A model generated the notes under the pieces. The model did not search any database and was not told the DNA's origin. It saw only the letters and a list, made by a program, of their open reading frames with translations. A stretch of DNA of 64,000 bases from Bacteroidales bacterium (lineage in GTDB: Bacteria > Bacteroidota > Bacteroidia > Bacteroidales > VadinHA17), in NCBI GenBank assembly GCA_021163295.1, contig JAGGXD010000012.1, positions 65-64,064 of the forward strand, in the 5' to 3' direction. Made by a program: the position numbers and the translations under genes. Below are positions 1 through 64,000 of this stretch, in pieces. Each line of letters opens with the position of its first letter. Position 1 is the first letter of the stretch.

Positions 1-97
1 TGGTATAAATTATTGCAATTAAAGCAACTACAATTACACTGGCAAAAAAAGTACGGAGTCTGATTTTTATTGCGGACTTACTGTTTTCAATAATCAT
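1..97 (-). CDS. 5' end of a gene leaving the window (MIIENSKSAIKIRLRTFFASVIVVALIAIIYT...), function unknown, one hydrophobic helix
   Basis: ATG at 97 on the minus strand, open to the window edge. Absent from the ORF track because it is truncated. Confidence 0.3.
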   Translation of the reverse strand, partial: MIIENSKSAIKIRLRTFFASVIVVALIAIIYT

Positions 98-102
98 AAA
101 AA

Positions 103-130
103 AAATTACAAATTACAAATTACAAATTAC
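103..130. repeat. Heptamer tandem repeat AAATTAC x4, followed by a degenerate copy
   Basis: Read directly. It lies immediately upstream of the minus-strand ATG at 97. Confidence 0.8.
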
Positions 131-260
131 AAAAATTCAAAACAGAATTAACTGATATATTGTTTTTGTACCTTTCATTTGTTTAAACATTAGGATTTAT
201 TATTATATACGGGCTCTATTTAGTGGATTATAACAATCTTGTGGAATTTTACAAAGATGG

Positions 261-1010
261 TTATTTTTCTTCTTTCGCCTTAAGTGCATTATAATGGTAA
301 ATAAGATCGATAACTTCGTCATCGCTCTTAAGTGTCAAGTTGTTATTATTGATATAGTCTTCAAGTTCATTAGTATAATCGGAAAGAGCCTTAAGTATTT
401 TACGTTTTGATTTTCTTATGAATTGAGCAGGTTCATCACCTTTTTTAATATAATATTCTTCAGTTATTTTGAAATAATCCCTGTAGTTACCTCCGCTAAA
501 ATCAGATACCGGCAGGTTTTCCCGTTTTATCTCTGATGATCGCCGGTATAAAAGTTTACAATATCCCCGGGCCATTACCTCAAAAAACCCAACATCAGGT
601 TTGCCTATGGAAGGAACAAACTCAGAGTAAATAAATGTCTGGTGTCCAAATTCTATATGATCAATTTCATCAGGCTTAACAAACATCATAATATTTTTAC
701 CATGCTTAAACTCAATCTGATCAATATAATGATTCAGGCGCATAGGTACGTTTATGGTTTTTGTACTATCTCTGTGGTAGATAGTACCGGATGTAAATTC
801 CTTGCCGGGATAATATGGCTCTCCTTCAATATCTCCATACGGATTAGTTCCTTCAATCATGGATCTTCTCATATATTGTGTTAATTTGGGATTGTTCCCC
901 GTACCGGAGTATATCTGACCAACAAGTGTCTGACAAGAAGGCAGGATTAAAATACCTATCCAAAAGATATGAATTAGTAGTATTTTTTTCATGTTTCTAA
1001 AATGTTTCAT
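261..1010 (-). CDS. Hypothetical secreted protein or lipoprotein; the true start is probably Met7 at 992
   Basis: 249-aa ORF. From Met7 the N-terminus reads MKKILLIHIFWIGILILPSCQ, a signal peptide with a Cys. No recognisable catalytic motif. Confidence 0.6.
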   Translation of the reverse strand: MKHFRNMKKILLIHIFWIGILILPSCQTLVGQIYSGTGNNPKLTQYMRRSMIEGTNPYGDIEGEPYYPGKEFTSGTIYHRDSTKTINVPMRLNHYIDQIEFKHGKNIMMFVKPDEIDHIEFGHQTFIYSEFVPSIGKPDVGFFEVMARGYCKLLYRRSSEIKRENLPVSDFSGGNYRDYFKITEEYYIKKGDEPAQFIRKSKRKILKALSDYTNELEDYINNNNLTLKSDDEVIDLIYHYNALKAKEEK

Positions 1011-1022
1011 GTTTCATGTTTC
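991..1022. repeat. Heptamer ATGTTTC x3 in tandem (1002-1022) plus a fourth copy at 991-997; GAAACAT on the coding strand
   Basis: Read directly. It overlaps the annotated start region of ORF 261..1010 and places an ATG in each repeat unit. Confidence 0.8.
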
Positions 1023-1055
1023 AAATAAAGGTTTAAATATAGTGAATTAATTACA

Positions 1056-1508
1056 TCAACAATTATCCCTTTTTTTTCTAAAGAAAGTTTTTAGAATTTC
1101 AGAACAGTCTTTTTCCAATACTCCACCTGTTAATTTTGTTTTTGGATGTAGTAAATGCTGTGGATTATTTGTAAAACCTCTTTTTTCGTCCTTTGTTCCA
1201 TATTTTATTGCTCCAATCTGACTCCAAAAAGCAGCCCCGGCACACATAATACATGGTTCAAGTGTAACATACATGGTGCAATTGTGTAAATATTTTCCGC
1301 CAAGATTATTTGTTGCTGCAGTAATAGCCTGCATCTCTGCATGTGCAGTAACATCGTTCAGGGTCTCGGTTAAATTATGCCCCCTGGCAATTATGTCGCC
1401 ACCACTAACAATAACAGCTCCTACAGGTATCTCATTTTCTTCCTTTGCCTTGATTGCTTCCTTAAGGGCTTCTTTCATGAAATACTCATCTGTGCGGTCC
1501 GGGATCAT
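1056..1508 (-). CDS. tadA: tRNA-specific adenosine deaminase
   Basis: 150 aa with the CMP/dCMP deaminase zinc motifs HAEMQAI and PCIMCAGA. Confidence 0.9.
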   Translation of the reverse strand: MIPDRTDEYFMKEALKEAIKAKEENEIPVGAVIVSGGDIIARGHNLTETLNDVTAHAEMQAITAATNNLGGKYLHNCTMYVTLEPCIMCAGAAFWSQIGAIKYGTKDEKRGFTNNPQHLLHPKTKLTGGVLEKDCSEILKTFFRKKRDNC

Positions 1509-1593
1509 AGTTTTTCTATATGGTTAGCCTCTTATTATTTACATTAATTTATACAAATAACGGAATAAAACAGTATAATAAAAACAAACTTTT

Positions 1594-1647
1594 CCCATCC
1601 TTACCCTCTATTCCCTTTACTCCCTCTATACCCTCTATTCCTTCATC
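1594..1647. repeat. 9-bp tandem array, about 6 units, consensus (A/T)CCCTCTAT; pyrimidine-rich on the plus strand
   Basis: Units read CCCATCCTT ACCCTCTAT TCCCTTTAC TCCCTCTAT ACCCTCTAT TCCTTCATC. It sits in the tadA/aspS divergent intergenic region. Confidence 0.8.
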
Positions 1648-1671
1648 TTTCATTATTCTCCGTTTTTTATT

Positions 1672-1679
1672 TAATTTTG
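1672..1679 (+). promoter_or_regulatory. Bacteroidota-type -7 box TAATTTTG upstream of aspS
   Basis: Exact match to TAnnTTTG, 22 nt upstream of the aspS ATG. Confidence 0.4.
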
Positions 1680-1700
1680 CTCAAATTCAAAGATTAAATT

Positions 1701-3452
1701 ATGTTAAGAACACATACTTGCGGGGAATTAAGATTATCAAAGAATGGAAAGAAAGTAACTCTTTGCGGATGGGTACAAAAATCACGTGATCTGGGAGGCA
1801 TGACCTTTATTGATATACGTGACCGGTACGGGATCACACAGTTGGTTTTCAACATGGAAACGAATGCCGGACTATGTAGTAATGCCCGGAAAATTGGACG
1901 TGAATTTGTTATTTGCGCTACCGGAATTGTTAAAGAAAGGAGTAATAAAAATTTTAATATACCAACAGGTGAAATTGAAATAGTGGTACAGGAATTTAAG
2001 GTGCTTAATAAATCTGAAGTACCTCCTTTTACAATTGAGGAAGAAACTGATGGGGGAGAAGAGCTGAGAATGAAATATCGCTATCTTGACCTTAGACGAA
2101 ACCCGGTTAAAAAAAATATAATTCTTAGATACGAAATGGCCCGGGAGGTACGAAAATACCTTGATTTGAAAGAATTTATTGAAATTGAAACTCCGGTGCT
2201 TATTAAATCTACACCTGAAGGTGCACGTGATTTTGTTGTCCCTTCAAGATTGAAAGCAGGGGAGTTTTACGCCTTACCACAATCTCCTCAAACTTTCAAG
2301 CAGTTGTTAATGATTTCAGGCTTTGATAAATATTTTCAATTAGTGAAATGTTTCCGTGATGAGGATTTCAGAGCAGATCGCCAGCCGGAATTTACACAGA
2401 TTGATTGTGAGATGTCTTTTGTGGAACGAGACGATATTCTGGAAACTTTTGAGGGATTGGCTAAACATTTATTCAAAAAGATCAGGGATTTTGATTATAA
2501 AGATGCGTTTCCCAGGTTGCCTTATAATGAGGCTCTTGAAAAATACGGGACCGATAAACCTGATACACGATTTGAAATGTTAATACAGGATATTACTGAA
2601 CTGGCTAAAGGAAAGGGTTTTAAGGTATTCGATAGTGTAGAATATATCGGGGGGATATGTGTTAAAGGAGGCGCAGAATACAGCCGGAAAAAACTGGATG
2701 CCCTTACGGATTTCGTCAGGAAACCTCAAATTGGGGCTACAGGGTTAGTATATGTAAAATTGAATAATGACGGAACAGTAAAATCGTCTGTGGATAAGTT
2801 TTTCAACCGTGAAGAACTTGATAAATGGACTGGTAATATGGAGGGTGAAAATGGAGATATTCTACTTGTACTTGCAGGAGACAGAAAGAAAACGCTGTAT
2901 GCTTTATCGAAATTGAGACTTGAGATGGGGAAACAGCTTGGCTTGATGGATAAAAACACTTTTACTCCATTGTGGGTTGTTGACTTTCCTTTACTGGAAT
3001 GGGATGATGAATCCCAAAGGTATCATGCTATGCATCATCCCTTCACTTCAGCAATTAAAGATGATTTTCATCTGTTTAAAACTGATCCGGGGAAAATACG
3101 TGCTAATGCATACGATCTTGTCATAAACGGTGTAGAAATTGGAGGAGGATCAATTCGTATTCATGATAAACAAAAGCAGGCAGAAATGTTTCGTCTTCTT
3201 GGTTTCTCACCTGAAGAGGCGGAAAATCAATTTGGGTTTCTTATGAATGCGTTTAAATATGGGGCACCTCCTCATGGTGGAATTGCTTTTGGATTCGATA
3301 GATGGGTGACTTTATTTGGTGGTACGGATTCTATTCGTGATTATATTGCTTTCCCTAAAAATACCGCAGGGAGAGATGTTATGATTGATACCCCTTCAGT
3401 TCTGTCAGATGAGCAACTCAGAGAACTCTCTCTGAAAGTAGTTAATAAGTAA
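1701..3452 (+). CDS. aspS: Aspartate--tRNA ligase
   Basis: 583 aa with N-terminus [11 protein letters not shown] and class II aaRS motifs ([17 protein letters not shown]-like FGFDRW). Confidence 0.95.
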
Positions 3453-3542
3453 CCTTTTATTGTTGAAAACTTCATAATTTAATAACCAAAATCAAAATAA
3501 AACCATTTTATTTTAGCGCGGAATAAATATACTTAATTAAAT

Positions 3543-3881
3543 ATGTTAAAAATTGAAAGAGAAAACAATCGGTTTATTGTTTCATTTTTTGAGATAAATC
3601 GTTTAAATACAACTATTTCAAGGATCATTGAAAAACAACTGATCCAGCTTCTTAACGAAAACGGGGCAGAAATACTACTTGACCTAAAGGGAATAAAATT
3701 TATTGATACTTCAGGGTTTAATACATTACATGAGTTGAAGGATACTGCTAATAAATATAATTCTCACCTGTATCTCACCAATTTATCACCGGAAGTTATA
3801 GAGTTATTCAGACTTCTTGAATTAGAGAACGCTTTTTCTGTTTGCAAGTATCCGGAAAAAGTAGCTGAGGTTGTGAAATAG
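3543..3881 (+). CDS. STAS-domain protein (anti-sigma-factor antagonist, SpoIIAA-like)
   Basis: 112 aa. The motif IKFIDTSGFNTL resembles the phosphorylatable DSSG motif of SpoIIAA. Confidence 0.7.
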   Translation: MLKIERENNRFIVSFFEINRLNTTISRIIEKQLIQLLNENGAEILLDLKGIKFIDTSGFNTLHELKDTANKYNSHLYLTNLSPEVIELFRLLELENAFSVCKYPEKVAEVVK

Positions 3882-4032
3882 GATCCTTTTTCTACGAAAG
3901 AGTATTAAATGATGATATGAGCGGACAACTGGGATTCTTTTTCACTAAAGTGGTAGTAGTAGATATTAAATTCAGCGGTTTTGGAATTACTCCGGAATTC
4001 AGGTACTACCTCTCCGAGTCAAGTGCGCCAAA

Positions 4033-4057
4033 GGGGATTATTTTTTATCCCCTTTTT
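4033..4057 (+). terminator. Intrinsic terminator after the STAS gene: GGGGAT / ATCCCC stem followed by T5
   Basis: Hairpin AAAGGGGAT-tatttttt-ATCCCCTTT followed by TT. It overlaps the last codons of the convergent peptidase gene. Confidence 0.5.
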
Positions 4058-6341
4058 GCATTGGATTTTGAGGCGATCTCCTGTCGTATTTATATAATTT
4101 GAATTTCGATATTTCTGGTTTTGGCGGCCAGTGATTATTTCCTGTGTCAACATCTGCTGTTTCAAGGTATGGATCAATTGTTATACTGGCAATTTGCTTG
4201 CGGAATGGGAATACCTTAGTAACCTGGTCTTCATGCCTTAACCAAACTTCAGCCGGAATTCTTTCAACCTTCTTAGTGCCATCGGTAAAAGTGAATTCAA
4301 GGATTACAGGCATTATCATACCCCCGAGATTTGAAAATTTCAATTGGTAATACCGGTATTCCGGTGACAAGTATTTTTTCTCTTCATCACTTAAGGAGCC
4401 AAGGTAAGATTTATAGCCCTCTTTATCTTTATTAGAAATTTTGTATGGATCATATTTATCGTAAAAATCCCGTAGCGTGTTATCTTGCTCAACTGCAGAC
4501 TTCATAGCTTCCCTGTTCCGGATGATACTGATATGCTCCGGTTCTGATTCTTCCTTTTTATTTTCATATGGCTTTTCAATTTCAGGATCCATAGTGTTCA
4601 CAGTGAAAATCTTTACCTCGTCGAGGGATATATCCACATGGTTGGTAGTAAAGAACCATCCTCTCCAGAACCAGTCAAGATCAACTGCAGATGCATCTTC
4701 CATGGTCCTGAAAAAATCGGCAGGTGTAGGATGTTTAAATTCCCATCGCTGTGCATATTGCTTAAAGGCAAAATCGAATAATTCTCTGCCCATAATAGTT
4801 TCGCGAAGGATATTAAGTCCGGCAGATGTTTTCTGGTAGGCGTTATTACCCGATTGGTATAATGACTCAGCATTAGACATAATAGGAGTTATTTTGCTTT
4901 TATCACCTTTCATATAATCAATTATATTGGCAGGATTCCCGCTCCACGATGGGTGGTTATGATCCCACTCCCGTTCTGCAACTCCCTGAAGAAACGTATT
5001 AAAACCTTCATCCATCCAGGTCCATTGCCTCTCATCCGAATTTACTATCATAGGAAAAAAGTTGTGTCCTACTTCATGAATAATTACCCCAATCATTCCC
5101 CATTTCGTTCTTTCGGAGTAAGTCCCGTCAGCTTCCGGTCTTCCGCCGTTAAAACAGATCATGGGATACTCCATTCCAATACGGTCTGTATGTATTGATT
5201 GTGCAACCGGGTATGGGAAATCAAAGGTGTATTTCGAATAGGTTTTAATAGTATGCGCTACTGCTTTAGTAGAATATTTTTCCCAAAGAGGATTTCCTTC
5301 CTTCGGATAGAAAGACATTGCCATTACTGTGCGATCGCCAAATTTAACTCCCATGGCATCCCAGATGAATTTTCTGGAACTGGCAAAAGCAAAATCTCTT
5401 ACATTCTCAGCATGGAATTTCCAGGTTTTTGTTTTAGACGACTTGTCTTTTTCGTTTATAATAGCTTCTTTTTCATTAATGATCATCACAGGGACATCTG
5501 AGTTACGGGCTTTTTCTATTCTGTTAAGCTGTTCGCTGGTAAGAACATTTCCGGTATTTTGCAGAACTCCTGTGGCAGCAACAATATGATCATCCGGAAC
5601 AGTTATACTGACATCAAAATTTCCAAAAGGTAATGTGAATTCACCACTTCCAAGAAATTGCTTGTTTTGCCAGCCTTCAACTTCATTATATACTGCCATT
5701 CTGGGATAGAACTGGGCAATTGTGTATAGATAATTTTTATTTTCTTCAAAATACTCATACCCCGAGCGACCGAATACTTTAGCCCTGTTGTTGATATTAT
5801 ACCACCACTTGATATTTAGAATAAAGTTTGATCCGGGCTGCAAAGTTTCCGGCAGATCGATTCGCATCATAGTGTAGTTGATTGTGTAAGGAAGATTTTT
5901 TCCTGTTTCATCCGCAACTGATTCGATCTTAAAACCACCATCAAAATTATAGTGTAAATAGCTCATTGAACGTGGACTGACACTTTTGCGCATTTCCCCT
6001 GCACTGATTTTAGATCTAAGTGAGTTTTTTGCCCTGATGTTCTGGTCAAGTTGTATCCAGAGGTAATTCAATGGATCTGGTGAATTGTTATGGTAAGTAA
6101 TTGTTTCTGATCCGTTAATGCGTTGAGTTTCGTCATCAAGAATAATTTTAATATTATAATCTGCTTGTTGCTGCCAGTATTCATGTCCGGGAGCACCTGA
6201 TGCTGTCCGGTATACATTGGGTGTGGCAAGTTCCTGTTTAAGCTGCCTGAATTTGCTTATATTAGTGTTTTCCTGGGCTGAAATATGTCCTGTAAAACAG
6301 ACAATAAAAAAAGCTAAATAAAAAAGAAATAATTTTTTCAT
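4038..6341 (-). CDS. M1-family zinc metallopeptidase, secreted
   Basis: 767 aa with a signal peptide, a GMEYP exopeptidase-like motif, and HEVGHNFF-x18-E (HExxH+E). Confidence 0.85.
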   Translation of the reverse strand: MKKLFLFYLAFFIVCFTGHISAQENTNISKFRQLKQELATPNVYRTASGAPGHEYWQQQADYNIKIILDDETQRINGSETITYHNNSPDPLNYLWIQLDQNIRAKNSLRSKISAGEMRKSVSPRSMSYLHYNFDGGFKIESVADETGKNLPYTINYTMMRIDLPETLQPGSNFILNIKWWYNINNRAKVFGRSGYEYFEENKNYLYTIAQFYPRMAVYNEVEGWQNKQFLGSGEFTLPFGNFDVSITVPDDHIVAATGVLQNTGNVLTSEQLNRIEKARNSDVPVMIINEKEAIINEKDKSSKTKTWKFHAENVRDFAFASSRKFIWDAMGVKFGDRTVMAMSFYPKEGNPLWEKYSTKAVAHTIKTYSKYTFDFPYPVAQSIHTDRIGMEYPMICFNGGRPEADGTYSERTKWGMIGVIIHEVGHNFFPMIVNSDERQWTWMDEGFNTFLQGVAEREWDHNHPSWSGNPANIIDYMKGDKSKITPIMSNAESLYQSGNNAYQKTSAGLNILRETIMGRELFDFAFKQYAQRWEFKHPTPADFFRTMEDASAVDLDWFWRGWFFTTNHVDISLDEVKIFTVNTMDPEIEKPYENKKEESEPEHISIIRNREAMKSAVEQDNTLRDFYDKYDPYKISNKDKEGYKSYLGSLSDEEKKYLSPEYRYYQLKFSNLGGMIMPVILEFTFTDGTKKVERIPAEVWLRHEDQVTKVFPFRKQIASITIDPYLETADVDTGNNHWPPKPEISKFKLYKYDRRSPQNPMQKGDKK

Positions 6342-6445
6342 GGGTGGAATTATTTTGAATAAAGGGGAAAGTTATAAAATTCATTAAATTTAACGAAATT
6401 ATTTGCTGATAATATTATTGGGGCACCTGGATTTATACTATTTGA

Positions 6446-6967
6446 ATGAATATGAAATTTAATTTAAGAAGGATTTTAGTTGTTTTATTTCTAATAACAG
6501 GTCTTTCTTTCGTACCATGCAAAGCCCACAAATTCTATGTTAGTCTTGTTAGGATTGAACAGAATATTGATTCGAATTCATTTGAAATAACCTTTAAAAT
6601 ATTTACAGATGATCTTGAGAATACTCTTGAATTTTCATATAACGAAAACTTACGGATAGGTACTAAATGGGAGCATGAGAAAACTGATTCGATTCTTTGG
6701 AACTACCTGGAAAAACATTTTGGTATTTGGGTGAATGGCACAAAAAAGAATCTGGCTTTTATTGGCAAGGAGGTTGAACTGGATGTAACATGGTGTTATA
6801 TTGAGGTTTTAGACCTGGGAAGAGTCGAAACAATTAGCGTATTTGATGATATGCTGATTGAGCTATTTATTGATCAGGTGAATATTGTTCAGGCGAACTA
6901 CGAAGAAGTGGAAAAATCGTTGCTTTTGAAAAGGGGTAAAACCAAGGGAACCATTGAGTTTGACTAA
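6446..6967 (+). CDS. Hypothetical secreted protein
   Basis: 173 aa with an N-terminal signal-like segment (ILVVLFLITGLSFVPCKA). No recognised motif. Confidence 0.55.
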   Translation: MNMKFNLRRILVVLFLITGLSFVPCKAHKFYVSLVRIEQNIDSNSFEITFKIFTDDLENTLEFSYNENLRIGTKWEHEKTDSILWNYLEKHFGIWVNGTKKNLAFIGKEVELDVTWCYIEVLDLGRVETISVFDDMLIELFIDQVNIVQANYEEVEKSLLLKRGKTKGTIEFD

Positions 6968-7017
6968 TGTGTTTCGAAACCGTTAAAATTTATCGGATTT
7001 CAGAATATTATTTATTT

Positions 7018-8412
7018 TCAAACTGAAATCCCAATTAATGTTGCAGAAGTGCAATTATTTATTCTGACTTTTACAATATCTCCCGGCTTATGATTTTTTC
7101 CGGGGAAAACAACTACTTTATTCTGAGAGGTTCTTCCAAACAGGTCAGCCTCTGATTTTTTTGAAGCACCTTCAACTAAAACCTCATAAACCCTGTTTAA
7201 ATCTTTTGTTTTTGATGTTTGTGATAATTTGTTTTGAAGTTCGATAATTTCTGTAAGACGGCGTGATTTTACTTCTTCAGGTATATCATCCTTCAGTTTC
7301 TTTGCTGCTTTGGTTCCCGGTCTTTCTGAATATTTGAACATATATGCAAAATCAAACCCTGCCCATTTCATAAGACTTAATGTTTTTTTGTGTTCTTCTT
7401 CAGTTTCAGAACAGAATCCGGTAATAATATCAGTTGAGATTGAGCAATCCGGAAGGATCCTTTTTATTGCCTTTATACGTTCACTATACCATTCCCGCGT
7501 ATAACCACGGTTCATTAAACCAAGTATGCGGGTGCTTCCTGATTGAAAAGGCAGGTGTATATGTTTACAGATGTTATTATATCTGCTCATAACCGAGAGA
7601 ACATCATCTGACAAATCTTTAGGATGGGATGTGGAAAAACGTATTCGCATATCAGGAACAGCCCGGGCAACTTTTTCAAGTAGTTGGCAGAATGAGATCT
7701 CTTTATCTGTTTCCTTCGATTTCCATAGGTAGGAATCAACATTCTGACCGATCAAAGTGACTTCCTTATATCCAAGCCTGGTAAGATTATTAACTTCTCT
7801 GAGTATTTTTTCCGGATCAAGACTTCTTTCCCTGCCTCTTGTAAAAGGTACAACACAATAAGTACACATATTATTACAACCGCGCATTATGGAAATAAAA
7901 GCTGATACCCGGTTTTTATCCATTCTTATAGGACTGATATCAGCATAGGTCTCCTCGCGGGAAAGTAGAACATTAACTGCTTTCTGTCCTGTGCCGGCTT
8001 CTTTGATAAGATCAGGTAATTTCCGGTAGGCATCAGGACCAATAACAAGATCAACCACCTGGAAATTATTTATCAGTTGTTCTTTGAGTCTTTCAGCCAT
8101 ACACCCGATAACACCTACCAGCATGCCAGGGTTGTTTTTTCTGATCCGGGAGAACATATCAAGTCTTTTGAAAACTTTTTCTTCAGCATTTTGTCTGATT
8201 GAACAGGTATTAATGAGGATAACATCCGCCTGTTTCGGATCAAAACTGACACTGTACCCGTTTTCAGCCAGTATGGACAGTACAACTTCACTATCCGCCA
8301 CATTCATCTGACATCCGTATGTTTCAATATAAACACGTGGCTTATTTTGATCAGGAAGAAGATCGGATATATGCCCGGCAGGTGATATTATATTGTTTGT
8401 CATTTTTCTCAT
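7018..8412 (-). CDS. miaB: tRNA-2-methylthio-N6-dimethylallyladenosine synthase (radical SAM methylthiotransferase)
   Basis: 464 aa with the N-terminal UPF0004 cysteines (YGCQMN...NTCSIR...GCMAE), the radical SAM motif CNNMCTYC, and a C-terminal TRAM domain. Confidence 0.92.
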
Positions 8413-8422
8413 AAAATTTTCG

Positions 8423-8439
8423 CAAATTTAGTAATTTTG
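8423..8439. promoter_or_regulatory. Back-to-back -7 boxes: TAAATTTG on the minus strand (miaB) and TAATTTTG on the plus strand (yebC)
   Basis: The plus strand reads CAAATTTA-g-TAATTTTG. Both halves are exact TAnnTTTG matches, 10 nt upstream of miaB and 27 nt upstream of yebC. Confidence 0.4.
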
Positions 8440-8465
8440 TATCAGCAAACTAAAAAACTGAAAAT

Positions 8466-9209
8466 ATGTCAGGACACAGTAAATGGTCAACTATTAAGAG
8501 AAAAAAAGGCGCTGAAGATGCTAAACGGTCAAAGATATTCTCACGAATTGTTAAAGAGATACATGTTGCGGTAAGAGAGGGTGGACCTGATCCTGATAGT
8601 AACCCAAGATTAAGATTGGCAGTACAAAATGCTAAAGGAGCTAATATGCCCAAAGATAATGTGCAGCGGGCAATAAGTAAAGCCGGAAGTGATGCTGAAA
8701 ATTATGAGGAAGTTACTTTTGAAGGATATGCTCCACACGGAATTGCATTATATGTTGAATGCCTTACTAACAATAACAACAGGACTGTAGGTAACATCAG
8801 ATCAATATTTACAAGAAGCGGAGGCAGCCTGGGAACTAATGGTTCTTTGAGTTTCCTGTTCGAAACAAAAGGAGTTTTTACTGTTCAGAAAAAAGATATG
8901 GATGCTGATGAATTTGAACTTGAAATTATTGATGCCGGTGCAGAAGAAATTGAAAATGAAGAGGAGGTGTTTATTATAACCACTCAGCTTGATGATTTTG
9001 GTAATGTTCAGAAAAAACTGGAAGAATTGAATATTGAAGCGGAGAATGCTGAATTACAACGAATTCCAAATTCAACGAAAAACCTTGATAAAGAATTAGC
9101 TATTAAGGTAATAAAAGTAATTGAGGAGTTTGAAGATAATGATGATGTGCAAAATGTTTTCCATAATCTTGAAATTACAGATGAGATAATTGCTGCTGTA
9201 AACGGATGA
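8466..9209 (+). CDS. yebC: YebC/PmpR-family DNA-binding transcriptional regulator
   Basis: 247 aa with the canonical N-terminus MSGHSKWSTIKRKKGAEDAKRSK. Confidence 0.92.
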   Translation: MSGHSKWSTIKRKKGAEDAKRSKIFSRIVKEIHVAVREGGPDPDSNPRLRLAVQNAKGANMPKDNVQRAISKAGSDAENYEEVTFEGYAPHGIALYVECLTNNNNRTVGNIRSIFTRSGGSLGTNGSLSFLFETKGVFTVQKKDMDADEFELEIIDAGAEEIENEEEVFIITTQLDDFGNVQKKLEELNIEAENAELQRIPNSTKNLDKELAIKVIKVIEEFEDNDDVQNVFHNLEITDEIIAAVNG

Positions 9210-9674
9210 GTGATTCCTATGAAGAAACAAATTCTTGCTATATCTTTTTTTGTATTTCTTTTTTTTGTATCCTGTTCAACTTTTGAAGAGGTGCGTATTG
9301 GACCGGCTACAGGAATAGAGATAAATGGTTTTTCAGGGAAGCAGGTTAATTTTAAGGTAATGGTTAATATAGAAAATCCAAACAGGCAAAGTTTTACACT
9401 TCGCATTCTGGAATTAGATGTGTCATTAAACGGTACATATATTGGACAAATTAAAAGTACTGAAAAGGTTAATATTCCTAAACGATCCGGTAAGGTTTAT
9501 ACTTTCCCGCTTAGTGCTGAGCTAGAGAGTTCATCCTTTAATGTACTTGCTTTGACAGATCTGTTTTTACATAGATATATTAATGTTGAACTTAAAGGGA
9601 TAGCAAAAATTAATAGCGGACTAATGAGAAAAAAAATCCCTGTCAATGAGCAGGAAAAGATTAAGTTATACTGA
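9210..9674 (+). CDS. LEA type 2 (WHy/NDR1-like) lipoprotein
   Basis: 154 aa with a lipoprotein-like signal (FLFFVSCSTF) and a beta-sandwich-like pattern (NFKVMVNIENPN...LDVSLNG). Confidence 0.55.
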   Translation: MIPMKKQILAISFFVFLFFVSCSTFEEVRIGPATGIEINGFSGKQVNFKVMVNIENPNRQSFTLRILELDVSLNGTYIGQIKSTEKVNIPKRSGKVYTFPLSAELESSSFNVLALTDLFLHRYINVELKGIAKINSGLMRKKIPVNEQEKIKLY

Positions 9675-9712
9675 TTTTTTCTCAATTATAACAGTTTGGA
9701 TATAAAAATTAT

Positions 9713-9720
9713 TATATTTG
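9713..9720 (+). promoter_or_regulatory. -7 box TATATTTG upstream of the usp gene
   Basis: Exact TAnnTTTG match. It lies inside the ORF-track 5' extension, which argues for the ATG at 9751 as the real start. Confidence 0.4.
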
Positions 9721-9750
9721 GTTGAATATGAATCTAAAAATTATCAGGAA

Positions 9751-10581
9751 ATGAAAAACATTCTTGTTCCGGTAGATTTTTCAAAAGGCTCAATGCATGC
9801 TTTGGAATACGCTATCAATACAGTTAATAAAATTGGTGGCGATTTGAGGATTCTACATGTTAGAAAGTCAAAAAGTTATGACCAGCCTTTTATTCTGAAA
9901 GGCTCAGAGAAAAGCTATTCAAAAACAGTCGATGATTTCTGTAATGAGATTCTGGGATATTACGGTGAGCGATATAAGGGGAAAGGCATCTTTGATTATG
10001 TTATTACATCCGGGAAAATATATAAGAATGTGATTGATGAAGCTGAGAAATTGGATGCCGGTTTGATAGTGATGGGAACTCATGGGGTTTCAGGATTTGA
10101 AGAATTGTGGGTAGGAAGTAACTCATATCGTGTTGTGTCAAAAGCTTATTGCCCTGTTTTAACCATTAGGCATGGTTTTAAGAAAAAGAATATCAAAAAG
10201 ATCATTCTACCTATCGATGTATATAAGAATACCAGACAAAAGGTGCCTGCTGTTGCTGAATTGGCCAAAAAGTTTAAAGCAGAAGTTCATGTACTGGATG
10301 TCAGGACTTCTGATAAAAAGGATATTATCTACAGGCTACAGAAATATGGCGATCAGGTAGTTGAATACATTGATAAACAAGGCATTAAAACAATAAGAAA
10401 AGCAAAGAAGGGTAGTAATATTGTAGATGCAATAATTGCTTATGGATTTCATATTAATGCCGATCTGATTGCAATCAGTAAGCTTGACAGGGGAACCCCG
10501 GGTAACCAGAGTATTAGCTCAGCTGCTCAGCAGATGGTTAATCATTCACCTATTCCGGTTTTGAGTATTAACCCATCTTGA
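9751..10581 (+). CDS. Universal stress protein with tandem Usp domains
   Basis: MKNILVPVDFS...LHV...GTHGVSGFEELWVGSNSYRVV, followed by a second Usp repeat. The start is trimmed from the track value of 9718. Confidence 0.85.
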   Translation: MKNILVPVDFSKGSMHALEYAINTVNKIGGDLRILHVRKSKSYDQPFILKGSEKSYSKTVDDFCNEILGYYGERYKGKGIFDYVITSGKIYKNVIDEAEKLDAGLIVMGTHGVSGFEELWVGSNSYRVVSKAYCPVLTIRHGFKKKNIKKIILPIDVYKNTRQKVPAVAELAKKFKAEVHVLDVRTSDKKDIIYRLQKYGDQVVEYIDKQGIKTIRKAKKGSNIVDAIIAYGFHINADLIAISKLDRGTPGNQSISSAAQQMVNHSPIPVLSINPS

Positions 10582-10594
10582 TTATTTTTATGGC

Positions 10595-11056
10595 ATGAAA
10601 AGAATCATGCTCCTCACAATTTTCTTTGCTTTTTTGGGTATAGTGACAGATGCCCAGGGTTTGAAAGAAAATAGAAATAACGGCAATATCGTAAAAGATT
10701 ATTTTTCCGGTCGGGATACAGGAGTTGTCACTATAATAAATGATCCCAGGCTGGACACTTTGATTAATAGGCATATACTATTCAGGGCAGAGATGCATGG
10801 TATCAGGGGATTCAGGATTCAGGTATATTTTGGATCAGGACAACAAGCAAGGAAAGAAGCAAATGAAGCAAAAGCAAATTGTATTTTATTATTCCCAACA
10901 CAAAAAGCACATATTTTATTCCAAACACCATTCTACAAGGTTAGGGTAGGAGATTTCAGAACAAGAAATGAAGCCTTTATCTGGCATAAGAAAATTGTAA
11001 GGGAATTTCCCAAAGCCTATATTGTGAATGACATTATTAACTTTCCGGAACTTTGA
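10595..11056 (+). CDS. SPOR-domain (peptidoglycan-binding) protein
   Basis: 153 aa with a signal peptide. The C-terminus GFRIQVYFG...FYKVRVGDFRTRNEA is typical of SPOR domains. Confidence 0.75.
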   Translation: MKRIMLLTIFFAFLGIVTDAQGLKENRNNGNIVKDYFSGRDTGVVTIINDPRLDTLINRHILFRAEMHGIRGFRIQVYFGSGQQARKEANEAKANCILLFPTQKAHILFQTPFYKVRVGDFRTRNEAFIWHKKIVREFPKAYIVNDIINFPEL

Positions 11057-11290
11057 CAATCAGGCCGCAGTCTTCAGGCCGCAGCAATAAAATATTTGCC
11101 CTATTGCTTTTTTACTAACTGCTTTGCCCTTCCGAAGCTCGTAACGAAGTGAAGAGCAAAGGAGGGCTGACTGCCAACTTAAATATTAGAAACTTGTTAA
11201 TAAATATCTTTTTGCAGATCTTAAAAATGCCATATAAATACTCTAACTTGGTGAAATTGTTTTTATCGTATTCAGAAAAAAAATGGTTAT

Positions 11291-12694
11291 ATGGGTGGTT
11301 TTTTTGGAACAATATCTAAGTCAGATTGTATAAAAGATCTTTTTTACGGAACCGATTATCATTCTCATTTGGGAACAAAGCGGGGTGGGATAGCTGTATT
11401 AAATGGAAAAGATTTTACGAGAAGGATACATAATATTGAAAATACATATTTCAGAACCAAGTTTGAACCCGATCTGCATGAATTTGAGGGGAATATAGGG
11501 ATTGGTGTTATAAGTGATACAGACTCCCAACCAATAATGATGCATTCCCATCTTGGGAAATTCGCATTAGTTACAGTTGGGAAAATAGCAAACCTTCATG
11601 AATTAAAAGAGGAGATACTAGCAAAAAACGGATACTTTGGTGATGTTGGTAATGAAGGGATGAATCCCACAGAGATGGCGGGCGTATTAATTAATGAAGG
11701 GAAAACATTTTTAGAAGGGATTAAAATTCTTCAGGAGAAGGTCAAAGGGTCAATGTCTGTATTAATACTGAAGGAAAATGAAATTATTGCAGCCCGTGAT
11801 AAACTTGGCAGAACACCTGTTGTCCTCGGGAGAAAAGAAGGAGCAACTGCTGTTGCTTTTGAAACATCCTGTTTTCCGAATCTGGGCTATGAGACCGATT
11901 ATTTTTTGGGACCCGGAGAAATTTTGAGTCTTAACCCTGACGGATATGAACAATTAGCAAAGCCAGGTGATAAAATGCAAATATGTTCATTCCTGTGGGT
12001 TTATTATGGCTATCCTTCCTCTTATTATGAAGGAATAAATGTAGAAAAATCAAGATACAGATGTGGTGCAGCTCTTGCTAAAAACGATAATGTAGATATT
12101 GATTATGCTTCAGGGATACCCGATTCCGGGATTGGTCATGCAATTGGATATGCAAATGAAAGACGGGTCCCCTATATGCGTCCGTATGTTAAATATACAC
12201 CAACATGGCCAAGAAGTTTTATGCCGGGAAACCAAAATGTCAGAGATATGGTTGCCAAAATGAAGCTTATTCCGAATCGTGACCTGATAGATGGTAAGAA
12301 AATAGTTTTTTGTGACGATTCTATTGTCAGGGGAACACAGATGCAGGATAATGTCAAGATTTTTTATAAATATGGGATAAAAGAATTTCATATGCGTGTG
12401 GCATGTCCGCCATTGTGTTATCCATGTAAGTTTATCAATTTTTCAGCCTCACGTTCACAACTTGAACTCGCATCCCGCAAAGCTATTCACCAATTAAACG
12501 GGGGAAATAGTGAAGATGTTTCGGAATATGCAAAAACGGGTTCAGGAAAAAATAAGGAAATGATAGAAAGTATTAGAAAGCGATTGAATCTAAGTACATT
12601 AAAGTATCAGCAACTGGATGACCTTGTGGATGCTATCGGGCTGCCAAAAGAAAAACTTTGCACACATTGTTTTGACGGTTCGGGTTACTTTTAA
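11291..12694 (+). CDS. Amidophosphoribosyltransferase-like paralogue lacking the N-terminal catalytic Cys
   Basis: 467 aa. The N-terminus is MGGFFG where PurF-type Ntn amidotransferases have MCG. The PRPP loop KKIVFCDDSIVRGTQ is retained, and C-terminal Cys clusters (CPPLCYPC, CTHC) are present. Confidence 0.75.
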   Translation: MGGFFGTISKSDCIKDLFYGTDYHSHLGTKRGGIAVLNGKDFTRRIHNIENTYFRTKFEPDLHEFEGNIGIGVISDTDSQPIMMHSHLGKFALVTVGKIANLHELKEEILAKNGYFGDVGNEGMNPTEMAGVLINEGKTFLEGIKILQEKVKGSMSVLILKENEIIAARDKLGRTPVVLGRKEGATAVAFETSCFPNLGYETDYFLGPGEILSLNPDGYEQLAKPGDKMQICSFLWVYYGYPSSYYEGINVEKSRYRCGAALAKNDNVDIDYASGIPDSGIGHAIGYANERRVPYMRPYVKYTPTWPRSFMPGNQNVRDMVAKMKLIPNRDLIDGKKIVFCDDSIVRGTQMQDNVKIFYKYGIKEFHMRVACPPLCYPCKFINFSASRSQLELASRKAIHQLNGGNSEDVSEYAKTGSGKNKEMIESIRKRLNLSTLKYQQLDDLVDAIGLPKEKLCTHCFDGSGYF

Positions 12695-12738
12695 TGATTA
12701 ATGTGTAATTTTACACCTCGTTCAGAAAACCATTATAA

Positions 12739-14640
12739 ATGAGTGATTCCATTAAGCACGAATGTGGTATTGCATTAATACGGCTCAGGAAACCACTGGA
12801 GTTTTATCAGATTAAGTATGGTGACTGGAGGTATGGTTTGGAGAAGCTATATCTCCTTATGGAAAAGCAGCATAACCGGGGTCAGGATGGTGCCGGAATG
12901 GCATGCATAAAGGTGGGTCTTGAGCCGGGTAAGAAGTATATTTTCAGGCATCGTTCAAATAATTCCAATCCTATACAGGATATTTTTGATAAAATTAACA
13001 ATGAGTTTAAAAAGGTGGAAGAGCAAAACCCTGAGAGACTGAATGATCCGGGTTGGGCGAAAAATAATCTTTCATTTGCAGGAGAATTGCTTTTAGGACA
13101 TCTACGGTATGGTACTTTCGGTAATTATAAAATTGATTATGTCCACCCGGTAAAGCGTGAAAACAATTGGAAATCAAGAAATCTTGTATTAGCAGGGAAT
13201 TTTAACCTGACCAATGTTGAAGAACTTTTTCAGGAACTTATAGATCTTGGACAGATACCAAAAGACTTTTCCGATACTGTAACCATTCTTGAAAATCTGG
13301 GACATTTTCTTGATCAGGAGAACCAGATATTATTTGAAAAATACAAGAAAGAGGGTTATTTGAATAAGGAAATATCTCCTTTGATCGAAAAGAATATCAG
13401 TGTTACTGAAATTCTAAGAAATGCAAGCAAGAGATGGGATGGAGGATATGCAATGGCAGGTTTATTAGGGCATGGTGATGCATTTGTTGCTCGTGATCCA
13501 TGGGGAATACGTCCTGCATATTACTATTATGATGATGAAGTAGTAGTAGTAGCTTCTGAAAGACCGGTAATTCAGACAGTTTTTAATGTACCCTATAATG
13601 AAGTTGAAGAGATTCCTCCCGGATATGCAGTGATCTCAAAAAATGGTGGAGAGGTTATGGTGGTAGAGATTAGAAAACCGGAGTTGAGAAAATCATGTTC
13701 TTTTGAAAGAATATATTTTTCAAGAGGAAGTGACCGTGATATTTATCAGGAAAGGTTGAAACTGGGCGAGTTTCTGACACCTCAAATATTGAAAGTAGTT
13801 GATTACGACCTGGAGAATACGGTATTTTCATTTATCCCAAATACTGCTGAAACAGCTTTCTATGGAATGATCAGGGGGGCTGAAAAATATTTGGGAAAGA
13901 TAAATAAAGAGAAAATACTTCAACTTAAGGGTAATCTTACTGCCGAAAATCTGGATGATATAATTGCAGTAAAACCAAGGGTTGAGAAAATTGCGGTCAA
14001 AGATGTGAAGCTCAGAACTTTTATTGCAGGAGATAGTGGCAGAGACGATCTTGTTGGGCATGTTTATGATATCACTTACGGAACTATCAGAGAGGGGAAA
14101 GACAAGCTGGTAATAATTGACGACTCAATTGTCCGGGGAACTACACTCAAGTATAGTATTATCCGGATTCTTGACAGACTGAGACCCTGGAAAATTGTTG
14201 TAGTATCATCATCACCACAGATACGTTATCCTGATTGCTATGGAATCGATATGGCAAAATTGAGCGATTTTATTGCTTTTAAAGCAGCTATTCAATTACT
14301 AAAAGATACCGGGAAGCAAAACGTTATAGACAGGGTGTATAATATGTGCAAAGAACAGGAAGATATACCTAAAGAAAAAGTGATTAACTATGTAAGGGAG
14401 ATATATGAACCTTTTACCCCGGAACAGATTTCAGGGCAAATTGCCAGAATGCTTAAGACAAATGAAATTCGGGCCGACCTGGAGATAGTATATCAAAGCA
14501 TTGAAAACTTGCATAAAGCTATACCTGAACATACCGGCGACTGGTATTTCACAGGAAACTATCCCACACCCGGAGGGAATAAAGTTGTAAATCAGTCTTT
14601 TATTAATTTTATTGAAGGCAAAAACAAACGGGCGTATTAA
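12739..14640 (+). CDS. purF: Amidophosphoribosyltransferase, long form with propeptide
   Basis: 633 aa. MSDSIKHE-CGIALIRL has the Cys after a short propeptide, as in B. subtilis PurF. The PRPP loop reads LVIIDDSIVRGTT. Confidence 0.85.
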   Translation: MSDSIKHECGIALIRLRKPLEFYQIKYGDWRYGLEKLYLLMEKQHNRGQDGAGMACIKVGLEPGKKYIFRHRSNNSNPIQDIFDKINNEFKKVEEQNPERLNDPGWAKNNLSFAGELLLGHLRYGTFGNYKIDYVHPVKRENNWKSRNLVLAGNFNLTNVEELFQELIDLGQIPKDFSDTVTILENLGHFLDQENQILFEKYKKEGYLNKEISPLIEKNISVTEILRNASKRWDGGYAMAGLLGHGDAFVARDPWGIRPAYYYYDDEVVVVASERPVIQTVFNVPYNEVEEIPPGYAVISKNGGEVMVVEIRKPELRKSCSFERIYFSRGSDRDIYQERLKLGEFLTPQILKVVDYDLENTVFSFIPNTAETAFYGMIRGAEKYLGKINKEKILQLKGNLTAENLDDIIAVKPRVEKIAVKDVKLRTFIAGDSGRDDLVGHVYDITYGTIREGKDKLVIIDDSIVRGTTLKYSIIRILDRLRPWKIVVVSSSPQIRYPDCYGIDMAKLSDFIAFKAAIQLLKDTGKQNVIDRVYNMCKEQEDIPKEKVINYVREIYEPFTPEQISGQIARMLKTNEIRADLEIVYQSIENLHKAIPEHTGDWYFTGNYPTPGGNKVVNQSFINFIEGKNKRAY

Positions 14641-14663
14641 AGTTTTTCGACCTAATTACTGTA

Positions 14664-15902
14664 TTAAAAACTATATTTTAATTTTACATACCCCATCGAA
14701 TTGTTTTTATACTGACCAAAGCGACCTTCATTATCACCTATAAAAATATTTGAACCAACTAATATGGAAAAACTATCGTCAAAATCATAAGTGATTTTAG
14801 GTCTGATCAGGGCATCTTCATTGGTTAATCCGATATATGAAAACAGCTCAAGGTGTAAGGTTTCTCGCAATAAATCATATCGTGCTAATAATGTCATGGT
14901 GGTTCCCATTTCTTCTTTTAATATATATTCATCATAAGCTGTGATCGCCTCCTGAATAAGTTGAGTGCTGAATTTTATATCCTTTATACTGAAATCCAGT
15001 CCAACAAGATAATGCAAATAATCTTTTTCCACCAGTGCATCTATTGCTAGCGGGTCTTCAGTTTGAAAATATTTACCTGTGTAATATGCAGCTTCACCAC
15101 GTAAAACTATTCCTTTAATTTCGGTGCTAAAAGACCCCCCGCCCAGGTATAACCGGTGGTGTTCGGGTGTAATATTTAAACCTGTCAAGACCGGACTGCC
15201 AGATGACATATCCACTTGTTTATAAATATGCATTGCAGGATAATCGTCCCATGTGTATCCACCCATCAGTTCGAAATCAATTTTTGAAGTCAGTGTCGAA
15301 TATTTTATAAACATTTCGCTGTTTTCGAGGCAGGGTTTTACTTCCGCTCTTGACCAGTCAAAAGTAGGAGTTATCAGAAATTCAGGCTGTATGTACCAAA
15401 TGGAACTTGCTCCGGGTTTTTCGGTTGGCGTAAAGTTTGGTAACCAAATTACCTCAAAAGTATTGTTTCCTAAATAATAGTCAAATTTTACTGCATTTAC
15501 TCCGGTTCTTATCTCATCAAAATCAGGTAAAAGAAATTCAGTGAGATTCAGCGGAGAAACCACATCGGTAATAAAAACCCCATCAGCTTTCCCCCATACA
15601 ACTTGTTGTTTCCCTATTCGTAAATCAAAATTTTTAAAATATAAATCAACATAAAGCTCCCTTAATCGCAAATCTAAACTATCTGCATTATAATGATACA
15701 GAATTGGATTTGCTTTTAAAGCAATTTTATCACCAGATTTGGTAAGATCCAGATTAAGAGTATTTTGGAGAATAGAAAAATCTCCGTTATCATATAAAGC
15801 ACCTGTATAGTTCCTGACAAATCCGGAAATGTCAGGATTCTGTGCCATTGAATACTGACCGGTAACTAAAAGCAATATCAGTATTAGTCTATTTATTTTC
15901 AT
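14664..15902 (-). CDS. Putative outer-membrane beta-barrel protein of the exporter module
   Basis: 412 aa with a signal peptide ending SMAQ, alternating amphipathic strands, and a C-terminal ...KLKYSF with a terminal Phe, which is an OMP signature. Confidence 0.6.
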   Translation of the reverse strand: MKINRLILILLLVTGQYSMAQNPDISGFVRNYTGALYDNGDFSILQNTLNLDLTKSGDKIALKANPILYHYNADSLDLRLRELYVDLYFKNFDLRIGKQQVVWGKADGVFITDVVSPLNLTEFLLPDFDEIRTGVNAVKFDYYLGNNTFEVIWLPNFTPTEKPGASSIWYIQPEFLITPTFDWSRAEVKPCLENSEMFIKYSTLTSKIDFELMGGYTWDDYPAMHIYKQVDMSSGSPVLTGLNITPEHHRLYLGGGSFSTEIKGIVLRGEAAYYTGKYFQTEDPLAIDALVEKDYLHYLVGLDFSIKDIKFSTQLIQEAITAYDEYILKEEMGTTMTLLARYDLLRETLHLELFSYIGLTNEDALIRPKITYDFDDSFSILVGSNIFIGDNEGRFGQYKNNSMGYVKLKYSF

Positions 15903-15928
15903 TTTATCTCTTATTAAATTACCAATCT

Positions 15929-16717
15929 CTACAATCCTCTCATCATTATTCTTTCGGTGAATTTTGAAGCAGAAATACCGGTGTTTATTTGTACATTGTT
16001 TAATACTATGGTTGTTTTATGATTTTTCTGAACATTTTTCATTTCCGAATTTGTGATAATCCAAAATCCTGATATTTCCTCATATTTTTTTATGGTTAAT
16101 ACTTTTAGAAGTTCTTCATCTTCATCGTAAAATTCTTTTTTATTCCCGATAAAATTGTCCTTTATAATCCATGTTATGGTTTTCGAATACATGTAATCTT
16201 TGTCTTTGGATACACTTTCAACAACATAGCATGCTTTGCCATCTATGGTCTCTTCGCGTAATAATTTATGAGTATCATCTTCGAGTTTACGATCACCAAG
16301 GTCATCGTAGGTGAAATCAGAACCCATAAAATAATCATTTTTACTGTCGCTTGAAATTCGTTTGATCTTTTTCAAGGCCGGCAGATAAATCCACTGGTCA
16401 TCGCTTTGATCTGAATCATACGACCAGCTCATGAACGAAGTATTTTTAACATCAGCCGGAGAAAGAAAAAACATAATGCTTTTTTCAACCTCTCCAAGAT
16501 CTTTCGTAAACTGTTTGATTTTTCTTACTCTTTGTGCTCCATTTTTGTTAATAAGCGTCATGGTTAAGTCAGAAGTCTGATCATCACCGGTAGAACGGTT
16601 ATATGCTTTTTCTACGATTTGTTTGCCTGTTAAACTCTGGCTAAAAACTTCAGAGCTGAACCCAATTGCAAAAACTATTGCAATTAAAACGGATTTGATT
16701 AGTAATGTTTTCATTTT
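15929..16717 (-). CDS. LolA-like outer-membrane lipoprotein-sorting family protein
   Basis: The start is taken at MKTLLIKSV... (signal peptide), although the track ORF extends to 16750. The pattern DLTMTLINKNG...YLPALKKIKRIS...FMGSDFTYDDL resembles LolA-like proteins found next to MMPL exporters. Confidence 0.65.
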   Translation of the reverse strand, partial: KMKTLLIKSVLIAIVFAIGFSSEVFSQSLTGKQIVEKAYNRSTGDDQTSDLTMTLINKNGAQRVRKIKQFTKDLGEVEKSIMFFLSPADVKNTSFMSWSYDSDQSDDQWIYLPALKKIKRISSDSKNDYFMGSDFTYDDLGDRKLEDDTHKLLREETIDGKACYVVESVSKDKDYMYSKTITWIIKDNFIGNKKEFYDEDEELLKVLTIKKYEEISGFWIITNSEMKNVQKNHKTTIVLNNVQINTGISASKFTERIMMRGL

Positions 16718-16733
16718 TCTTTTTCTATAATTG

Positions 16734-19049
16734 TTAATTATTACTTGCATTATTATTTTTCTTTTTAAAATACACGTTGCTATTATATGTAAGCACCAGC
16801 ATTATAGTCACTGTTCCAACAAAACTTGTAAACATATTAAGTGAAACTAATGCTCCCAGTTCCCTGTTTGGTGGAAATACTGAAAAAATCAGGACCATAA
16901 AGCCTGCAATTACTACAATCGCATTAAAACTGATTGCTCTACCTGAATGCGCCATGGTTTTTTGTGCAACAGATAACTTGTCATCTGATTTTGATGCATT
17001 AATACGGTATTGCTCAATAAAATGAACAGCATAATCAATTCCTATACCAATTGCAATGCTGGAAAGTAGTGCTGTTGTTGTATTTAACGGAATATTCAGG
17101 AACCCCATGATTCCAAAGCTTATTAGTGCTGTAATTGTAATAGGGACAGCTCCGATCAGGCCTAGTTTATAGTTTTTGAACATTAAAGACAGAAGGACAA
17201 TTACTATTATTAACGATAGTATTAAACTCATTATTTGTCCTTCTAAAATTAAGTCTGTAAATACCAATCCTTTATAGCCGCTTCCTGCAAAATTCAATGT
17301 AATTCCGTGTTTTTCGAAATCATCTTTGTAGGGATCAATTTTTGCAATTGCAGAATTTATTGCTTTAGAATTATCACTTTTTAGCTGGAAAGTAACATTC
17401 AGTTTAGCATAATCGTAATCGACAACTTTATTCAAATTTTCAGGATCGCCCGACATTTCGTAAAGCAACAAATACTGAGCTATCATATCCCGGCTATCAG
17501 GGATAGTGTTAAACTCTACTTTATCTGCATTCATTACCTTATTCATACGATTTACATAGTCAGTTAGAGTGAATGAATTCCCTACCACTTGTAAGTCATT
17601 TTCCACTTTGTTTTGCATCTTCTCAACCAATTTCAAAACATCGGGATTTTTGAAGATGTCTTTTTCGCCTTCAGAATCTAAAATCAGATTAAGTGTTGTT
17701 GTTCCGCCAAAATGATCATTAATAAACTTATCAGTTAGTGCAATTTCACTGTCTTTTTCAAATTTATCAAGGAAACTGGAGTTAATCCAAATTTTTTGCA
17801 TTCCAACAATTGACAGAATAATAATTGCAGTAGTAGCAAATATTGAAACGCTTTTTCGTTTTAGTACTTTTGCTGCAAAACCATAAGCAAGATTAGTTTC
17901 TTTGTTTGTTTCATTACTTTTTGATTTTTTAACTTTTGGTAATCCGAAAATCATTATACCGGCAGGAATTAAAACCAAAGAAAATATCATAGCCATTAAT
18001 ACACCAAAAGCAGTAAAAATTCCGAAGTACTTAATTGGATATACCTGAGATGTAAGCAAAGAAATAAATCCTACAGCAGTTGTAATAGATGTCATTACTA
18101 CAGGTTTCCACATGTGTTGCAGCATATCAAGTGTTGCTTCTTTTTTAGATGCATCCGGAGTTTTCCGCAGGAATAGTTGTAAATGACTGTATAAATGTAT
18201 CCCGTCTGCAACCCCGATTGCAATGAGCATTACAGGGATCATTGTAGAAACTGCATATATTGGAATATTTACGGTAGCCATAAGTCCAAATGTCCATACT
18301 ACACTAAAAAATACAACAGTCATTGTTAGTAATGTACTTTTTATACTTCGAAGCGTAATAAACAATACAAGGGTTATTACAAGTAACACAATTGGCACCA
18401 TTTTCTTCATATCGGCAGGGCCAAGGAGTGCCATTGTACCTTCAACGATCGGGCGGCCTGCAACATGAATTTTAATATCTTCTGTTTCGTAAGAAGCTGC
18501 CAGACTAAGTATTTCTTCATAAAATTCCTGGGTAAATACATCGTCCCTGATTTCGGCAATTATCACTGTTACTGTTTTATCTAATGAAACTAAACGGCCA
18601 AAAATCATTTCGTTATTTTCAACATTACGCTTCAGGTCATTTAGTTTTTCTACAGACTCAGGAACACGTTTATAAAAAGCTTTAACATCCATTCCGTCTT
18701 CAGTACCAATAATGTTATCGGCAGTATATAATGATGTTACATCGGTTTTTTCAATCTCGTCCATTTTCTGCAATCTCTTAGTAAGCTGTTTTAGAGTATC
18801 TAAAGTTGCACTGTTAAATATTCCTTTTTGATTTTCAATGGCAACGATTATTCCATCATTAATCCCAAACCATTCTTCAGCCTTATCGCTGTATACAAAG
18901 GCCGGATGGTCTTGTGGCATATACTTATCAAGATCGGTTTCCATTCTTGAATTTTGTTTCATTTGCATGAAAAACAGAGCACTGATTATTATAATTACCG
19001 CAACAATAACCCAGGGTGCGTTTAAAAGTTTCTTTAATAATTTTTCCAT
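16734..19049 (-). CDS. MMPL/RND-superfamily exporter (two 6-TM bundles, each following a large periplasmic loop; 12 TM in total)
   Basis: 771 aa with duplicated hydrophobic blocks and a GIGIDYAVHF-type motif typical of MMPL/SSD transporters. Confidence 0.85.
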   Translation of the reverse strand: MEKLLKKLLNAPWVIVAVIIIISALFFMQMKQNSRMETDLDKYMPQDHPAFVYSDKAEEWFGINDGIIVAIENQKGIFNSATLDTLKQLTKRLQKMDEIEKTDVTSLYTADNIIGTEDGMDVKAFYKRVPESVEKLNDLKRNVENNEMIFGRLVSLDKTVTVIIAEIRDDVFTQEFYEEILSLAASYETEDIKIHVAGRPIVEGTMALLGPADMKKMVPIVLLVITLVLFITLRSIKSTLLTMTVVFFSVVWTFGLMATVNIPIYAVSTMIPVMLIAIGVADGIHLYSHLQLFLRKTPDASKKEATLDMLQHMWKPVVMTSITTAVGFISLLTSQVYPIKYFGIFTAFGVLMAMIFSLVLIPAGIMIFGLPKVKKSKSNETNKETNLAYGFAAKVLKRKSVSIFATTAIIILSIVGMQKIWINSSFLDKFEKDSEIALTDKFINDHFGGTTTLNLILDSEGEKDIFKNPDVLKLVEKMQNKVENDLQVVGNSFTLTDYVNRMNKVMNADKVEFNTIPDSRDMIAQYLLLYEMSGDPENLNKVVDYDYAKLNVTFQLKSDNSKAINSAIAKIDPYKDDFEKHGITLNFAGSGYKGLVFTDLILEGQIMSLILSLIIVIVLLSLMFKNYKLGLIGAVPITITALISFGIMGFLNIPLNTTTALLSSIAIGIGIDYAVHFIEQYRINASKSDDKLSVAQKTMAHSGRAISFNAIVVIAGFMVLIFSVFPPNRELGALVSLNMFTSFVGTVTIMLVLTYNSNVYFKKKNNNASNN

Positions 19050-19057
19050 TTTTGTTT

Positions 19058-19081
19058 ATGTTAATTAATATTCACTAACTT
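19058..19081. promoter_or_regulatory. Operator-like 24-mer ATGTTAAT-TAATATTC-ACTAACTT, 9 nt upstream of the MMPL start
   Basis: Matches the 24-mer at 19974..19997 at 21 of 24 positions. Palindromic arms with an 8-bp spacer. Confidence 0.55.
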
Positions 19082-19090
19082 AGGTTTGTT

Positions 19091-19118
19091 AAAAAAAACT
19101 CACTTCATAAAAAGTGAG
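19091..19118 (-). terminator. Intrinsic terminator on the minus strand: CTCACT / AGTGAG stem followed by T8
   Basis: The plus strand reads A8-CTCACT-tcataaaa-AGTGAG. It sits between the tetR stop and the MMPL start. Confidence 0.6.
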
Positions 19119-19308
19119 TGCTTCGTTTTGAAGGCATGCTTGTTAAAGCAACTTTGTTTTTGTTGTCGGTTTCGGAGCTATTACCACAAGAACCCTTACC
19201 ACTTTATCAGAATTGTTTGAGATACAGTGTGGTATATCTTTCGGACTTTCAACAAGACAATCAGCTTCAACGGTTTGTTTCTTTTACTTTAGTTACTAAC
19301 ATGGCTAT

Positions 19309-19887
19309 TTATTTTATGATTAATAATTTTATTGATTCAATAAGTCTCTTTCCCTCTTTGGGTAGATTGTAAGAATATCCGGAAAACTGCCATTTCTTTA
19401 CAAAGAGCCGCAAGCTTCCCATAATAATTACAGAAAGGTGTTTTGCCTTTATATCTGTCCGTATCTCACCTTTTTTTTGTCCATTTGTTATAATTGTGGT
19501 CAGTATCTTATCATGTTTTTCGATAACCCTGGAAATTTTATCAATAAGTATTGGTTCGTTTCTGAATATTTCTTCAGAAAAAATTACCGATACCAGTGAT
19601 GGCGTTGCTGAAAAAGAAGCAAAATGCTTTGTGAACAAGTGTTCGATTTTGTCTATTGCATTGTTGTCATTGTTCAATTCATTATTAAATATCGGTTCTG
19701 TATTTTTACCAAAAAGCCCGAGTATGGCAATTAGAATATCTATTTTGCTATCGTAGTGCCTGTAAATGGCCGGTTCTGTGATACGAATTTTTTTTGCCAG
19801 GTTTTTTATAGTCAGTCCCTGTATCCCTTTTTTGCTAATTAGCTCCAGGGCAACTTCAATTATCTCCTTTTGTCTTTCTGTTTGCAT
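19309..19887 (-). CDS. TetR/AcrR-family transcriptional regulator
   Basis: 192 aa with the N-terminal HTH LTIKNLAKKIRITEPAIYRHYDSK. Confidence 0.9.
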   Translation of the reverse strand: MQTERQKEIIEVALELISKKGIQGLTIKNLAKKIRITEPAIYRHYDSKIDILIAILGLFGKNTEPIFNNELNNDNNAIDKIEHLFTKHFASFSATPSLVSVIFSEEIFRNEPILIDKISRVIEKHDKILTTIITNGQKKGEIRTDIKAKHLSVIIMGSLRLFVKKWQFSGYSYNLPKEGKRLIESIKLLIIK

Positions 19888-19973
19888 ATCTTTATAACAC
19901 TATTGTATTCTTATTCCTTAATTCTCATGTTTATTAATTTTATTAAAGTAATAATATGAATTAATCCGGAACA

Positions 19974-19997
19974 AAGTTAGTTAATATTTACTAACTT
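19974..19997. promoter_or_regulatory. Perfect inverted repeat AAGTTAGT-N8-ACTAACTT upstream of tetR
   Basis: Read directly, 87 nt upstream of the tetR ATG. Confidence 0.6.
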
Positions 19998-20216
19998 CGA
20001 AAGAATTTCAATTTTTTTTATTTTTTTCATCAATAATTTCTTCGCATTTCACGAGATAAACGATTTTTAATTTCGTGCTTAATTAAATTCTAATCCCGCT
20101 GAGTCGGGACGTTAATCGATATTCGATATTCATGAAACAGTTTAATATCAGATTATATCATAAATTTGAACGATAAAGAATTGCAGAATCATGCTTTTTC
20201 ACTCCCTGGACAAAGC

Positions 20217-22625
20217 TTATTCATATCTTAACGATTCAATCGGATTTCTTCGCGCAAACCGCCAGCTTCTCCATGTGACAGTAAATAGTGCAATTAACAC
20301 GGCTATAATTCCTGCCATCGCAAATATCCACCATGCGATATTAATCCGATATGCAAAATTCTGTATCCATTTGTTCATGATCAGGTAGGATACCGGGCAA
20401 GCCAGAATAAAAGCAAAAATAACCCAAATTAAAAATTCACCGTTAAGTAGAAGTAAAATATCCCTAGCCCTTGCTCCGTTTACTTTTCGTAAGCTAATTT
20501 CCTTTGACCGTTTCGCAACCAACATCCCTGTCAGTCCCAGTAAACCAAGGCAGGAAAGAAAGATCGCCACTATAGCTGAATATCCTGTAATTTTCCCCCA
20601 CCGCTTCTGATCAAGGTACTGGTCGGCCAGGTTCTGGTCAAGGAATGAATAATTAATTAAATATTCCGGCACAACTTCATCCCAGGCTGTTTTTATCTGG
20701 TCCAATGCCCCGGCAGTATTCTGTTCATCGATCCGGACAAAAATACTCCAGATACTGTTCCAGTTGGCGACAGTCATTATAAGAGGTTGGATTTTGTCCC
20801 TCATTGAATCATAATGAAAATCCCTGACCACTCCCATTATCTCAACTTTGAAGCCTGCATATGTAAAAGTATATCCGATTGGTTCTTCAAGTTCAAAAGT
20901 TTTTACGAATGTTTCGTTAACCAGTACCATGGGAATGGAATCATCCTTATGATTTGGGAGGAAATTCATTCCCATTATTAATTCAAGGCGTAAGGTATTC
21001 GTATAATCAGGATCGATCCGGAGTATTCGGGTGGATATCAATTCGCCTTTATGGTTTCTTATTTCGTCAGAACTGCTTCCGCCTACAAAATTACGGTCAC
21101 TTGTTGTAACGTTTTTAATCAATGGGTATTGCTGCAGTTTATCTTTTAAGAGCATGGTTTTTGAAATGGGAAAATCAACGGCTAAAACAACAACATTTTC
21201 CTTGTCAAAGCCCACCGGTTGATTCAACATATAATTCATTTGCCTTACAATAATTCCTGTTGTTATCATTAATACAATAGATATGAAGTATTGCAATATG
21301 ACAAATGTCCTGGCGAACCGGTAACGTTTTCCTATTGAGATCTCGTTCTTAAGAATGGAGAGAGGGTTGCTGTGACGCAACAGGAAAAATGCAACATAAC
21401 TGCTGGTTGAAAAAACAATTATTATAAGGATAATAACCAGGAAGAGTATCCCAATCCAATCCTTATACATAGTAAAACTCAAATCCTTATTAGCAAGGTT
21501 ATTGAAAACCGGCAACAATTGCTCTGCAAAAACAATTCCAAGAAACATAGCCAGGATAACAAGCATAAAAGATTCACTTAAAAAATGTTTGATGATATGT
21601 GATTTACAGGCACCAAGAATTTTCATAACCCCCACTTCTTTTAACCTCTCCATTGATTGACCAATAGCCAGCATGATATAATTGATGCTGGCAATGGCAA
21701 GAATTATTAGAGCAATAACAGAAAGAATTATAGTGTTTTGACGATTTCCCATAATTTCATAACCCCAGTTTGTATGACTGGAATTCAGATATACATCTTT
21801 CAGGGGCTGAAACCGGATTGCAAAATTATCTTCACTTTCAATTAATGATCCAAAATGTACTAGATTTTTAATAATCTCACCAAAATATTTGTCGTTTAAT
21901 GAGTTGGCAGTTTCTTCTGCCTGTTGCAGTGCCTCCTTGTTTTTCAACTGAACATAAACCGAATTTGATCCGAATTGATTATTACTCCGCGAATAATATC
22001 GGCAGTTAGGAAAAGGAACCAGGACTGTAAACCGGAATGAGGAAATATCACTGCAATTATCAATTATCCCTTCTATAGTATATTCATTCGGCGAAGGCTG
22101 CGGAAACCTTATACTTTGTCCTATCAGGTCTGAATAGTTCGGAATAGCGTTACTAAGAAGTTTGTCGGCTACTTCTTTACTTATAACAACACTCTGTGGT
22201 TTTTCCAGTATGCTGTCCGATTGCATTTCAATTACCGGAAAACTAAACATCTTAAGGAAATCAGGATGAACAAACCCAATTATTTCCCTGAAATTTTTCT
22301 CTCCAAACCGGACCCATACCCTGGCATGCCGGTAGACAGAACTTCGTTCTACCCCGGGGATATCTTCCTTGTATCCCTCAACAATTGAATGAGGTTGAAA
22401 AGAAGTAAAATCTACATCTCCCGTCTCTTTGACAAAACGTGTAGTTACCCTGTAGATATTATCCCGGTTTTTATGAAACATGTTGTAACTCGTTTCGTGC
22501 TGAACATAAATAAAAATCATAATACAACAAGCTATCCCAAAACCCAGTCCCAGGATATTTATGACGGAATGAAACCATTGCCTTACTAGGTTCCTTTTCG
22601 ATAGTTTCAGGTAATGTTTGATCAT
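20217..22625 (-). CDS. FtsX/MacB-type ABC transporter permease (duplicated FtsX domain, large periplasmic domains); no ATPase gene adjacent
   Basis: 802 aa with N-terminus MIKHYLKLSKRNLVRQWFHS, typical of the family, and two 4-TM FtsX-like blocks. Confidence 0.85.
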   Translation of the reverse strand: MIKHYLKLSKRNLVRQWFHSVINILGLGFGIACCIMIFIYVQHETSYNMFHKNRDNIYRVTTRFVKETGDVDFTSFQPHSIVEGYKEDIPGVERSSVYRHARVWVRFGEKNFREIIGFVHPDFLKMFSFPVIEMQSDSILEKPQSVVISKEVADKLLSNAIPNYSDLIGQSIRFPQPSPNEYTIEGIIDNCSDISSFRFTVLVPFPNCRYYSRSNNQFGSNSVYVQLKNKEALQQAEETANSLNDKYFGEIIKNLVHFGSLIESEDNFAIRFQPLKDVYLNSSHTNWGYEIMGNRQNTIILSVIALIILAIASINYIMLAIGQSMERLKEVGVMKILGACKSHIIKHFLSESFMLVILAMFLGIVFAEQLLPVFNNLANKDLSFTMYKDWIGILFLVIILIIIVFSTSSYVAFFLLRHSNPLSILKNEISIGKRYRFARTFVILQYFISIVLMITTGIIVRQMNYMLNQPVGFDKENVVVLAVDFPISKTMLLKDKLQQYPLIKNVTTSDRNFVGGSSSDEIRNHKGELISTRILRIDPDYTNTLRLELIMGMNFLPNHKDDSIPMVLVNETFVKTFELEEPIGYTFTYAGFKVEIMGVVRDFHYDSMRDKIQPLIMTVANWNSIWSIFVRIDEQNTAGALDQIKTAWDEVVPEYLINYSFLDQNLADQYLDQKRWGKITGYSAIVAIFLSCLGLLGLTGMLVAKRSKEISLRKVNGARARDILLLLNGEFLIWVIFAFILACPVSYLIMNKWIQNFAYRINIAWWIFAMAGIIAVLIALFTVTWRSWRFARRNPIESLRYE

Positions 22626-22679
22626 AATGGTTGTAAGTTAGTGAAGATTCAGAATGATTCATATTCTCTCCTGTAAGAA

Positions 22680-22695
22680 TACAAAAAACGGGCCA
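22680..22695 (-). promoter_or_regulatory. Candidate sigma54 (-24/-12) promoter TGGCCCG-N4-TTGTA for the permease gene
   Basis: The minus strand reads TGGCCCGTTTTTTGTA against the consensus TGGCACG-N4-TTGCA, matching 14 of 16. The -12 element is GT rather than GC. It lies about 55 nt upstream of the ATG at 22625. Confidence 0.3.
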
Positions 22696-22760
22696 TCCTT
22701 TATATAATGCTGAATATCTGCAATGTACATAGATTCTATGGGAGAAAGGCATTAGTATAT

Positions 22761-22799
22761 TGTTCAGAATCCGAACAACTACTGTTCATAATATGAACA
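22761..22799. promoter_or_regulatory. Two tandem 17-bp palindromes TGTTC-N7-GAACA with centres 22 bp apart; candidate enhancer (UAS) for the NtrC-type regulator
   Basis: Palindromes at 22761-22777 and 22783-22799, read directly. They lie about 85 bp upstream of the sigma54-like element and 40 bp upstream of the regulator gene. Confidence 0.5.
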
Positions 22800-22838
22800 G
22801 AATTTTGTATCTTGATCCTTTTTAATAAAAGAAATCCT

Positions 22839-24206
22839 ATGGTAAAAGGCAAATTGCTTATCATCGATGATAATGTGCAAATCCTGGAATCATTAAAAAT
22901 CTTACTGAATGGTGAATTTAATATTCTGGAAACGCTTCGGAAGCCTGATTTGATTCCTGAAAAATTGCAACATCAATCCTTTGATATTATTCTTATGGAC
23001 ATGAATTTTGAGATAGGTGAAACTTCGGGTCAGGAAGGTATGTACTGGTTAAAGAAGATCATAAAGAATGATCCCCTTGCTATCGTAATCCTGATAACAG
23101 CCTTTGGCGATATTGAACTCACTGTTGAAGCCATGAAACTGGGTGCAACAGATTTTATTACAAAGCCCTGGAATCCTGACAAGTTGATTGCTACTTTGAA
23201 TAGCGGATATGAACTCAGAAAATCCAGGCTTGAGAACCGGAATTTGCGTGATAAACAGCTTCAGCTTACGAGTGAGATAGATAAAAATTTCAGCATGTTT
23301 ACCGGTTTGACCGTAGATATGAAAAGGATTCTTGAAACCGTGAATAAAGTTGCCGGAACCGATGCAAATATTCTCATTCTGGGCGAAAACGGAACAGGGA
23401 AAGAGGTAATAGCCAGAGAAATACACAGGCAATCAGATCGCGCTGAAGAAGTATTTATCAGTGTCGATCTGGCAGCATTAAGTGAATCATTATTTGAAAG
23501 TGAAATGTTCGGTCATGTCAAAGGGGCTTTTACTGATGCCAGGGAGGATCGTGCCGGCCGGTTTGAAGTGGCAAATGGAGGCACTTTGTTTTTGGATGAG
23601 ATCGGAAATCTTTCCCTTTCCATTCAGTCAAAGCTCCTCCAGGTCCTGCAAAACAGGGAAGTTATCAGGGTTGGGGCAACTCAACCTGTTCCTGTCGATA
23701 TCCGGTTAATTTCAGCAACGAACAAACCCATTCATCAAATGGTTTCCGAACAGACTTTCCGTGAGGATCTTTTTTTCAGGATCAATACAATAAAAATTGA
23801 GATCCCTCCTCTTCGGGAGCGCATCCCGGATATTCCCGGACTGACTGATTTTTTCCTGAAAGAATATACCCGGAAATATGAAAAACCATTTCTGAAAATA
23901 AACAGCAAAGCTATGGATAAGCTTTGCAGCTATACATGGCCTGGTAATGTGAGGGAACTGAAACATACAATGGAAAAATCTGTCATCCTTTGCGAAAGTT
24001 CTACTATCAAACCTGAAGACTTAAATCTGTCAGCAGGTATTTCGACAAATAAAACCGGTAAGATCACTTACAAATTATCGAATATGGAGAAGAATACTAT
24101 TACGAGAGTTATTAAAGAATGCAGGGGCAATTATTCTAAAGCAGCAAAAATGCTGGGTATCTCACGGACAACTTTATATGCGAAAATTAAAAAATATGGG
24201 TTATAA
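22839..24206 (+). CDS. Sigma54-dependent response regulator (NtrC family: receiver, AAA+ and Fis HTH domains)
   Basis: Receiver domain (LLIIDDN...ILMDMNF), Walker A GENGTGKE, a GAFTDA loop, and the C-terminal HTH AAKMLGISRTTLYAKIKKYGL. The track ORF starts at 22812. Confidence 0.9.
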   Translation: MVKGKLLIIDDNVQILESLKILLNGEFNILETLRKPDLIPEKLQHQSFDIILMDMNFEIGETSGQEGMYWLKKIIKNDPLAIVILITAFGDIELTVEAMKLGATDFITKPWNPDKLIATLNSGYELRKSRLENRNLRDKQLQLTSEIDKNFSMFTGLTVDMKRILETVNKVAGTDANILILGENGTGKEVIAREIHRQSDRAEEVFISVDLAALSESLFESEMFGHVKGAFTDAREDRAGRFEVANGGTLFLDEIGNLSLSIQSKLLQVLQNREVIRVGATQPVPVDIRLISATNKPIHQMVSEQTFREDLFFRINTIKIEIPPLRERIPDIPGLTDFFLKEYTRKYEKPFLKINSKAMDKLCSYTWPGNVRELKHTMEKSVILCESSTIKPEDLNLSAGISTNKTGKITYKLSNMEKNTITRVIKECRGNYSKAAKMLGISRTTLYAKIKKYGL

Positions 24207-25545
24207 CCGCTTTTATATCAATGTTTTTCTTAATGTTTTTTTGATTGCTGCCGCTTACCTGGCATTTATATTCTTTCTGTTTATCAGGGATCAGCCGGCA
24301 ACAGCAATATTGTTTGGATTCTTTGCTGTTTTTTTCACCGGAAGATTAATCTACTATATAAACAGGACCAACAGGATGTTAGACAATTTCATCATCTTCA
24401 TGAAGGAACATGATCCCACGCTTACGATATCTTCACGATTTGTTAAGAAAACATTTCATGGGTTTTATCACAATCTGCAGAAAATTGAAGATGAGATGAA
24501 AGAGAGTCGGATTGAGAAAGAAATACAGGCAAAATATCTGCATACAATTGTGGAAAATGTACAAACCGGGATTGTTACTTTAAATAAAAATAATGAAGTT
24601 GAACTCATAAATAAAGCAGCAAAAAATTATCTTGGTGTAACTCAGTTACGGCATCTGTCTGAACTAAACAAAACACATTCCGGACTAGTTGCCAGGATCA
24701 GGGATCTGAATCCGGGTGAGCAAATACTGGAGAAATTAACTATTCATGGGAAAACTCACTGTTTATCCATAAAAGGATCATTTATTAAAAGCAAGGGAGA
24801 GCCATATACTATCATTACCTTTAACGACATTAAAAATGAGCTCGAAGAACAAGAGATACATTCATGGAAGAAGCTAATACGCATTATAACACATGAGATC
24901 ATGAATTCCATCACACCCATTACCACACTTACCGGTGCTATTAAACGAAAATTAAGCGAGAGGAAGGGGGAGAGGGAAATCGTTGAATATACTTCCCTGG
25001 AAATTCAGGATGCGCTTTCAGGTATGGATATTATTGAAGAAAGAAGCCGGGGCGTAATTCATTTCATTAGCCAGTACAGAAAACTAACGAAACTACCCCC
25101 ATTACAAATAACGGGATTTGGTATTACCGATTTGTTCGATAAGATTAAGTACTTGTTCAAAGAGCAACTCAAAGATTCAGGAATCAGATTTTACACAGAC
25201 GTAAGAAACGTAAAAGTCCTACATGCAGATAAAAAGATGGTGGAGCAGATACTGATCAATTTGGTTAAAAATGCCATTGAGGCATTGAACAGGATTCACT
25301 CTCCGTTTATTGAAATGAAGGCATTTACTGATCCTGAATATCGCACCATACTTCATATCGAAGATAATGGCCATGGCATTCCTGCGAAATATCTGGAACA
25401 TGTATTTGTGCCGTTCTTTACCACCAGGGAACAGGGATCAGGGATCGGCTTAAGCCTGAGTAAACAGATTATGCGATTACATAAGGGGGATATTGCTTTG
25501 TTCTCAGAGGAGGGAAAAGGCACAAGGGTTGTTTTAAAGTTTTAA
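24178..25545 (+). CDS. Sensor histidine kinase (2 TM, PAS-like domain, HisKA, HATPase_c)
   Basis: H-box ITHEIMNSITPI, N-box LINLVKNAIEA, G-boxes DNGHGI and GSGIGLS. The start may instead be the ATG at 24196. Confidence 0.9.
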   Translation: MRKLKNMGYNRFYINVFLNVFLIAAAYLAFIFFLFIRDQPATAILFGFFAVFFTGRLIYYINRTNRMLDNFIIFMKEHDPTLTISSRFVKKTFHGFYHNLQKIEDEMKESRIEKEIQAKYLHTIVENVQTGIVTLNKNNEVELINKAAKNYLGVTQLRHLSELNKTHSGLVARIRDLNPGEQILEKLTIHGKTHCLSIKGSFIKSKGEPYTIITFNDIKNELEEQEIHSWKKLIRIITHEIMNSITPITTLTGAIKRKLSERKGEREIVEYTSLEIQDALSGMDIIEERSRGVIHFISQYRKLTKLPPLQITGFGITDLFDKIKYLFKEQLKDSGIRFYTDVRNVKVLHADKKMVEQILINLVKNAIEALNRIHSPFIEMKAFTDPEYRTILHIEDNGHGIPAKYLEHVFVPFFTTREQGSGIGLSLSKQIMRLHKGDIALFSEEGKGTRVVLKF

Positions 25546-25720
25546 AGGGCACAAATGTTGTGGGAAACCCCAGTACCCATTGTCATTTGGTACATAAATG
25601 TCGGCCATCGGATAATATTAATCATTAGCAGAAATATAGCAATTCATACCAGATTGTATTTGTAAATACTTTTAATGCAATTTATTTTTCAAATTTATTT
25701 TGATTTTTGAAATAATTAAT

Positions 25721-25728
25721 TATTTTTG
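25721..25728 (+). promoter_or_regulatory. -7 box TATTTTTG upstream of the rrf2 operon
   Basis: Exact TAnnTTTG match, 30 nt upstream of the ATG at 25758. Confidence 0.4.
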
Positions 25729-25734
25729 TTTTTA

Positions 25735-25756
25735 AATAATACCTGGAGGTATCATT
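25735..25756. promoter_or_regulatory. 22-bp palindrome AATAATACCT-GG-AGGTATCATT between the -7 box and the rrf2 start; candidate Rrf2 operator
   Basis: The arms match at 9 of 10 positions and the core ATACCT/AGGTAT is perfect. It ends 2 nt before the ATG. Confidence 0.5.
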
Positions 25757-25757
25757 T

Positions 25758-26207
25758 ATGATTTTTTGTAAAACAACTGAGTACGCGCTTAGGATAATGA
25801 GTTATATGGCAATGAATGAAAAGAAATTGTATAGCGCGAATAATATTTATGAAAATCTAAGAATCCCCTTCAGGTATTTGCGCAAGCAGCTGACAATCTT
25901 ATCAAAAAGCGGATTAATTTTTAGCGTACAGGGGAAAAACGGAGGTTACAGGCTTTCAAAGAATTTGAGTGAAATATCTCTTTTAGACATTATTCATGCG
26001 GCAGGGGATAATCAAATTTATAATGAATGTTTTTTTGGTTTTCAGAGTTGTGCATTTAAAAAAAAGTGTGCTTTGCATTATAAATGGGAAGTTGTGATTG
26101 AAAGCATAAATAATGTTCTGATTTCTACTACCCTGGAAGAATTGAAAAAAACAGGAACTCCTGATTGTATTTCAAAAAACAGTTTAATATTCACTAAAAA
26201 CAAATAA
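25758..26207 (+). CDS. Rrf2-family transcriptional regulator with a three-Cys cluster motif (NsrR/IscR-like)
   Basis: 149 aa with a winged-HTH N-terminus (TEYALRIMSYMA...) and C-x6-C-x5-C (ECFFGFQSCAFKKKCALH). Confidence 0.85.
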   Translation: MIFCKTTEYALRIMSYMAMNEKKLYSANNIYENLRIPFRYLRKQLTILSKSGLIFSVQGKNGGYRLSKNLSEISLLDIIHAAGDNQIYNECFFGFQSCAFKKKCALHYKWEVVIESINNVLISTTLEELKKTGTPDCISKNSLIFTKNK

Positions 26208-26209
26208 TT

Positions 26210-26761
26210 ATGGTTGATTCACAAGTTGTTCTTAACGGGCAAACAATTGCATATACTTGTTATGCAATTGTAATTATCCTGGTAATGGGCTGGTTTGGTA
26301 TAAAAATTACCAGAAAAGGAAAGAGTAGCAAGTTAAGCCATGCGCTCTTTTATTCCTTTGTAGGGTTTTTGGTAGTGTTGGGAGTTTCCCTTCATATTGT
26401 AACCTATCATACAATTCCATGGGCTCGGATGGATATTAACAGGGCCGATATAAAACCGGATAAGGTTTTTAATATTACGGTTGAAGATCATCAGTTTATT
26501 CTACCGTCTGAAAAGCTGATTATTAATGTGGGCGACAAAGCCCTGTTTGATGTTACATCTAATGATCTTACCTATGGATTTGGTTTGTTCAGAAAAGATA
26601 ATTCTATGCTTTTACAGATGCAGGTTGTCCCGGGACACCGGAACGATATCTTATGGCAGTTCGATAAGCCAGGGGTATATACAATAAGATCTACAGAGTA
26701 TTCGGGGCCGAAAGGTGCCCAGATGATCTTAAAGGATGTTGTTGAAGTTATAGCAAAATAA
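26210..26761 (+). CDS. Heme-copper oxidase subunit II-like cupredoxin protein with a degenerate CuA site
   Basis: 183 aa with 2 TM helices. The C-terminus aligns to ba3 subunit II, but the CuA ligands are lost: LTYGF where ba3 has VIHGF, and STEYSGPKGAQM where ba3 has CNQYCGLGHQNM. Confidence 0.75.
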   Translation: MVDSQVVLNGQTIAYTCYAIVIILVMGWFGIKITRKGKSSKLSHALFYSFVGFLVVLGVSLHIVTYHTIPWARMDINRADIKPDKVFNITVEDHQFILPSEKLIINVGDKALFDVTSNDLTYGFGLFRKDNSMLLQMQVVPGHRNDILWQFDKPGVYTIRSTEYSGPKGAQMILKDVVEVIAK

Positions 26762-26800
26762 CAGTTTAATTTAAAAATTAAAAACTAAAACATTATAGAT

Positions 26801-28432
26801 ATGAGTTTTAAAGATACATTTATGAATGGTGAGCAAGGGCTGTTTAAGCCTGTAAGCTTAACCCCAATGCAAAAGCTTATTCTCAGGTTTGTTGTTGTTG
26901 GCCTCGTGTATTACGGATTCGCTGTAATTGAAGGAATGATCATGAGAATTTATGCAATAGAGCCAATCAAAGCCATTTCTGATTTTCAGTATTTCGCAAT
27001 ACTTACAGCCCATCCGCTTGTAGGAATAATTGGGTCAACTTATTCACTGGTATTTGGTGCATTCCTATTTCTTGTTCCTTTCCTGATGAAGAAACCGTTA
27101 TGGAGTTTTAAACTGGGTAACTGGACATTTTTATTAGTTACATTTGGAACACTGACATTCTGGTTAGCAGGGTTTATTTCGCATTATGCACCCTTATATA
27201 CGCTATATTGGCCTTTACCTGCCGATTTCAGTCAGTTTAATCCTGTGGGAGGGTCCTTTTTTATTATAGGAATTGCCCTTGTTATGTTGGGAACGATGTT
27301 TTTTGTGATCAATATATTTAAAACCATTGCCTATACACCTGAGGGTTGGGAAAAACAACCGGGCGGGGCATTGTTGGCTTCTGCAATAGGATATACCGGG
27401 TTAAGGAATTTATTCAGAAAGAAAAAAGAACAAGTGAAACATCTTGTATCACTTCCGGTTGCTGCTATTGCCAGGGGAACTGTTGACACAGCGTTAAATG
27501 CTGGAGTTCTTTTATTTACCGGGGTGCTTATTCTGGTTTATATGATTGCACATTTGCTGGGAGGTGATTTAAAAGATACCGCCATTGATGCTCTGCTTTA
27601 TAAAAATTGGTTCTGGTGGGGATTGGATTTAATTGCAGATGGATTAGTGCTGATTTTTGTTGCCGGTACATGGTATCTGTTAGCGACTATGATTACCGGC
27701 AAGAAGCTTTTTATGCAGAATATTGCCAGGGCAGCCCTTTTGGTTGAATTGATTGTATCATGGACGGTTTGGTCACACCACTTATTGTCAGATCAGGCTC
27801 AGCCGGGTTTCCTGAAAATTATTTCAGGTGAAATGGTTACTGCTTTTGAATTGATAACTCAGGGATTAGCCTTCTATATTGTCCTTGCTACTCTTTGGAG
27901 TGCCCGTCCTTTAAAAATGTCCAACGAACTTAAGTTCTTGCTTGGAGGTCTATTGGGTTTTGCACTCGCTGTTCCTGCAGGGATTATGCAGGCTGATATC
28001 GGACTGAACCGGATTTTACACAATACTCAATGGATTATTGGCCCTCATGTGCATGTTGCTATCCTGGTAGGTTTGACAATGACCCTTTATTCTGCAGTTT
28101 ATATACTTTTCCCGATTGTAACTAATGGTGCAAAATTGTACAGTCAGAAACTGGCAAACTTCCACTTCTGGGCTCACTTAATTGGTGGTATCGGCATGGG
28201 TGCTTTTATGGGCATGGCTGGTTTAGGAGGAATGCTTAGAAGAACAATCTACCTGAATGGGGAATTTAATCTTTACATGATCCTTGCCGGAATATGCGGA
28301 GGATTATTGTTATTGGCATTTCTGGTTTTCTTTTACAATATCGTAATGAGTCTTGGACTTAAAGGCGTGATAGGAATATTTACTCCGTCTAAATTAAACG
28401 TGAAGGATTTGGTGCCAGCCGAACAACAATAG
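26801..28432 (+). CDS. Heme-copper oxidoreductase subunit I, B-family-like, with an Asp/Asp substitution at the CuB-His / cross-link-Tyr positions
   Basis: 543 aa. The heme and CuB histidines are retained (LTAHPLVG, WSHHLL, HNTQWIIGPHVHV). Helix VI reads FWWGLDLIADG where B-family enzymes have FWWTGHPIVY. Confidence 0.85.
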   Translation: MSFKDTFMNGEQGLFKPVSLTPMQKLILRFVVVGLVYYGFAVIEGMIMRIYAIEPIKAISDFQYFAILTAHPLVGIIGSTYSLVFGAFLFLVPFLMKKPLWSFKLGNWTFLLVTFGTLTFWLAGFISHYAPLYTLYWPLPADFSQFNPVGGSFFIIGIALVMLGTMFFVINIFKTIAYTPEGWEKQPGGALLASAIGYTGLRNLFRKKKEQVKHLVSLPVAAIARGTVDTALNAGVLLFTGVLILVYMIAHLLGGDLKDTAIDALLYKNWFWWGLDLIADGLVLIFVAGTWYLLATMITGKKLFMQNIARAALLVELIVSWTVWSHHLLSDQAQPGFLKIISGEMVTAFELITQGLAFYIVLATLWSARPLKMSNELKFLLGGLLGFALAVPAGIMQADIGLNRILHNTQWIIGPHVHVAILVGLTMTLYSAVYILFPIVTNGAKLYSQKLANFHFWAHLIGGIGMGAFMGMAGLGGMLRRTIYLNGEFNLYMILAGICGGLLLLAFLVFFYNIVMSLGLKGVIGIFTPSKLNVKDLVPAEQQ

Positions 28433-28451
28433 GATTATCATTATATCGATT

Positions 28452-28480
28452 AAAAAGCCCGGATGTCCGGGCTTTTTTTT
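28452..28480. terminator. Bidirectional intrinsic terminator A5-GCCCGG-atgt-CCGGGC-T8
   Basis: A perfect 6-bp GC stem flanked by an A-run and a T-run. It closes the plus-strand HCO operon and the minus-strand cop operon. Confidence 0.85.
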
Positions 28481-28483
28481 ACA

Positions 28484-28651
28484 TCAAATTTTTTGTTTTG
28501 TTTTCGGGCGTTCATATTTACAGCATCCCGGAAGATTGTCATAAACTTCATCTGTTGCTTTGTGCATATCAGTATCATGTTCAACCTTGGCAATAGCCAT
28601 ATGTACCTTATGAATGTTTGTTTTTGACTCATCATAAGTTAACTCAAGCAT
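28484..28651 (-). CDS. Unannotated small ORF (55 aa from the ATG; 76 aa if one A is added to an A5 run at the upstream ATG at 28713), His/Met/Cys-containing, last gene of the cop operon
   Basis: Manual translation gives MLELTYDESKTNIHKVHMAIAKVEHDTDMHKATDEVYDNLPGCCKYERPKTKQKI. The frame is open and protein-like upstream (EKAAKSVDSVTAAEWNKATK), and the ORF ends 4 nt before the terminator. Confidence 0.45.
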   Translation of the reverse strand: MLELTYDESKTNIHKVHMAIAKVEHDTDMHKATDEVYDNLPGCCKYERPKTKQKI

Positions 28652-28738
28652 TTTGGTTGCTTTATTCCATTCGGCAGCTGTTACGCTATCAACTGATTTT
28701 GCGGCTTTTTCATATGTTCAATTTTTGATTTGTTGTTA

Positions 28739-31201
28739 CTATTTCCTCAAGCGCAATGCATTGGTAATTACTGATACCGAACTAAAGCTCATGGCAGCAG
28801 CAGCAATTACCGGGCTTAATAACAGTCCGAAAAAAGGGAAAAGTATTCCTGCCGCTATCGGAACTCCTAATGCATTGTAAACAAAAGCAAAAAACAAGTT
28901 CTGCTTTATATTTCGCATTACTTGAGTGCTTAAATCCCTGGCCCTGACAATACCATCCAGGTCGCCTTTCACCAGGGTGATTTCAGCGCTTTGTATGGCA
29001 ATGTCGGTACCGGTACCCATGGCAATTCCGATATTTGCCTGAGCCAGGGCAGGTGCATCATTAATACCATCGCCGGCCATGGCAACTTTATGCCCTTGTT
29101 CCTGCAACTCTTTCACTTTTTTATATTTGTCGCCGGGCAGACAATCGGCATTAAAACCATCTAAATCCAACTCGTCTGCTACCGCTTTGGCTGTAAATTT
29201 ATTGTCACCGGTAAGCATGTGTACTTTTAATCCCATTTTTTGAAGTGTTTTGATGGCTTTGGCCGAAGTTTCTTTAATCTTATCCGATACACTCACAATC
29301 CCTTCAACCTGGTGATCAATGATTAAATACATTACCGTTTGTCCGTTAAGTTGCCACTCTTGAACCAGGTTTTTCTTGTTATCATCAAGGATTGCCTGAA
29401 AATCTTCGATCAGACGGTGGTTACCTAATCCGATTTTTCCACTTTTGTAAACAGCTTGTACTCCTTTTCCGGTTACTGATTCAAATTTGTCAAGTTTAAG
29501 AAGCTCCAGGTGGTTGGCTTTTGCGCCGGCAACAATGGCATCAGCAAGCGGATGTTCACTGTTTACATCGACAGAGGCGGCCAATAGCAGGATTTCCCGA
29601 TCGCTCAGTTTCCCAAAGGATTTAAAATTATTCAGGCTTGGTCTTCCTTCAGTAATGGTGCCTGTTTTATCAATAATGAGTGTATCAATTTTATTCATTT
29701 CCTCAATGGCACGGGCGTCTTTTACCAGCACACCTGATTGAGCTCCCTTCCCTGTTCCCACCATGATGGACATGGGAGTTGCCAGTCCCAATGCACAGGG
29801 ACAGGCAATAATTAGCACGGCAACGGCATTTACAAAAGCATAGACATAAGCCGGCTCAGGGCCCCAGATGGACCAAACGGCAAACGTAATGATTGCACAG
29901 GAAATCACAATCTGTACAAAGTATTTGGCAACTGTGTCTGCCAGTTTTTGGATAGGCGCCCGGGAACGACTAGCCTGGTTCACCATTTCAATGATTTGAG
30001 CTAACAGGGTATCGCTGCCCACTTTTTCAGCCTTCATCTCAAACGCTGTTTGACCATTGATTGTTCCTCCGGTAACCTTATCTCCCTCGGTTTTATCAGC
30101 TGGAATGGGTTCACCGGTAATCATGCTTTCGTCAATTACCGCATCACCCTTATAAATGATACCATCAACGGGAATTTTTTCTCCGGGCTTTACTTTTAGA
30201 AGATCACCAACTTTTACTTCTTCTAAAGGAATTTCTTCTTCCACGCCGTTGCGGATAACCCGGGCAACGGGTGGAACTAGCCCCAATAAGGCTTTGATAG
30301 CCGAATTGGTTTTGCTGTGGGCGCGTAATTCCAATACTTGCCCCAAAAGTACCAGTGTTAATATTACTGCTGCAGCTTCAAAATACAGGTGAACATTTCC
30401 TTGTTCATCTTTGAACTGGGCAGGAAAACTATCTGGTAGCAGTAAAGCAAACACGCTAAACAGGTATGCCGCTCCTACACCAATTGATATTAGTGTCCAC
30501 ATATTTGGAGACCAACGGCGGATGGAAGCCCATCCCCGTTTAAAAAAATCCCAGCTTGAATAAAAGACAACAGGGGTTGCAAGAACAAACTGAACCCAGC
30601 CCCAGACGTTTTTAGATGCAATAGATTCGAGATGCAGAAAACTTAGAAACTCAGACATGGCTATTAAGAAAACCGGAATACTCAATGCTAAGGCAATCCA
30701 GAATTTTTTAGCCATTTTTTTATAAGCTTTCTCTTCCTCACTGGTATCTTCTCCCTTTTCCGGAACCAGATCCATTCCACATTTAGGACAGCTCCCGGTT
30801 TTTTTTTGCTTAATTTCAGGATGCATGGGACAGGTGTACGTTACCGTAGAAGTTTTATTGGTTTCCACTTTGTTCAGGTGCATCCCACAAACCGGGCAAT
30901 CACCCGGGGCATCGTAGGTCTTATCACCTTCGCATTGCATGGGGCAGTAATATTTTCCATCTACTTCAGAATCATTTGTTTTTACATGTACTCCATGGTG
31001 GTTGGGTTGGTGTTTTTGCCCATTTTCATTTTTATGGTGATGATGTTCAATACCTGGGTCTTCCACCGGTTTAAGGTGCATCCCGCAAACCGGGCAATCA
31101 CCCTGAGCATCGTAGGTTTTATCACCTTCGCAGCGCATGGGGCATGCGAATTTTTCGTTTTGTTTTTTACTTATATAATTCTGCATAACTTCATTTTTCA
31201 A
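28739..31201 (-). CDS. copA: Copper-translocating P1B-type ATPase
   Basis: 820 aa with CPC (IIACPCALGLATP), DKTGT, SEHPLA, TGDN and GDGINDAP. The N-terminus has three CxxC...CPxCGM modules and a His-rich stretch. The track uses the TTG at 31201; an ATG at 31186 is also possible. Confidence 0.95.
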   Translation of the reverse strand: MKNEVMQNYISKKQNEKFACPMRCEGDKTYDAQGDCPVCGMHLKPVEDPGIEHHHHKNENGQKHQPNHHGVHVKTNDSEVDGKYYCPMQCEGDKTYDAPGDCPVCGMHLNKVETNKTSTVTYTCPMHPEIKQKKTGSCPKCGMDLVPEKGEDTSEEEKAYKKMAKKFWIALALSIPVFLIAMSEFLSFLHLESIASKNVWGWVQFVLATPVVFYSSWDFFKRGWASIRRWSPNMWTLISIGVGAAYLFSVFALLLPDSFPAQFKDEQGNVHLYFEAAAVILTLVLLGQVLELRAHSKTNSAIKALLGLVPPVARVIRNGVEEEIPLEEVKVGDLLKVKPGEKIPVDGIIYKGDAVIDESMITGEPIPADKTEGDKVTGGTINGQTAFEMKAEKVGSDTLLAQIIEMVNQASRSRAPIQKLADTVAKYFVQIVISCAIITFAVWSIWGPEPAYVYAFVNAVAVLIIACPCALGLATPMSIMVGTGKGAQSGVLVKDARAIEEMNKIDTLIIDKTGTITEGRPSLNNFKSFGKLSDREILLLAASVDVNSEHPLADAIVAGAKANHLELLKLDKFESVTGKGVQAVYKSGKIGLGNHRLIEDFQAILDDNKKNLVQEWQLNGQTVMYLIIDHQVEGIVSVSDKIKETSAKAIKTLQKMGLKVHMLTGDNKFTAKAVADELDLDGFNADCLPGDKYKKVKELQEQGHKVAMAGDGINDAPALAQANIGIAMGTGTDIAIQSAEITLVKGDLDGIVRARDLSTQVMRNIKQNLFFAFVYNALGVPIAAGILFPFFGLLLSPVIAAAAMSFSSVSVITNALRLRK

Positions 31202-31340
31202 TGTTTATGTTCTTTTTTATTATCATTCCTTTTTGTTTCATTTTTTGCATCATCTCGGGATTTTCTTTCATCATCCCCATCATATTACTGTTTTCTTCCA
31301 TCATCATCATGGCATGTTCGTTACCTTTCATATTTTTCAT
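31191..31340 (-). CDS. Unannotated Met-rich mini-protein (49 aa, 14 Met) between the cusB-like gene and copA
   Basis: Manual translation gives MKNMKGNEHAMMMMEENSNMMGMMKENPEMMQKMKQKGMIIKKNINIEK. It starts 16 nt after the cusB-like stop, and its stop lies 4 nt before the copA ATG at 31186. Confidence 0.55.
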   Translation of the reverse strand: MKNMKGNEHAMMMMEENSNMMGMMKENPEMMQKMKQKGMIIKKNINIEK

Positions 31341-31356
31341 GATTATCTTTTTATTA

Positions 31357-33186
31357 TTACTTTATCGTTTGTTTTATCTCTCCACAAGTCAGCATTGTAT
31401 TGCCGAAATATGGGTTTCTAATTTTTTTTGAATCGCTGATCCAGTATGCACCTTTGTTATTAAAAGCCATGGGACAAAAATCAAGATATAAGGCACTTGT
31501 TTCAGTACTACGCACACCGAATTGATTAATAGCTTCCGACAGTTTATCCGAAACAATACTAAAATGCGAGCGTTTCATTTCTATTCCTTTCATCTGAATA
31601 ATACCATTCAGATTATCCTTGATAGGCTTTTGCAATTTCATCCATTGGTTATGTGCATCACCTTTAAGCAGTGTCATGTCAACTTTATTCAAGGCCTCAA
31701 GTGTTTTTTTAGCAACTGCTTCAACATCCTGTTCATTTGAGTCAACAAATGCATCTTTAAGTAAAAGGTACTGGCTCACCACTTCGTTAAGCTGCTTTTT
31801 AAACTTATCAGGCACCTCCATGGATTCCATATCGTGGCCCGGTTGATCAGCCTTCTTCTCCATCTCCTCCTCACTTCCTTCGCCCATATCCATACCGGCA
31901 TGATTATGACCGGTTGACACTTTTCCACCCTCTGGATTCATCATGCTTGGTTTGCCGGCAAGCTGGGCAGCAGCATCAATCTTAAATACTCCATTCATGG
32001 CTATTTCTTCGCCTTCACTCAGTTCGGAATTCACAACATAGAAATTCCCTGCTTCCGGTCCTAACACAATTTCACGGTACAGGAATGAGGGTTGGGCCCT
32101 GTCCGGAACTTTAACATACACCACGGCTCTTTTTCCCGTCCACAGAACGGATGATTTCGGGATAAGTAAATCATTTGACTGTTCGATCTCCGATTTCAAA
32201 ATACCATTTACAAACATCTCAGGTTTCAGAAGGAGTTGTGTGTTATTTAATTCCAATCTGACTTTTGCCACACGGGTCTTGGCATTGATAAAAGGGTCGA
32301 TAAAGGTAATTTTACCATTGAATTTTTTTCCGGGCAATGATTGAATTGTAAAATCAATTTTATTCCCTATCCTGATCCATGGAAGGTCACTTTCATAAGC
32401 ATCAAACATTACCCATAACCGGGTCAGGTTTATCACTTCAAATAACGGATTTCCTTCTTTAACATAATCACCCAGCGAAACATGACGCATGGTTACAGTT
32501 CCTGAAATTGGTGACAAAATCTCGAAATAATGCTGAGTGACACCACTGTTCTCAAGGTCATCGATCTGCTTTTCGTTTAGATCCCATAATTTCAGTTTTG
32601 TTCTTGTTGCTTTATAGAATCCGGGATTGGTTTCCTTATATTTAGCAGCCTCAAGTAATTCTTTCTGGGCTGCAATCAATTCCGGGGAATAGATGGCGGC
32701 AAGCTTCTGTCCCTTCTTTACATTTTGCCCGGTAAAGTTCACGAACAACTTCTCTATACGTCCTCCGAATCTGGCTGTAAGTTCAGATATATTTCTTTCA
32801 TCGGGTCTTACTTTTCCCAGAAGGTAAACTGTTTTCTCAGGTTTCCCTTTTATAACAGTTGTTGTCTGGATGCTTGCAAGCTTTATTGCAGCTTCTGTCA
32901 TAGCAATCTCATCAGCAGAGACTTCCTCTTCTGTCCGCAGGTCGGTTACAGGAATAAGGTCCATCCCGCAGATGGGACACTGGCCTGGTTCATCCATTCT
33001 TATCTGTGGATGCATTGAACATGTCCATATGCTTTCCGCTGACTCACCTTCATGGCTGTGTTCTGCAATTTCTTTTCCGGAAGATATACCACCTGAATTA
33101 TGAAAAAACAGCCAACCGAGGAATAACCCTGCAATCAGGGTAATACCTGTTATTATTAATTCTCTTTTGTTAATTTTTGTTTTCAT
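31357..33186 (-). CDS. RND periplasmic adaptor (CusB-like) with an N-terminal CxxC...CPxCGM metal-binding module and a C-terminal helical DUF3347-like extension
   Basis: 609 aa with WTCSMHPQIRMDEPGQCPICGMDL, a lipoyl/beta-barrel MFP core, and a His/Met-rich linker (GHNHAGMDMGEGSEEEMEKK). Confidence 0.85.
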   Translation of the reverse strand: MKTKINKRELIITGITLIAGLFLGWLFFHNSGGISSGKEIAEHSHEGESAESIWTCSMHPQIRMDEPGQCPICGMDLIPVTDLRTEEEVSADEIAMTEAAIKLASIQTTTVIKGKPEKTVYLLGKVRPDERNISELTARFGGRIEKLFVNFTGQNVKKGQKLAAIYSPELIAAQKELLEAAKYKETNPGFYKATRTKLKLWDLNEKQIDDLENSGVTQHYFEILSPISGTVTMRHVSLGDYVKEGNPLFEVINLTRLWVMFDAYESDLPWIRIGNKIDFTIQSLPGKKFNGKITFIDPFINAKTRVAKVRLELNNTQLLLKPEMFVNGILKSEIEQSNDLLIPKSSVLWTGKRAVVYVKVPDRAQPSFLYREIVLGPEAGNFYVVNSELSEGEEIAMNGVFKIDAAAQLAGKPSMMNPEGGKVSTGHNHAGMDMGEGSEEEMEKKADQPGHDMESMEVPDKFKKQLNEVVSQYLLLKDAFVDSNEQDVEAVAKKTLEALNKVDMTLLKGDAHNQWMKLQKPIKDNLNGIIQMKGIEMKRSHFSIVSDKLSEAINQFGVRSTETSALYLDFCPMAFNNKGAYWISDSKKIRNPYFGNTMLTCGEIKQTIK

Positions 33187-33225
33187 GATATTATTACTCT
33201 TTTATTAAATACTTTTTACTACCCT

Positions 33226-33316
33226 CTCCCTGAGGAGGTGTTCCGATGGTAGTCGGAACGGTGGGAGTTCCACCAGACAATGCCAGGACTTAAAAGAGAA
33301 CTGGCAGGTCTTTTTT
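33226..33316 (-). other. GC-rich intercistronic element with four consecutive hairpins
   Basis: Stems are CTCC/GGAG (33226-37), GTTCCGA/TCGGAAC (33240-59), GGTGG/CCACC (33260-74) and TGCCAG/CTGGCA (33281-306). The plus strand then has a T6 run. Confidence 0.5.
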
Positions 33317-33319
33317 CCT

Positions 33320-34579
33320 TTATTTTCCGGTTAAATATTTTGAAAACGAAACGGCTGCATTTTGATCTGTTCTGGCTTTTTCCAACTCCAGTGCGTAAAG
33401 CAGCACTTTGCGTTCCATTCTCAAAATCTCTTCAAACCCGGTATTATCTGTAACATACTCCGTTTCAAGCAATTGCATTGCTCTAAGTGCAAGTGTAGTC
33501 TGCACCTGGTACAATTCCATCCTTCTGGCAGCATCATTGTAATCTTTATAAATATTTTCGAATAAAGATTCGAGTAAATTTATCCTGTCAGTCTTTTTAT
33601 CTTCAACTACTTGCTGAAGCAACACTGCTTCCTTTACCATTGAGTTATATTTTTTCCTGTACAGCGGAATAGAAATGCCGATCCTGGGGAATAGAATAGC
33701 ATCTTTCCCTGATTCTGAAAGGCTCAGTGAAGGATTACTACTTTCACCTGTAAAAATATAGTCGATGCCAATTGAGATATTCGGAAGTCCTGTTTTCCTG
33801 GCAGCTAACTCCTTACTTTTAAATGAACTCATTTCGAAATCGAGGCTTAATAACTGATGGTTATTTGACCGGATACTGTCCAACACGGCCTGCTTATCAG
33901 AAGGCAGATTATCACTCCACAGTGTATCAGGTAAGTGAATAACAGAGACCTCATCAATATTTAAAAGATTATTAAACACCACCGTTTTGGCAAAATACCG
34001 GTCACGTAAAAGAGCCAGCCTGTTCTCTATATCAGCAATTTCCATTTCAATCCTCAGTTCATCAACTGCCGATGCAAGGCCTGCTTCCACCTTTATCAGG
34101 GCAAGCCTTTTAAAAGTATTCAGGATATCAATATTTTCTCTTGTAATCCTTATTGCTTTATCAATAAAATATAATTCGAAGTAATTTATACTAACATCGT
34201 AGTATAATCTTGATTTAGCTTCCTCGAAAGTCTCATATTTTACTTTTGCTTTTTGAATAGCTACATCCTCGCTGGCTTTCAAGCGCCCGAACCAGGGAAA
34301 CATCTGACTTACCGATATTTTAGCTTTTTGTGGCCCCACTCTTGTCTCAACGGGATGAATAAAATATCCGAAGGCAAATTGCATATCAGGTAAGGTATTT
34401 ACCTGTGATGCTATCTCCAGTGTGGCCATATATTCATTAAATTTTGCCTTCAATCCCGGATTGTTTTCAGCGGCTGTCACAAGGTAATTGCTCAGGATAT
34501 CCTGCCCTTTTCCTTCTATGGTAATTAAAGAATAAGAAATAAGCAAGACCAGATAGATATATATTATATTCATTTTCAT
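33320..34579 (-). CDS. TolC-family outer-membrane efflux protein (CusC-like position)
   Basis: 419 aa with a signal peptide and duplicated coiled-coil/beta repeats typical of OEP proteins. Confidence 0.85.
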   Translation of the reverse strand: MKMNIIYIYLVLLISYSLITIEGKGQDILSNYLVTAAENNPGLKAKFNEYMATLEIASQVNTLPDMQFAFGYFIHPVETRVGPQKAKISVSQMFPWFGRLKASEDVAIQKAKVKYETFEEAKSRLYYDVSINYFELYFIDKAIRITRENIDILNTFKRLALIKVEAGLASAVDELRIEMEIADIENRLALLRDRYFAKTVVFNNLLNIDEVSVIHLPDTLWSDNLPSDKQAVLDSIRSNNHQLLSLDFEMSSFKSKELAARKTGLPNISIGIDYIFTGESSNPSLSLSESGKDAILFPRIGISIPLYRKKYNSMVKEAVLLQQVVEDKKTDRINLLESLFENIYKDYNDAARRMELYQVQTTLALRAMQLLETEYVTDNTGFEEILRMERKVLLYALELEKARTDQNAAVSFSKYLTGK

Positions 34580-34583
34580 ACTT

Positions 34584-37500
34584 TTATCTTCTTTTTTTTA
34601 TGTTTTTTATTTTTCGTTCCTGCCACAAACTGTAAAGCAACGGCACTACGAACATAGTAATTACCTGCAGGAGCATGCCACCGAATGACGGGATGGCCAT
34701 TGGGACCATAATGTCAGACCCTTTACCAACAGATGTCAGGACTGGTATCAACGCAATTATAGCTACTGAGGCGGTCATCATGGCCGGCCTTACCCTTTTA
34801 CTTCCTGCGTGTAACACTGACTCACGTATTTTTTCCACGGTTTTTGGTTTTTCCTTTTCAAATACCTGCATCAGATATGTTCCCATAATAACACCATCGT
34901 CGGTGGCAATGCCAAACAGTGCGATAAAACCAACCCAGACTGCCACACTAAGGTTTATGGGATGCATCTGGAAGAGATCTCGCATATTCACACCTGCAAT
35001 CGAAAAATTCATGAACCAACCCTGGCTATATAACCAGATCATTATAAACCCTCCTGCAAAAGCCACGAATATGCCTGTAAATACCATAGATGAAGTTGCA
35101 ACAGAACGGAACTGGAAATAAAGAATTAGAAAAATCACCATCAGGGAAATAGGAACCACAAGCAACAATCGTTTTGTTGCCCTGATCTGGTTCTCATAAT
35201 TTCCTGTAAATATGTATTTAACTCCGGCAGGAACAACAAACTCGCCGGATTCAATTTTCACTTCGAGATATTTTTGAGCATCCTCCACCACGTTAACTTC
35301 TGCCCGGTCTGCCACCTTATCAAAGATCACATATCCCACAAGGAAAGTATCTTCACTTTTAATCAACTGCGGGCCACGGGTGTATGTGAATTTTGCCAAC
35401 TCTCCAAGTGGAACCTGAACACCCGAGGGTGTAGGGATAAGAATAGTTTTCAGATCCTCAGGGTTATCTCTGTATTCCCGGGCATAACGTACTCTTACAG
35501 GGAAACGTTCACGTCCCTCCACGGTATTTGTAAGGGCCATTCCTCCGATGGCACTGCTCAGGAAAGTCTGTAAATCTTTGATGGTTAATCCATACCTGGA
35601 TATTGCTTTCCGGTTAATATCGATCTCCAGGTAAGGTTTTCCAACCACCCTGTCGGCAAATACCGATGCGGGTTTTATACCGGGGACTTCTTTAAGGAAC
35701 TTTTCAATGTCGAAACCAACCTTTTCAATGGTTCCGAGATCGGGTCCGTAAACCTTTATCCCCATTGGTGCACGCATACCAGTTTGTAACATGATCAGGC
35801 GAGTCTGAATAGGCTGTAATTTCGGTGCAGAGGTCAAACCTGGAATAGAGGATTTCTTTAAGATCTCTTTCCATATATCATCGGGCGATTTGATGTGTTC
35901 TCTCCATTGCCTGAAATATTTCCCCTTTTCGTCGTATATCAGGTTTTCATGATCGATCTCAAGAAAACCATCTTTTGCCGGATCATATTTGCTTCCGTCT
36001 TTAAGAATAAAAGCATCATTCTTATCCACCTTGAAACGCATTCTTCGCCCATATTCATCCAACATATATTCCGGCTTGTAATTTATAACATTCTCATACA
36101 TGGATATAGGTGCAGGGTCAAGTGCAGAATTCACCCTCCCCCATTTGCCTACTACGCTTTCAACCTCGGGAATGGAATTCACACGCAGATCGAGCATTTT
36201 GATTACTTCAAGGTTTTCTTCTATTCCGGAATGAGGCATGGTTGTGGGCATTAAAAGGAAGGAACCTTCATCCAGGGCCGGCATAAATTCTTTTCCCACC
36301 CCGGGAATTACTTTATTCATTGTCTGCCATCCTTTTGTTTCCCGCAGGTTCCAGCCCAGTTTCTCAAAACCATTCGGGATAAAACCAAATACTTTGTCAA
36401 AACCCTGCCAGGTAGTGACCCCGAAAAGGATCAGGATAACCGGCACTAAAAGAAATTTTACTTTGTTATCGAGTACCCATTTCAGAATAACCGGATAAAA
36501 ATGAACGATGGTCATTAGAAGGCCCAAAACAGTCCCTGTGATAGCGATAACAAAAATAAAGTTTGAAAGTGTGCTGTTCTGAGCGCCAAGTGGCATCCAT
36601 TCCACTGTAAGGAAGTAAACAATAACCAGGATTGTAACCCCAATATTTATTAAGTTCACAAAATACTTTTTATTCACCGGCCATCTATTTTTCAGTAAAT
36701 TATTTACACCAAAGGCAACCAGTGCAACAGCCGCCCATGAACCAAAGCCTATCGAAAAAATCAGCCCGGCCGCGATCAATGTTATATTCCATATCCGGCT
36801 CATTCTTTTCTTATCGAATCTTATTGAAAATAGAATATGTGAAAAAGCCGGGATGAAAACGATCCCTATAAGCAGGGATGATAGCAATGCAAATGTTTTG
36901 GTAAAGGCCAGTGGACGGAACAATTTTCCTTCGGTAGCCTGCATGGCAAAAACAGGCAGAAAACTTACTATGGTAGTTGCCAGGGCTGTCATGATAGCCG
37001 AAGCCACCTCTATTGTTGCCCGGTACACCACGTCAAGCAATTGCTTTCCCTTTATGTCTTTGTTTTCCGGCATATCGAGATGCCTCACTATATTTTCGGT
37101 AAATATAATACCTACATCTACCATAACTCCAATGGCAATGGCTATTCCTGACAGGGCTACAATATTGGCATCTACTCCAAACTGGCGCATGGTAATAAAA
37201 GTAATAAGCACACCCAGAGGCAACAGGCCTGAGATCAGTACGGAAGCCCTGAGGTTCAGAACCAGCATAATCACTACAATGATACTAATGAGTATCTCAT
37301 GGGTAAGGGCTGATTCAAGGGTACCCAATGTTTCTTTAATAAGGCCGGTGCGGTCGTAAAAAGGAACAATTGTAACTTTTGAAATGGTTCCGTCATCCAG
37401 CGTCTTTGACGGCAGACCGGTAGATACTTCTTTAATTTTTTCTTTTACATTATTTATAACCTTAAGCGGATTGGCACCGAAGCGGGCCACAACAACACCA

Positions 37501-38405
37501 CCCACAGCTTCAGCCCCGCCTTTATCAAGTCCTCCCCGCCGGGTAGCCGGACCATAACCGATATGGGATACATCTTTTAACCGTACAGGCACATTATCAA
37601 TTACGGCAACCACACTCTCTTCAAGATCCTCCAGGTTTTTAATATAACCAAGCGCCCTGACAAGGTATTCAACCCGGTTGAATTCAATGGTACGTGCACC
37701 AATATCCAGATTGCTTTTCTTTACCGCATTCATTATCTGGGCTACTGTCACACCATAGGCCTTCATGGCATTGGGATCAATATCGATCTGGTATTCTTTG
37801 ACAAAACCACCTATTGAAGCCACTTCGGCCACACCTTTTGCCGAAGTGAGGGAATAGCTGACATAAAAATCCTGGATGGTTCTTAATTCCTGGGGATCCC
37901 AGCCTCCGGCAGGGTTCCCATCTTTATCCCTTCCTTCAAGTGTGTACCAGAAAACCTGGCCCAAAGCTGTTGCATCAGGACCAAGTGCAGGAGTTACTCC
38001 TTCCGGGAGGGTCCCGGCTGGAAGGGAGTTCATTTTTTCAAGGATCCGTGTCCGGCTCCAGTAGAACTCCACATCTTCATCAAATATGACGTAAATACTT
38101 GAAAACCCGAAAATTGAATTACTGCGGATAGTCCGAACACCAGGGATTCCCAGAAGAGCTGTGGTTAAAGGATAACTAATCTGGTCTTCAATATCCTGAG
38201 GTGAACGTCCCGGCCATATAGTGTAAACAATCTGCTGGTTTTCACCCAGATCAGGTATTGCATCTACCGGAACCGGATCACGGGGAAGAAAGCCTGTTTC
38301 CCATTCAAAAGGAGCTGTAATAACTCCCCAGGCTATTAATACAGCCAGGGCTAAAAGGGTAACCAGCTTGTTTTCAAGAAAAAATTTAATGATTTTATTT
38401 AACAT
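34584..38405 (-). CDS. CusA/CzcA-family heavy-metal efflux RND permease, extended form of 1273 aa
   Basis: The N-terminus closely parallels E. coli CusA (VDAIPDLGENQQIVYTIWPGRSPQDIEDQISYPLTTALLGIPGV). The TM4 motif is VDVGIIFTEN. There are extra hydrophobic segments and a periplasmic insertion. Confidence 0.9.
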   Translation of the reverse strand: MLNKIIKFFLENKLVTLLALAVLIAWGVITAPFEWETGFLPRDPVPVDAIPDLGENQQIVYTIWPGRSPQDIEDQISYPLTTALLGIPGVRTIRSNSIFGFSSIYVIFDEDVEFYWSRTRILEKMNSLPAGTLPEGVTPALGPDATALGQVFWYTLEGRDKDGNPAGGWDPQELRTIQDFYVSYSLTSAKGVAEVASIGGFVKEYQIDIDPNAMKAYGVTVAQIMNAVKKSNLDIGARTIEFNRVEYLVRALGYIKNLEDLEESVVAVIDNVPVRLKDVSHIGYGPATRRGGLDKGGAEAVGGVVVARFGANPLKVINNVKEKIKEVSTGLPSKTLDDGTISKVTIVPFYDRTGLIKETLGTLESALTHEILISIIVVIMLVLNLRASVLISGLLPLGVLITFITMRQFGVDANIVALSGIAIAIGVMVDVGIIFTENIVRHLDMPENKDIKGKQLLDVVYRATIEVASAIMTALATTIVSFLPVFAMQATEGKLFRPLAFTKTFALLSSLLIGIVFIPAFSHILFSIRFDKKRMSRIWNITLIAAGLIFSIGFGSWAAVALVAFGVNNLLKNRWPVNKKYFVNLINIGVTILVIVYFLTVEWMPLGAQNSTLSNFIFVIAITGTVLGLLMTIVHFYPVILKWVLDNKVKFLLVPVILILFGVTTWQGFDKVFGFIPNGFEKLGWNLRETKGWQTMNKVIPGVGKEFMPALDEGSFLLMPTTMPHSGIEENLEVIKMLDLRVNSIPEVESVVGKWGRVNSALDPAPISMYENVINYKPEYMLDEYGRRMRFKVDKNDAFILKDGSKYDPAKDGFLEIDHENLIYDEKGKYFRQWREHIKSPDDIWKEILKKSSIPGLTSAPKLQPIQTRLIMLQTGMRAPMGIKVYGPDLGTIEKVGFDIEKFLKEVPGIKPASVFADRVVGKPYLEIDINRKAISRYGLTIKDLQTFLSSAIGGMALTNTVEGRERFPVRVRYAREYRDNPEDLKTILIPTPSGVQVPLGELAKFTYTRGPQLIKSEDTFLVGYVIFDKVADRAEVNVVEDAQKYLEVKIESGEFVVPAGVKYIFTGNYENQIRATKRLLLVVPISLMVIFLILYFQFRSVATSSMVFTGIFVAFAGGFIMIWLYSQGWFMNFSIAGVNMRDLFQMHPINLSVAVWVGFIALFGIATDDGVIMGTYLMQVFEKEKPKTVEKIRESVLHAGSKRVRPAMMTASVAIIALIPVLTSVGKGSDIMVPMAIPSFGGMLLQVITMFVVPLLYSLWQERKIKNIKKRR

Positions 38406-38523
38406 ATCTCTGAATATTTTCGAATGTCATGATTTTGTTTAAGTTTTGATAAAAGAATTATCTATATCAATTCAGCCGTTGTGGAATGCACAAGGGAATG
38501 ATGATATTACTTATACAAAATGA

Positions 38524-38907
38524 CTAACAGAGGTATGCCTGTAATAAAGATAATTTAGCTTGTATGGCAGGTGGAGGCGGAGATTCAGCGAAATTTGAAA
38601 CTTCTGGTTCAATGTTGCCCGGAGCATTAAAAAAATAAACAAACACCAACGGGAAAAGAATATCAAAACCTGCAATCCGGGTATTCTTGAAGGAAACAGG
38701 TGCAACTAAATCTTCTTTAAGCTGAAAAATCTTTGTTTCATTGTGACAGCAGTTGGAATTTCCCATATTGTCACAACATGGCTCTGCTTCCGAATTTATT
38801 AATACTTCAACTAAACGTGAACCACAGTAATGTTTAGACACAGAAAAGCCAATCGTTGTAGTTAACAATAACATGACTAATATAATATTTGCTATTTTTC
38901 TAAACAT
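38524..38907 (-). CDS. Small membrane-anchored Cys-rich protein with HYC, CC...CC and PPPP motifs
   Basis: 127 aa with an N-terminal TM helix and the motifs SKHYCGS, EPCCDNMGNSNCCHNE and ESPPPPA. From memory only, it resembles the family NCBI names HYC_CC_PP. Confidence 0.7.
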   Translation of the reverse strand: MFRKIANIILVMLLLTTTIGFSVSKHYCGSRLVEVLINSEAEPCCDNMGNSNCCHNETKIFQLKEDLVAPVSFKNTRIAGFDILFPLVFVYFFNAPGNIEPEVSNFAESPPPPAIQAKLSLLQAYLC

Positions 38908-38978
38908 GCTACAAAGATAATGGCATATTTTATAATCGTTTTATATAATTATGGGAAAGAGTTATATCTTTTCTTGAT

Positions 38979-39551
38979 TTAGACTTTATCTAATGAATTT
39001 CGTTTTTTTTCTTTGATCCGTTTGAAGTGGGAAGGGGTAAGTCCTGTTATCTTTTTAAACTGTTGGGAAAGATGTTGTACGCTACTGTAACCCGTACGGT
39101 AAGCAATTTCACTTAAGGTCAGTTCGTCATAAACCAATAATTCCTTTACTTTTTCAACACGGTGTAATATGATATTTTTCTCAATGGTTAGTCCTTCTAC
39201 TGAAGAAAAAAGGCTGCTCAGGTAAGAATAATCGTAACCCAATTCCCTTGATAGAAAATCGGAAAAATTTATATATTCCGGTTTTTCTTTATCATAATGT
39301 ATGTACTCAATTATCAGGGTTTTAATTTTGTTTATTATCCAACTTTTCTTATCATCAATAAGTTCAAAGCCATTATCAGTTAAAACCTGCCTTATTTGTT
39401 CAATATCTGTATTATTAACTTCTTTATTTAATACAACTTCTCCCAGTTCAATACTTTCAACAGGATAGCCCAAACCGGTAAGTTCCTCCCTCACAACTTT
39501 GATACATCGGTTGCAAACCATGTTTTTTATATATAAAGTGGTTCTGTTCAT
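38979..39551 (-). CDS. AraC-family transcriptional regulator with an N-terminal HMA-like (CxxC) metal-binding domain
   Basis: 190 aa. The N-terminus is LYIKNMVCNRCIKVVREEL and the C-terminus is an AraC HTH (LSEIAYRTGYSSVQHLSQQFKKITGLTPSHFK). Confidence 0.85.
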   Translation of the reverse strand: MNRTTLYIKNMVCNRCIKVVREELTGLGYPVESIELGEVVLNKEVNNTDIEQIRQVLTDNGFELIDDKKSWIINKIKTLIIEYIHYDKEKPEYINFSDFLSRELGYDYSYLSSLFSSVEGLTIEKNIILHRVEKVKELLVYDELTLSEIAYRTGYSSVQHLSQQFKKITGLTPSHFKRIKEKKRNSLDKV

Positions 39552-39582
39552 GTTACAAGGTTAAAAGATTTATTTTTTGGAC

Positions 39583-42500
39583 TTAAGTAATTAAAGAATA
39601 TTTATTACGGTTAACTACCCAATATAAACCCGGTATCACCAGCAACGAAAGGAACATGGAAATACTCATCCCGCCAATCATAGAGATAGCGAGTGGCTGC
39701 AACATTTCAGAACCTTCTCCTGTGGCCAGTGCCAGTGGTAAAAATCCGAATATAGTGGCAAGGGTGGTCATCAGGATGGGTCTTAACCGTATTTTACCTG
39801 CCATTAAAAGGGCTATTGAAACATCGGTTGTTTTTTCCTCAAGGTATTTTTCAGTATAATCTATCAGCAAAATGCCATTATTAACAACTACACCTACAAT
39901 CATGATCATCCCCATAAAGGCTGAAATATCCAATGGAATCCTTGTGATCCATAATATCAGAAACACTCCGCTAACAGACAGGGTTGTTCCAAGCAGGATT
40001 ACACCTGCTGAGCGGAACGATCTGAATTCAAAAAGCAATATTGAAAACACCAGTAAAATGCCAAAACTCAGGATCAGTATAAGTTCGGTAAACGCCTGTT
40101 GCTGGCTTTTGTATTGACCTCCAAGTTCAACTGTAACACCCGGTGGCAGGTGTATGCCCACAAGCATCTGTTTAATATCACTAATAATACTGCCCAGATC
40201 ACGGTTTGAGATTTGTGCTTTTACGTTGACCACCTGACTGAGGTTTTCATGATCAATATCCGTTTTTCCGGGAATTTTTTCAATGGATGCCACTTCATCC
40301 AGAAATAATACCCGGTTGATGGAAGCCAGGTAAATGGGCATTTTATGTATTTTTTCAACATGGTTGAAATCAGACTTTGGATAGCGTATCCGCACGGGTA
40401 TCATTTTTAACCCCTCCATCATTTGGGTAGCTACAGTGCCCCACAATGCCATATGTACTGCATCGCTTACCTCTTTGATGGATAATCCGTAACGTGTTGC
40501 AGCTTCCTGCTTCACACGAATGGTTAGCTCAGGCTCACTTTTAATAAATCCTTTATACACATCCACGGCTCCCTTGATATTTCCAAGTGAATCAGCAATT
40601 TGTCGTGCTGTTTCCTGGATGAGATCCATATTTTTACCGAATACTTTAATATTAATGGGGGCAATTTCACCACTCAAATCGTTCAGGCGATCTGGCAATA
40701 CCTGAAATAACTCCGGTTCCAGACGTGGTTCATTGCTTTGGTCAAAAGCACGTATTTCATCCATAATCTCAAATGAAGACCGTTTATGTCCTTTTTTAAG
40801 GCTTATAACATAATCCCCATCGTTGGCATGTGTACGCGGATGCGCCAGGCTCCGCCCTGTACGCAGGGAATAACTTTCTACCTCAGGAATCGTCATGATA
40901 TAATTTGAAATACTATTGAGTATGCTTTTTGTGCCTTCGATGGAACTTCCCGGTGGCGCCAGGTAATCGTGTACGATTGTTCCTTCATCCCACTCGGGTA
41001 AAAAGCCACTGGGGATTCGCAGATAGGAATAAACAGCAATACTACCCAGGAGGAAAATGATCAGAAATATAAAAACCGGATAATGCAATAAGCCTCTAAG
41101 CGTTTTTTGTTGAATACTCACAAATACCGGAACAATTTTCCCCTTTTTTTTCTTTTTTGTTGAAATAAAAACAGCTGCAAGTGCAGGTGTGAGAAATACC
41201 GCCAGTATCATGGAAACCACAACGGCAATAGCCAATGTAGATGCCAGTGACCGGAAAAAGATACCCGGGACACCGGTCAGGAATACCAGAGGAATAAAAA
41301 CAACCAGTGTTGTTAAGGTAGCACCCAGCAAGGGAGGGATGATCTCCCCGGTAGCTTTTACTACAGCTTCTTTTCGCTGATAACCTTCTTCAAGGTAACG
41401 TTCAATATTTTCGACTACCACGATGGCATTATCCACCAATATACCAATGGCAGCTGCCAGACCGCCCAAACTCATTAAGTTCAGATTCATGCCAAGCAAT
41501 TTGATAAAGATAAAGGTGATCAGTAAAGCCACCGGAATGATGATGACCGTAACCAGGGTGATACGTAACCTTTTTAGAAACAACAAAAGGACAATAAACG
41601 TGAGGAAAGCTCCCAGGAAGATTGCATCCCGTACACTCCTGATGGCATTTTTAATAAAGTTTGTCATATCATACCATTTTGTCACCTTAATATCCTGTGG
41701 TATTACACCTGCAAGGTCAACCAGACGTTGTTCCACTTCATCCATAATTGAAACTGCATTGGTCCCCGGTTGTTTAATGATGGTAATCAGCACTGAGGGT
41801 TTAAGATTGCTTTCACAGGCAATAAAGGTTTCTTGTACCGCAGGCTCAACAGCGGCAATTTCAGACAGGTAAACCGGTGTAGCTCCCTGGCGGGAAACAA
41901 TGGTATTTTTAATATCGTCAATGTCAAGAAAACGGTTATCGGCAATATTCAGGTATAATTTATTCGCTTCATTCAACCGGCCAACATATTGCAGGTTATT
42001 GGCTTTTTTAAGTGCTTCTTCCACTTCTTTATAATCCAGATGCAGGGCTGCCAGTTTTTGAGGATCGAGATTAACCCAGTATTCGCGTTGATGGCCTCCC
42101 ATAACCTCTATATTGAATATGCCCGGAATGCTGGCCAGTTGGGGACGGATTGTAAATATCGCTACATCCCTCAGTTGTAGCAGATCCAGTTTGTCTGAAG
42201 TCAGGGCATAACCGGCAACGGGGTAGGTACTTGTGGTAAAACGCCTTACCTCGATGGACACACCGGGAGGCAGTTTGCTTTGAATACCACTGATTTGCGC
42301 CTGCACTAACTGGTAGGCCCTGAACATATCCTGGCCCCATTGAAAATCAATATTGATATCAGCCGATCCACGGCTGATACTTGTACGGACGGTACGCACA
42401 CCCTCTACCATCATGGCTGCCTCTTCAATAGGTTTGGCTACTTCCATCTCCATCTCCTTAATGGGAGCCAAACCATAATCTACATAAATGGCAACCCGTG

Positions 42501-42630
42501 GGAATGTTGCATCCGGAAAGACTCCTTGCGGAATATGATAAATCAGGTAACCACCTGTGAGGGATAGCAAAAATGCCATAAATATCATGGCTCTTTTATT
42601 CTCAACAGCAAATTGTGATAGCTTTTTCAT
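39583..42630 (-). CDS. RND efflux permease (AcrB/CzcA superfamily), substrate unknown
   Basis: 1015 aa with 12-TM architecture and TM4 motif VDNAIVVVEN. A 4-nt overlap with the upstream adaptor gene suggests translational coupling. Confidence 0.9.
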   Translation of the reverse strand: MKKLSQFAVENKRAMIFMAFLLSLTGGYLIYHIPQGVFPDATFPRVAIYVDYGLAPIKEMEMEVAKPIEEAAMMVEGVRTVRTSISRGSADINIDFQWGQDMFRAYQLVQAQISGIQSKLPPGVSIEVRRFTTSTYPVAGYALTSDKLDLLQLRDVAIFTIRPQLASIPGIFNIEVMGGHQREYWVNLDPQKLAALHLDYKEVEEALKKANNLQYVGRLNEANKLYLNIADNRFLDIDDIKNTIVSRQGATPVYLSEIAAVEPAVQETFIACESNLKPSVLITIIKQPGTNAVSIMDEVEQRLVDLAGVIPQDIKVTKWYDMTNFIKNAIRSVRDAIFLGAFLTFIVLLLFLKRLRITLVTVIIIPVALLITFIFIKLLGMNLNLMSLGGLAAAIGILVDNAIVVVENIERYLEEGYQRKEAVVKATGEIIPPLLGATLTTLVVFIPLVFLTGVPGIFFRSLASTLAIAVVVSMILAVFLTPALAAVFISTKKKKKGKIVPVFVSIQQKTLRGLLHYPVFIFLIIFLLGSIAVYSYLRIPSGFLPEWDEGTIVHDYLAPPGSSIEGTKSILNSISNYIMTIPEVESYSLRTGRSLAHPRTHANDGDYVISLKKGHKRSSFEIMDEIRAFDQSNEPRLEPELFQVLPDRLNDLSGEIAPINIKVFGKNMDLIQETARQIADSLGNIKGAVDVYKGFIKSEPELTIRVKQEAATRYGLSIKEVSDAVHMALWGTVATQMMEGLKMIPVRIRYPKSDFNHVEKIHKMPIYLASINRVLFLDEVASIEKIPGKTDIDHENLSQVVNVKAQISNRDLGSIISDIKQMLVGIHLPPGVTVELGGQYKSQQQAFTELILILSFGILLVFSILLFEFRSFRSAGVILLGTTLSVSGVFLILWITRIPLDISAFMGMIMIVGVVVNNGILLIDYTEKYLEEKTTDVSIALLMAGKIRLRPILMTTLATIFGFLPLALATGEGSEMLQPLAISMIGGMSISMFLSLLVIPGLYWVVNRNKYSLIT

Positions 42631-43550
42631 TGAACACTCACCTTTATACCATCAGTTAATGAATAAACTTTTTTGGTGGCTACAAATTCATCATCAGCCA
42701 GTCCGGAAAGCACTTCTACAAAATCGTCGTGTTTGATACCGATTTGTACTGTTCTTTTCTCAACCTGTTCATCCGTGACAACAAATACATTGTACACACC
42801 TTCTTCTTCCAACAAAGCCTGCCTTGGGATAACAAGGCTTTGGGTATGTATTTTATCCGGAAATACCAACCTCACCATCATCCCCGGTCTGAATTCCTGT
42901 TTCGGGTTGTTCAGGGCCAGACGTATCTGAATGGTTTGTTTTTGAATATCTACTTTACCATCAAATGTGCTAACAGGCAGGAACAAGGGTTTATGAGGAT
43001 AATCCACAAAAGTAACTTTGATTGTTTTCAATTGTTTAACCTGTGGTATATAAGTTATTGGCAGATCACCATAGATGTCCAGTTGGTTCAGAAACGCAAT
43101 ATGTACAATAGATTCGCCCTTCTGCAATACATCCCCATTATGTTGCATCACTTCCAGTACTGTTCCGTTGATGGGGCTGTACAGTGGAATTTCGTTAATC
43201 TGGCGGGCTACAAGCTGCTGCTGTTCCCTGGTCATTTCTTTAATGATCTGGTTTAATGCTTCCCGCATAGGTGGAATAATTATCCCAATTCTCTGGTCTT
43301 TCTCTACTCTGTCGCCTCGCAACAGGGAGAAATTTTTTAAGCGGCCATCGAATTGAGAAGCGAGAAAAGCTTCCTGACGTAATTTGATAACTCCAAAGAT
43401 TTGAATTGTATCAATGATATCCATCCGGGAAGCTGGCTCCACAGAGATACTTAATAGTGGATGGACTTTCTGTTTGGCAGGTTCCTGCTGATTGCAGGAA
43501 TATAGAAACAGGATAATCAGGAAATAAATGGAAATTCTGGATATATTCAT
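42627..43550 (-). CDS. RND periplasmic adaptor (MFP/HlyD_D23-type) lipoprotein
   Basis: 307 aa with a lipoprotein signal (ILFLYSCNQ) and a beta-barrel/lipoyl pattern. Confidence 0.8.
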   Translation of the reverse strand: MNISRISIYFLIILFLYSCNQQEPAKQKVHPLLSISVEPASRMDIIDTIQIFGVIKLRQEAFLASQFDGRLKNFSLLRGDRVEKDQRIGIIIPPMREALNQIIKEMTREQQQLVARQINEIPLYSPINGTVLEVMQHNGDVLQKGESIVHIAFLNQLDIYGDLPITYIPQVKQLKTIKVTFVDYPHKPLFLPVSTFDGKVDIQKQTIQIRLALNNPKQEFRPGMMVRLVFPDKIHTQSLVIPRQALLEEEGVYNVFVVTDEQVEKRTVQIGIKHDDFVEVLSGLADDEFVATKKVYSLTDGIKVSVQ

Positions 43551-43565
43551 AATTTTAATTATTCT

Positions 43566-44843
43566 TTACTGCTTTTTATTCAAATTGTTTCCCAGTGTAA
43601 TGATTTGATCCACGTGATTGGTAATAATATAATATTCAAAGAGGCTCACCGTATACTCCAGAAGAGTTTCCTCAATGGCTAGTTGTATGTTGGTCAGGCG
43701 TTGCTGTGCGGAAAGGTAATCAAGGTTGGTTGAAATTCCTGCTTTATAATTCAATTCAGCAAAACTGACTGCCTGAAATGAAATGGATTGCCGTTGGTTT
43801 TGTAAAATTAACAGACTTTTGAGTTTAACCATTTTTTCCTGTACTTTAACAAGATGGATCATCAATTCCCGTTCTGCCTCATTTTTCCGGGCATCCAGAG
43901 ATTCAACAATTGCTTCAGATACTTGCTTTTCATAGATATAAGCGTATCCTGAATAGATTGGAATTATAATACCTGCATTGATACGCCAGTAATTGCCATC
44001 ACCTGCAGGATCACTATCATTAAAATAACCACTGCCGAGCGTTAAATGGGGAATTTGGCCGGCGACAATTTCTTTTGTTCTATATTGCTGGGCTTTTACT
44101 TTAGAATTGAAAGATGCAAGTATCGGATTGTCAGATAAGTATTGTAATGACACAGGAGGTAACGGCATAACTGCAATGGAGTCTATTACAACCGGTGCCA
44201 GGCGTAGGCTGTCGGTATTTTCCCATCCCAGCAAATGTGCCAGTTCGATACGAAGATTATTTCGGACAATACCCAGGCGGGTTGTATCTTCCTGTAACCT
44301 TACCATTTCCGATTCAGTTTGAAACACATCCAATTGGGTACGTATTCCTGCTTTCCACATGCCCTGGGTTAATTGATAGTGCTGTTGCAGAAATCTCAAC
44401 CTGACCTGTAAAATTTCTATTTGCTTTTTAACCTGAAGGATACTCATGTATAAAGAGGTTGAACGCCCGATAATATCCAGCCGGTTTTGTTCTTTTTCTA
44501 ACCTTTGGGTTTCGATATCCTGAGTGGCGGCACGACCAGTTTTTTGTATCAGGTCACCTAATGACCAATCAGCATGGACTGATGCCCATACCTGGTTAAA
44601 ATAGTAAGGTTGCAGAAACCTGTTTTCTGTGGCAAGTTCCCCTCCGATTCTTGGAATAGCTTGCGATTTTACCAGGGATGCAACATTTTCTGTAGCTGAA
44701 ATTTCATATTCGTCCGATAATAAAAGAAAACTGTTTTGTTCGGCACGATGAATACATTTTTCCAGGGTAAGAACAGGCGGGGATTGGGCATAAAGCACAA
44801 TAGTCCATGGTAAGGCAATAATCAACATCCACAGTTTTCGCAT
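43566..44843 (-). CDS. TolC-family outer-membrane efflux protein
   Basis: 425 aa with a signal peptide and OEP repeat structure. It is the first gene of a three-gene RND operon. Confidence 0.85.
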   Translation of the reverse strand: MRKLWMLIIALPWTIVLYAQSPPVLTLEKCIHRAEQNSFLLLSDEYEISATENVASLVKSQAIPRIGGELATENRFLQPYYFNQVWASVHADWSLGDLIQKTGRAATQDIETQRLEKEQNRLDIIGRSTSLYMSILQVKKQIEILQVRLRFLQQHYQLTQGMWKAGIRTQLDVFQTESEMVRLQEDTTRLGIVRNNLRIELAHLLGWENTDSLRLAPVVIDSIAVMPLPPVSLQYLSDNPILASFNSKVKAQQYRTKEIVAGQIPHLTLGSGYFNDSDPAGDGNYWRINAGIIIPIYSGYAYIYEKQVSEAIVESLDARKNEAERELMIHLVKVQEKMVKLKSLLILQNQRQSISFQAVSFAELNYKAGISTNLDYLSAQQRLTNIQLAIEETLLEYTVSLFEYYIITNHVDQIITLGNNLNKKQ

Positions 44844-45027
44844 AACATTTTTTCTAATTCATCAAAAATAGGGAATTCTTATAATATCCTGACCTACCTG
44901 CTAAAATAAATATTTTACAAGGAATGTGTCTTCTTTACTGGTGACCCCGTTGGGTGCATAATAGTTTGTTTCATGTGTGGAATAGTTCATCCGGATAGAA
45001 CAGGTATATGATATCTTTATAGTCACA

Positions 45028-45363
45028 TTATAGCACAAACCGCCAGATTAACTTACCCTGGACTGTTGTATTTTTTAGCTGCCACGATGTGTTGTCTGTA
45101 TCAATTAATTGGTTTACAACAAAATAAAAATTTGTACCGGGTTTTGGAATCCGGTTTATACGAAAATTTAACAATATTTCTTTGTCTTCGTTGTTCCATT
45201 GTCCGAACAATGAGCTGAACAGGTCAGGATTTATAGCGAAATTAATCCTTCCCCCAACCTCATGAACAACAAATGATCCTTCAGGAAGAGAAATATCATT
45301 GTGTGTATAATCACATCTCAGTCTGAAGTGGCGGTTTATCTGCCAGGTCAGTGAACTTTCCAA
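45028..45363 (-). pseudogene. 3' remnant of a larger beta-barrel-like gene (C-terminal 111 codons only)
   Basis: The ORF starts abruptly (MESSLTWQINRHFRLRCDYTH...) and ends ...GKLIWRFVL in beta-strand-like periodicity. There is no room for an N-terminal part, because the next gene ends at 45392. Confidence 0.45.
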
Positions 45364-45391
45364 TTTGGTTCGTTTGTCTCCGTATGTGTCT

Positions 45392-46072
45392 TTACTTCAC
45401 TTCAAAATCGTCGAAAGAAGTAACTCCGTCGGCTTTTACCCATAAACCCGTGCCGCCGACATTACTAAAAGTATTATCTTCCACTTCAAGCAGTTTTTTA
45501 CCGTTAAGGAAACCGGTAATTTTCTTCCCATCCTGGATTATTTTCAATTCGTACCAATTACCGGCAGGCAGATTAATTCTGGCACTGGCAAGCATTCTTC
45601 TTGCTCCGTCTTTTACATAATATATACGAAAGTTATTTTCAAGCGGGTTGCAGCGGGAGATGTAATAATTGTTTTTATCCTTAACACGCCAGATTACACC
45701 GCCGCCCTGGTCTTCAATCCCTGTGTTTGCTTTAAACATCACTTTAATTTCCCCGTTCAGGAAATTAATTTCTTTTGTCCAGCAAAGATTATAAGTGCCA
45801 CCAAATGAATGGTTGGTTTTAGTTAGAGCCAGAACCTTGTGGCCTGAAGGAGCTGTATTGTCTTCTATCACTTGCCAGTTAGCCAGCGGACCTTGTTGGT
45901 TGGTTGCTTCAATTTTCCACCCTGCGGGAAGATTACCGGCAGAAACCGATTCAAAATCAAGATTGACTTTTGTGGCTTTTTGTAACCCATGGGCCTGTGC
46001 CCCGGTAAACGAGAAAATACAGAAGAAGAAAAAAACTACCATACAGTTTTTTACTACATTTTTTGTTTTCAT
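45392..46072 (-). CDS. Secreted DUF1080/LamG-like (3-keto-disaccharide hydrolase fold) protein
   Basis: 226 aa with a signal peptide. The motifs WQVIEDN...GGVIWRVKD...NNFRIYYV...WYELKIIQDGKKITGFLNGKKL...FDDFEV fit the family. Confidence 0.65.
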   Translation of the reverse strand: MKTKNVVKNCMVVFFFFCIFSFTGAQAHGLQKATKVNLDFESVSAGNLPAGWKIEATNQQGPLANWQVIEDNTAPSGHKVLALTKTNHSFGGTYNLCWTKEINFLNGEIKVMFKANTGIEDQGGGVIWRVKDKNNYYISRCNPLENNFRIYYVKDGARRMLASARINLPAGNWYELKIIQDGKKITGFLNGKKLLEVEDNTFSNVGGTGLWVKADGVTSFDDFEVK

Positions 46073-46189
46073 AGTTTAAATTTGTTAATATATAAAATGA
46101 TCGTGTCCAATATTTCAAAGTTAATAAAATATATTTTTTGATTTCAGAAATGTAGGTTATTTTTATCCCCCGAAAAAAATTAGCAGACT

Positions 46190-48871
46190 ATGAATTTTAA
46201 AAAGATTTTCTCATTTTGCTTCCTTATCCTTGTCGTTTTGATAACCTCTTTATCAACCCGGGGACAGGAGGCAAACCCTTATCTTTCAAAATGGGATAAA
46301 TTCAACTTATCGGGGGATTCGCTTCCGGTAATAATGCCTTATAATCGTATTATTGATCCGGCAGGAGAACAGATTTATTTCGGAGACAATTACCTGGAGA
46401 ATCATGCACTGGATTGTGCCTTATCGCCTGACAATAAAATTCTTGCTATTGAAGGGCGGTATCGTATTGTCTTCTACGATGTTAAATCGGGTAAAATTAT
46501 TTCTGAACTTAAACCCGGGAACAACCCGGTTTTGACCGGTGCAAAAAATACATTTTCGGGGATAAAATGGTATCAAAAAGGAAAACAACAATATGTTTTG
46601 TGGAGTCTGGTTGGCTCCAATAAACGATCTTATGTGGTTAAAGCGAAATGGGATGGGCAAAAAGCAACAGTTACCAATAGTTATTTTTTTGAAGCTTTAA
46701 ATCCCTCTCCGGTGGCATTACCCAATGAAATTGAGATTCTGAGAGAAGAGGCGGGAGATTATTTGGTTGTCGTTTTAAATGGGAATAATCAGGTTGTGAA
46801 AATAAATCTGGAGACAGATAAAATAATTTGGAAAACAAATGTTGGAGTTGCTCCTTACGGATTGGTTGCAGCTAACGGAAAATTATTTGTAACCAATTGG
46901 GGTGGTCGGATTCCCGATGAATCAGATACTGATGTAGCAGGTGTTCCCTGGGGCAAAGTTAAAACAAACCCTGAAAACGGGTCAACCCGTGAAGGTTCGG
47001 TTAATGTTCTTGATCCGGTTACCGGAAATGTTCTCCGGGAAATCTTGGTAGGGCTCCATCCCAATGATATTATTAAAAGCCCGGATGAGAGGTATATTTA
47101 TGTTGCCAATGCCAACAGTGATAATATTTCGGTAATCGATACTAAACAAGAGATAGTAACAGAAACCATTTCTGTGAGATTGTTAGCGGAAAAAAATCCT
47201 TTTTGGGGTTCCTCACCTAATGGTCTTGAAGTTTCGGGTAATGGGAAAACCCTTTTTGTAGCCAATGGCATGGATAATGCCGTAGCTGTTGTTAAACTGG
47301 GAAAAAATTCTTCTGCAAAAGGAAGGGAAAATGAAAGTGAAGTTACCGGTTTTATTCCAACAGGAGCATACCCCGGTGCCGTTTGTTTGTTAAAAAACAG
47401 GGATCTTTTTGTGGCAAATATTGAAGCGGAAGGAGCAAGAATAGCCGGCTCTAAAAAACTTTCCGGCGGAGCGCCCGTATTTAATTCTCACCAGATGATG
47501 GCTTCGGTTTCCAGAATAAGAGTTCCCGGTAAAAAGACGCTTACAGCTTTCTCAAAAAGGGTTGTAATTACTAATCAATTATTCCGGATAAGTCTTACCC
47601 TTGAAACACCACGAAAAAATGTCACCCCGGTACCTGTCCCGGTACGTATCGGTGAACCTTCGGTTTTTAAACATGTGGTGTATATAATTAAGGAAAACAG
47701 GACGTATGATCAGGTTCTTGGCGACCTGCCGGAAGGGGACGGGGAACCCGAACTTTGTATTTTTGGAGAAAAGATAACTCCAAATACCCATAAACTGGCG
47801 AAACAATTTGTACTACTTGATAACTATTATGTATCCGGAAAATCTTCAGCTGAGGGGCATCAGTGGACCGATGCATCAATTGTAACCGATTATATTGAAA
47901 AAAATGTGAGGGCATGGTTTCGTAGTTACCCGCATGTACAAACCGATGCTCTTGTTTATAGCCCTACAGGTTTTATATGGGATAATGCAGTTAGAAATGG
48001 GAAAAGTGTGTGTATTTATGGTGAAGCGGCAATTCCCGTGTTCAATGATACATTGAACTGGTCCGGTATCTATTCAAATTTTCTGAATAATAAACCATTT
48101 GTGTTTACTAACAAAACCACTATTGAACCTATGAGAAATTTACTTTCACCGGCGTATCCCGGTTACGATCATCATTCCATCCCGGATATTTTACGGGCTA
48201 AAGCATTTATTGATGAGATGAATAGTTATGAAAAAATGGAGGGGGACCGGTGGCCGGAATTAAGCATTATTGCTCTGCCTAATGATCATACGGCAGGTAC
48301 CCGTCCCGGATTTCCGACACCACGTGCTATGGTTGCCGATAATGACCTGGCTTTGGGTCAGATTGTTGAAGCTATCTCGAAGAGTAAATTCTGGGAAAAT
48401 ACAGTAATTTTTGTAACGGAAGATGATTCACAAAATGGATGGGATCATGTATCTGCCTATCGTACTTTGTGCCAGGTGATTAGTCCGTATTCCCAAACAC
48501 AGAAAACTTTAAGTCCCCAATACAACCAACCTTCAATGGTGCGTACGATTGAACAAATTTTAGGTTTACCCCCGATGAACATAATGGACGCTACAGCAAT
48601 GCCAATGTTTGATTGTTTCATTTCAAAACCCGATACATCTGCTTATCATGCTGTTCCAAACATTATTCCTCTCAATGAAATGAATCCTGACTTAACCGCC
48701 CTGCGCGGGAAAGCATTGCATTATGCAAAAAAGAGTATAGAACCTCAGTTTAATCATATTGACGGAGGTGATGATCAACTACTGAACCGGATTATATGGT
48801 TTGCCTTAAGAGGGGAGAAGAGTTTCCCTAAAGTTTATGCAGGAAGTGCCGAGGCAAAAGATAATGATTAA
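46190..48871 (+). CDS. Beta-propeller (YncE/YVTN-like) fused to a phosphoesterase (PLC/AcpA-type) domain, secreted
   Basis: 893 aa with a signal peptide and N-terminal propeller repeats (YVANANSDNISVID, LFVANGMDNAVAVV). The C-terminal domain has VVYIIKENRTYDQVLGDL and TEDDSQNGWDHV. Confidence 0.8.
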   Translation: MNFKKIFSFCFLILVVLITSLSTRGQEANPYLSKWDKFNLSGDSLPVIMPYNRIIDPAGEQIYFGDNYLENHALDCALSPDNKILAIEGRYRIVFYDVKSGKIISELKPGNNPVLTGAKNTFSGIKWYQKGKQQYVLWSLVGSNKRSYVVKAKWDGQKATVTNSYFFEALNPSPVALPNEIEILREEAGDYLVVVLNGNNQVVKINLETDKIIWKTNVGVAPYGLVAANGKLFVTNWGGRIPDESDTDVAGVPWGKVKTNPENGSTREGSVNVLDPVTGNVLREILVGLHPNDIIKSPDERYIYVANANSDNISVIDTKQEIVTETISVRLLAEKNPFWGSSPNGLEVSGNGKTLFVANGMDNAVAVVKLGKNSSAKGRENESEVTGFIPTGAYPGAVCLLKNRDLFVANIEAEGARIAGSKKLSGGAPVFNSHQMMASVSRIRVPGKKTLTAFSKRVVITNQLFRISLTLETPRKNVTPVPVPVRIGEPSVFKHVVYIIKENRTYDQVLGDLPEGDGEPELCIFGEKITPNTHKLAKQFVLLDNYYVSGKSSAEGHQWTDASIVTDYIEKNVRAWFRSYPHVQTDALVYSPTGFIWDNAVRNGKSVCIYGEAAIPVFNDTLNWSGIYSNFLNNKPFVFTNKTTIEPMRNLLSPAYPGYDHHSIPDILRAKAFIDEMNSYEKMEGDRWPELSIIALPNDHTAGTRPGFPTPRAMVADNDLALGQIVEAISKSKFWENTVIFVTEDDSQNGWDHVSAYRTLCQVISPYSQTQKTLSPQYNQPSMVRTIEQILGLPPMNIMDATAMPMFDCFISKPDTSAYHAVPNIIPLNEMNPDLTALRGKALHYAKKSIEPQFNHIDGGDDQLLNRIIWFALRGEKSFPKVYAGSAEAKDND

Positions 48872-48880
48872 GTCCCTCTT

Positions 48881-49828
48881 TTATTCATGCGAAGGTAACT
48901 TGTAATCTTCCCGGTAAGATGCCAGATGCCTGTTCACTTTCGAGATATATAAGTCTTTGAGCGTTATCATTATCCCTGTTTCCTCCACAGTGCCAAAATC
49001 ATTATTGATAATAGTGCCAAAGGTTTTCATTGTTGGGGACAGATTCATATATGAATTAATCAAAGGCGGGACATTTTCATCCAATTTTCGTACCTGCTGG
49101 GAAAGTAACTTGTAATTCTCAATGTAATCTTTTCCTGTTAATAAAGAAGTGATCTCTTTCCTGTTCAGGTCAAGAGGCATAGGATCAATAGGGGTTACAA
49201 GGTTATCAGGATCGCCAAAGTGCTTATAGAGGAAATGTAAGATCAGATCCCTTGCAAACCTGTCGAAATGCGGATACATTGTTACTTTTCCGAAGAAATA
49301 TCGCATTCCGGGATTGTCAATTACAATGGTTCCTAAGCCATCCCAGAGGTTGTCAAGAGCAAATAAACTTTTCCTTCTTTTACCGGAAGTAGAAAAAGGT
49401 TGCACAAAGGAACGTCCCAGTTCAACCATGTGAGGAAGGTATTCATTAATAAATTTTTCAGAGAAATTGAAATAATGGGATGTGGATAATTTATTAATAT
49501 CGAAACAATCCTTTCCTGCATCCATGCATTTATAAAAACGATAACCCCCTAATATCTCCTGATCTTCCGGATCCCAGACAATTAATTGCTCATACGGATC
49601 TTTCCGGGTGTCCATTTCATCAATATCAATCTTTTTCCCTGTACCTCCTCCCGCAAGCCTGAAAGCCATCTCCCTTAACCTGCCAACCTCCTGCATAAGC
49701 ATTGGTGAATTATGGTGTGTGAAAATATAGACTTCATTGTTACCGTAATTGGTTTTACGGACAAACCGTTCAGGCGTAAGTTCTTTCATCAGTTTTTCAC
49801 GTGGCACGGATCGGATAATAGCTTCCAT
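48881..49828 (-). CDS. OlsB/GlsB-type N-acyltransferase (N-acyl amino acid / glycine-lipid synthase, GNAT-like)
   Basis: 315 aa with MLMQEVGRLREMAFRLAGGGTGKKIDIDEMD...LIVWD, paired with a PlsC-type acyltransferase upstream. Confidence 0.7.
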   Translation of the reverse strand: MEAIIRSVPREKLMKELTPERFVRKTNYGNNEVYIFTHHNSPMLMQEVGRLREMAFRLAGGGTGKKIDIDEMDTRKDPYEQLIVWDPEDQEILGGYRFYKCMDAGKDCFDINKLSTSHYFNFSEKFINEYLPHMVELGRSFVQPFSTSGKRRKSLFALDNLWDGLGTIVIDNPGMRYFFGKVTMYPHFDRFARDLILHFLYKHFGDPDNLVTPIDPMPLDLNRKEITSLLTGKDYIENYKLLSQQVRKLDENVPPLINSYMNLSPTMKTFGTIINNDFGTVEETGIMITLKDLYISKVNRHLASYREDYKLPSHE

Positions 49829-49904
49829 TGAAATAGTAAATTATTTTATTGTAAAGTAAAGATAAAGATAAAATGTAGAATAAGTAAGGCTAAATTGGTT
49901 ATTT

Positions 49905-50008
49905 TGGAATAGTGGAATAATGGAAGAGTGGAATGATGGAAAAATAGAATAGTGGAAAAATGGGAAGAATTGAAAAGGCGAGACGGCGACTAAGCGACTG
50001 GGCGACAA
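49905..50008. repeat. 13-unit array with strict 8-bp phasing: about 9 units of TGGAAnnn followed by 4 units of GGCGACnn
   Basis: TGGAA-type starts at 49905, 13, 21, 29, 37, 45, 53 and 61. GCGA(G/C) at 49978, 86, 94 and 50002. It lies between the two lipid acyltransferase genes. Confidence 0.8.
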
Positions 50009-50068
50009 AGAGAAAACAGTAACAAAACATCAAACCCCAAACTTTGAACTTACTGGAAGCAGGGAATG

Positions 50069-50917
50069 TTAGAAAATATCTTCTCCTTCACCAAGAGAAT
50101 ATACGATTTTTTTAACCTTTTTCGCCCATGCTGCAGGTGATAATGTTATATCAAACATTCCGTATGATATGGGTTTGCCAAACCTGACAATGATTTTTTT
50201 ATCTTTTTGTTTAAACATTTCGTCAGGCAGGTAGATCATTTCAATATTTGATTTTATTCCCAGCAAAACTCTAAGATTGGCAAGATTATAAAAGAAATTA
50301 GAATTGCGGCCCGAGAAATGTACCGGGACAATATCCCTCTTATGTTTTACAGCTTTGGTAATAAAATGCTTTTTCCATTCAAGGTCTTCAATTTTCCCTT
50401 TCTTTTTTCTGGAACATAAACCTGCTGGGAAATAAAGGATTTGATCATCTGAAGCATATGATTTCTCAATTTGGATAACAGCTTGCTTATCCTGTTTTCC
50501 ATGTTTGTTTATAGGAAGGAAAATGGGATCAAGATTTTTAATATTCATTAACAGATCATTTACAGGGAATTTTAGCCGCGGCCAGATTTTACCGACTTCG
50601 TGGATAAAAACCAAACCGTCAAGTCCCCCTAAGGGATGATTCGAAACAAATAAAAACCGTCCTTCCTTTGGTAAATTTTCCAATCCTATCACTTCATAAT
50701 TTGTTTCCATGAATTTTAGACCCTCACGGATAAAATCAAGGCCCTCTAAATCTCCATGTAATTTGAGGAATTCGTTAAACTCATCCTGATGAATGATCTT
50801 TTTCAGATACCGGATCAGAAATGCAGGTAATATTTTAAGTAACCGTGGATTCTTATTTGCAATTACTTTCTCAATATCAATAAAAAATATTTCGGCTTGT
50901 TTTTCTTCACTTTTCAT
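50069..50917 (-). CDS. Lysophospholipid (PlsC/GlsA-type) O-acyltransferase
   Basis: H(x)4D motif SNHPLGGLDG. The start is taken at MKSEEKQ; the 23-codon upstream extension in the track looks like translated intergenic DNA. Confidence 0.75.
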   Translation of the reverse strand: MKSEEKQAEIFFIDIEKVIANKNPRLLKILPAFLIRYLKKIIHQDEFNEFLKLHGDLEGLDFIREGLKFMETNYEVIGLENLPKEGRFLFVSNHPLGGLDGLVFIHEVGKIWPRLKFPVNDLLMNIKNLDPIFLPINKHGKQDKQAVIQIEKSYASDDQILYFPAGLCSRKKKGKIEDLEWKKHFITKAVKHKRDIVPVHFSGRNSNFFYNLANLRVLLGIKSNIEMIYLPDEMFKQKDKKIIVRFGKPISYGMFDITLSPAAWAKKVKKIVYSLGEGEDIF

Positions 50918-51055
50918 TTTTGATTTTCTTAGAGAAGACACAAAGATCCACAAAAATAATCTAAAAAAAAACAGAAAATGTAACAAATTAAATGTCAGTT
51001 AATCCTCGATAATCCACAAAAAAACGGGCAAATTTTGATAAAAGTTATTAACAAA

Positions 51056-51090
51056 GTGGGGAAAAATGGGAAAAAGTGGTATTTTGTGGT
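51056..51090 (+). promoter_or_regulatory. Four direct nTGGn boxes with exact 10-bp phasing upstream of mraZ; candidate MraZ operator
   Basis: GTGGG at 51056, ATGGG at 51066, GTGGT at 51076 and GTGGT at 51086. The last box ends 37 nt before the mraZ ATG. Confidence 0.6.
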
Positions 51091-51126
51091 AAATTATTAT
51101 TTATTTTTACATTTTAATACTATATA

Positions 51127-51597
51127 ATGTCGACATTTATTGGTGACCATACATGCAAAGTTGATTCCAAAGGTAGGATTTTACTTCCATCTGCCTTTAA
51201 AAAACATATGCCAAAGATATTACAGGACAGGTTTGTGATAAAGAAAGATATTTTTGAGAAATGTCTTGTGCTCTACCCAATGGACGAGTGGGAACGACAG
51301 AATAAATTAATTCGCAGTCGTATTAATCCTTACAATAAGGAACAAAGTAAGTTCCTGAGAGATTTCTACAGGGGTACGGCTGAAATTGTTCTGGATAGTA
51401 ATAACCGTATGTTGATTCCTAAAAGATTACTTGAATTCGCATGTATAAAAAAGGAAGTAGTACTTGCCGGACAATACGGGAAAATTGAAATCTGGTCCGG
51501 AGAAAACTATAAAATATCCGGTGATGAGATGAAAGATTTTCCGGCTTTGGCAGAGAAGCTTATGGGTGGTTTACTTATTGATCCTGAAGAAGAATGA
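51127..51597 (+). CDS. mraZ: Transcriptional regulator MraZ
   Basis: 156 aa with duplicated SpoVT-AbrB-like halves (DSKGRILLPSAF, DSNNRMLIPKRL). Confidence 0.92.
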   Translation: MSTFIGDHTCKVDSKGRILLPSAFKKHMPKILQDRFVIKKDIFEKCLVLYPMDEWERQNKLIRSRINPYNKEQSKFLRDFYRGTAEIVLDSNNRMLIPKRLLEFACIKKEVVLAGQYGKIEIWSGENYKISGDEMKDFPALAEKLMGGLLIDPEEE

Positions 51598-52490
51598 TAT
51601 ACCATACACCGGTTCTTTTACATAAGAGCATTGAAGGATTGAAAATAAAGCCTGACGGGATTTATGTTGATGTAACTTTTGGGGGCGGAGGACATTCAAG
51701 AGAAATTCTAAATTATCTTAAGAATGGTCGTCTGGTTGCTTTCGATTCTGATAGTGATGCCATGGCTAATTCATTGAATGATAAAAAATTTATGTTACTG
51801 ACACAGAATTTCAGATTCTTAAGTAACAATTTGCGATTCCATGGAGTTCCCGGGATTGACGGATTGATAGCCGATCTGGGTATCTCATCGCATCAGATAG
51901 ATATTCCCGAAAGAGGCTTTTCTTTTCGTCATGATGCAATGTTGGATATGAGAATGAATTCCGCAGCAAAAAAATCCGCGATAGATATACTTTCTGAATA
52001 TAGTGTTCAAAAATTATCAGAGATATTCAGATACTATGGAGAAATCAGAAATGCAGGTCGGTTAGCCGGAAGGATCGATGAATTCAGGAAAACAAAAAGA
52101 ATAGAAAGAGTTTTTGATCTGGTGAATTTAGTAAAACCGTTAACCGGTCGTGGAGGGGAGAATAAATTTATGGCAAAGGTTTTTCAGGCATTAAGGATAG
52201 AGGTGAACGGCGAAATAGAGAATCTTAAACAGATGCTGATACAAACTGTGGATATTATGGATGCCGGTGCGCGCCTGGTTGTTATTACATATCATTCTCT
52301 TGAAGACAGATTAGTAAAGAATTTTATGCGCGCCGGCAATTTTACCGGCAACATAGAGAAAGATATCTATGGAAATTTTAAAGTTCCGTTTAAACAAATT
52401 AATCGTAAAGTGATAACCCCTGATGAAAACGAGTTATTGAAGAATAAAAGGGCACGTAGTGCCAAATTGCGTATCGCGGAAAGAATATAA
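51594..52490 (+). CDS. rsmH: 16S rRNA (cytosine1402-N4)-methyltransferase
   Basis: 298 aa with HTPVLL, VDVTFGGGGHS and DLGISSHQ motifs. Confidence 0.95.
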   Translation: MIYHTPVLLHKSIEGLKIKPDGIYVDVTFGGGGHSREILNYLKNGRLVAFDSDSDAMANSLNDKKFMLLTQNFRFLSNNLRFHGVPGIDGLIADLGISSHQIDIPERGFSFRHDAMLDMRMNSAAKKSAIDILSEYSVQKLSEIFRYYGEIRNAGRLAGRIDEFRKTKRIERVFDLVNLVKPLTGRGGENKFMAKVFQALRIEVNGEIENLKQMLIQTVDIMDAGARLVVITYHSLEDRLVKNFMRAGNFTGNIEKDIYGNFKVPFKQINRKVITPDENELLKNKRARSAKLRIAERI

Positions 52491-52504
52491 GTTTTTGAGC
52501 CAAT

Positions 52505-52894
52505 ATGGATAATGATAGAAAAAATATTGACTTCATTGATGAACCTGCTGATTACAGGGAGGGGAAAAAATTCTCTGCAAAAAATTTGATTGATGGTTCG
52601 GTATTAACCAGAAACTGGGTAGTTAACCAGGTGCCATTTATTATTTTCGTCACTTTTCTTGCAATTCTTTATATAGCCAATCGGTACCATGCAGAACGTG
52701 TTGTGAGGGAAACCGTGGAAATGCAGCGTGAAGTGAAAGAGCTAAGATTTGAATCAATAACAACGGCTGCCGATCTGATGTATATAAGTAAACAATCTGA
52801 AGTTGCCAGAATGGTTAAGGAAAAAATACCTGGATTGGAAGAACTGGTTGAGCCACCAAGCAAAATAGTTATAGATAGCAAAAAGGAACAGTAA
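52505..52894 (+). CDS. FtsL-like cell-division protein (Bacteroidota type)
   Basis: 129 aa with a single TM helix followed by a coiled coil, located between rsmH and ftsI. Confidence 0.7.
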   Translation: MDNDRKNIDFIDEPADYREGKKFSAKNLIDGSVLTRNWVVNQVPFIIFVTFLAILYIANRYHAERVVRETVEMQREVKELRFESITTAADLMYISKQSEVARMVKEKIPGLEELVEPPSKIVIDSKKEQ

Positions 52895-52896
52895 CA

Positions 52897-55017
52897 ATGT
52901 CATTAAAAAATCATATCGTTTGGAGAGTGGGTGTAGTGTACATTGGCATTTTTGTTCTTTCACTGGGCATCATAGGCAAGTTGTTTTTCCTTATTTATGT
53001 AGAAGGCAGCAAATGGGAGGAAAAAGCTGAAGAACATAATATGAAGTACATTACCATCGATCCCAATCGCGGGGATATCCTCGCTGATGATGGCCGCCTG
53101 CTTGCCAGTTCGGTTCCATATTATGAGATAAGGATGGATCTGATGAGTACTGCTATGTCAGATGAAATATTCATGAAAGAGGTTGATTCTCTGGCATTTT
53201 CTTTGTCAAAACTATTCAATGATAAATCAAAGGCTGCTTATAAGCTTGAAATTATCCGTGCCAGGGGAAATGGGGAAAGATACCATTTACTAAAAAAGGG
53301 AGTGAATTATATTGAATTGAAAAAGCTGAAAACTTTCCCCCTTTTCAGGCGTGGCCGGTATAAAGGCGGATTTATTTATATTCAGAAGAACAAAAGAATA
53401 TTACCTCATATAGAGCTGGCAGCCAGAACCATAGGGTATTTAACAAAGGAAAGATCGGGGAATGTAGTCGGCATTGAAGGAGCGTATGATCATGAGCTTT
53501 CAGGGATAGTTGGTGTAAGGTTAATGCAACGCCTTTCAGGTAATGTTTGGATGCCTGTAAATACCAACAATGAAGTAGAGCCGCGTGATGGTAATGAGGT
53601 AGTAACAACTATTGATATAAACCTGCAGGATGTTGCTGAGAATGCCCTGTTAAAACAGCTTTCCAGGCATAATGCACATCATGGTACTGCTATTCTTATG
53701 GAAGTTCAAACCGGCGAGATAAAAGCAATAGCTAATCTGGAAAGGGATAATGAGGGCAGGTATCATGAATCATACAATTATGGGATTGGCGAAAGTACTG
53801 AACCCGGATCAACTTTTAAACTTCCTGCACTTATAGCCGCCCTGGAAGACAAGGTGGTTAGTCTGGATGATACCATTGATACCGGTAATGGGAAAATACG
53901 GTATTATGATAAAACTATAAAGGATTCCAAAAAAGGCGGATATGGAAAAATAACGGTCAGACAGGTCTTTGAGTTATCTTCAAATGTAGGTATGTCAAAA
54001 ATAATCAACGAAAACTATAAAGGTCGTGAAAATCAGTTTATTAACAGGCTTTATGCAATGGGTCTCAATGAAAAACTTAATGTTGAGATAAAGGGTGAAG
54101 GGAGCCCGTATATTCAATATCCGGGAGATAAGTATTGGTCGGGGGTAAGTCTTCCAATGATTTCTCATGGGTATGAAGTCCGGATGACACCGTTACAGAT
54201 ACTTACATTCTATAATGCAGTTGCTAATAATGGCAAAATGGTAAAACCGGGTTTTGTCAGGGAGATAAGGTACCACGGAGAAAGAATACGAAAGTTTGAT
54301 ACTAAGGTGATAAATCCCTCAATCTGTTCTGATGAAACTATTCGTAAAGTCCACGAAATACTTGAGGGTGTTGTTGAAAATGGAACAGCTAAGAATCTCC
54401 GGAATGATAACTTTAAAATAGCAGGAAAAACGGGAACTGCACAGATCGCAAATGAAAAATATGGTTATAAGCAGGGATCAGAAGTATCATATCAGGCTTC
54501 GTTTGTAGGATATTTCCCGGCAGATAATCCAAAATATTCCTGTATTGTTGTTATTAATTCTCCTACCAGTTCAATTTACTATGGAAATCTGGTTGCAGGT
54601 CCTGTTTTTAAGGAAATTGCAGATAAAGTTTATGCCACCAGCTTGTTTCGGGATGAACAACATTATTTTAATATTTCTGAAACATATGACCCTCCATATA
54701 CAAAGAACGGGAATCTTGATGATCTGAAATTGATTTTTGAACGATTTAAAATAGCAACAATAAATGAAAATGTTGTTTCGGAATGGGTAGCAACGGTCAA
54801 GCAAGATTCAACTGTCCTGTTGAAGCCACTGGATATGCGTAAGGGAATAATGCCGAATGTTAAAGAGATGGGTCTTAGGGATGCTCTTTATATTCTTGAA
54901 AATATGGCTTTGAAAGTGGAAGTAAAAGGATATGGTAAAGTTATAAGACAGTCTGTTGTGCCGGGCACTAAAATATCTCCCGGATTAAAGGTGCTGCTTG
55001 AAATGAGTATGGGATAA
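52897..55017 (+). CDS. ftsI: Penicillin-binding protein (FtsI/PBP3-type transpeptidase) with a C-terminal PASTA-like domain
   Basis: 706 aa with the SxxK (GSTFK), SxN (SSN) and KTGT motifs. Confidence 0.92.
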   Translation: MSLKNHIVWRVGVVYIGIFVLSLGIIGKLFFLIYVEGSKWEEKAEEHNMKYITIDPNRGDILADDGRLLASSVPYYEIRMDLMSTAMSDEIFMKEVDSLAFSLSKLFNDKSKAAYKLEIIRARGNGERYHLLKKGVNYIELKKLKTFPLFRRGRYKGGFIYIQKNKRILPHIELAARTIGYLTKERSGNVVGIEGAYDHELSGIVGVRLMQRLSGNVWMPVNTNNEVEPRDGNEVVTTIDINLQDVAENALLKQLSRHNAHHGTAILMEVQTGEIKAIANLERDNEGRYHESYNYGIGESTEPGSTFKLPALIAALEDKVVSLDDTIDTGNGKIRYYDKTIKDSKKGGYGKITVRQVFELSSNVGMSKIINENYKGRENQFINRLYAMGLNEKLNVEIKGEGSPYIQYPGDKYWSGVSLPMISHGYEVRMTPLQILTFYNAVANNGKMVKPGFVREIRYHGERIRKFDTKVINPSICSDETIRKVHEILEGVVENGTAKNLRNDNFKIAGKTGTAQIANEKYGYKQGSEVSYQASFVGYFPADNPKYSCIVVINSPTSSIYYGNLVAGPVFKEIADKVYATSLFRDEQHYFNISETYDPPYTKNGNLDDLKLIFERFKIATINENVVSEWVATVKQDSTVLLKPLDMRKGIMPNVKEMGLRDALYILENMALKVEVKGYGKVIRQSVVPGTKISPGLKVLLEMSMG

Positions 55018-55024
55018 ATAGCAA

Positions 55025-56497
55025 ATGTTTGGAATGGTAAAATTAAAAAACATATTACACGAAGTAAATATTCTGAAAATATCAGGTCCCCGGGAACTTG
55101 TGGTTAATCAATTACAATTTGACTCCAGAGAGGTTAAACCGGGTGATATTTTTTTTGCTGTTATTGGTACAAATACAGATGGCCACAAGTATATACCGGC
55201 GGCTGTTAATAATGGAGCATCTGTAATTGTTTGTGAAAAAATTCCGGTTAAGACAAGTGAAAAAGCAACTTTCATACTGGTAAATAATACTGCCATTGCT
55301 TTAGGCAGGATAGCTGCAAATTTTTTCGGGAATCCTACCGGGAAACTCAAACTTATTGGAGTAACAGGTACAAATGGTAAAACGACAATTGTTCATCTTC
55401 TCTATAATCTTTTCACGGGAGCAGGAAAGAGATCAGGTTTAATATCTACTACCGGAAACATAATTGTTGAAAAGGAGAAACCCGCTACCCATACAACTCC
55501 TGATATCTTACAAATAAACCGGTTGCTTTCAGAAATGGTTAAAAATAAATGCGAATATGCCTTTATGGAAGTTAGCTCTCATGCTCTTGATCAATACCGT
55601 ACAGCCGGGCTTATTTTTAAAGGAGGAATTTTTACCAATATTACTCATGATCATCTTGACTACCATAAAAGTTTCAGGCAGTATTTAAATGCTAAAAAGA
55701 AATTTTTTGATGATCTGAGTAAAGATGCTTTTGCTTTGATAAATTCAGATGACAGGAATGCTAAGATAATGGTACAAAACTGTAACGCAGATATCACCTC
55801 TTATGCTCTTAGGTCTGTTGCAAATTTCAAAGGTAAAATAATTGAAAGTTTACAGGAAGGTACACTAATAAAAATTGATAACCAGGAAGTATGGAGCAGG
55901 CTTGTTGGGGAGTTTAATGTTTATAATCTTCTTGCTGTTTATGGTGCTTCATATCTCCTTGGCTTGAAAAAAGATGAACTTATTAGATTGATTAGCGAAT
56001 CTGAACCGGTACCGGGCCGGTTTGAGATCATCAGGTCGAAAGGCGGTGTGACTGCTGTAGTTGATTATGCGCATACTCCTGATGCCCTGGAGAATATTTT
56101 AAAAACACTTGGAAAAATAAAAAAACAAAAAAAGCAATTAATAACTGTAGTTGGGGCAGGGGGTGACCGGGATAAGTCGAAACGGCCGGTAATGGCTGGT
56201 ATTGCTGTTAGTAAATGTGACAAGGTGATACTTACATCTGATAATCCCCGGACAGAAAATCCGCAAAAGATCATTGATGATATGTATAAAGGTGTGGAAA
56301 AGAATGAGAAAAGAAAAGTATTGATCCTGGTTGACAGAAAAGAAGCTATAAAAATTGCTTGTATGCTGGCAGAAAAAGATGATATAATCCTTATTGCCGG
56401 GAAAGGTCATGAAACATACCAGGAGATAAAAGGTGTAAAATATCATTTTGATGACAGAGAAGTGGTTGCCGAAATGTTTGATGTTTTAGCAATGTAA
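55025..56497 (+). CDS. murE: UDP-N-acetylmuramoyl-L-alanyl-D-glutamate--2,6-diaminopimelate ligase
   Basis: 490 aa with GVTGTNGKTT and the DNPR motif (LTSDNPRTE), which indicates meso-DAP. Confidence 0.93.
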   Translation: MFGMVKLKNILHEVNILKISGPRELVVNQLQFDSREVKPGDIFFAVIGTNTDGHKYIPAAVNNGASVIVCEKIPVKTSEKATFILVNNTAIALGRIAANFFGNPTGKLKLIGVTGTNGKTTIVHLLYNLFTGAGKRSGLISTTGNIIVEKEKPATHTTPDILQINRLLSEMVKNKCEYAFMEVSSHALDQYRTAGLIFKGGIFTNITHDHLDYHKSFRQYLNAKKKFFDDLSKDAFALINSDDRNAKIMVQNCNADITSYALRSVANFKGKIIESLQEGTLIKIDNQEVWSRLVGEFNVYNLLAVYGASYLLGLKKDELIRLISESEPVPGRFEIIRSKGGVTAVVDYAHTPDALENILKTLGKIKKQKKQLITVVGAGGDRDKSKRPVMAGIAVSKCDKVILTSDNPRTENPQKIIDDMYKGVEKNEKRKVLILVDRKEAIKIACMLAEKDDIILIAGKGHETYQEIKGVKYHFDDREVVAEMFDVLAM

Positions 56498-56515
56498 CTG
56501 AATTGAAAAAGGAAT

Positions 56516-57661
56516 ATGTTTTATTATTTATTCGAATATCTTGAAAGCCTGGATGTACCTGGAGCGGGCATGTTTCAGTATATTTCTTTCCGGTCTGCAA
56601 TGGCAATAATTACCTCTCTCGTCATTTCATTGTTGTTCGGGAAACGAATTATATTGTATCTGCAGAAGAAACAAATTGGGGAAGTGGTAAGGGACCTTGG
56701 ACTGGAAGGCCAGTATCGCAAAGTTGGTACTCCTTCCATGGGCGGTATTATTATCCTGTCATCAACTGTTATTCCAACCCTCCTGTTTGGTGACCTGGGG
56801 AATATATATGTTATTCTGATGCTTATTACTACCATCTGGCTCGGGTTTGTTGGTTTTATTGATGATTATATTAAAATCTTTAGAAAAAGCGAGGAAGGAC
56901 TTGCCGGAAAATTTAAGATTTTGGGACAGATAATTCTGGGACTAATAGTTGGTATAACTCTTTATCTGAATGATGATGTTAAAAGTACTATCACAACAAT
57001 CCCTTTTATAAAGAATAACGAGTTTGATTATGCATACCTGGTCTCTTTTCTTGGCGAAAATAGTGCACAGTGGGGTTGGGTTATATTTATTTTTGTAACC
57101 ATTTTTATTGTTACCGCGGTTTCCAATGGAGCAAATCTTACTGATGGACTTGACGGATTGGCTACAGGTACATCGGCAATTATTGGAACAACCTTGGGGA
57201 TATTGGCATATCTGTCAGGTAATATAATATATGCTGATTATTTGAATATTATGTATATCCCCAATACGGGCGAGTTAGTAATTTTCGCAAGTGCGTTTAT
57301 CGGTGCTACAATTGGATTTCTCTGGTATAACTCCTATCCTGCCCAGGTCTTTATGGGGGATACCGGCAGTCTTCCGCTGGGTGGTATAATAGCAGTTTTT
57401 GCAATCCTGATACGAAAGGAACTGCTGATCCCTATCCTTTGCGGTATATTCCTGGTAGAAAGTGTGTCTGTGTTAATTCAGGTAAGTTTTTTCAAACGGA
57501 CTAAAAGGAAATACGGAAAGGGTAAACGGGTTTTTCTTATGACACCTATTCATCATCATTATCAGAAAAAAGGATATCCTGAACCAAAAATCGTTACCCG
57601 GTTCTGGATTATTGCAATCTTGCTGGCTGTTATAACTATTGTTACGTTGAAAATCAGATAA
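56516..57661 (+). CDS. mraY: Phospho-N-acetylmuramoyl-pentapeptide transferase
   Basis: 381 aa polytopic protein with [17 protein letters not shown] and PIHHH motifs. Confidence 0.95.
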
Positions 57662-57666
57662 TTACA

Positions 57667-59022
57667 ATGTCAGAAAACAAAAAATATGAAAAAATTGTAG
57701 TGCTTGGTGCCGGGGAGAGCGGTACAGGAGCTGCAATACTGGCACTTAAGAAAGGGCTGGATGTTTTCGTATCTGATAATGGGGAAATAAAAGATAAATA
57801 TAAAAAGTTGCTTAATAATTACCGGATAGAATATGAAGAGAAAAAACATTCGCAGGAAAAGATCCTCCTGGCAGATGAAGTGATAAAAAGCCCGGGTATT
57901 CCTGATGATATTGAGCTAATAAGTAAACTAGAGAAAAAACAAACGCCGGTAATCTCCGAGATTGAATTTGCAGGGAGATATACCAGTGCTACAAAAATAT
58001 GTATTACAGGCAGCAATGGTAAAACTACTACAACTTTCCTGATATTCCATATGATGAAAAAAGCAGGGTTGAATGTTGGGATGACAGGAAATGTAGGGAA
58101 TAGCCTTGCAAAGCAAGTGGCGACAGAAGATCATGATTATTATGTGATTGAATTAAGCAGTTTTCAGTTGGATAATATGTACAATTTCAAAGCAGATATA
58201 GCTGTGCTGATGAATATTACGCCCGACCATCTTGACAGGTACGGATATGACTTTGACAGATATGTGGATTCGAAATTCAGAGTAATACGGAACCAGGGGA
58301 AAAATGACTCTTTTATTTTTTGTGGTGACGATGAGATAATACTCAGGGAATTGAAAAAAAGGGAGATAACAGGGAATTTACTTTCCTTTTCTCTTGATAA
58401 ATCAGAAAACCAGGCATCTTTTATTCAAAACAATATGATACATACAAAAACAGATAAAAACAAGACGATGAAAATGACAATTGATGAATTAGCCTTACAA
58501 GGGAAACACAATATTTATAATTCCATGGCTGCAAGTATTGCCGGCCAGGTATTACATATCAGGAAAGAAACTATTAGGGAAAGCCTGAGTGATTTTCAGG
58601 GTGTGGAACATCGTTTGGAACCTTTTATTAAGGTGCATGGGATATGGTTTGTTAACGATTCTAAGGCAACTAACGTAAATTCAACATGGTATGCTCTTGA
58701 AAGCATGAAAACGCCGGTGGTTTGGATTGTTGGCGGAATTGATAAAGGAAACGATTATTCCGGGCTTACCACATTGGTTAAAGAAAAAGTAAAGGCTATT
58801 ATATGCCTGGGGAAAGATAATTCAAAGATACATAAGGCTTATGATGAAATAGTTGCCGATGTTGTTGATTCGGGTTCAATGGAAGAAGCTGTGCGTACTT
58901 CATATTATTATGGAAAAAAAGGAGATACAGTTTTGCTTTCTCCGGCATGTGCTAGTTTCGATTTGTTTGATAACTATGAGGATCGTGGAAGACAATTTAA
59001 GAAAGCAGTAAGGAATTTGTAA
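57667..59022 (+). CDS. murD: UDP-N-acetylmuramoylalanine--D-glutamate ligase
   Basis: 451 aa with VLGAGESG, ITGSNGKTTT and DSKATN motifs. Confidence 0.93.
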   Translation: MSENKKYEKIVVLGAGESGTGAAILALKKGLDVFVSDNGEIKDKYKKLLNNYRIEYEEKKHSQEKILLADEVIKSPGIPDDIELISKLEKKQTPVISEIEFAGRYTSATKICITGSNGKTTTTFLIFHMMKKAGLNVGMTGNVGNSLAKQVATEDHDYYVIELSSFQLDNMYNFKADIAVLMNITPDHLDRYGYDFDRYVDSKFRVIRNQGKNDSFIFCGDDEIILRELKKREITGNLLSFSLDKSENQASFIQNNMIHTKTDKNKTMKMTIDELALQGKHNIYNSMAASIAGQVLHIRKETIRESLSDFQGVEHRLEPFIKVHGIWFVNDSKATNVNSTWYALESMKTPVVWIVGGIDKGNDYSGLTTLVKEKVKAIICLGKDNSKIHKAYDEIVADVVDSGSMEEAVRTSYYYGKKGDTVLLSPACASFDLFDNYEDRGRQFKKAVRNL

Positions 59023-59026
59023 AAAT

Positions 59027-60184
59027 ATGGGTGAAAAGATAAATAAATATCTGAAAGGTGATCCGATTATCTGGGGTGTTATTATTGTCCTGAGTATATT
59101 TTCACTCCTGGCAGTATATAGTGCAACCAGTACGCTGGCTATGCACAAGATGGGCGGTAATTCATTGTATTACCTGATTCGTCATGGCGTGATCCTTGCC
59201 TTTGGAATAATGATCATTTTTATCACTCACCTTATCCATTATAAATACTATTCAAGATTATCTCAGTTATTGATCGGGATAGCTGTTGTTCTTTTAATAA
59301 TAACCCTGTTTCTGGGCACAAACGTTAACCAGGCTACGCGCTGGCTTACTTTACCCGGACTTGGATTTACAATTCAGACATCTGACTTTGCCAAGCTGGC
59401 TCTTATTATGTACATAGCAAGAGTATTGTCAATGAAACAGGGTGAAATTAAAAGTTTCAAAGAGGCATTTTTACCTGTCATTATACCTGTTGTAATAATT
59501 TGTGTATTAATTCTTCCTGCAAACCTGTCAACAGCTGCCTTAGTTTTCGTAATTTCATTTTTACTGATGTTTATCGGAAGGATAAGTATTAAACATCTTC
59601 TTGCTTCGGGTGGTGTAGCTGTATTGTTACTTGCACTTTTTATTACAGTCGGAACATTAGTTAAAAAAGAGGGAAGAATAAATACATGGAAGAATCGTAT
59701 AGAGAATTACTTCGAAGAGGGGGGGGGTGAAAATTACCAGAGCCAGCAGGCAAAAATTGCTATTGCAACTGGTGGATTATTCGGGAAAAATCCGGGTAAA
59801 AGTGTCCAGCGAAACTTTTTACCTAATCCATATTCCGATTTTATTTACGCAATTATCGTTGAAGAATACGGGCTGATAATCGGGGGGATCCCTATTTTAC
59901 TGGCCTACCTGTTCTTATTGTTCAGGGCCGGAGTTATTGTGAGAAAATGTGACCGGACATTTCCTGCATTCCTTGCAATTGGGTTAACTCTTATGATTGT
60001 TGTTCAGGCAATGGTTAATATGTCAGTGGCAGTAGGAATATTTCCGGTAACCGGGCAGACATTGCCACTTGTTAGTATGGGTGGATCATCAATGTTGTTT
60101 ACAAGTATTGCATTTGGAATTATCTTAAGTATAAGCAGAAATTTGAACGAAACCGAACCGGATGAAGAAGAAGTTACAGCATAA
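59027..60184 (+). CDS. ftsW: SEDS-family peptidoglycan glycosyltransferase FtsW
   Basis: 385 aa polytopic protein with FTIQTSDFAKL, SDFIYAII and LPLVSMGGSS motifs. Confidence 0.9.
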   Translation: MGEKINKYLKGDPIIWGVIIVLSIFSLLAVYSATSTLAMHKMGGNSLYYLIRHGVILAFGIMIIFITHLIHYKYYSRLSQLLIGIAVVLLIITLFLGTNVNQATRWLTLPGLGFTIQTSDFAKLALIMYIARVLSMKQGEIKSFKEAFLPVIIPVVIICVLILPANLSTAALVFVISFLLMFIGRISIKHLLASGGVAVLLLALFITVGTLVKKEGRINTWKNRIENYFEEGGGENYQSQQAKIAIATGGLFGKNPGKSVQRNFLPNPYSDFIYAIIVEEYGLIIGGIPILLAYLFLLFRAGVIVRKCDRTFPAFLAIGLTLMIVVQAMVNMSVAVGIFPVTGQTLPLVSMGGSSMLFTSIAFGIILSISRNLNETEPDEEEVTA

Positions 60185-61280
60185 CAAAATTATTATCAGC
60201 GGTGGTGGTACCGGCGGACATATATTCCCGGCAATTTCAATTGCGAACGCTTTGAAATTGAAAAGGCAGGAGATTGATATTTTGTTTGTTGGAGCTGCAG
60301 GAAAAATGGAAATGAAAAAAGTGCCTGAAGCGGGTTATCCTATTGAAGGATTGCCTGTAACGGGCCTGCATAGAGGATTGTCTTTTAAAAACATCGTTTT
60401 TATTATTAATCTTTTTCGCAGTTTGTTTATTGCCGGAAGGATCATTCGCAGGTTTCAGCCCTCTGTGGTTGTAGGAGTTGGAGGATATGCCAGCGGTCCT
60501 GTTCTTTGGTACGCCTCGAAAAAAGGAATTCCTGCCTTGATTCAGGAGCAAAATTCTTATGCCGGTATAACTAATAAAATCCTGGGGAAGAAAGCGGAAA
60601 AAATTTGTGTTGCCTATGAAAATATGAATAAATATTTTCCGGAAAATAAAATAGTTTTTACCGGAAATCCGGTCAGGCAGGATCTTGATAAGCTGGAGAA
60701 GAGAAAGGAAGAGGCATTGAAATATTTCGGACTTGAGAATAAGCAGGAAATAGTACTGGTTCTTGGTGGTAGTGGAGGGGCAAGGACTATTAATGAAAGT
60801 ATTATGAAAGGCCTTGGCAGAATTAAAAATGAAAACGTATCTGTTATTTGGCAAACAGGCGAATTTTATCATAAAAAAGCAGAAGAGGCAATGTTGTTAA
60901 ATGGTGTGGGGAAAATAAAGTTATTCCCATTTATCACCCGTATGGATCTTGCTTACTCAGCTGCAGATGTAATAGTGTCAAGGGCAGGAGCGGGAACTAT
61001 TTCTGAATTGTACCTTGTAGGAAAACCGGTTATACTTGTGCCTTCCCCAAATGTTGCAGAGGATCATCAGACAAAAAACGCACAGGTACTGGTGAAAAAC
61101 AGGGCTGCTATTATAGTGAAAGATAGTGAGGCAGGAGAATCATTGTTGAATACAGTTTTGGAATTATCTGCTGATAAGAAAGAGAAAGAGTTATTATCAT
61201 TAAATATCAGAAAAATGGCTGTAAAAAATTCAGCTGACATGATTGCGGATGAAGTGCTTAAATTGATGAATATTAATTAA
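60162..61280 (+). CDS. murG: Undecaprenyldiphospho-muramoylpentapeptide beta-N-acetylglucosaminyltransferase
   Basis: 372 aa with GGGTGGHIFPA and SRAGAGTISE motifs. Confidence 0.93.
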   Translation: MKKKLQHNKIIISGGGTGGHIFPAISIANALKLKRQEIDILFVGAAGKMEMKKVPEAGYPIEGLPVTGLHRGLSFKNIVFIINLFRSLFIAGRIIRRFQPSVVVGVGGYASGPVLWYASKKGIPALIQEQNSYAGITNKILGKKAEKICVAYENMNKYFPENKIVFTGNPVRQDLDKLEKRKEEALKYFGLENKQEIVLVLGGSGGARTINESIMKGLGRIKNENVSVIWQTGEFYHKKAEEAMLLNGVGKIKLFPFITRMDLAYSAADVIVSRAGAGTISELYLVGKPVILVPSPNVAEDHQTKNAQVLVKNRAAIIVKDSEAGESLLNTVLELSADKKEKELLSLNIRKMAVKNSADMIADEVLKLMNIN

Positions 61281-61281
61281 T

Positions 61282-62664
61282 ATGAAACCGGACAAAATTC
61301 ACAGGGTTTATTTTATCGGTATCGGGGGTATCGGGATGAGCGCTCTTGCCAGGTATTTTATGTCCGGTGGTTTTGAAGTTGCAGGGTACGATCGTGTTGA
61401 ATCAAAACTTACTTTACAATTGTCAGCAGAAGGGAGTTTTATTCATTATGTTGATAATATAGATAAGATACCTGAAATATACAGAGATATTAATAAAAAG
61501 GAAGAAGTGTTGGTTATATATACACCTGCTGTTTCTGAGGTACATACAGAACTGATTTTTTTCAGGGATAAAGGGTTCCAGGTGCTAAAAAGAGCTGAAG
61601 TACTTGGATGGATAACCCATGAAGCTAGATGTATCGCTGTTGCCGGAACTCACGGAAAAACTACAGTTTCAACTATTATTGCTCATTTACTAAAGCAGTC
61701 GGAACTTGATTGTTCTGCCTTCCTTGGAGGGATTTCAATAAACTATAATACAAATTTTCTTCTGGGTAAAAGCGATTTGGTTGTGCTTGAAGCTGATGAA
61801 TATGACAGGTCATTCCTGCAATTATATCCATGGTTGGCAGTAGTGACAGCTACTGATGCTGATCATCTGGATATTTACGGGAGTAAAGATGAAATGGGAA
61901 AAGCTTTTGTGAAATTCATCAGACAAATAAAACCAGGAGGTATATTGCTGATAAAGAAGGGGCTATTGCTTGAATCTGAAAACCTGAATGATGTATCAAA
62001 ATATACATATGGAATTAAAGCAAATGCTGACTTCTATTGTTCAGATGTAACCATAGATGATGGGTTATACATATTTAATATTCATACACCTGTTGGAATT
62101 ATCAAAGATATACACTTTGGGTATCCCGGCAGGATGAATGTGGAAAATGCCGTTGCCGCAGTTGCAGTTCTTACATTACTTGGAGTGAAGCAGGAGACAA
62201 TTAAAAAAAGTTTGTTAAATTTTTCCGGTGTCAGACGCAGGTTCGAAATTATTTTCAAATCTGATAAGCTGGTTTATATTGACGATTATGCACACCATCC
62301 TGAAGAACTGAAAGCATGTATAGCATCTGTAAAAGAGTTATTCCCCGGTAAATCAATAACAGGGGTGTTTCAGCCACACCTTTATTCCCGTACACAAATT
62401 TTTGCTAATGAATTTTCCGGTAGCCTTGATGAATTGGATGAGCTTATACTTTTAGATATCTATCCTGCCCGGGAAAAACCGGTCCCGGGTGTTACTTCTG
62501 AAATGATATTGCAGAAAATGAAAATAAAAAACAAACAATTAGTTAAAAAGGAAAACCTGGTTGATCTGTTGAGGAATAAGGATTTGGAGGTATTGTTAAC
62601 ACTTGGAGCAGGAGATATTGGTGAATTTGTTGAACCGGTGAAAAGAATGTTTATGAATAGATAA
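61282..62664 (+). CDS. murC: UDP-N-acetylmuramate--L-alanine ligase
   Basis: 460 aa with FIGIGGIGMSALA, GTHGKTT and DDYAHHP motifs. Confidence 0.93.
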   Translation: MKPDKIHRVYFIGIGGIGMSALARYFMSGGFEVAGYDRVESKLTLQLSAEGSFIHYVDNIDKIPEIYRDINKKEEVLVIYTPAVSEVHTELIFFRDKGFQVLKRAEVLGWITHEARCIAVAGTHGKTTVSTIIAHLLKQSELDCSAFLGGISINYNTNFLLGKSDLVVLEADEYDRSFLQLYPWLAVVTATDADHLDIYGSKDEMGKAFVKFIRQIKPGGILLIKKGLLLESENLNDVSKYTYGIKANADFYCSDVTIDDGLYIFNIHTPVGIIKDIHFGYPGRMNVENAVAAVAVLTLLGVKQETIKKSLLNFSGVRRRFEIIFKSDKLVYIDDYAHHPEELKACIASVKELFPGKSITGVFQPHLYSRTQIFANEFSGSLDELDELILLDIYPAREKPVPGVTSEMILQKMKIKNKQLVKKENLVDLLRNKDLEVLLTLGAGDIGEFVEPVKRMFMNR

Positions 62665-62671
62665 AGGAAAA

Positions 62672-63454
62672 ATGAAGCGGATCCTGAAAATATTTATGTG
62701 GGTAATTATCATAGCTTATTTAGTTGTGATTCCCGGTTTCATTGTTGACCGGTCGGGGGAAACTCCGTGTAATTTGATTGATATCAGTTTACCTGATTCG
62801 CTTTCCAGCCGGTTCGTCACGCAAGATGATATACTTAATGTTATTAATAAACTTGATAATCAGATACTTGGTTATCCAATTGGAACTCTTGATACCCGGG
62901 AAATTGAAAACCGGCTTATTTTACATCCGGCATTAAAAAAAGTAGAAGCATATAAAACAATCGAGGGCAAATTGCATATTGAGGCGATTCAAAGAGTGCC
63001 GGTTGTGAGGATCATAAATAACAAAGGGAGCAGTTTTTACCTTGATGCGGAAGGCGCAGTTGTCCCTTTTTCTGAGAAATTCACTCCAAGAGTGCTGATA
63101 GCCAGTGGTTACATTAATGAACCACCGGAGATCAGGCAAGAACTTATGATAAAAAATATTAATTCAGATAATATAATTAAACAAGCTTATGAACTGAGTT
63201 GTTACATCAGTTCACATGATTTCTGGAAAGCACAGATTGAACAGATATACGTTAATAAAAACGGAGAGTTTGAACTGGTGCCACGTGTTGGAACTTACAG
63301 AATTATTTTTGGAAGCTTTGACGAATATCAGGGAAAGTTCAGGAAACTATATGCACTGTTTGAAAAAGGTTTGAACAAGGTGGGGTGGAACAAGTATGAA
63401 ACAATTAACCTGAAATTTGACGGACAAATAGTTTGTACTAAACGTACTTATTAG
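62672..63454 (+). CDS. ftsQ: Cell-division protein FtsQ-like (POTRA-containing)
   Basis: 260 aa with an N-terminal TM helix, located between murC and ftsA. Confidence 0.75.
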   Translation: MKRILKIFMWVIIIAYLVVIPGFIVDRSGETPCNLIDISLPDSLSSRFVTQDDILNVINKLDNQILGYPIGTLDTREIENRLILHPALKKVEAYKTIEGKLHIEAIQRVPVVRIINNKGSSFYLDAEGAVVPFSEKFTPRVLIASGYINEPPEIRQELMIKNINSDNIIKQAYELSCYISSHDFWKAQIEQIYVNKNGEFELVPRVGTYRIIFGSFDEYQGKFRKLYALFEKGLNKVGWNKYETINLKFDGQIVCTKRTY

Positions 63455-63460
63455 CTTAAG

Positions 63461-63495
63461 AAAATTAAAAATTAAAAATTAAAAATTAAAAATTA
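63461..63495. repeat. Heptamer tandem repeat AAAATTA x5
   Basis: Read directly, between the ftsQ stop and the ftsA start. Confidence 0.85.
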
Positions 63496-63520
63496 TATAA
63501 CCATATTAAAATCTAATACT

Positions 63521-64000
63521 ATGAACAAAAATGACCATATCGTTGCGGCTGTTGATATTGGAACAACAAAAATTGTTACTATAGTCGGCAGGAAAAATGA
63601 GAATGGTAAAATCGAGATTTTAGGACTTAGCAAAGCTCCCTCAAAAGGTATAAAACGGGGAGTTGTCCTGAATATTGAAGAAACCGTGAATGCTATTCGC
63701 ACAACTGTAGAAGATGTTAAAAAACGTTCTGAAATAAATTTCAGCCATGTTTTTGTCGGAATTGCCGGTCAACATATCCGTAGCATGCGTAACAGAGGAT
63801 ATATTAACAGGGATTCTGTTGAAGAAGAGATAACAAGGGAGGATATTATCCGGCTGATAAAGGATATGTATAAGATCCCTATTGATGTTGGCGAGGAAAT
63901 TATTCATGTCCTGCCTCAGAATTTTATTGTTGATAATGAAACAGGCGTGAAAAATCCGGTTGGGATGAATGGCAGAAGGCTGGAAGCAAATTTCCATATT
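63521..64000 (+). CDS. ftsA: Cell-division protein FtsA, 5' portion truncated by the window edge
   Basis: Manual translation gives MNKNDHIVAAVDIGTTKIVTIVGRK...GIKRGVVLNIEETVNAIR...FVGIAGQHIRS, an actin-like ATPase N-terminus. Absent from the ORF track because it is open-ended. Confidence 0.88.
   Translation, partial: MNKNDHIVAAVDIGTTKIVTIVGRKNENGKIEILGLSKAPSKGIKRGVVLNIEETVNAIRTTVEDVKKRSEINFSHVFVGIAGQHIRSMRNRGYINRDSVEEEITREDIIRLIKDMYKIPIDVGEEIIHVLPQNFIVDNETGVKNPVGMNGRRLEANFHI

Follow-up and report, generated by a model that had tools for sequence, protein, structure and literature searches.

A gNOR-type heme-copper oxidoreductase operon with its own predicted Rrf2 repressor, a candidate NO-detoxification module of anaerobic bacteria

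Positions 25721-28480 of the 64,000-nucleotide stretch of Bacteroidales DNA analysed here (the window) hold a promoter box, a palindrome, three genes and a terminator, all of which could be read from the sequence at the following coordinates:

25721..25728, + strand: promoter box TATTTTTG (TAnnTTTG, Bacteroidetes-type -7), direct sequence reading
25735..25756, no strand: operator-like imperfect palindrome AATAATACCTGGAGGTATCATT, 22 bp, pattern match and position weight matrix
25758..26207, + strand: Rrf2-family regulator, 149 aa, putative Fe-S ligands C91/C98/C104/H107, Pfam Rrf2 E=4e-30
26210..26761, + strand: subunit II-like protein, 183 aa, N-terminal membrane anchor and CuA-less cupredoxin domain, weak but specific profile matches
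26801..28432, + strand: gNOR-type heme-copper oxidoreductase subunit I, 543 aa, Pfam COX1 E=2.8e-52
28452..28480, no strand: bidirectional intrinsic terminator, 11-bp stem AAAAAGCCCGG/CCGGGCTTTTT flanked by an A-run and a T-run, RNA folding

The initial annotation had described the same arrangement, with a TAnnTTTG box and a 22-bp palindrome ahead of three genes closed by a strong terminator, and this layout holds, except that the palindrome is imperfect. Given the gaps of 2 nt between the Rrf2 and subunit II genes and 39 nt between the genes for subunits II and I, the three genes are read as a single operon. For the terminator hairpin (28452-28477) with its T-run, the folding energies are -17.3 kcal/mol (+ strand) and -17.8 kcal/mol (- strand), with z about -5 on both, and none of 200 shuffled sequences folds as well; a simple consensus terminator scanner missed it. 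An Rfam scan of the window returned no match.

Subunit I is labelled by NCBI as a cbb3-type oxidase subunit, and it scores 92 bits against the NCBIfam equivalog cut-off of 671 bits for CtaD and 56 against 583 bits for CcoN. A single-sequence phmmer search of PDB sequences gave no match, so that a family profile was needed, with which A- and B-family oxidases rank ahead of cbb3. The best full-length matches outside the family carry either GHPxVY (B-like) or WWGLH..N (sNOR-like). The AF2 model (pLDDT 84.5, pTM 0.88) has the heme-copper oxidoreductase (HCO) fold and resembles solved oxidase subunit I structures (aa3 and bo3) with TM scores of 0.75-0.78. The heme, HH and HxH motifs that had been annotated are present: LTAHPLVG (H71), WSHHLL (H326 and H327) and HNTQWIIGPHVHV (H407, H416 and H418), along with FWWGLDLIADG (D276 and D280). 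We assign H71 and H418 as ligands of the low-spin heme, H416 as that of the high-spin heme, and D276, D280, H326 and H327 to the non-heme metal site. Helix VI, which spans residues 264-299 of the AF2 model, contains no His.

Conservation of the D-x3-D motif across homologues had been set beforehand as a check on this unusual site. Both Asp residues, together with W272, H71, H326, H327, H416 and H418, are invariant in all 240 full-length relatives, which are 41-100% identical to subunit I and come from bacteria and archaea. D276 and D280 are also kept in every fragment recovered by an exhaustive HMMER search of 1.84 billion cluster representatives, and that search brought up no second family in which Asp takes the place of this His. 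Residue E44 is likewise invariant, and an HMMER alignment pairs it with the quinol-site D75 (E. coli numbering) of cytochrome bo3.

The sequence alignments support the placement of D276 at the position of the CuB/FeB-binding His and of D280 at that of the cross-linked Tyr. BLASTP aligns subunit I with the sNOR-like protein P0202 through WWGLDLIAD and WWGLHSYVN without gaps, with D276 at the His position, and MAFFT aligns D276 to the GH of B-like proteins. D280, four residues after D276, falls on the Tyr of B-like and the Asn of sNOR-like proteins. Since W272, at -4 from D276, is invariant across HCO families, it fixes the register of helix VI together with the gapless alignment, that is, through one bridging relative and periodicity rather than a cofactor-bearing structure. 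The replacements of His and Tyr by Asp that had been read from the sequence at the outset are thus borne out. For this purpose, alignments made with HMMER and hhalign against A- and B-family oxidases were dropped, having produced three differing gap placements in helix VI.

By its sequence, subunit II is a cupredoxin with a membrane anchor, in which CuA has been lost. It reaches 16.9 bits with Pfam COX2, under the 22-bit cut-off, matches NCBIfam CoxB with E=6e-8, and shows further weak profile matches to SoxA and the NosZ cupredoxin. The CuA positions read DLTYGF and S-TEY-S-GPK-G-AQ-M, with Tyr in place of the first His and S..S..G in place of C..C..H. In an alignment of 77 subunit II sequences, DLTYGF and RSTEYSGP hardly vary (at least 97% conserved), with Ser at both Cys sites of the CuA loop, which confirms the earlier reading that every Cys/His ligand of CuA is gone.

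These features, rather than a position in a tree, support the assignment of the encoded enzyme to the gNOR (norGH) type. The gNOR family was reportedly defined from sequence in 2008, by Sievert and co-workers and by Hemp and Gennis, and again in 2024. It is described as having Asp in place of an active-site His, a cupredoxin subunit without CuA ligands and a probable quinol site, and as the only HCO family in which an active-site His is replaced (Murali et al., 2024; PMC11214002). Table A4 of PMC8756737, after Hemp & Gennis (2008), gives D for the Tyr site of gNOR. The initial annotation had correctly pointed to such a family, as the two sources match the operon point by point; its option of new HCO chemistry was rated too high, because the family is published, and the match to the published features makes the enzyme a typical member. 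A preprint (10.1101/592808) reported a His-to-Glu change of a gNOR heme ligand, a feature not repeated in PMC11214002. No such change is seen in the 240 relatives, all of which retain H71, H416 and H418. A Glu comes directly after H418 in 42 of them, which may explain the report.

The cassette regulator belongs to the Rrf2 superfamily (NCBIfam rrf2_super, 107.9 bits). It falls under the NCBIfam cut-offs for NsrR (44.6 of 182 bits), IscR (63.9 of 207.6) and RirA (74.8 of 193), as well as under that for CymR; its best solved relatives are RsrR and IscR. The putative cluster ligands C91-x6-C98-x5-C104 and H107 (C-x6-C-x5-C-x2-H) are invariant in 56 of 56 cassette-linked Rrf2 proteins. Of the earlier proposal of a C-x6-C-x5-C protein in the NsrR/IscR spacing class, the spacing stands, with H107 added to it; the protein is not an NsrR equivalog, and the ligand set of three Cys and one His is presumably closer to that of IscR than to that of NsrR.

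The palindrome at 25735-25756 ends 1 nt ahead of the Rrf2 ATG and covers the expected transcription start; it departs from symmetry at one A/C arm pair and a central GG. Across loci, the operator consensus is AATRATACC-N4-GGTATYATT. The pattern matches the window once at 0 mismatches, with 0.19 matches expected at up to 3 mismatches. When the window and 81 loci were scanned with a position weight matrix, 34 operator sites came up, each in the 5' part of a cassette, and no copies that would signal a wider regulon were found away from cassette promoters in the fetched loci (~0.86 Mb). In 25 of the 34 operator-bearing cassettes, the operator is preceded by a TAnnTTTG box whose end lies 2-8 nt away (mode 6), an arrangement expected by chance in ~1.3%. 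Some loci show symmetric changes in both arms, for example AATACTAC...GTAGTATT, and in two loci the operator precedes subunit II instead. Since the palindrome folds weakly as RNA (-5.9 kcal/mol, z -1.4), a DNA site for a dimeric protein is favoured and an RNA hairpin was rejected as weak. A 2-mismatch match lies within a MacB-like gene of the window and is probably due to chance.

The gene order Rrf2-subunit II-subunit I recurs in 52 of 79 loci, amid unrelated flanks. In 77 of the 79, the subunit II gene immediately precedes that for subunit I, and the Rrf2 gene is absent in 27. This synteny and the conserved operator support a genetic tie between the enzyme and what is predicted to be an Fe-S-type Rrf2 regulator. 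The family is frequent among Bacteroidota and Ignavibacteriota of anoxic habitats, and its carriers are, judging by their names, mostly anaerobes. Neither the gene order with its conserved operator nor the predominance of Bacteroidota and Ignavibacteriota among carriers appears in any paper among the literature searched. No match to the family was found among PLSDB plasmids, and a genome-collection scan returned close relatives only.

Among the 148 nearest neighbour proteins, Hemerythrin is the commonest Pfam family (10), with PAS_10 found 6 times and Crp-type regulators 4 times. ScdA_N+Hemerythrin (RIC/YtfE-type) genes adjoin the cassette in three loci. Homologues of 41-45% identity also have Hemerythrin or Crp regulators beside them; they lie on L081 (metagenome), L082 (metagenome, archaeal clade), and L083 and L084 (Anaerolineae and related contigs). 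Hemerythrin/RIC-type and Crp-type genes have known links to NO and to the repair of iron centres. No denitrification genes, nir and nos among them, and no hcp appear among the 25 commonest Pfam families of these neighbours.

Taken together, the operon probably encodes a gNOR-type oxidoreductase and its own Rrf2 repressor as a stand-alone unit for NO detoxification; a derepressible, quinol-dependent detoxification of NO appears to be its likeliest role. Electrons would come from membrane menaquinol rather than cytochrome c and would pass through the low-spin heme to the high-spin heme, which would face a non-heme metal, probably Fe, held by two His and one or two carboxylates. At this heme/non-heme metal site, two NO molecules would be reduced to N2O. 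The Fe-S-loaded Rrf2 dimer is predicted to bind the palindrome and silence transcription of the whole operon, its own gene included; it would let go once the cluster is damaged or nitrosylated, such that the enzyme would be made only under nitrosative or redox stress. The cassette would serve anaerobic sediment bacteria as a self-standing NO-detoxification module outside denitrification gene clusters.

The regulatory part of this scheme could differ, even if the enzyme is an NO reductase: the Rrf2 protein might sense Fe-S or iron status, redox or O2, or the palindrome might be an RNA hairpin that controls translation. We consider this unlikely. A signal other than NO would fit the C-x6-C-x5-C-x2-H motif, which matches the three Cys and His of IscR, and the closest kinship, among solved structures, to the redox sensor RsrR and to IscR; however, one would not expect a regulator of Fe-S homeostasis to accompany an oxidoreductase from one unrelated set of flanks to the next. 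The hairpin would be consistent with a palindrome that abuts the start codon and keeps T-G pairs in some variants, but beyond the weak fold, most sites have an A/C mismatch, which rules out pairing of these bases in RNA, the variable centre and symmetric outer arms are typical of a dimeric protein site, and the operator precedes subunit II in two loci.

It seems still less likely that a family member of this kind acts on a substrate other than NO, such as N2O, nitrite, peroxide or O2 (reduced to peroxide), or, in sulfidic sediments specifically, catalyses a reaction that tolerates sulfide. No gNOR has been purified, and reduction of NO to N2O has been proposed for the family, which is reported mainly from sulfidic habitats (PMC11214002). 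The lack of any measured gNOR activity and these habitats leave room for another substrate, as do an active site unique in the superfamily, neighbours without nir or nos, and a regulator that is not an NsrR equivalog. Yet the loss of the Tyr cofactor speaks against four-electron reduction of O2 (PMC11214002), and a heme/non-heme iron mimic with a 2-His-1-Glu (2-His-1-carboxylate) site does reduce NO (Lin et al., 2010, as cited in PMC11214002, reference 42). Furthermore, the only enriched neighbours are the hemerythrin/RIC-type and Crp-type genes. An unusual quinol oxidase reducing O2, of the bo3 or ba3 kind, is very improbable: the modelled fold with its TM scores of 0.75-0.78 to aa3/bo3, a CuA-less subunit II as in bo3 and the cbb3-type NCBI name would suit it, but the cross-linked His-Tyr pair is absent with no sign of a migrated Tyr, one CuB His is replaced, the CtaD and CcoN scores are far under the equivalog cut-offs, and the carriers are mostly anaerobes by name.

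A bolder reading, which we regard as quite improbable, is that the 2-His/2-Asp centre is no ordinary NO reductase site and holds a metal other than Fe or performs a new HCO reaction (for instance, sulfide-tolerant reduction of another nitrogen or oxygen species), that the Rrf2 protein and its particular operator represent a previously undescribed class of sensor, and that the cassette is a self-contained stress module moving horizontally among anaerobic Bacteroidota, Ignavibacteriota and other phyla.

Environmental surveys count gNOR as a source of the greenhouse gas N2O, though no purified member exists; in the whole superfamily, the gNOR active site alone has given up a metal-binding His. 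The present analysis adds that the family is tightly conserved and usually forms a compact three-gene cassette with a defined promoter, a predicted operator and a predicted Fe-S repressor. The conserved operator and the short operon provide a practical route to testing the function, signal, metal and chemistry of gNOR.

Among known systems, gNOR (norGH) shares with the operon's enzyme the Asp for the active-site His, the Asp at the Tyr position, the CuA-less cupredoxin and the relationship to the B family, and a quinol donor is probable; both bacteria and archaea carry it, in habitats that are anoxic or sulfidic, and no defining feature differs. Like subunit I, for which the metal is predicted, cNOR NorB and qNOR (Pseudomonas aeruginosa, Geobacillus stearothermophilus) have a heme b3/non-heme metal centre without Tyr. 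Both H-L-W-V-E-G of cNOR NorB and D-L-I-A-D-G of subunit I place a carboxylate at His+4, and qNOR uses quinol, as proposed here. However, FeB is bound by three His and Glu in cNOR/qNOR, as against two His and two Asp at the corresponding site of subunit I. Moreover, cNOR/qNOR belong to the C-family branch, to which subunit I shows weak similarity (CcoN-type models give only 50-56 bits), and have cytochrome c or a fused N-terminal domain instead of a cupredoxin partner. The two His with Asp/Asp and the cupredoxin partner do not fit a cNOR or qNOR identity.

The closest sequence neighbours outside the family are the ba3 oxidase of Thermus thermophilus and its sNOR/bNOR/eNOR relatives, which have the motifs FWW...HH...D and HNT...HxH in common with subunit I and consist, like the operon's enzyme, of two subunits, one of them a cupredoxin. 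Whereas ba3 has His233-Tyr237 and CuA, and sNOR-like proteins retain the His but carry Asn four residues further on, the operon's enzyme has Asp at both positions and no CuA. D276/D280 in place of His/Tyr and the missing Cys/His ligands of CuA do not fit a B-family O2 reductase of the ba3 type.

As for the regulator, IscR, NsrR and RsrR resemble the cassette protein in the winged-helix Rrf2 fold, three Cys in the C-terminal half and an inverted-repeat operator of ~22 bp at their own promoter (a predicted one in the cassette), and IscR also in a His three residues past the last Cys. The cassette protein differs in scoring below every equivalog cut-off, in its C-x6-C spacing and in its operator half-site, ATACC/GGTAT. 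Finally, its link is to an HCO operon, not to isc, suf or hmp genes.

The 25721-28480 region had been described as an Rrf2-controlled operon for a heme-copper oxidoreductase (HCO) with two Asp residues in its active site, and our reanalysis recovered the same open reading frames (ORFs), promoter box, palindrome and terminator hairpin at the same positions. In the window, which has a G+C content of 38%, the three co-directional ORFs are separated by gaps of only 2 nt and 39 nt.

Features of the operon in the window
25721-25728, 5' of the operon: promoter box TATTTTTG, read from the sequence
25735-25756, 5' of the operon: imperfect 22-bp palindrome, read from the sequence
25758-26207, + strand: Rrf2-family regulator (Pfam Rrf2, E=4e-30; NCBIfam rrf2_super above cut-off)
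26210-26761, + strand: subunit II-like protein (weak matches to cytochrome oxidase subunit II/cupredoxin models)
26801-28432, + strand: HCO subunit I (Pfam COX1, E=2.8e-52)
3' of the operon, both strands: hairpin with an 11-bp stem and an A-run and a T-run on its sides (RNA folding)

The folding energy of the hairpin is -17.3 kcal/mol on one strand and -17.8 kcal/mol on the other (z ~ -5). The Rrf2 protein scores far below the NCBIfam cut-offs for NsrR, IscR, RirA and CymR, and subunit II falls below the COX2 cut-off (16.9 versus 22 bits), with further weak matches to CoxB (6e-8), SoxA and the NosZ cupredoxin. Subunit I reaches 92 bits against the CtaD equivalog (cut-off 671) and 56 bits against CcoN; given the CcoN cut-off of 583 bits, the NCBI name of the protein, a cbb3-type oxidase subunit, is a systematic mis-annotation, and genome surveys miss the family as a result.

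Assignment of the active-site residues depends on the register of helix VI. Aligning the protein to A- and B-family oxidases with HMMER and with hhalign gave gaps at three different positions in this helix, and these alignments were left out of the assignment. Three observations fix the register. First, MAFFT aligned FWWGLDLIADG with LWFFGHPVVY of B-like proteins, where W272, four residues before the metal ligand, is the only position of helix VI that stays the same in all families. Second, the i, i+4, i+8 spacing of W272, D276 and D280 is that of the canonical Trp-His-Tyr face. Third, the BLASTP alignment to P0202, a nearer, sNOR-like relative of 472 aa from Nitrospinota/Nitrospirota metagenome-assembled genomes (MAGs) which carries WWGLHSYVN and HHLLMD motifs, runs without gaps over residues 262-321, so that D276 faces the His of P0202 and D280 its Asn, the Tyr position. 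The metal site is thus predicted to comprise D276, D280, H326 and H327, opposite a heme held by H416; the low-spin heme is held by H71 and H418. The AlphaFold2 model of subunit I, built from an 80-sequence alignment, is of high confidence (pLDDT 84.5, pTM 0.88) and matches solved oxidase subunit I structures with TM scores of 0.75-0.78. The earlier reading of Asp at both the His and the Tyr sites is supported.

Two homologues deserve mention in their own right. In the BLASTP alignment, G-YVH of P0202 faces GPHVH, and therefore a Tyr occupies the position where the catalytic heme would have its proximal His, which may point to an artefact of the alignment or to an unusual heme ligand. P0263, a 462-aa HCO homologue from a 55.9-kb Logan contig, carries WVALRFYLQGG as its helix VI motif and HWQHLLSD as its helix VII motif. 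In the alignments, the CuB-His site is occupied by Arg and the Tyr site by Gln, and the HH pair has become QH. Two of the three metal-binding His appear to be gone, a residue set matched by no HCO family named in the searched papers.

W272, G274, L275, D276, A279, D280 and G281 as well as H71, H326, H327, H407, H416 and H418 are invariant in 240 full-length members, and WWGLD[LM][IV]ADG is found in all family fragments among the cluster representatives. In an exhaustive HMMER search of 1.84 billion cluster representatives, the family was represented at full length by just two 50%-identity clusters, P0121 (75% identical) and P0123 (47%), beyond which lie other HCO families at 24-31% identity. 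The 120 best subunit I homologues are each at least 84% identical. When each GTDB species is represented by a single genome, a relative is encoded in 255 stretches, and the top 80 (78-96% identical) belong mainly to Bacteroidales, Prolixibacteraceae, other Bacteroidota and Ignavibacteria; MAG labels in the P0123 branch include Thermoprotei, Methanomethylicia, Actinobacteria, Anaerolineae and Dehalococcoidia. Compared with the window, the homologous loci L001-L081 retain 78-96% identity in subunit I, with medians of 72% for subunit II and 43% for Rrf2, and nearly all have unrelated cassette flanks. The carriers also include a few bins with the labels Acidobacteriota, Aminicenantes, Gemmatimonadaceae, Eubacteriales or Patescibacteria, and two of the cassette neighbours are phage-type integrases. 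These observations suggest horizontal spread, mis-binning or both.

In 77 of 79 loci, the gene for subunit II directly precedes that for subunit I, and the protein, as previously proposed, lacks the CuA ligands. In the 77 aligned sequences, Tyr takes the place of the first CuA His (DLTYGF, near-invariant), and the loop C-x3-C-x3-H-x2-M has become S-TEY-S-GPx-G-xx-M, in which Ser replaces both Cys. Despite this loss, H62, H94, H143, M133, M137 and M172 are kept in 76-77 of the 77 sequences and could form another metal site, bind quinol or contact the other subunit. In subunit I, the invariant E44, a helix I residue located five positions ahead of the general Arg49, pairs in the HMMER alignment with the Asp of the cytochrome bo3 quinol site (D75, E. 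coli numbering). This alignment and the absence of CuA fit quinol as the putative electron donor.

In 52 of 79 loci, the Rrf2 gene directly precedes the gene for subunit II, with the outer neighbour genes differing nearly everywhere. The Rrf2 proteins are diverged (23-82% identity, median 43%), yet C91, C98, C104 and H107 are invariant in all 56. These three Cys and one His make up a ligand set that resembles that of IscR; RsrR and IscR are the best solved relatives. When a weight matrix built from the palindromes was scanned against 81 loci and the window (~0.86 Mb), all 34 sites fell in the 5' region of a cassette: 31 only a few nt from the start codon of Rrf2, two before subunit II and one ~100 nt upstream. 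The consensus is AATRATACC-N4-GGTATYATT, and in some lineages both arms have changed symmetrically, e.g., AATACTAC...GTAGTATT. In 25 of the 34 cases, a TAnnTTTG box ends 2-8 nt (mode 6) 5' of the site, against a chance expectation of ~1.3%, and therefore the site spans the position at which transcription is expected to start. The RNA fold of the palindrome is weak. The layout is that of an autoregulated repressor, with the Rrf2 protein presumably binding the palindrome. A second operator-like match, AATAATTCCTGTTGTTATCATT, with two mismatches (window 21249-21270, within a MacB/FtsX-type permease gene), scores below the matrix threshold and is probably due to chance.

Hemerythrin, with 10 occurrences, is the commonest Pfam family among the 148 nearest neighbour proteins, followed by PAS_10 with 6, in fusion with hemerythrin, and by Crp-type regulators with 4; none of the 25 most frequent families corresponds to nir, nos or hcp genes. 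Proteins with ScdA_N and Hemerythrin domains (RIC/YtfE type), which repair NO-damaged iron centres, adjoin the cassette in three loci (L023, L056 and L071). Hemerythrin genes also accompany 41-45%-identical homologues, immediately 3' in L081 and ~4 kb 5' in L082. In the distant branch of Anaerolineae-type and archaeal-clade contigs, a Creatinase_N/Peptidase_M24 protein repeatedly lies beside the enzyme genes (L083 3322-9977, L084 1782-8068, L082 655-1767), and L083 and L084, whose homologues are in the same identity range of 41-45%, additionally encode a 96-aa protein, a Crp-type regulator in place of Rrf2 and a CDF cation-efflux transporter which, speculatively, could supply the non-heme metal. 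The most likely role suggested by these sequences is that of a stand-alone, stress-induced, quinol-dependent NO-detoxifying reductase. That the enzyme reduces NO is reasonably probable; that NO is the signal for the Rrf2 regulator is an evenly balanced proposition.

Directly 3' of the operon, a convergent heavy-metal efflux island (window 28739-38405, - strand) encodes a P-type ATPase that carries three HMBD motifs and a CusB/HlyD-like adaptor containing HMBD and DUF3347, together with an outer-membrane factor and an AcrB/CusA-like pump of 1272 aa. It adjoins an oxidase relative that lost its copper sites, an adjacency that is probably coincidental because the flanks differ in all other loci except the near-identical L001. 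Immediately 5' of the operon, on the same strand (22812-25545), lie a response regulator, whose translation has a sigma-54 activator-type core with a GHVKGAFTDA motif, and then a sensor kinase; ORFs cluster with these two proteins in 3 and 8 loci, a loose grouping given that histidine kinases are a broad family. A DUF6448 protein (E ~1e-59) is encoded just 3' of the cassette, on the opposite strand, in three loci (L004 7848-8492, L007 7765-8415 and L033 8264-8914).

This analysis adds three findings described in no paper of the searchable literature: the conserved unit of Rrf2 gene, operator and promoter, the behaviour of the genes as a cassette, and their association with hemerythrin/RIC genes. 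Taken together, these findings make the function of gNOR, long an open question, more accessible to testing. In the literature, gNOR is the only HCO family with an active-site His replaced (by Asp); NO reduction was proposed from a 2-His-1-Glu heme/non-heme iron mimic, and no gNOR has been purified so far (Murali et al., 2024; PMC11214002). Asp at the Tyr site is also listed for the family (PMC8756737, Table A4, after Hemp and Gennis, 2008), the genes are named norGH and the enzyme is called quinone-oxidizing and non-electrogenic (PMC8906906); DAMO_1118-1119 of Ca. Methylomirabilis oxyfera is a cited example. The window enzyme displays all the published sequence features, and since both the literature and the exhaustive search of 1.84 billion representatives contain a single Asp-bearing family, it is very probably a gNOR member, which supports the initial annotation, where this identity had been raised. 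The option of new HCO chemistry is not upheld, because the enzyme appears to be a typical member of this published, sequence-defined family. It differs from gNOR as depicted in one preprint, which reports a His-to-Glu heme ligand (10.1101/592808), whereas the window enzyme keeps the His and the heme His are invariant in the 240 full-length members; a Glu immediately follows H418 in 42 of these 240 and may be the origin of that report.
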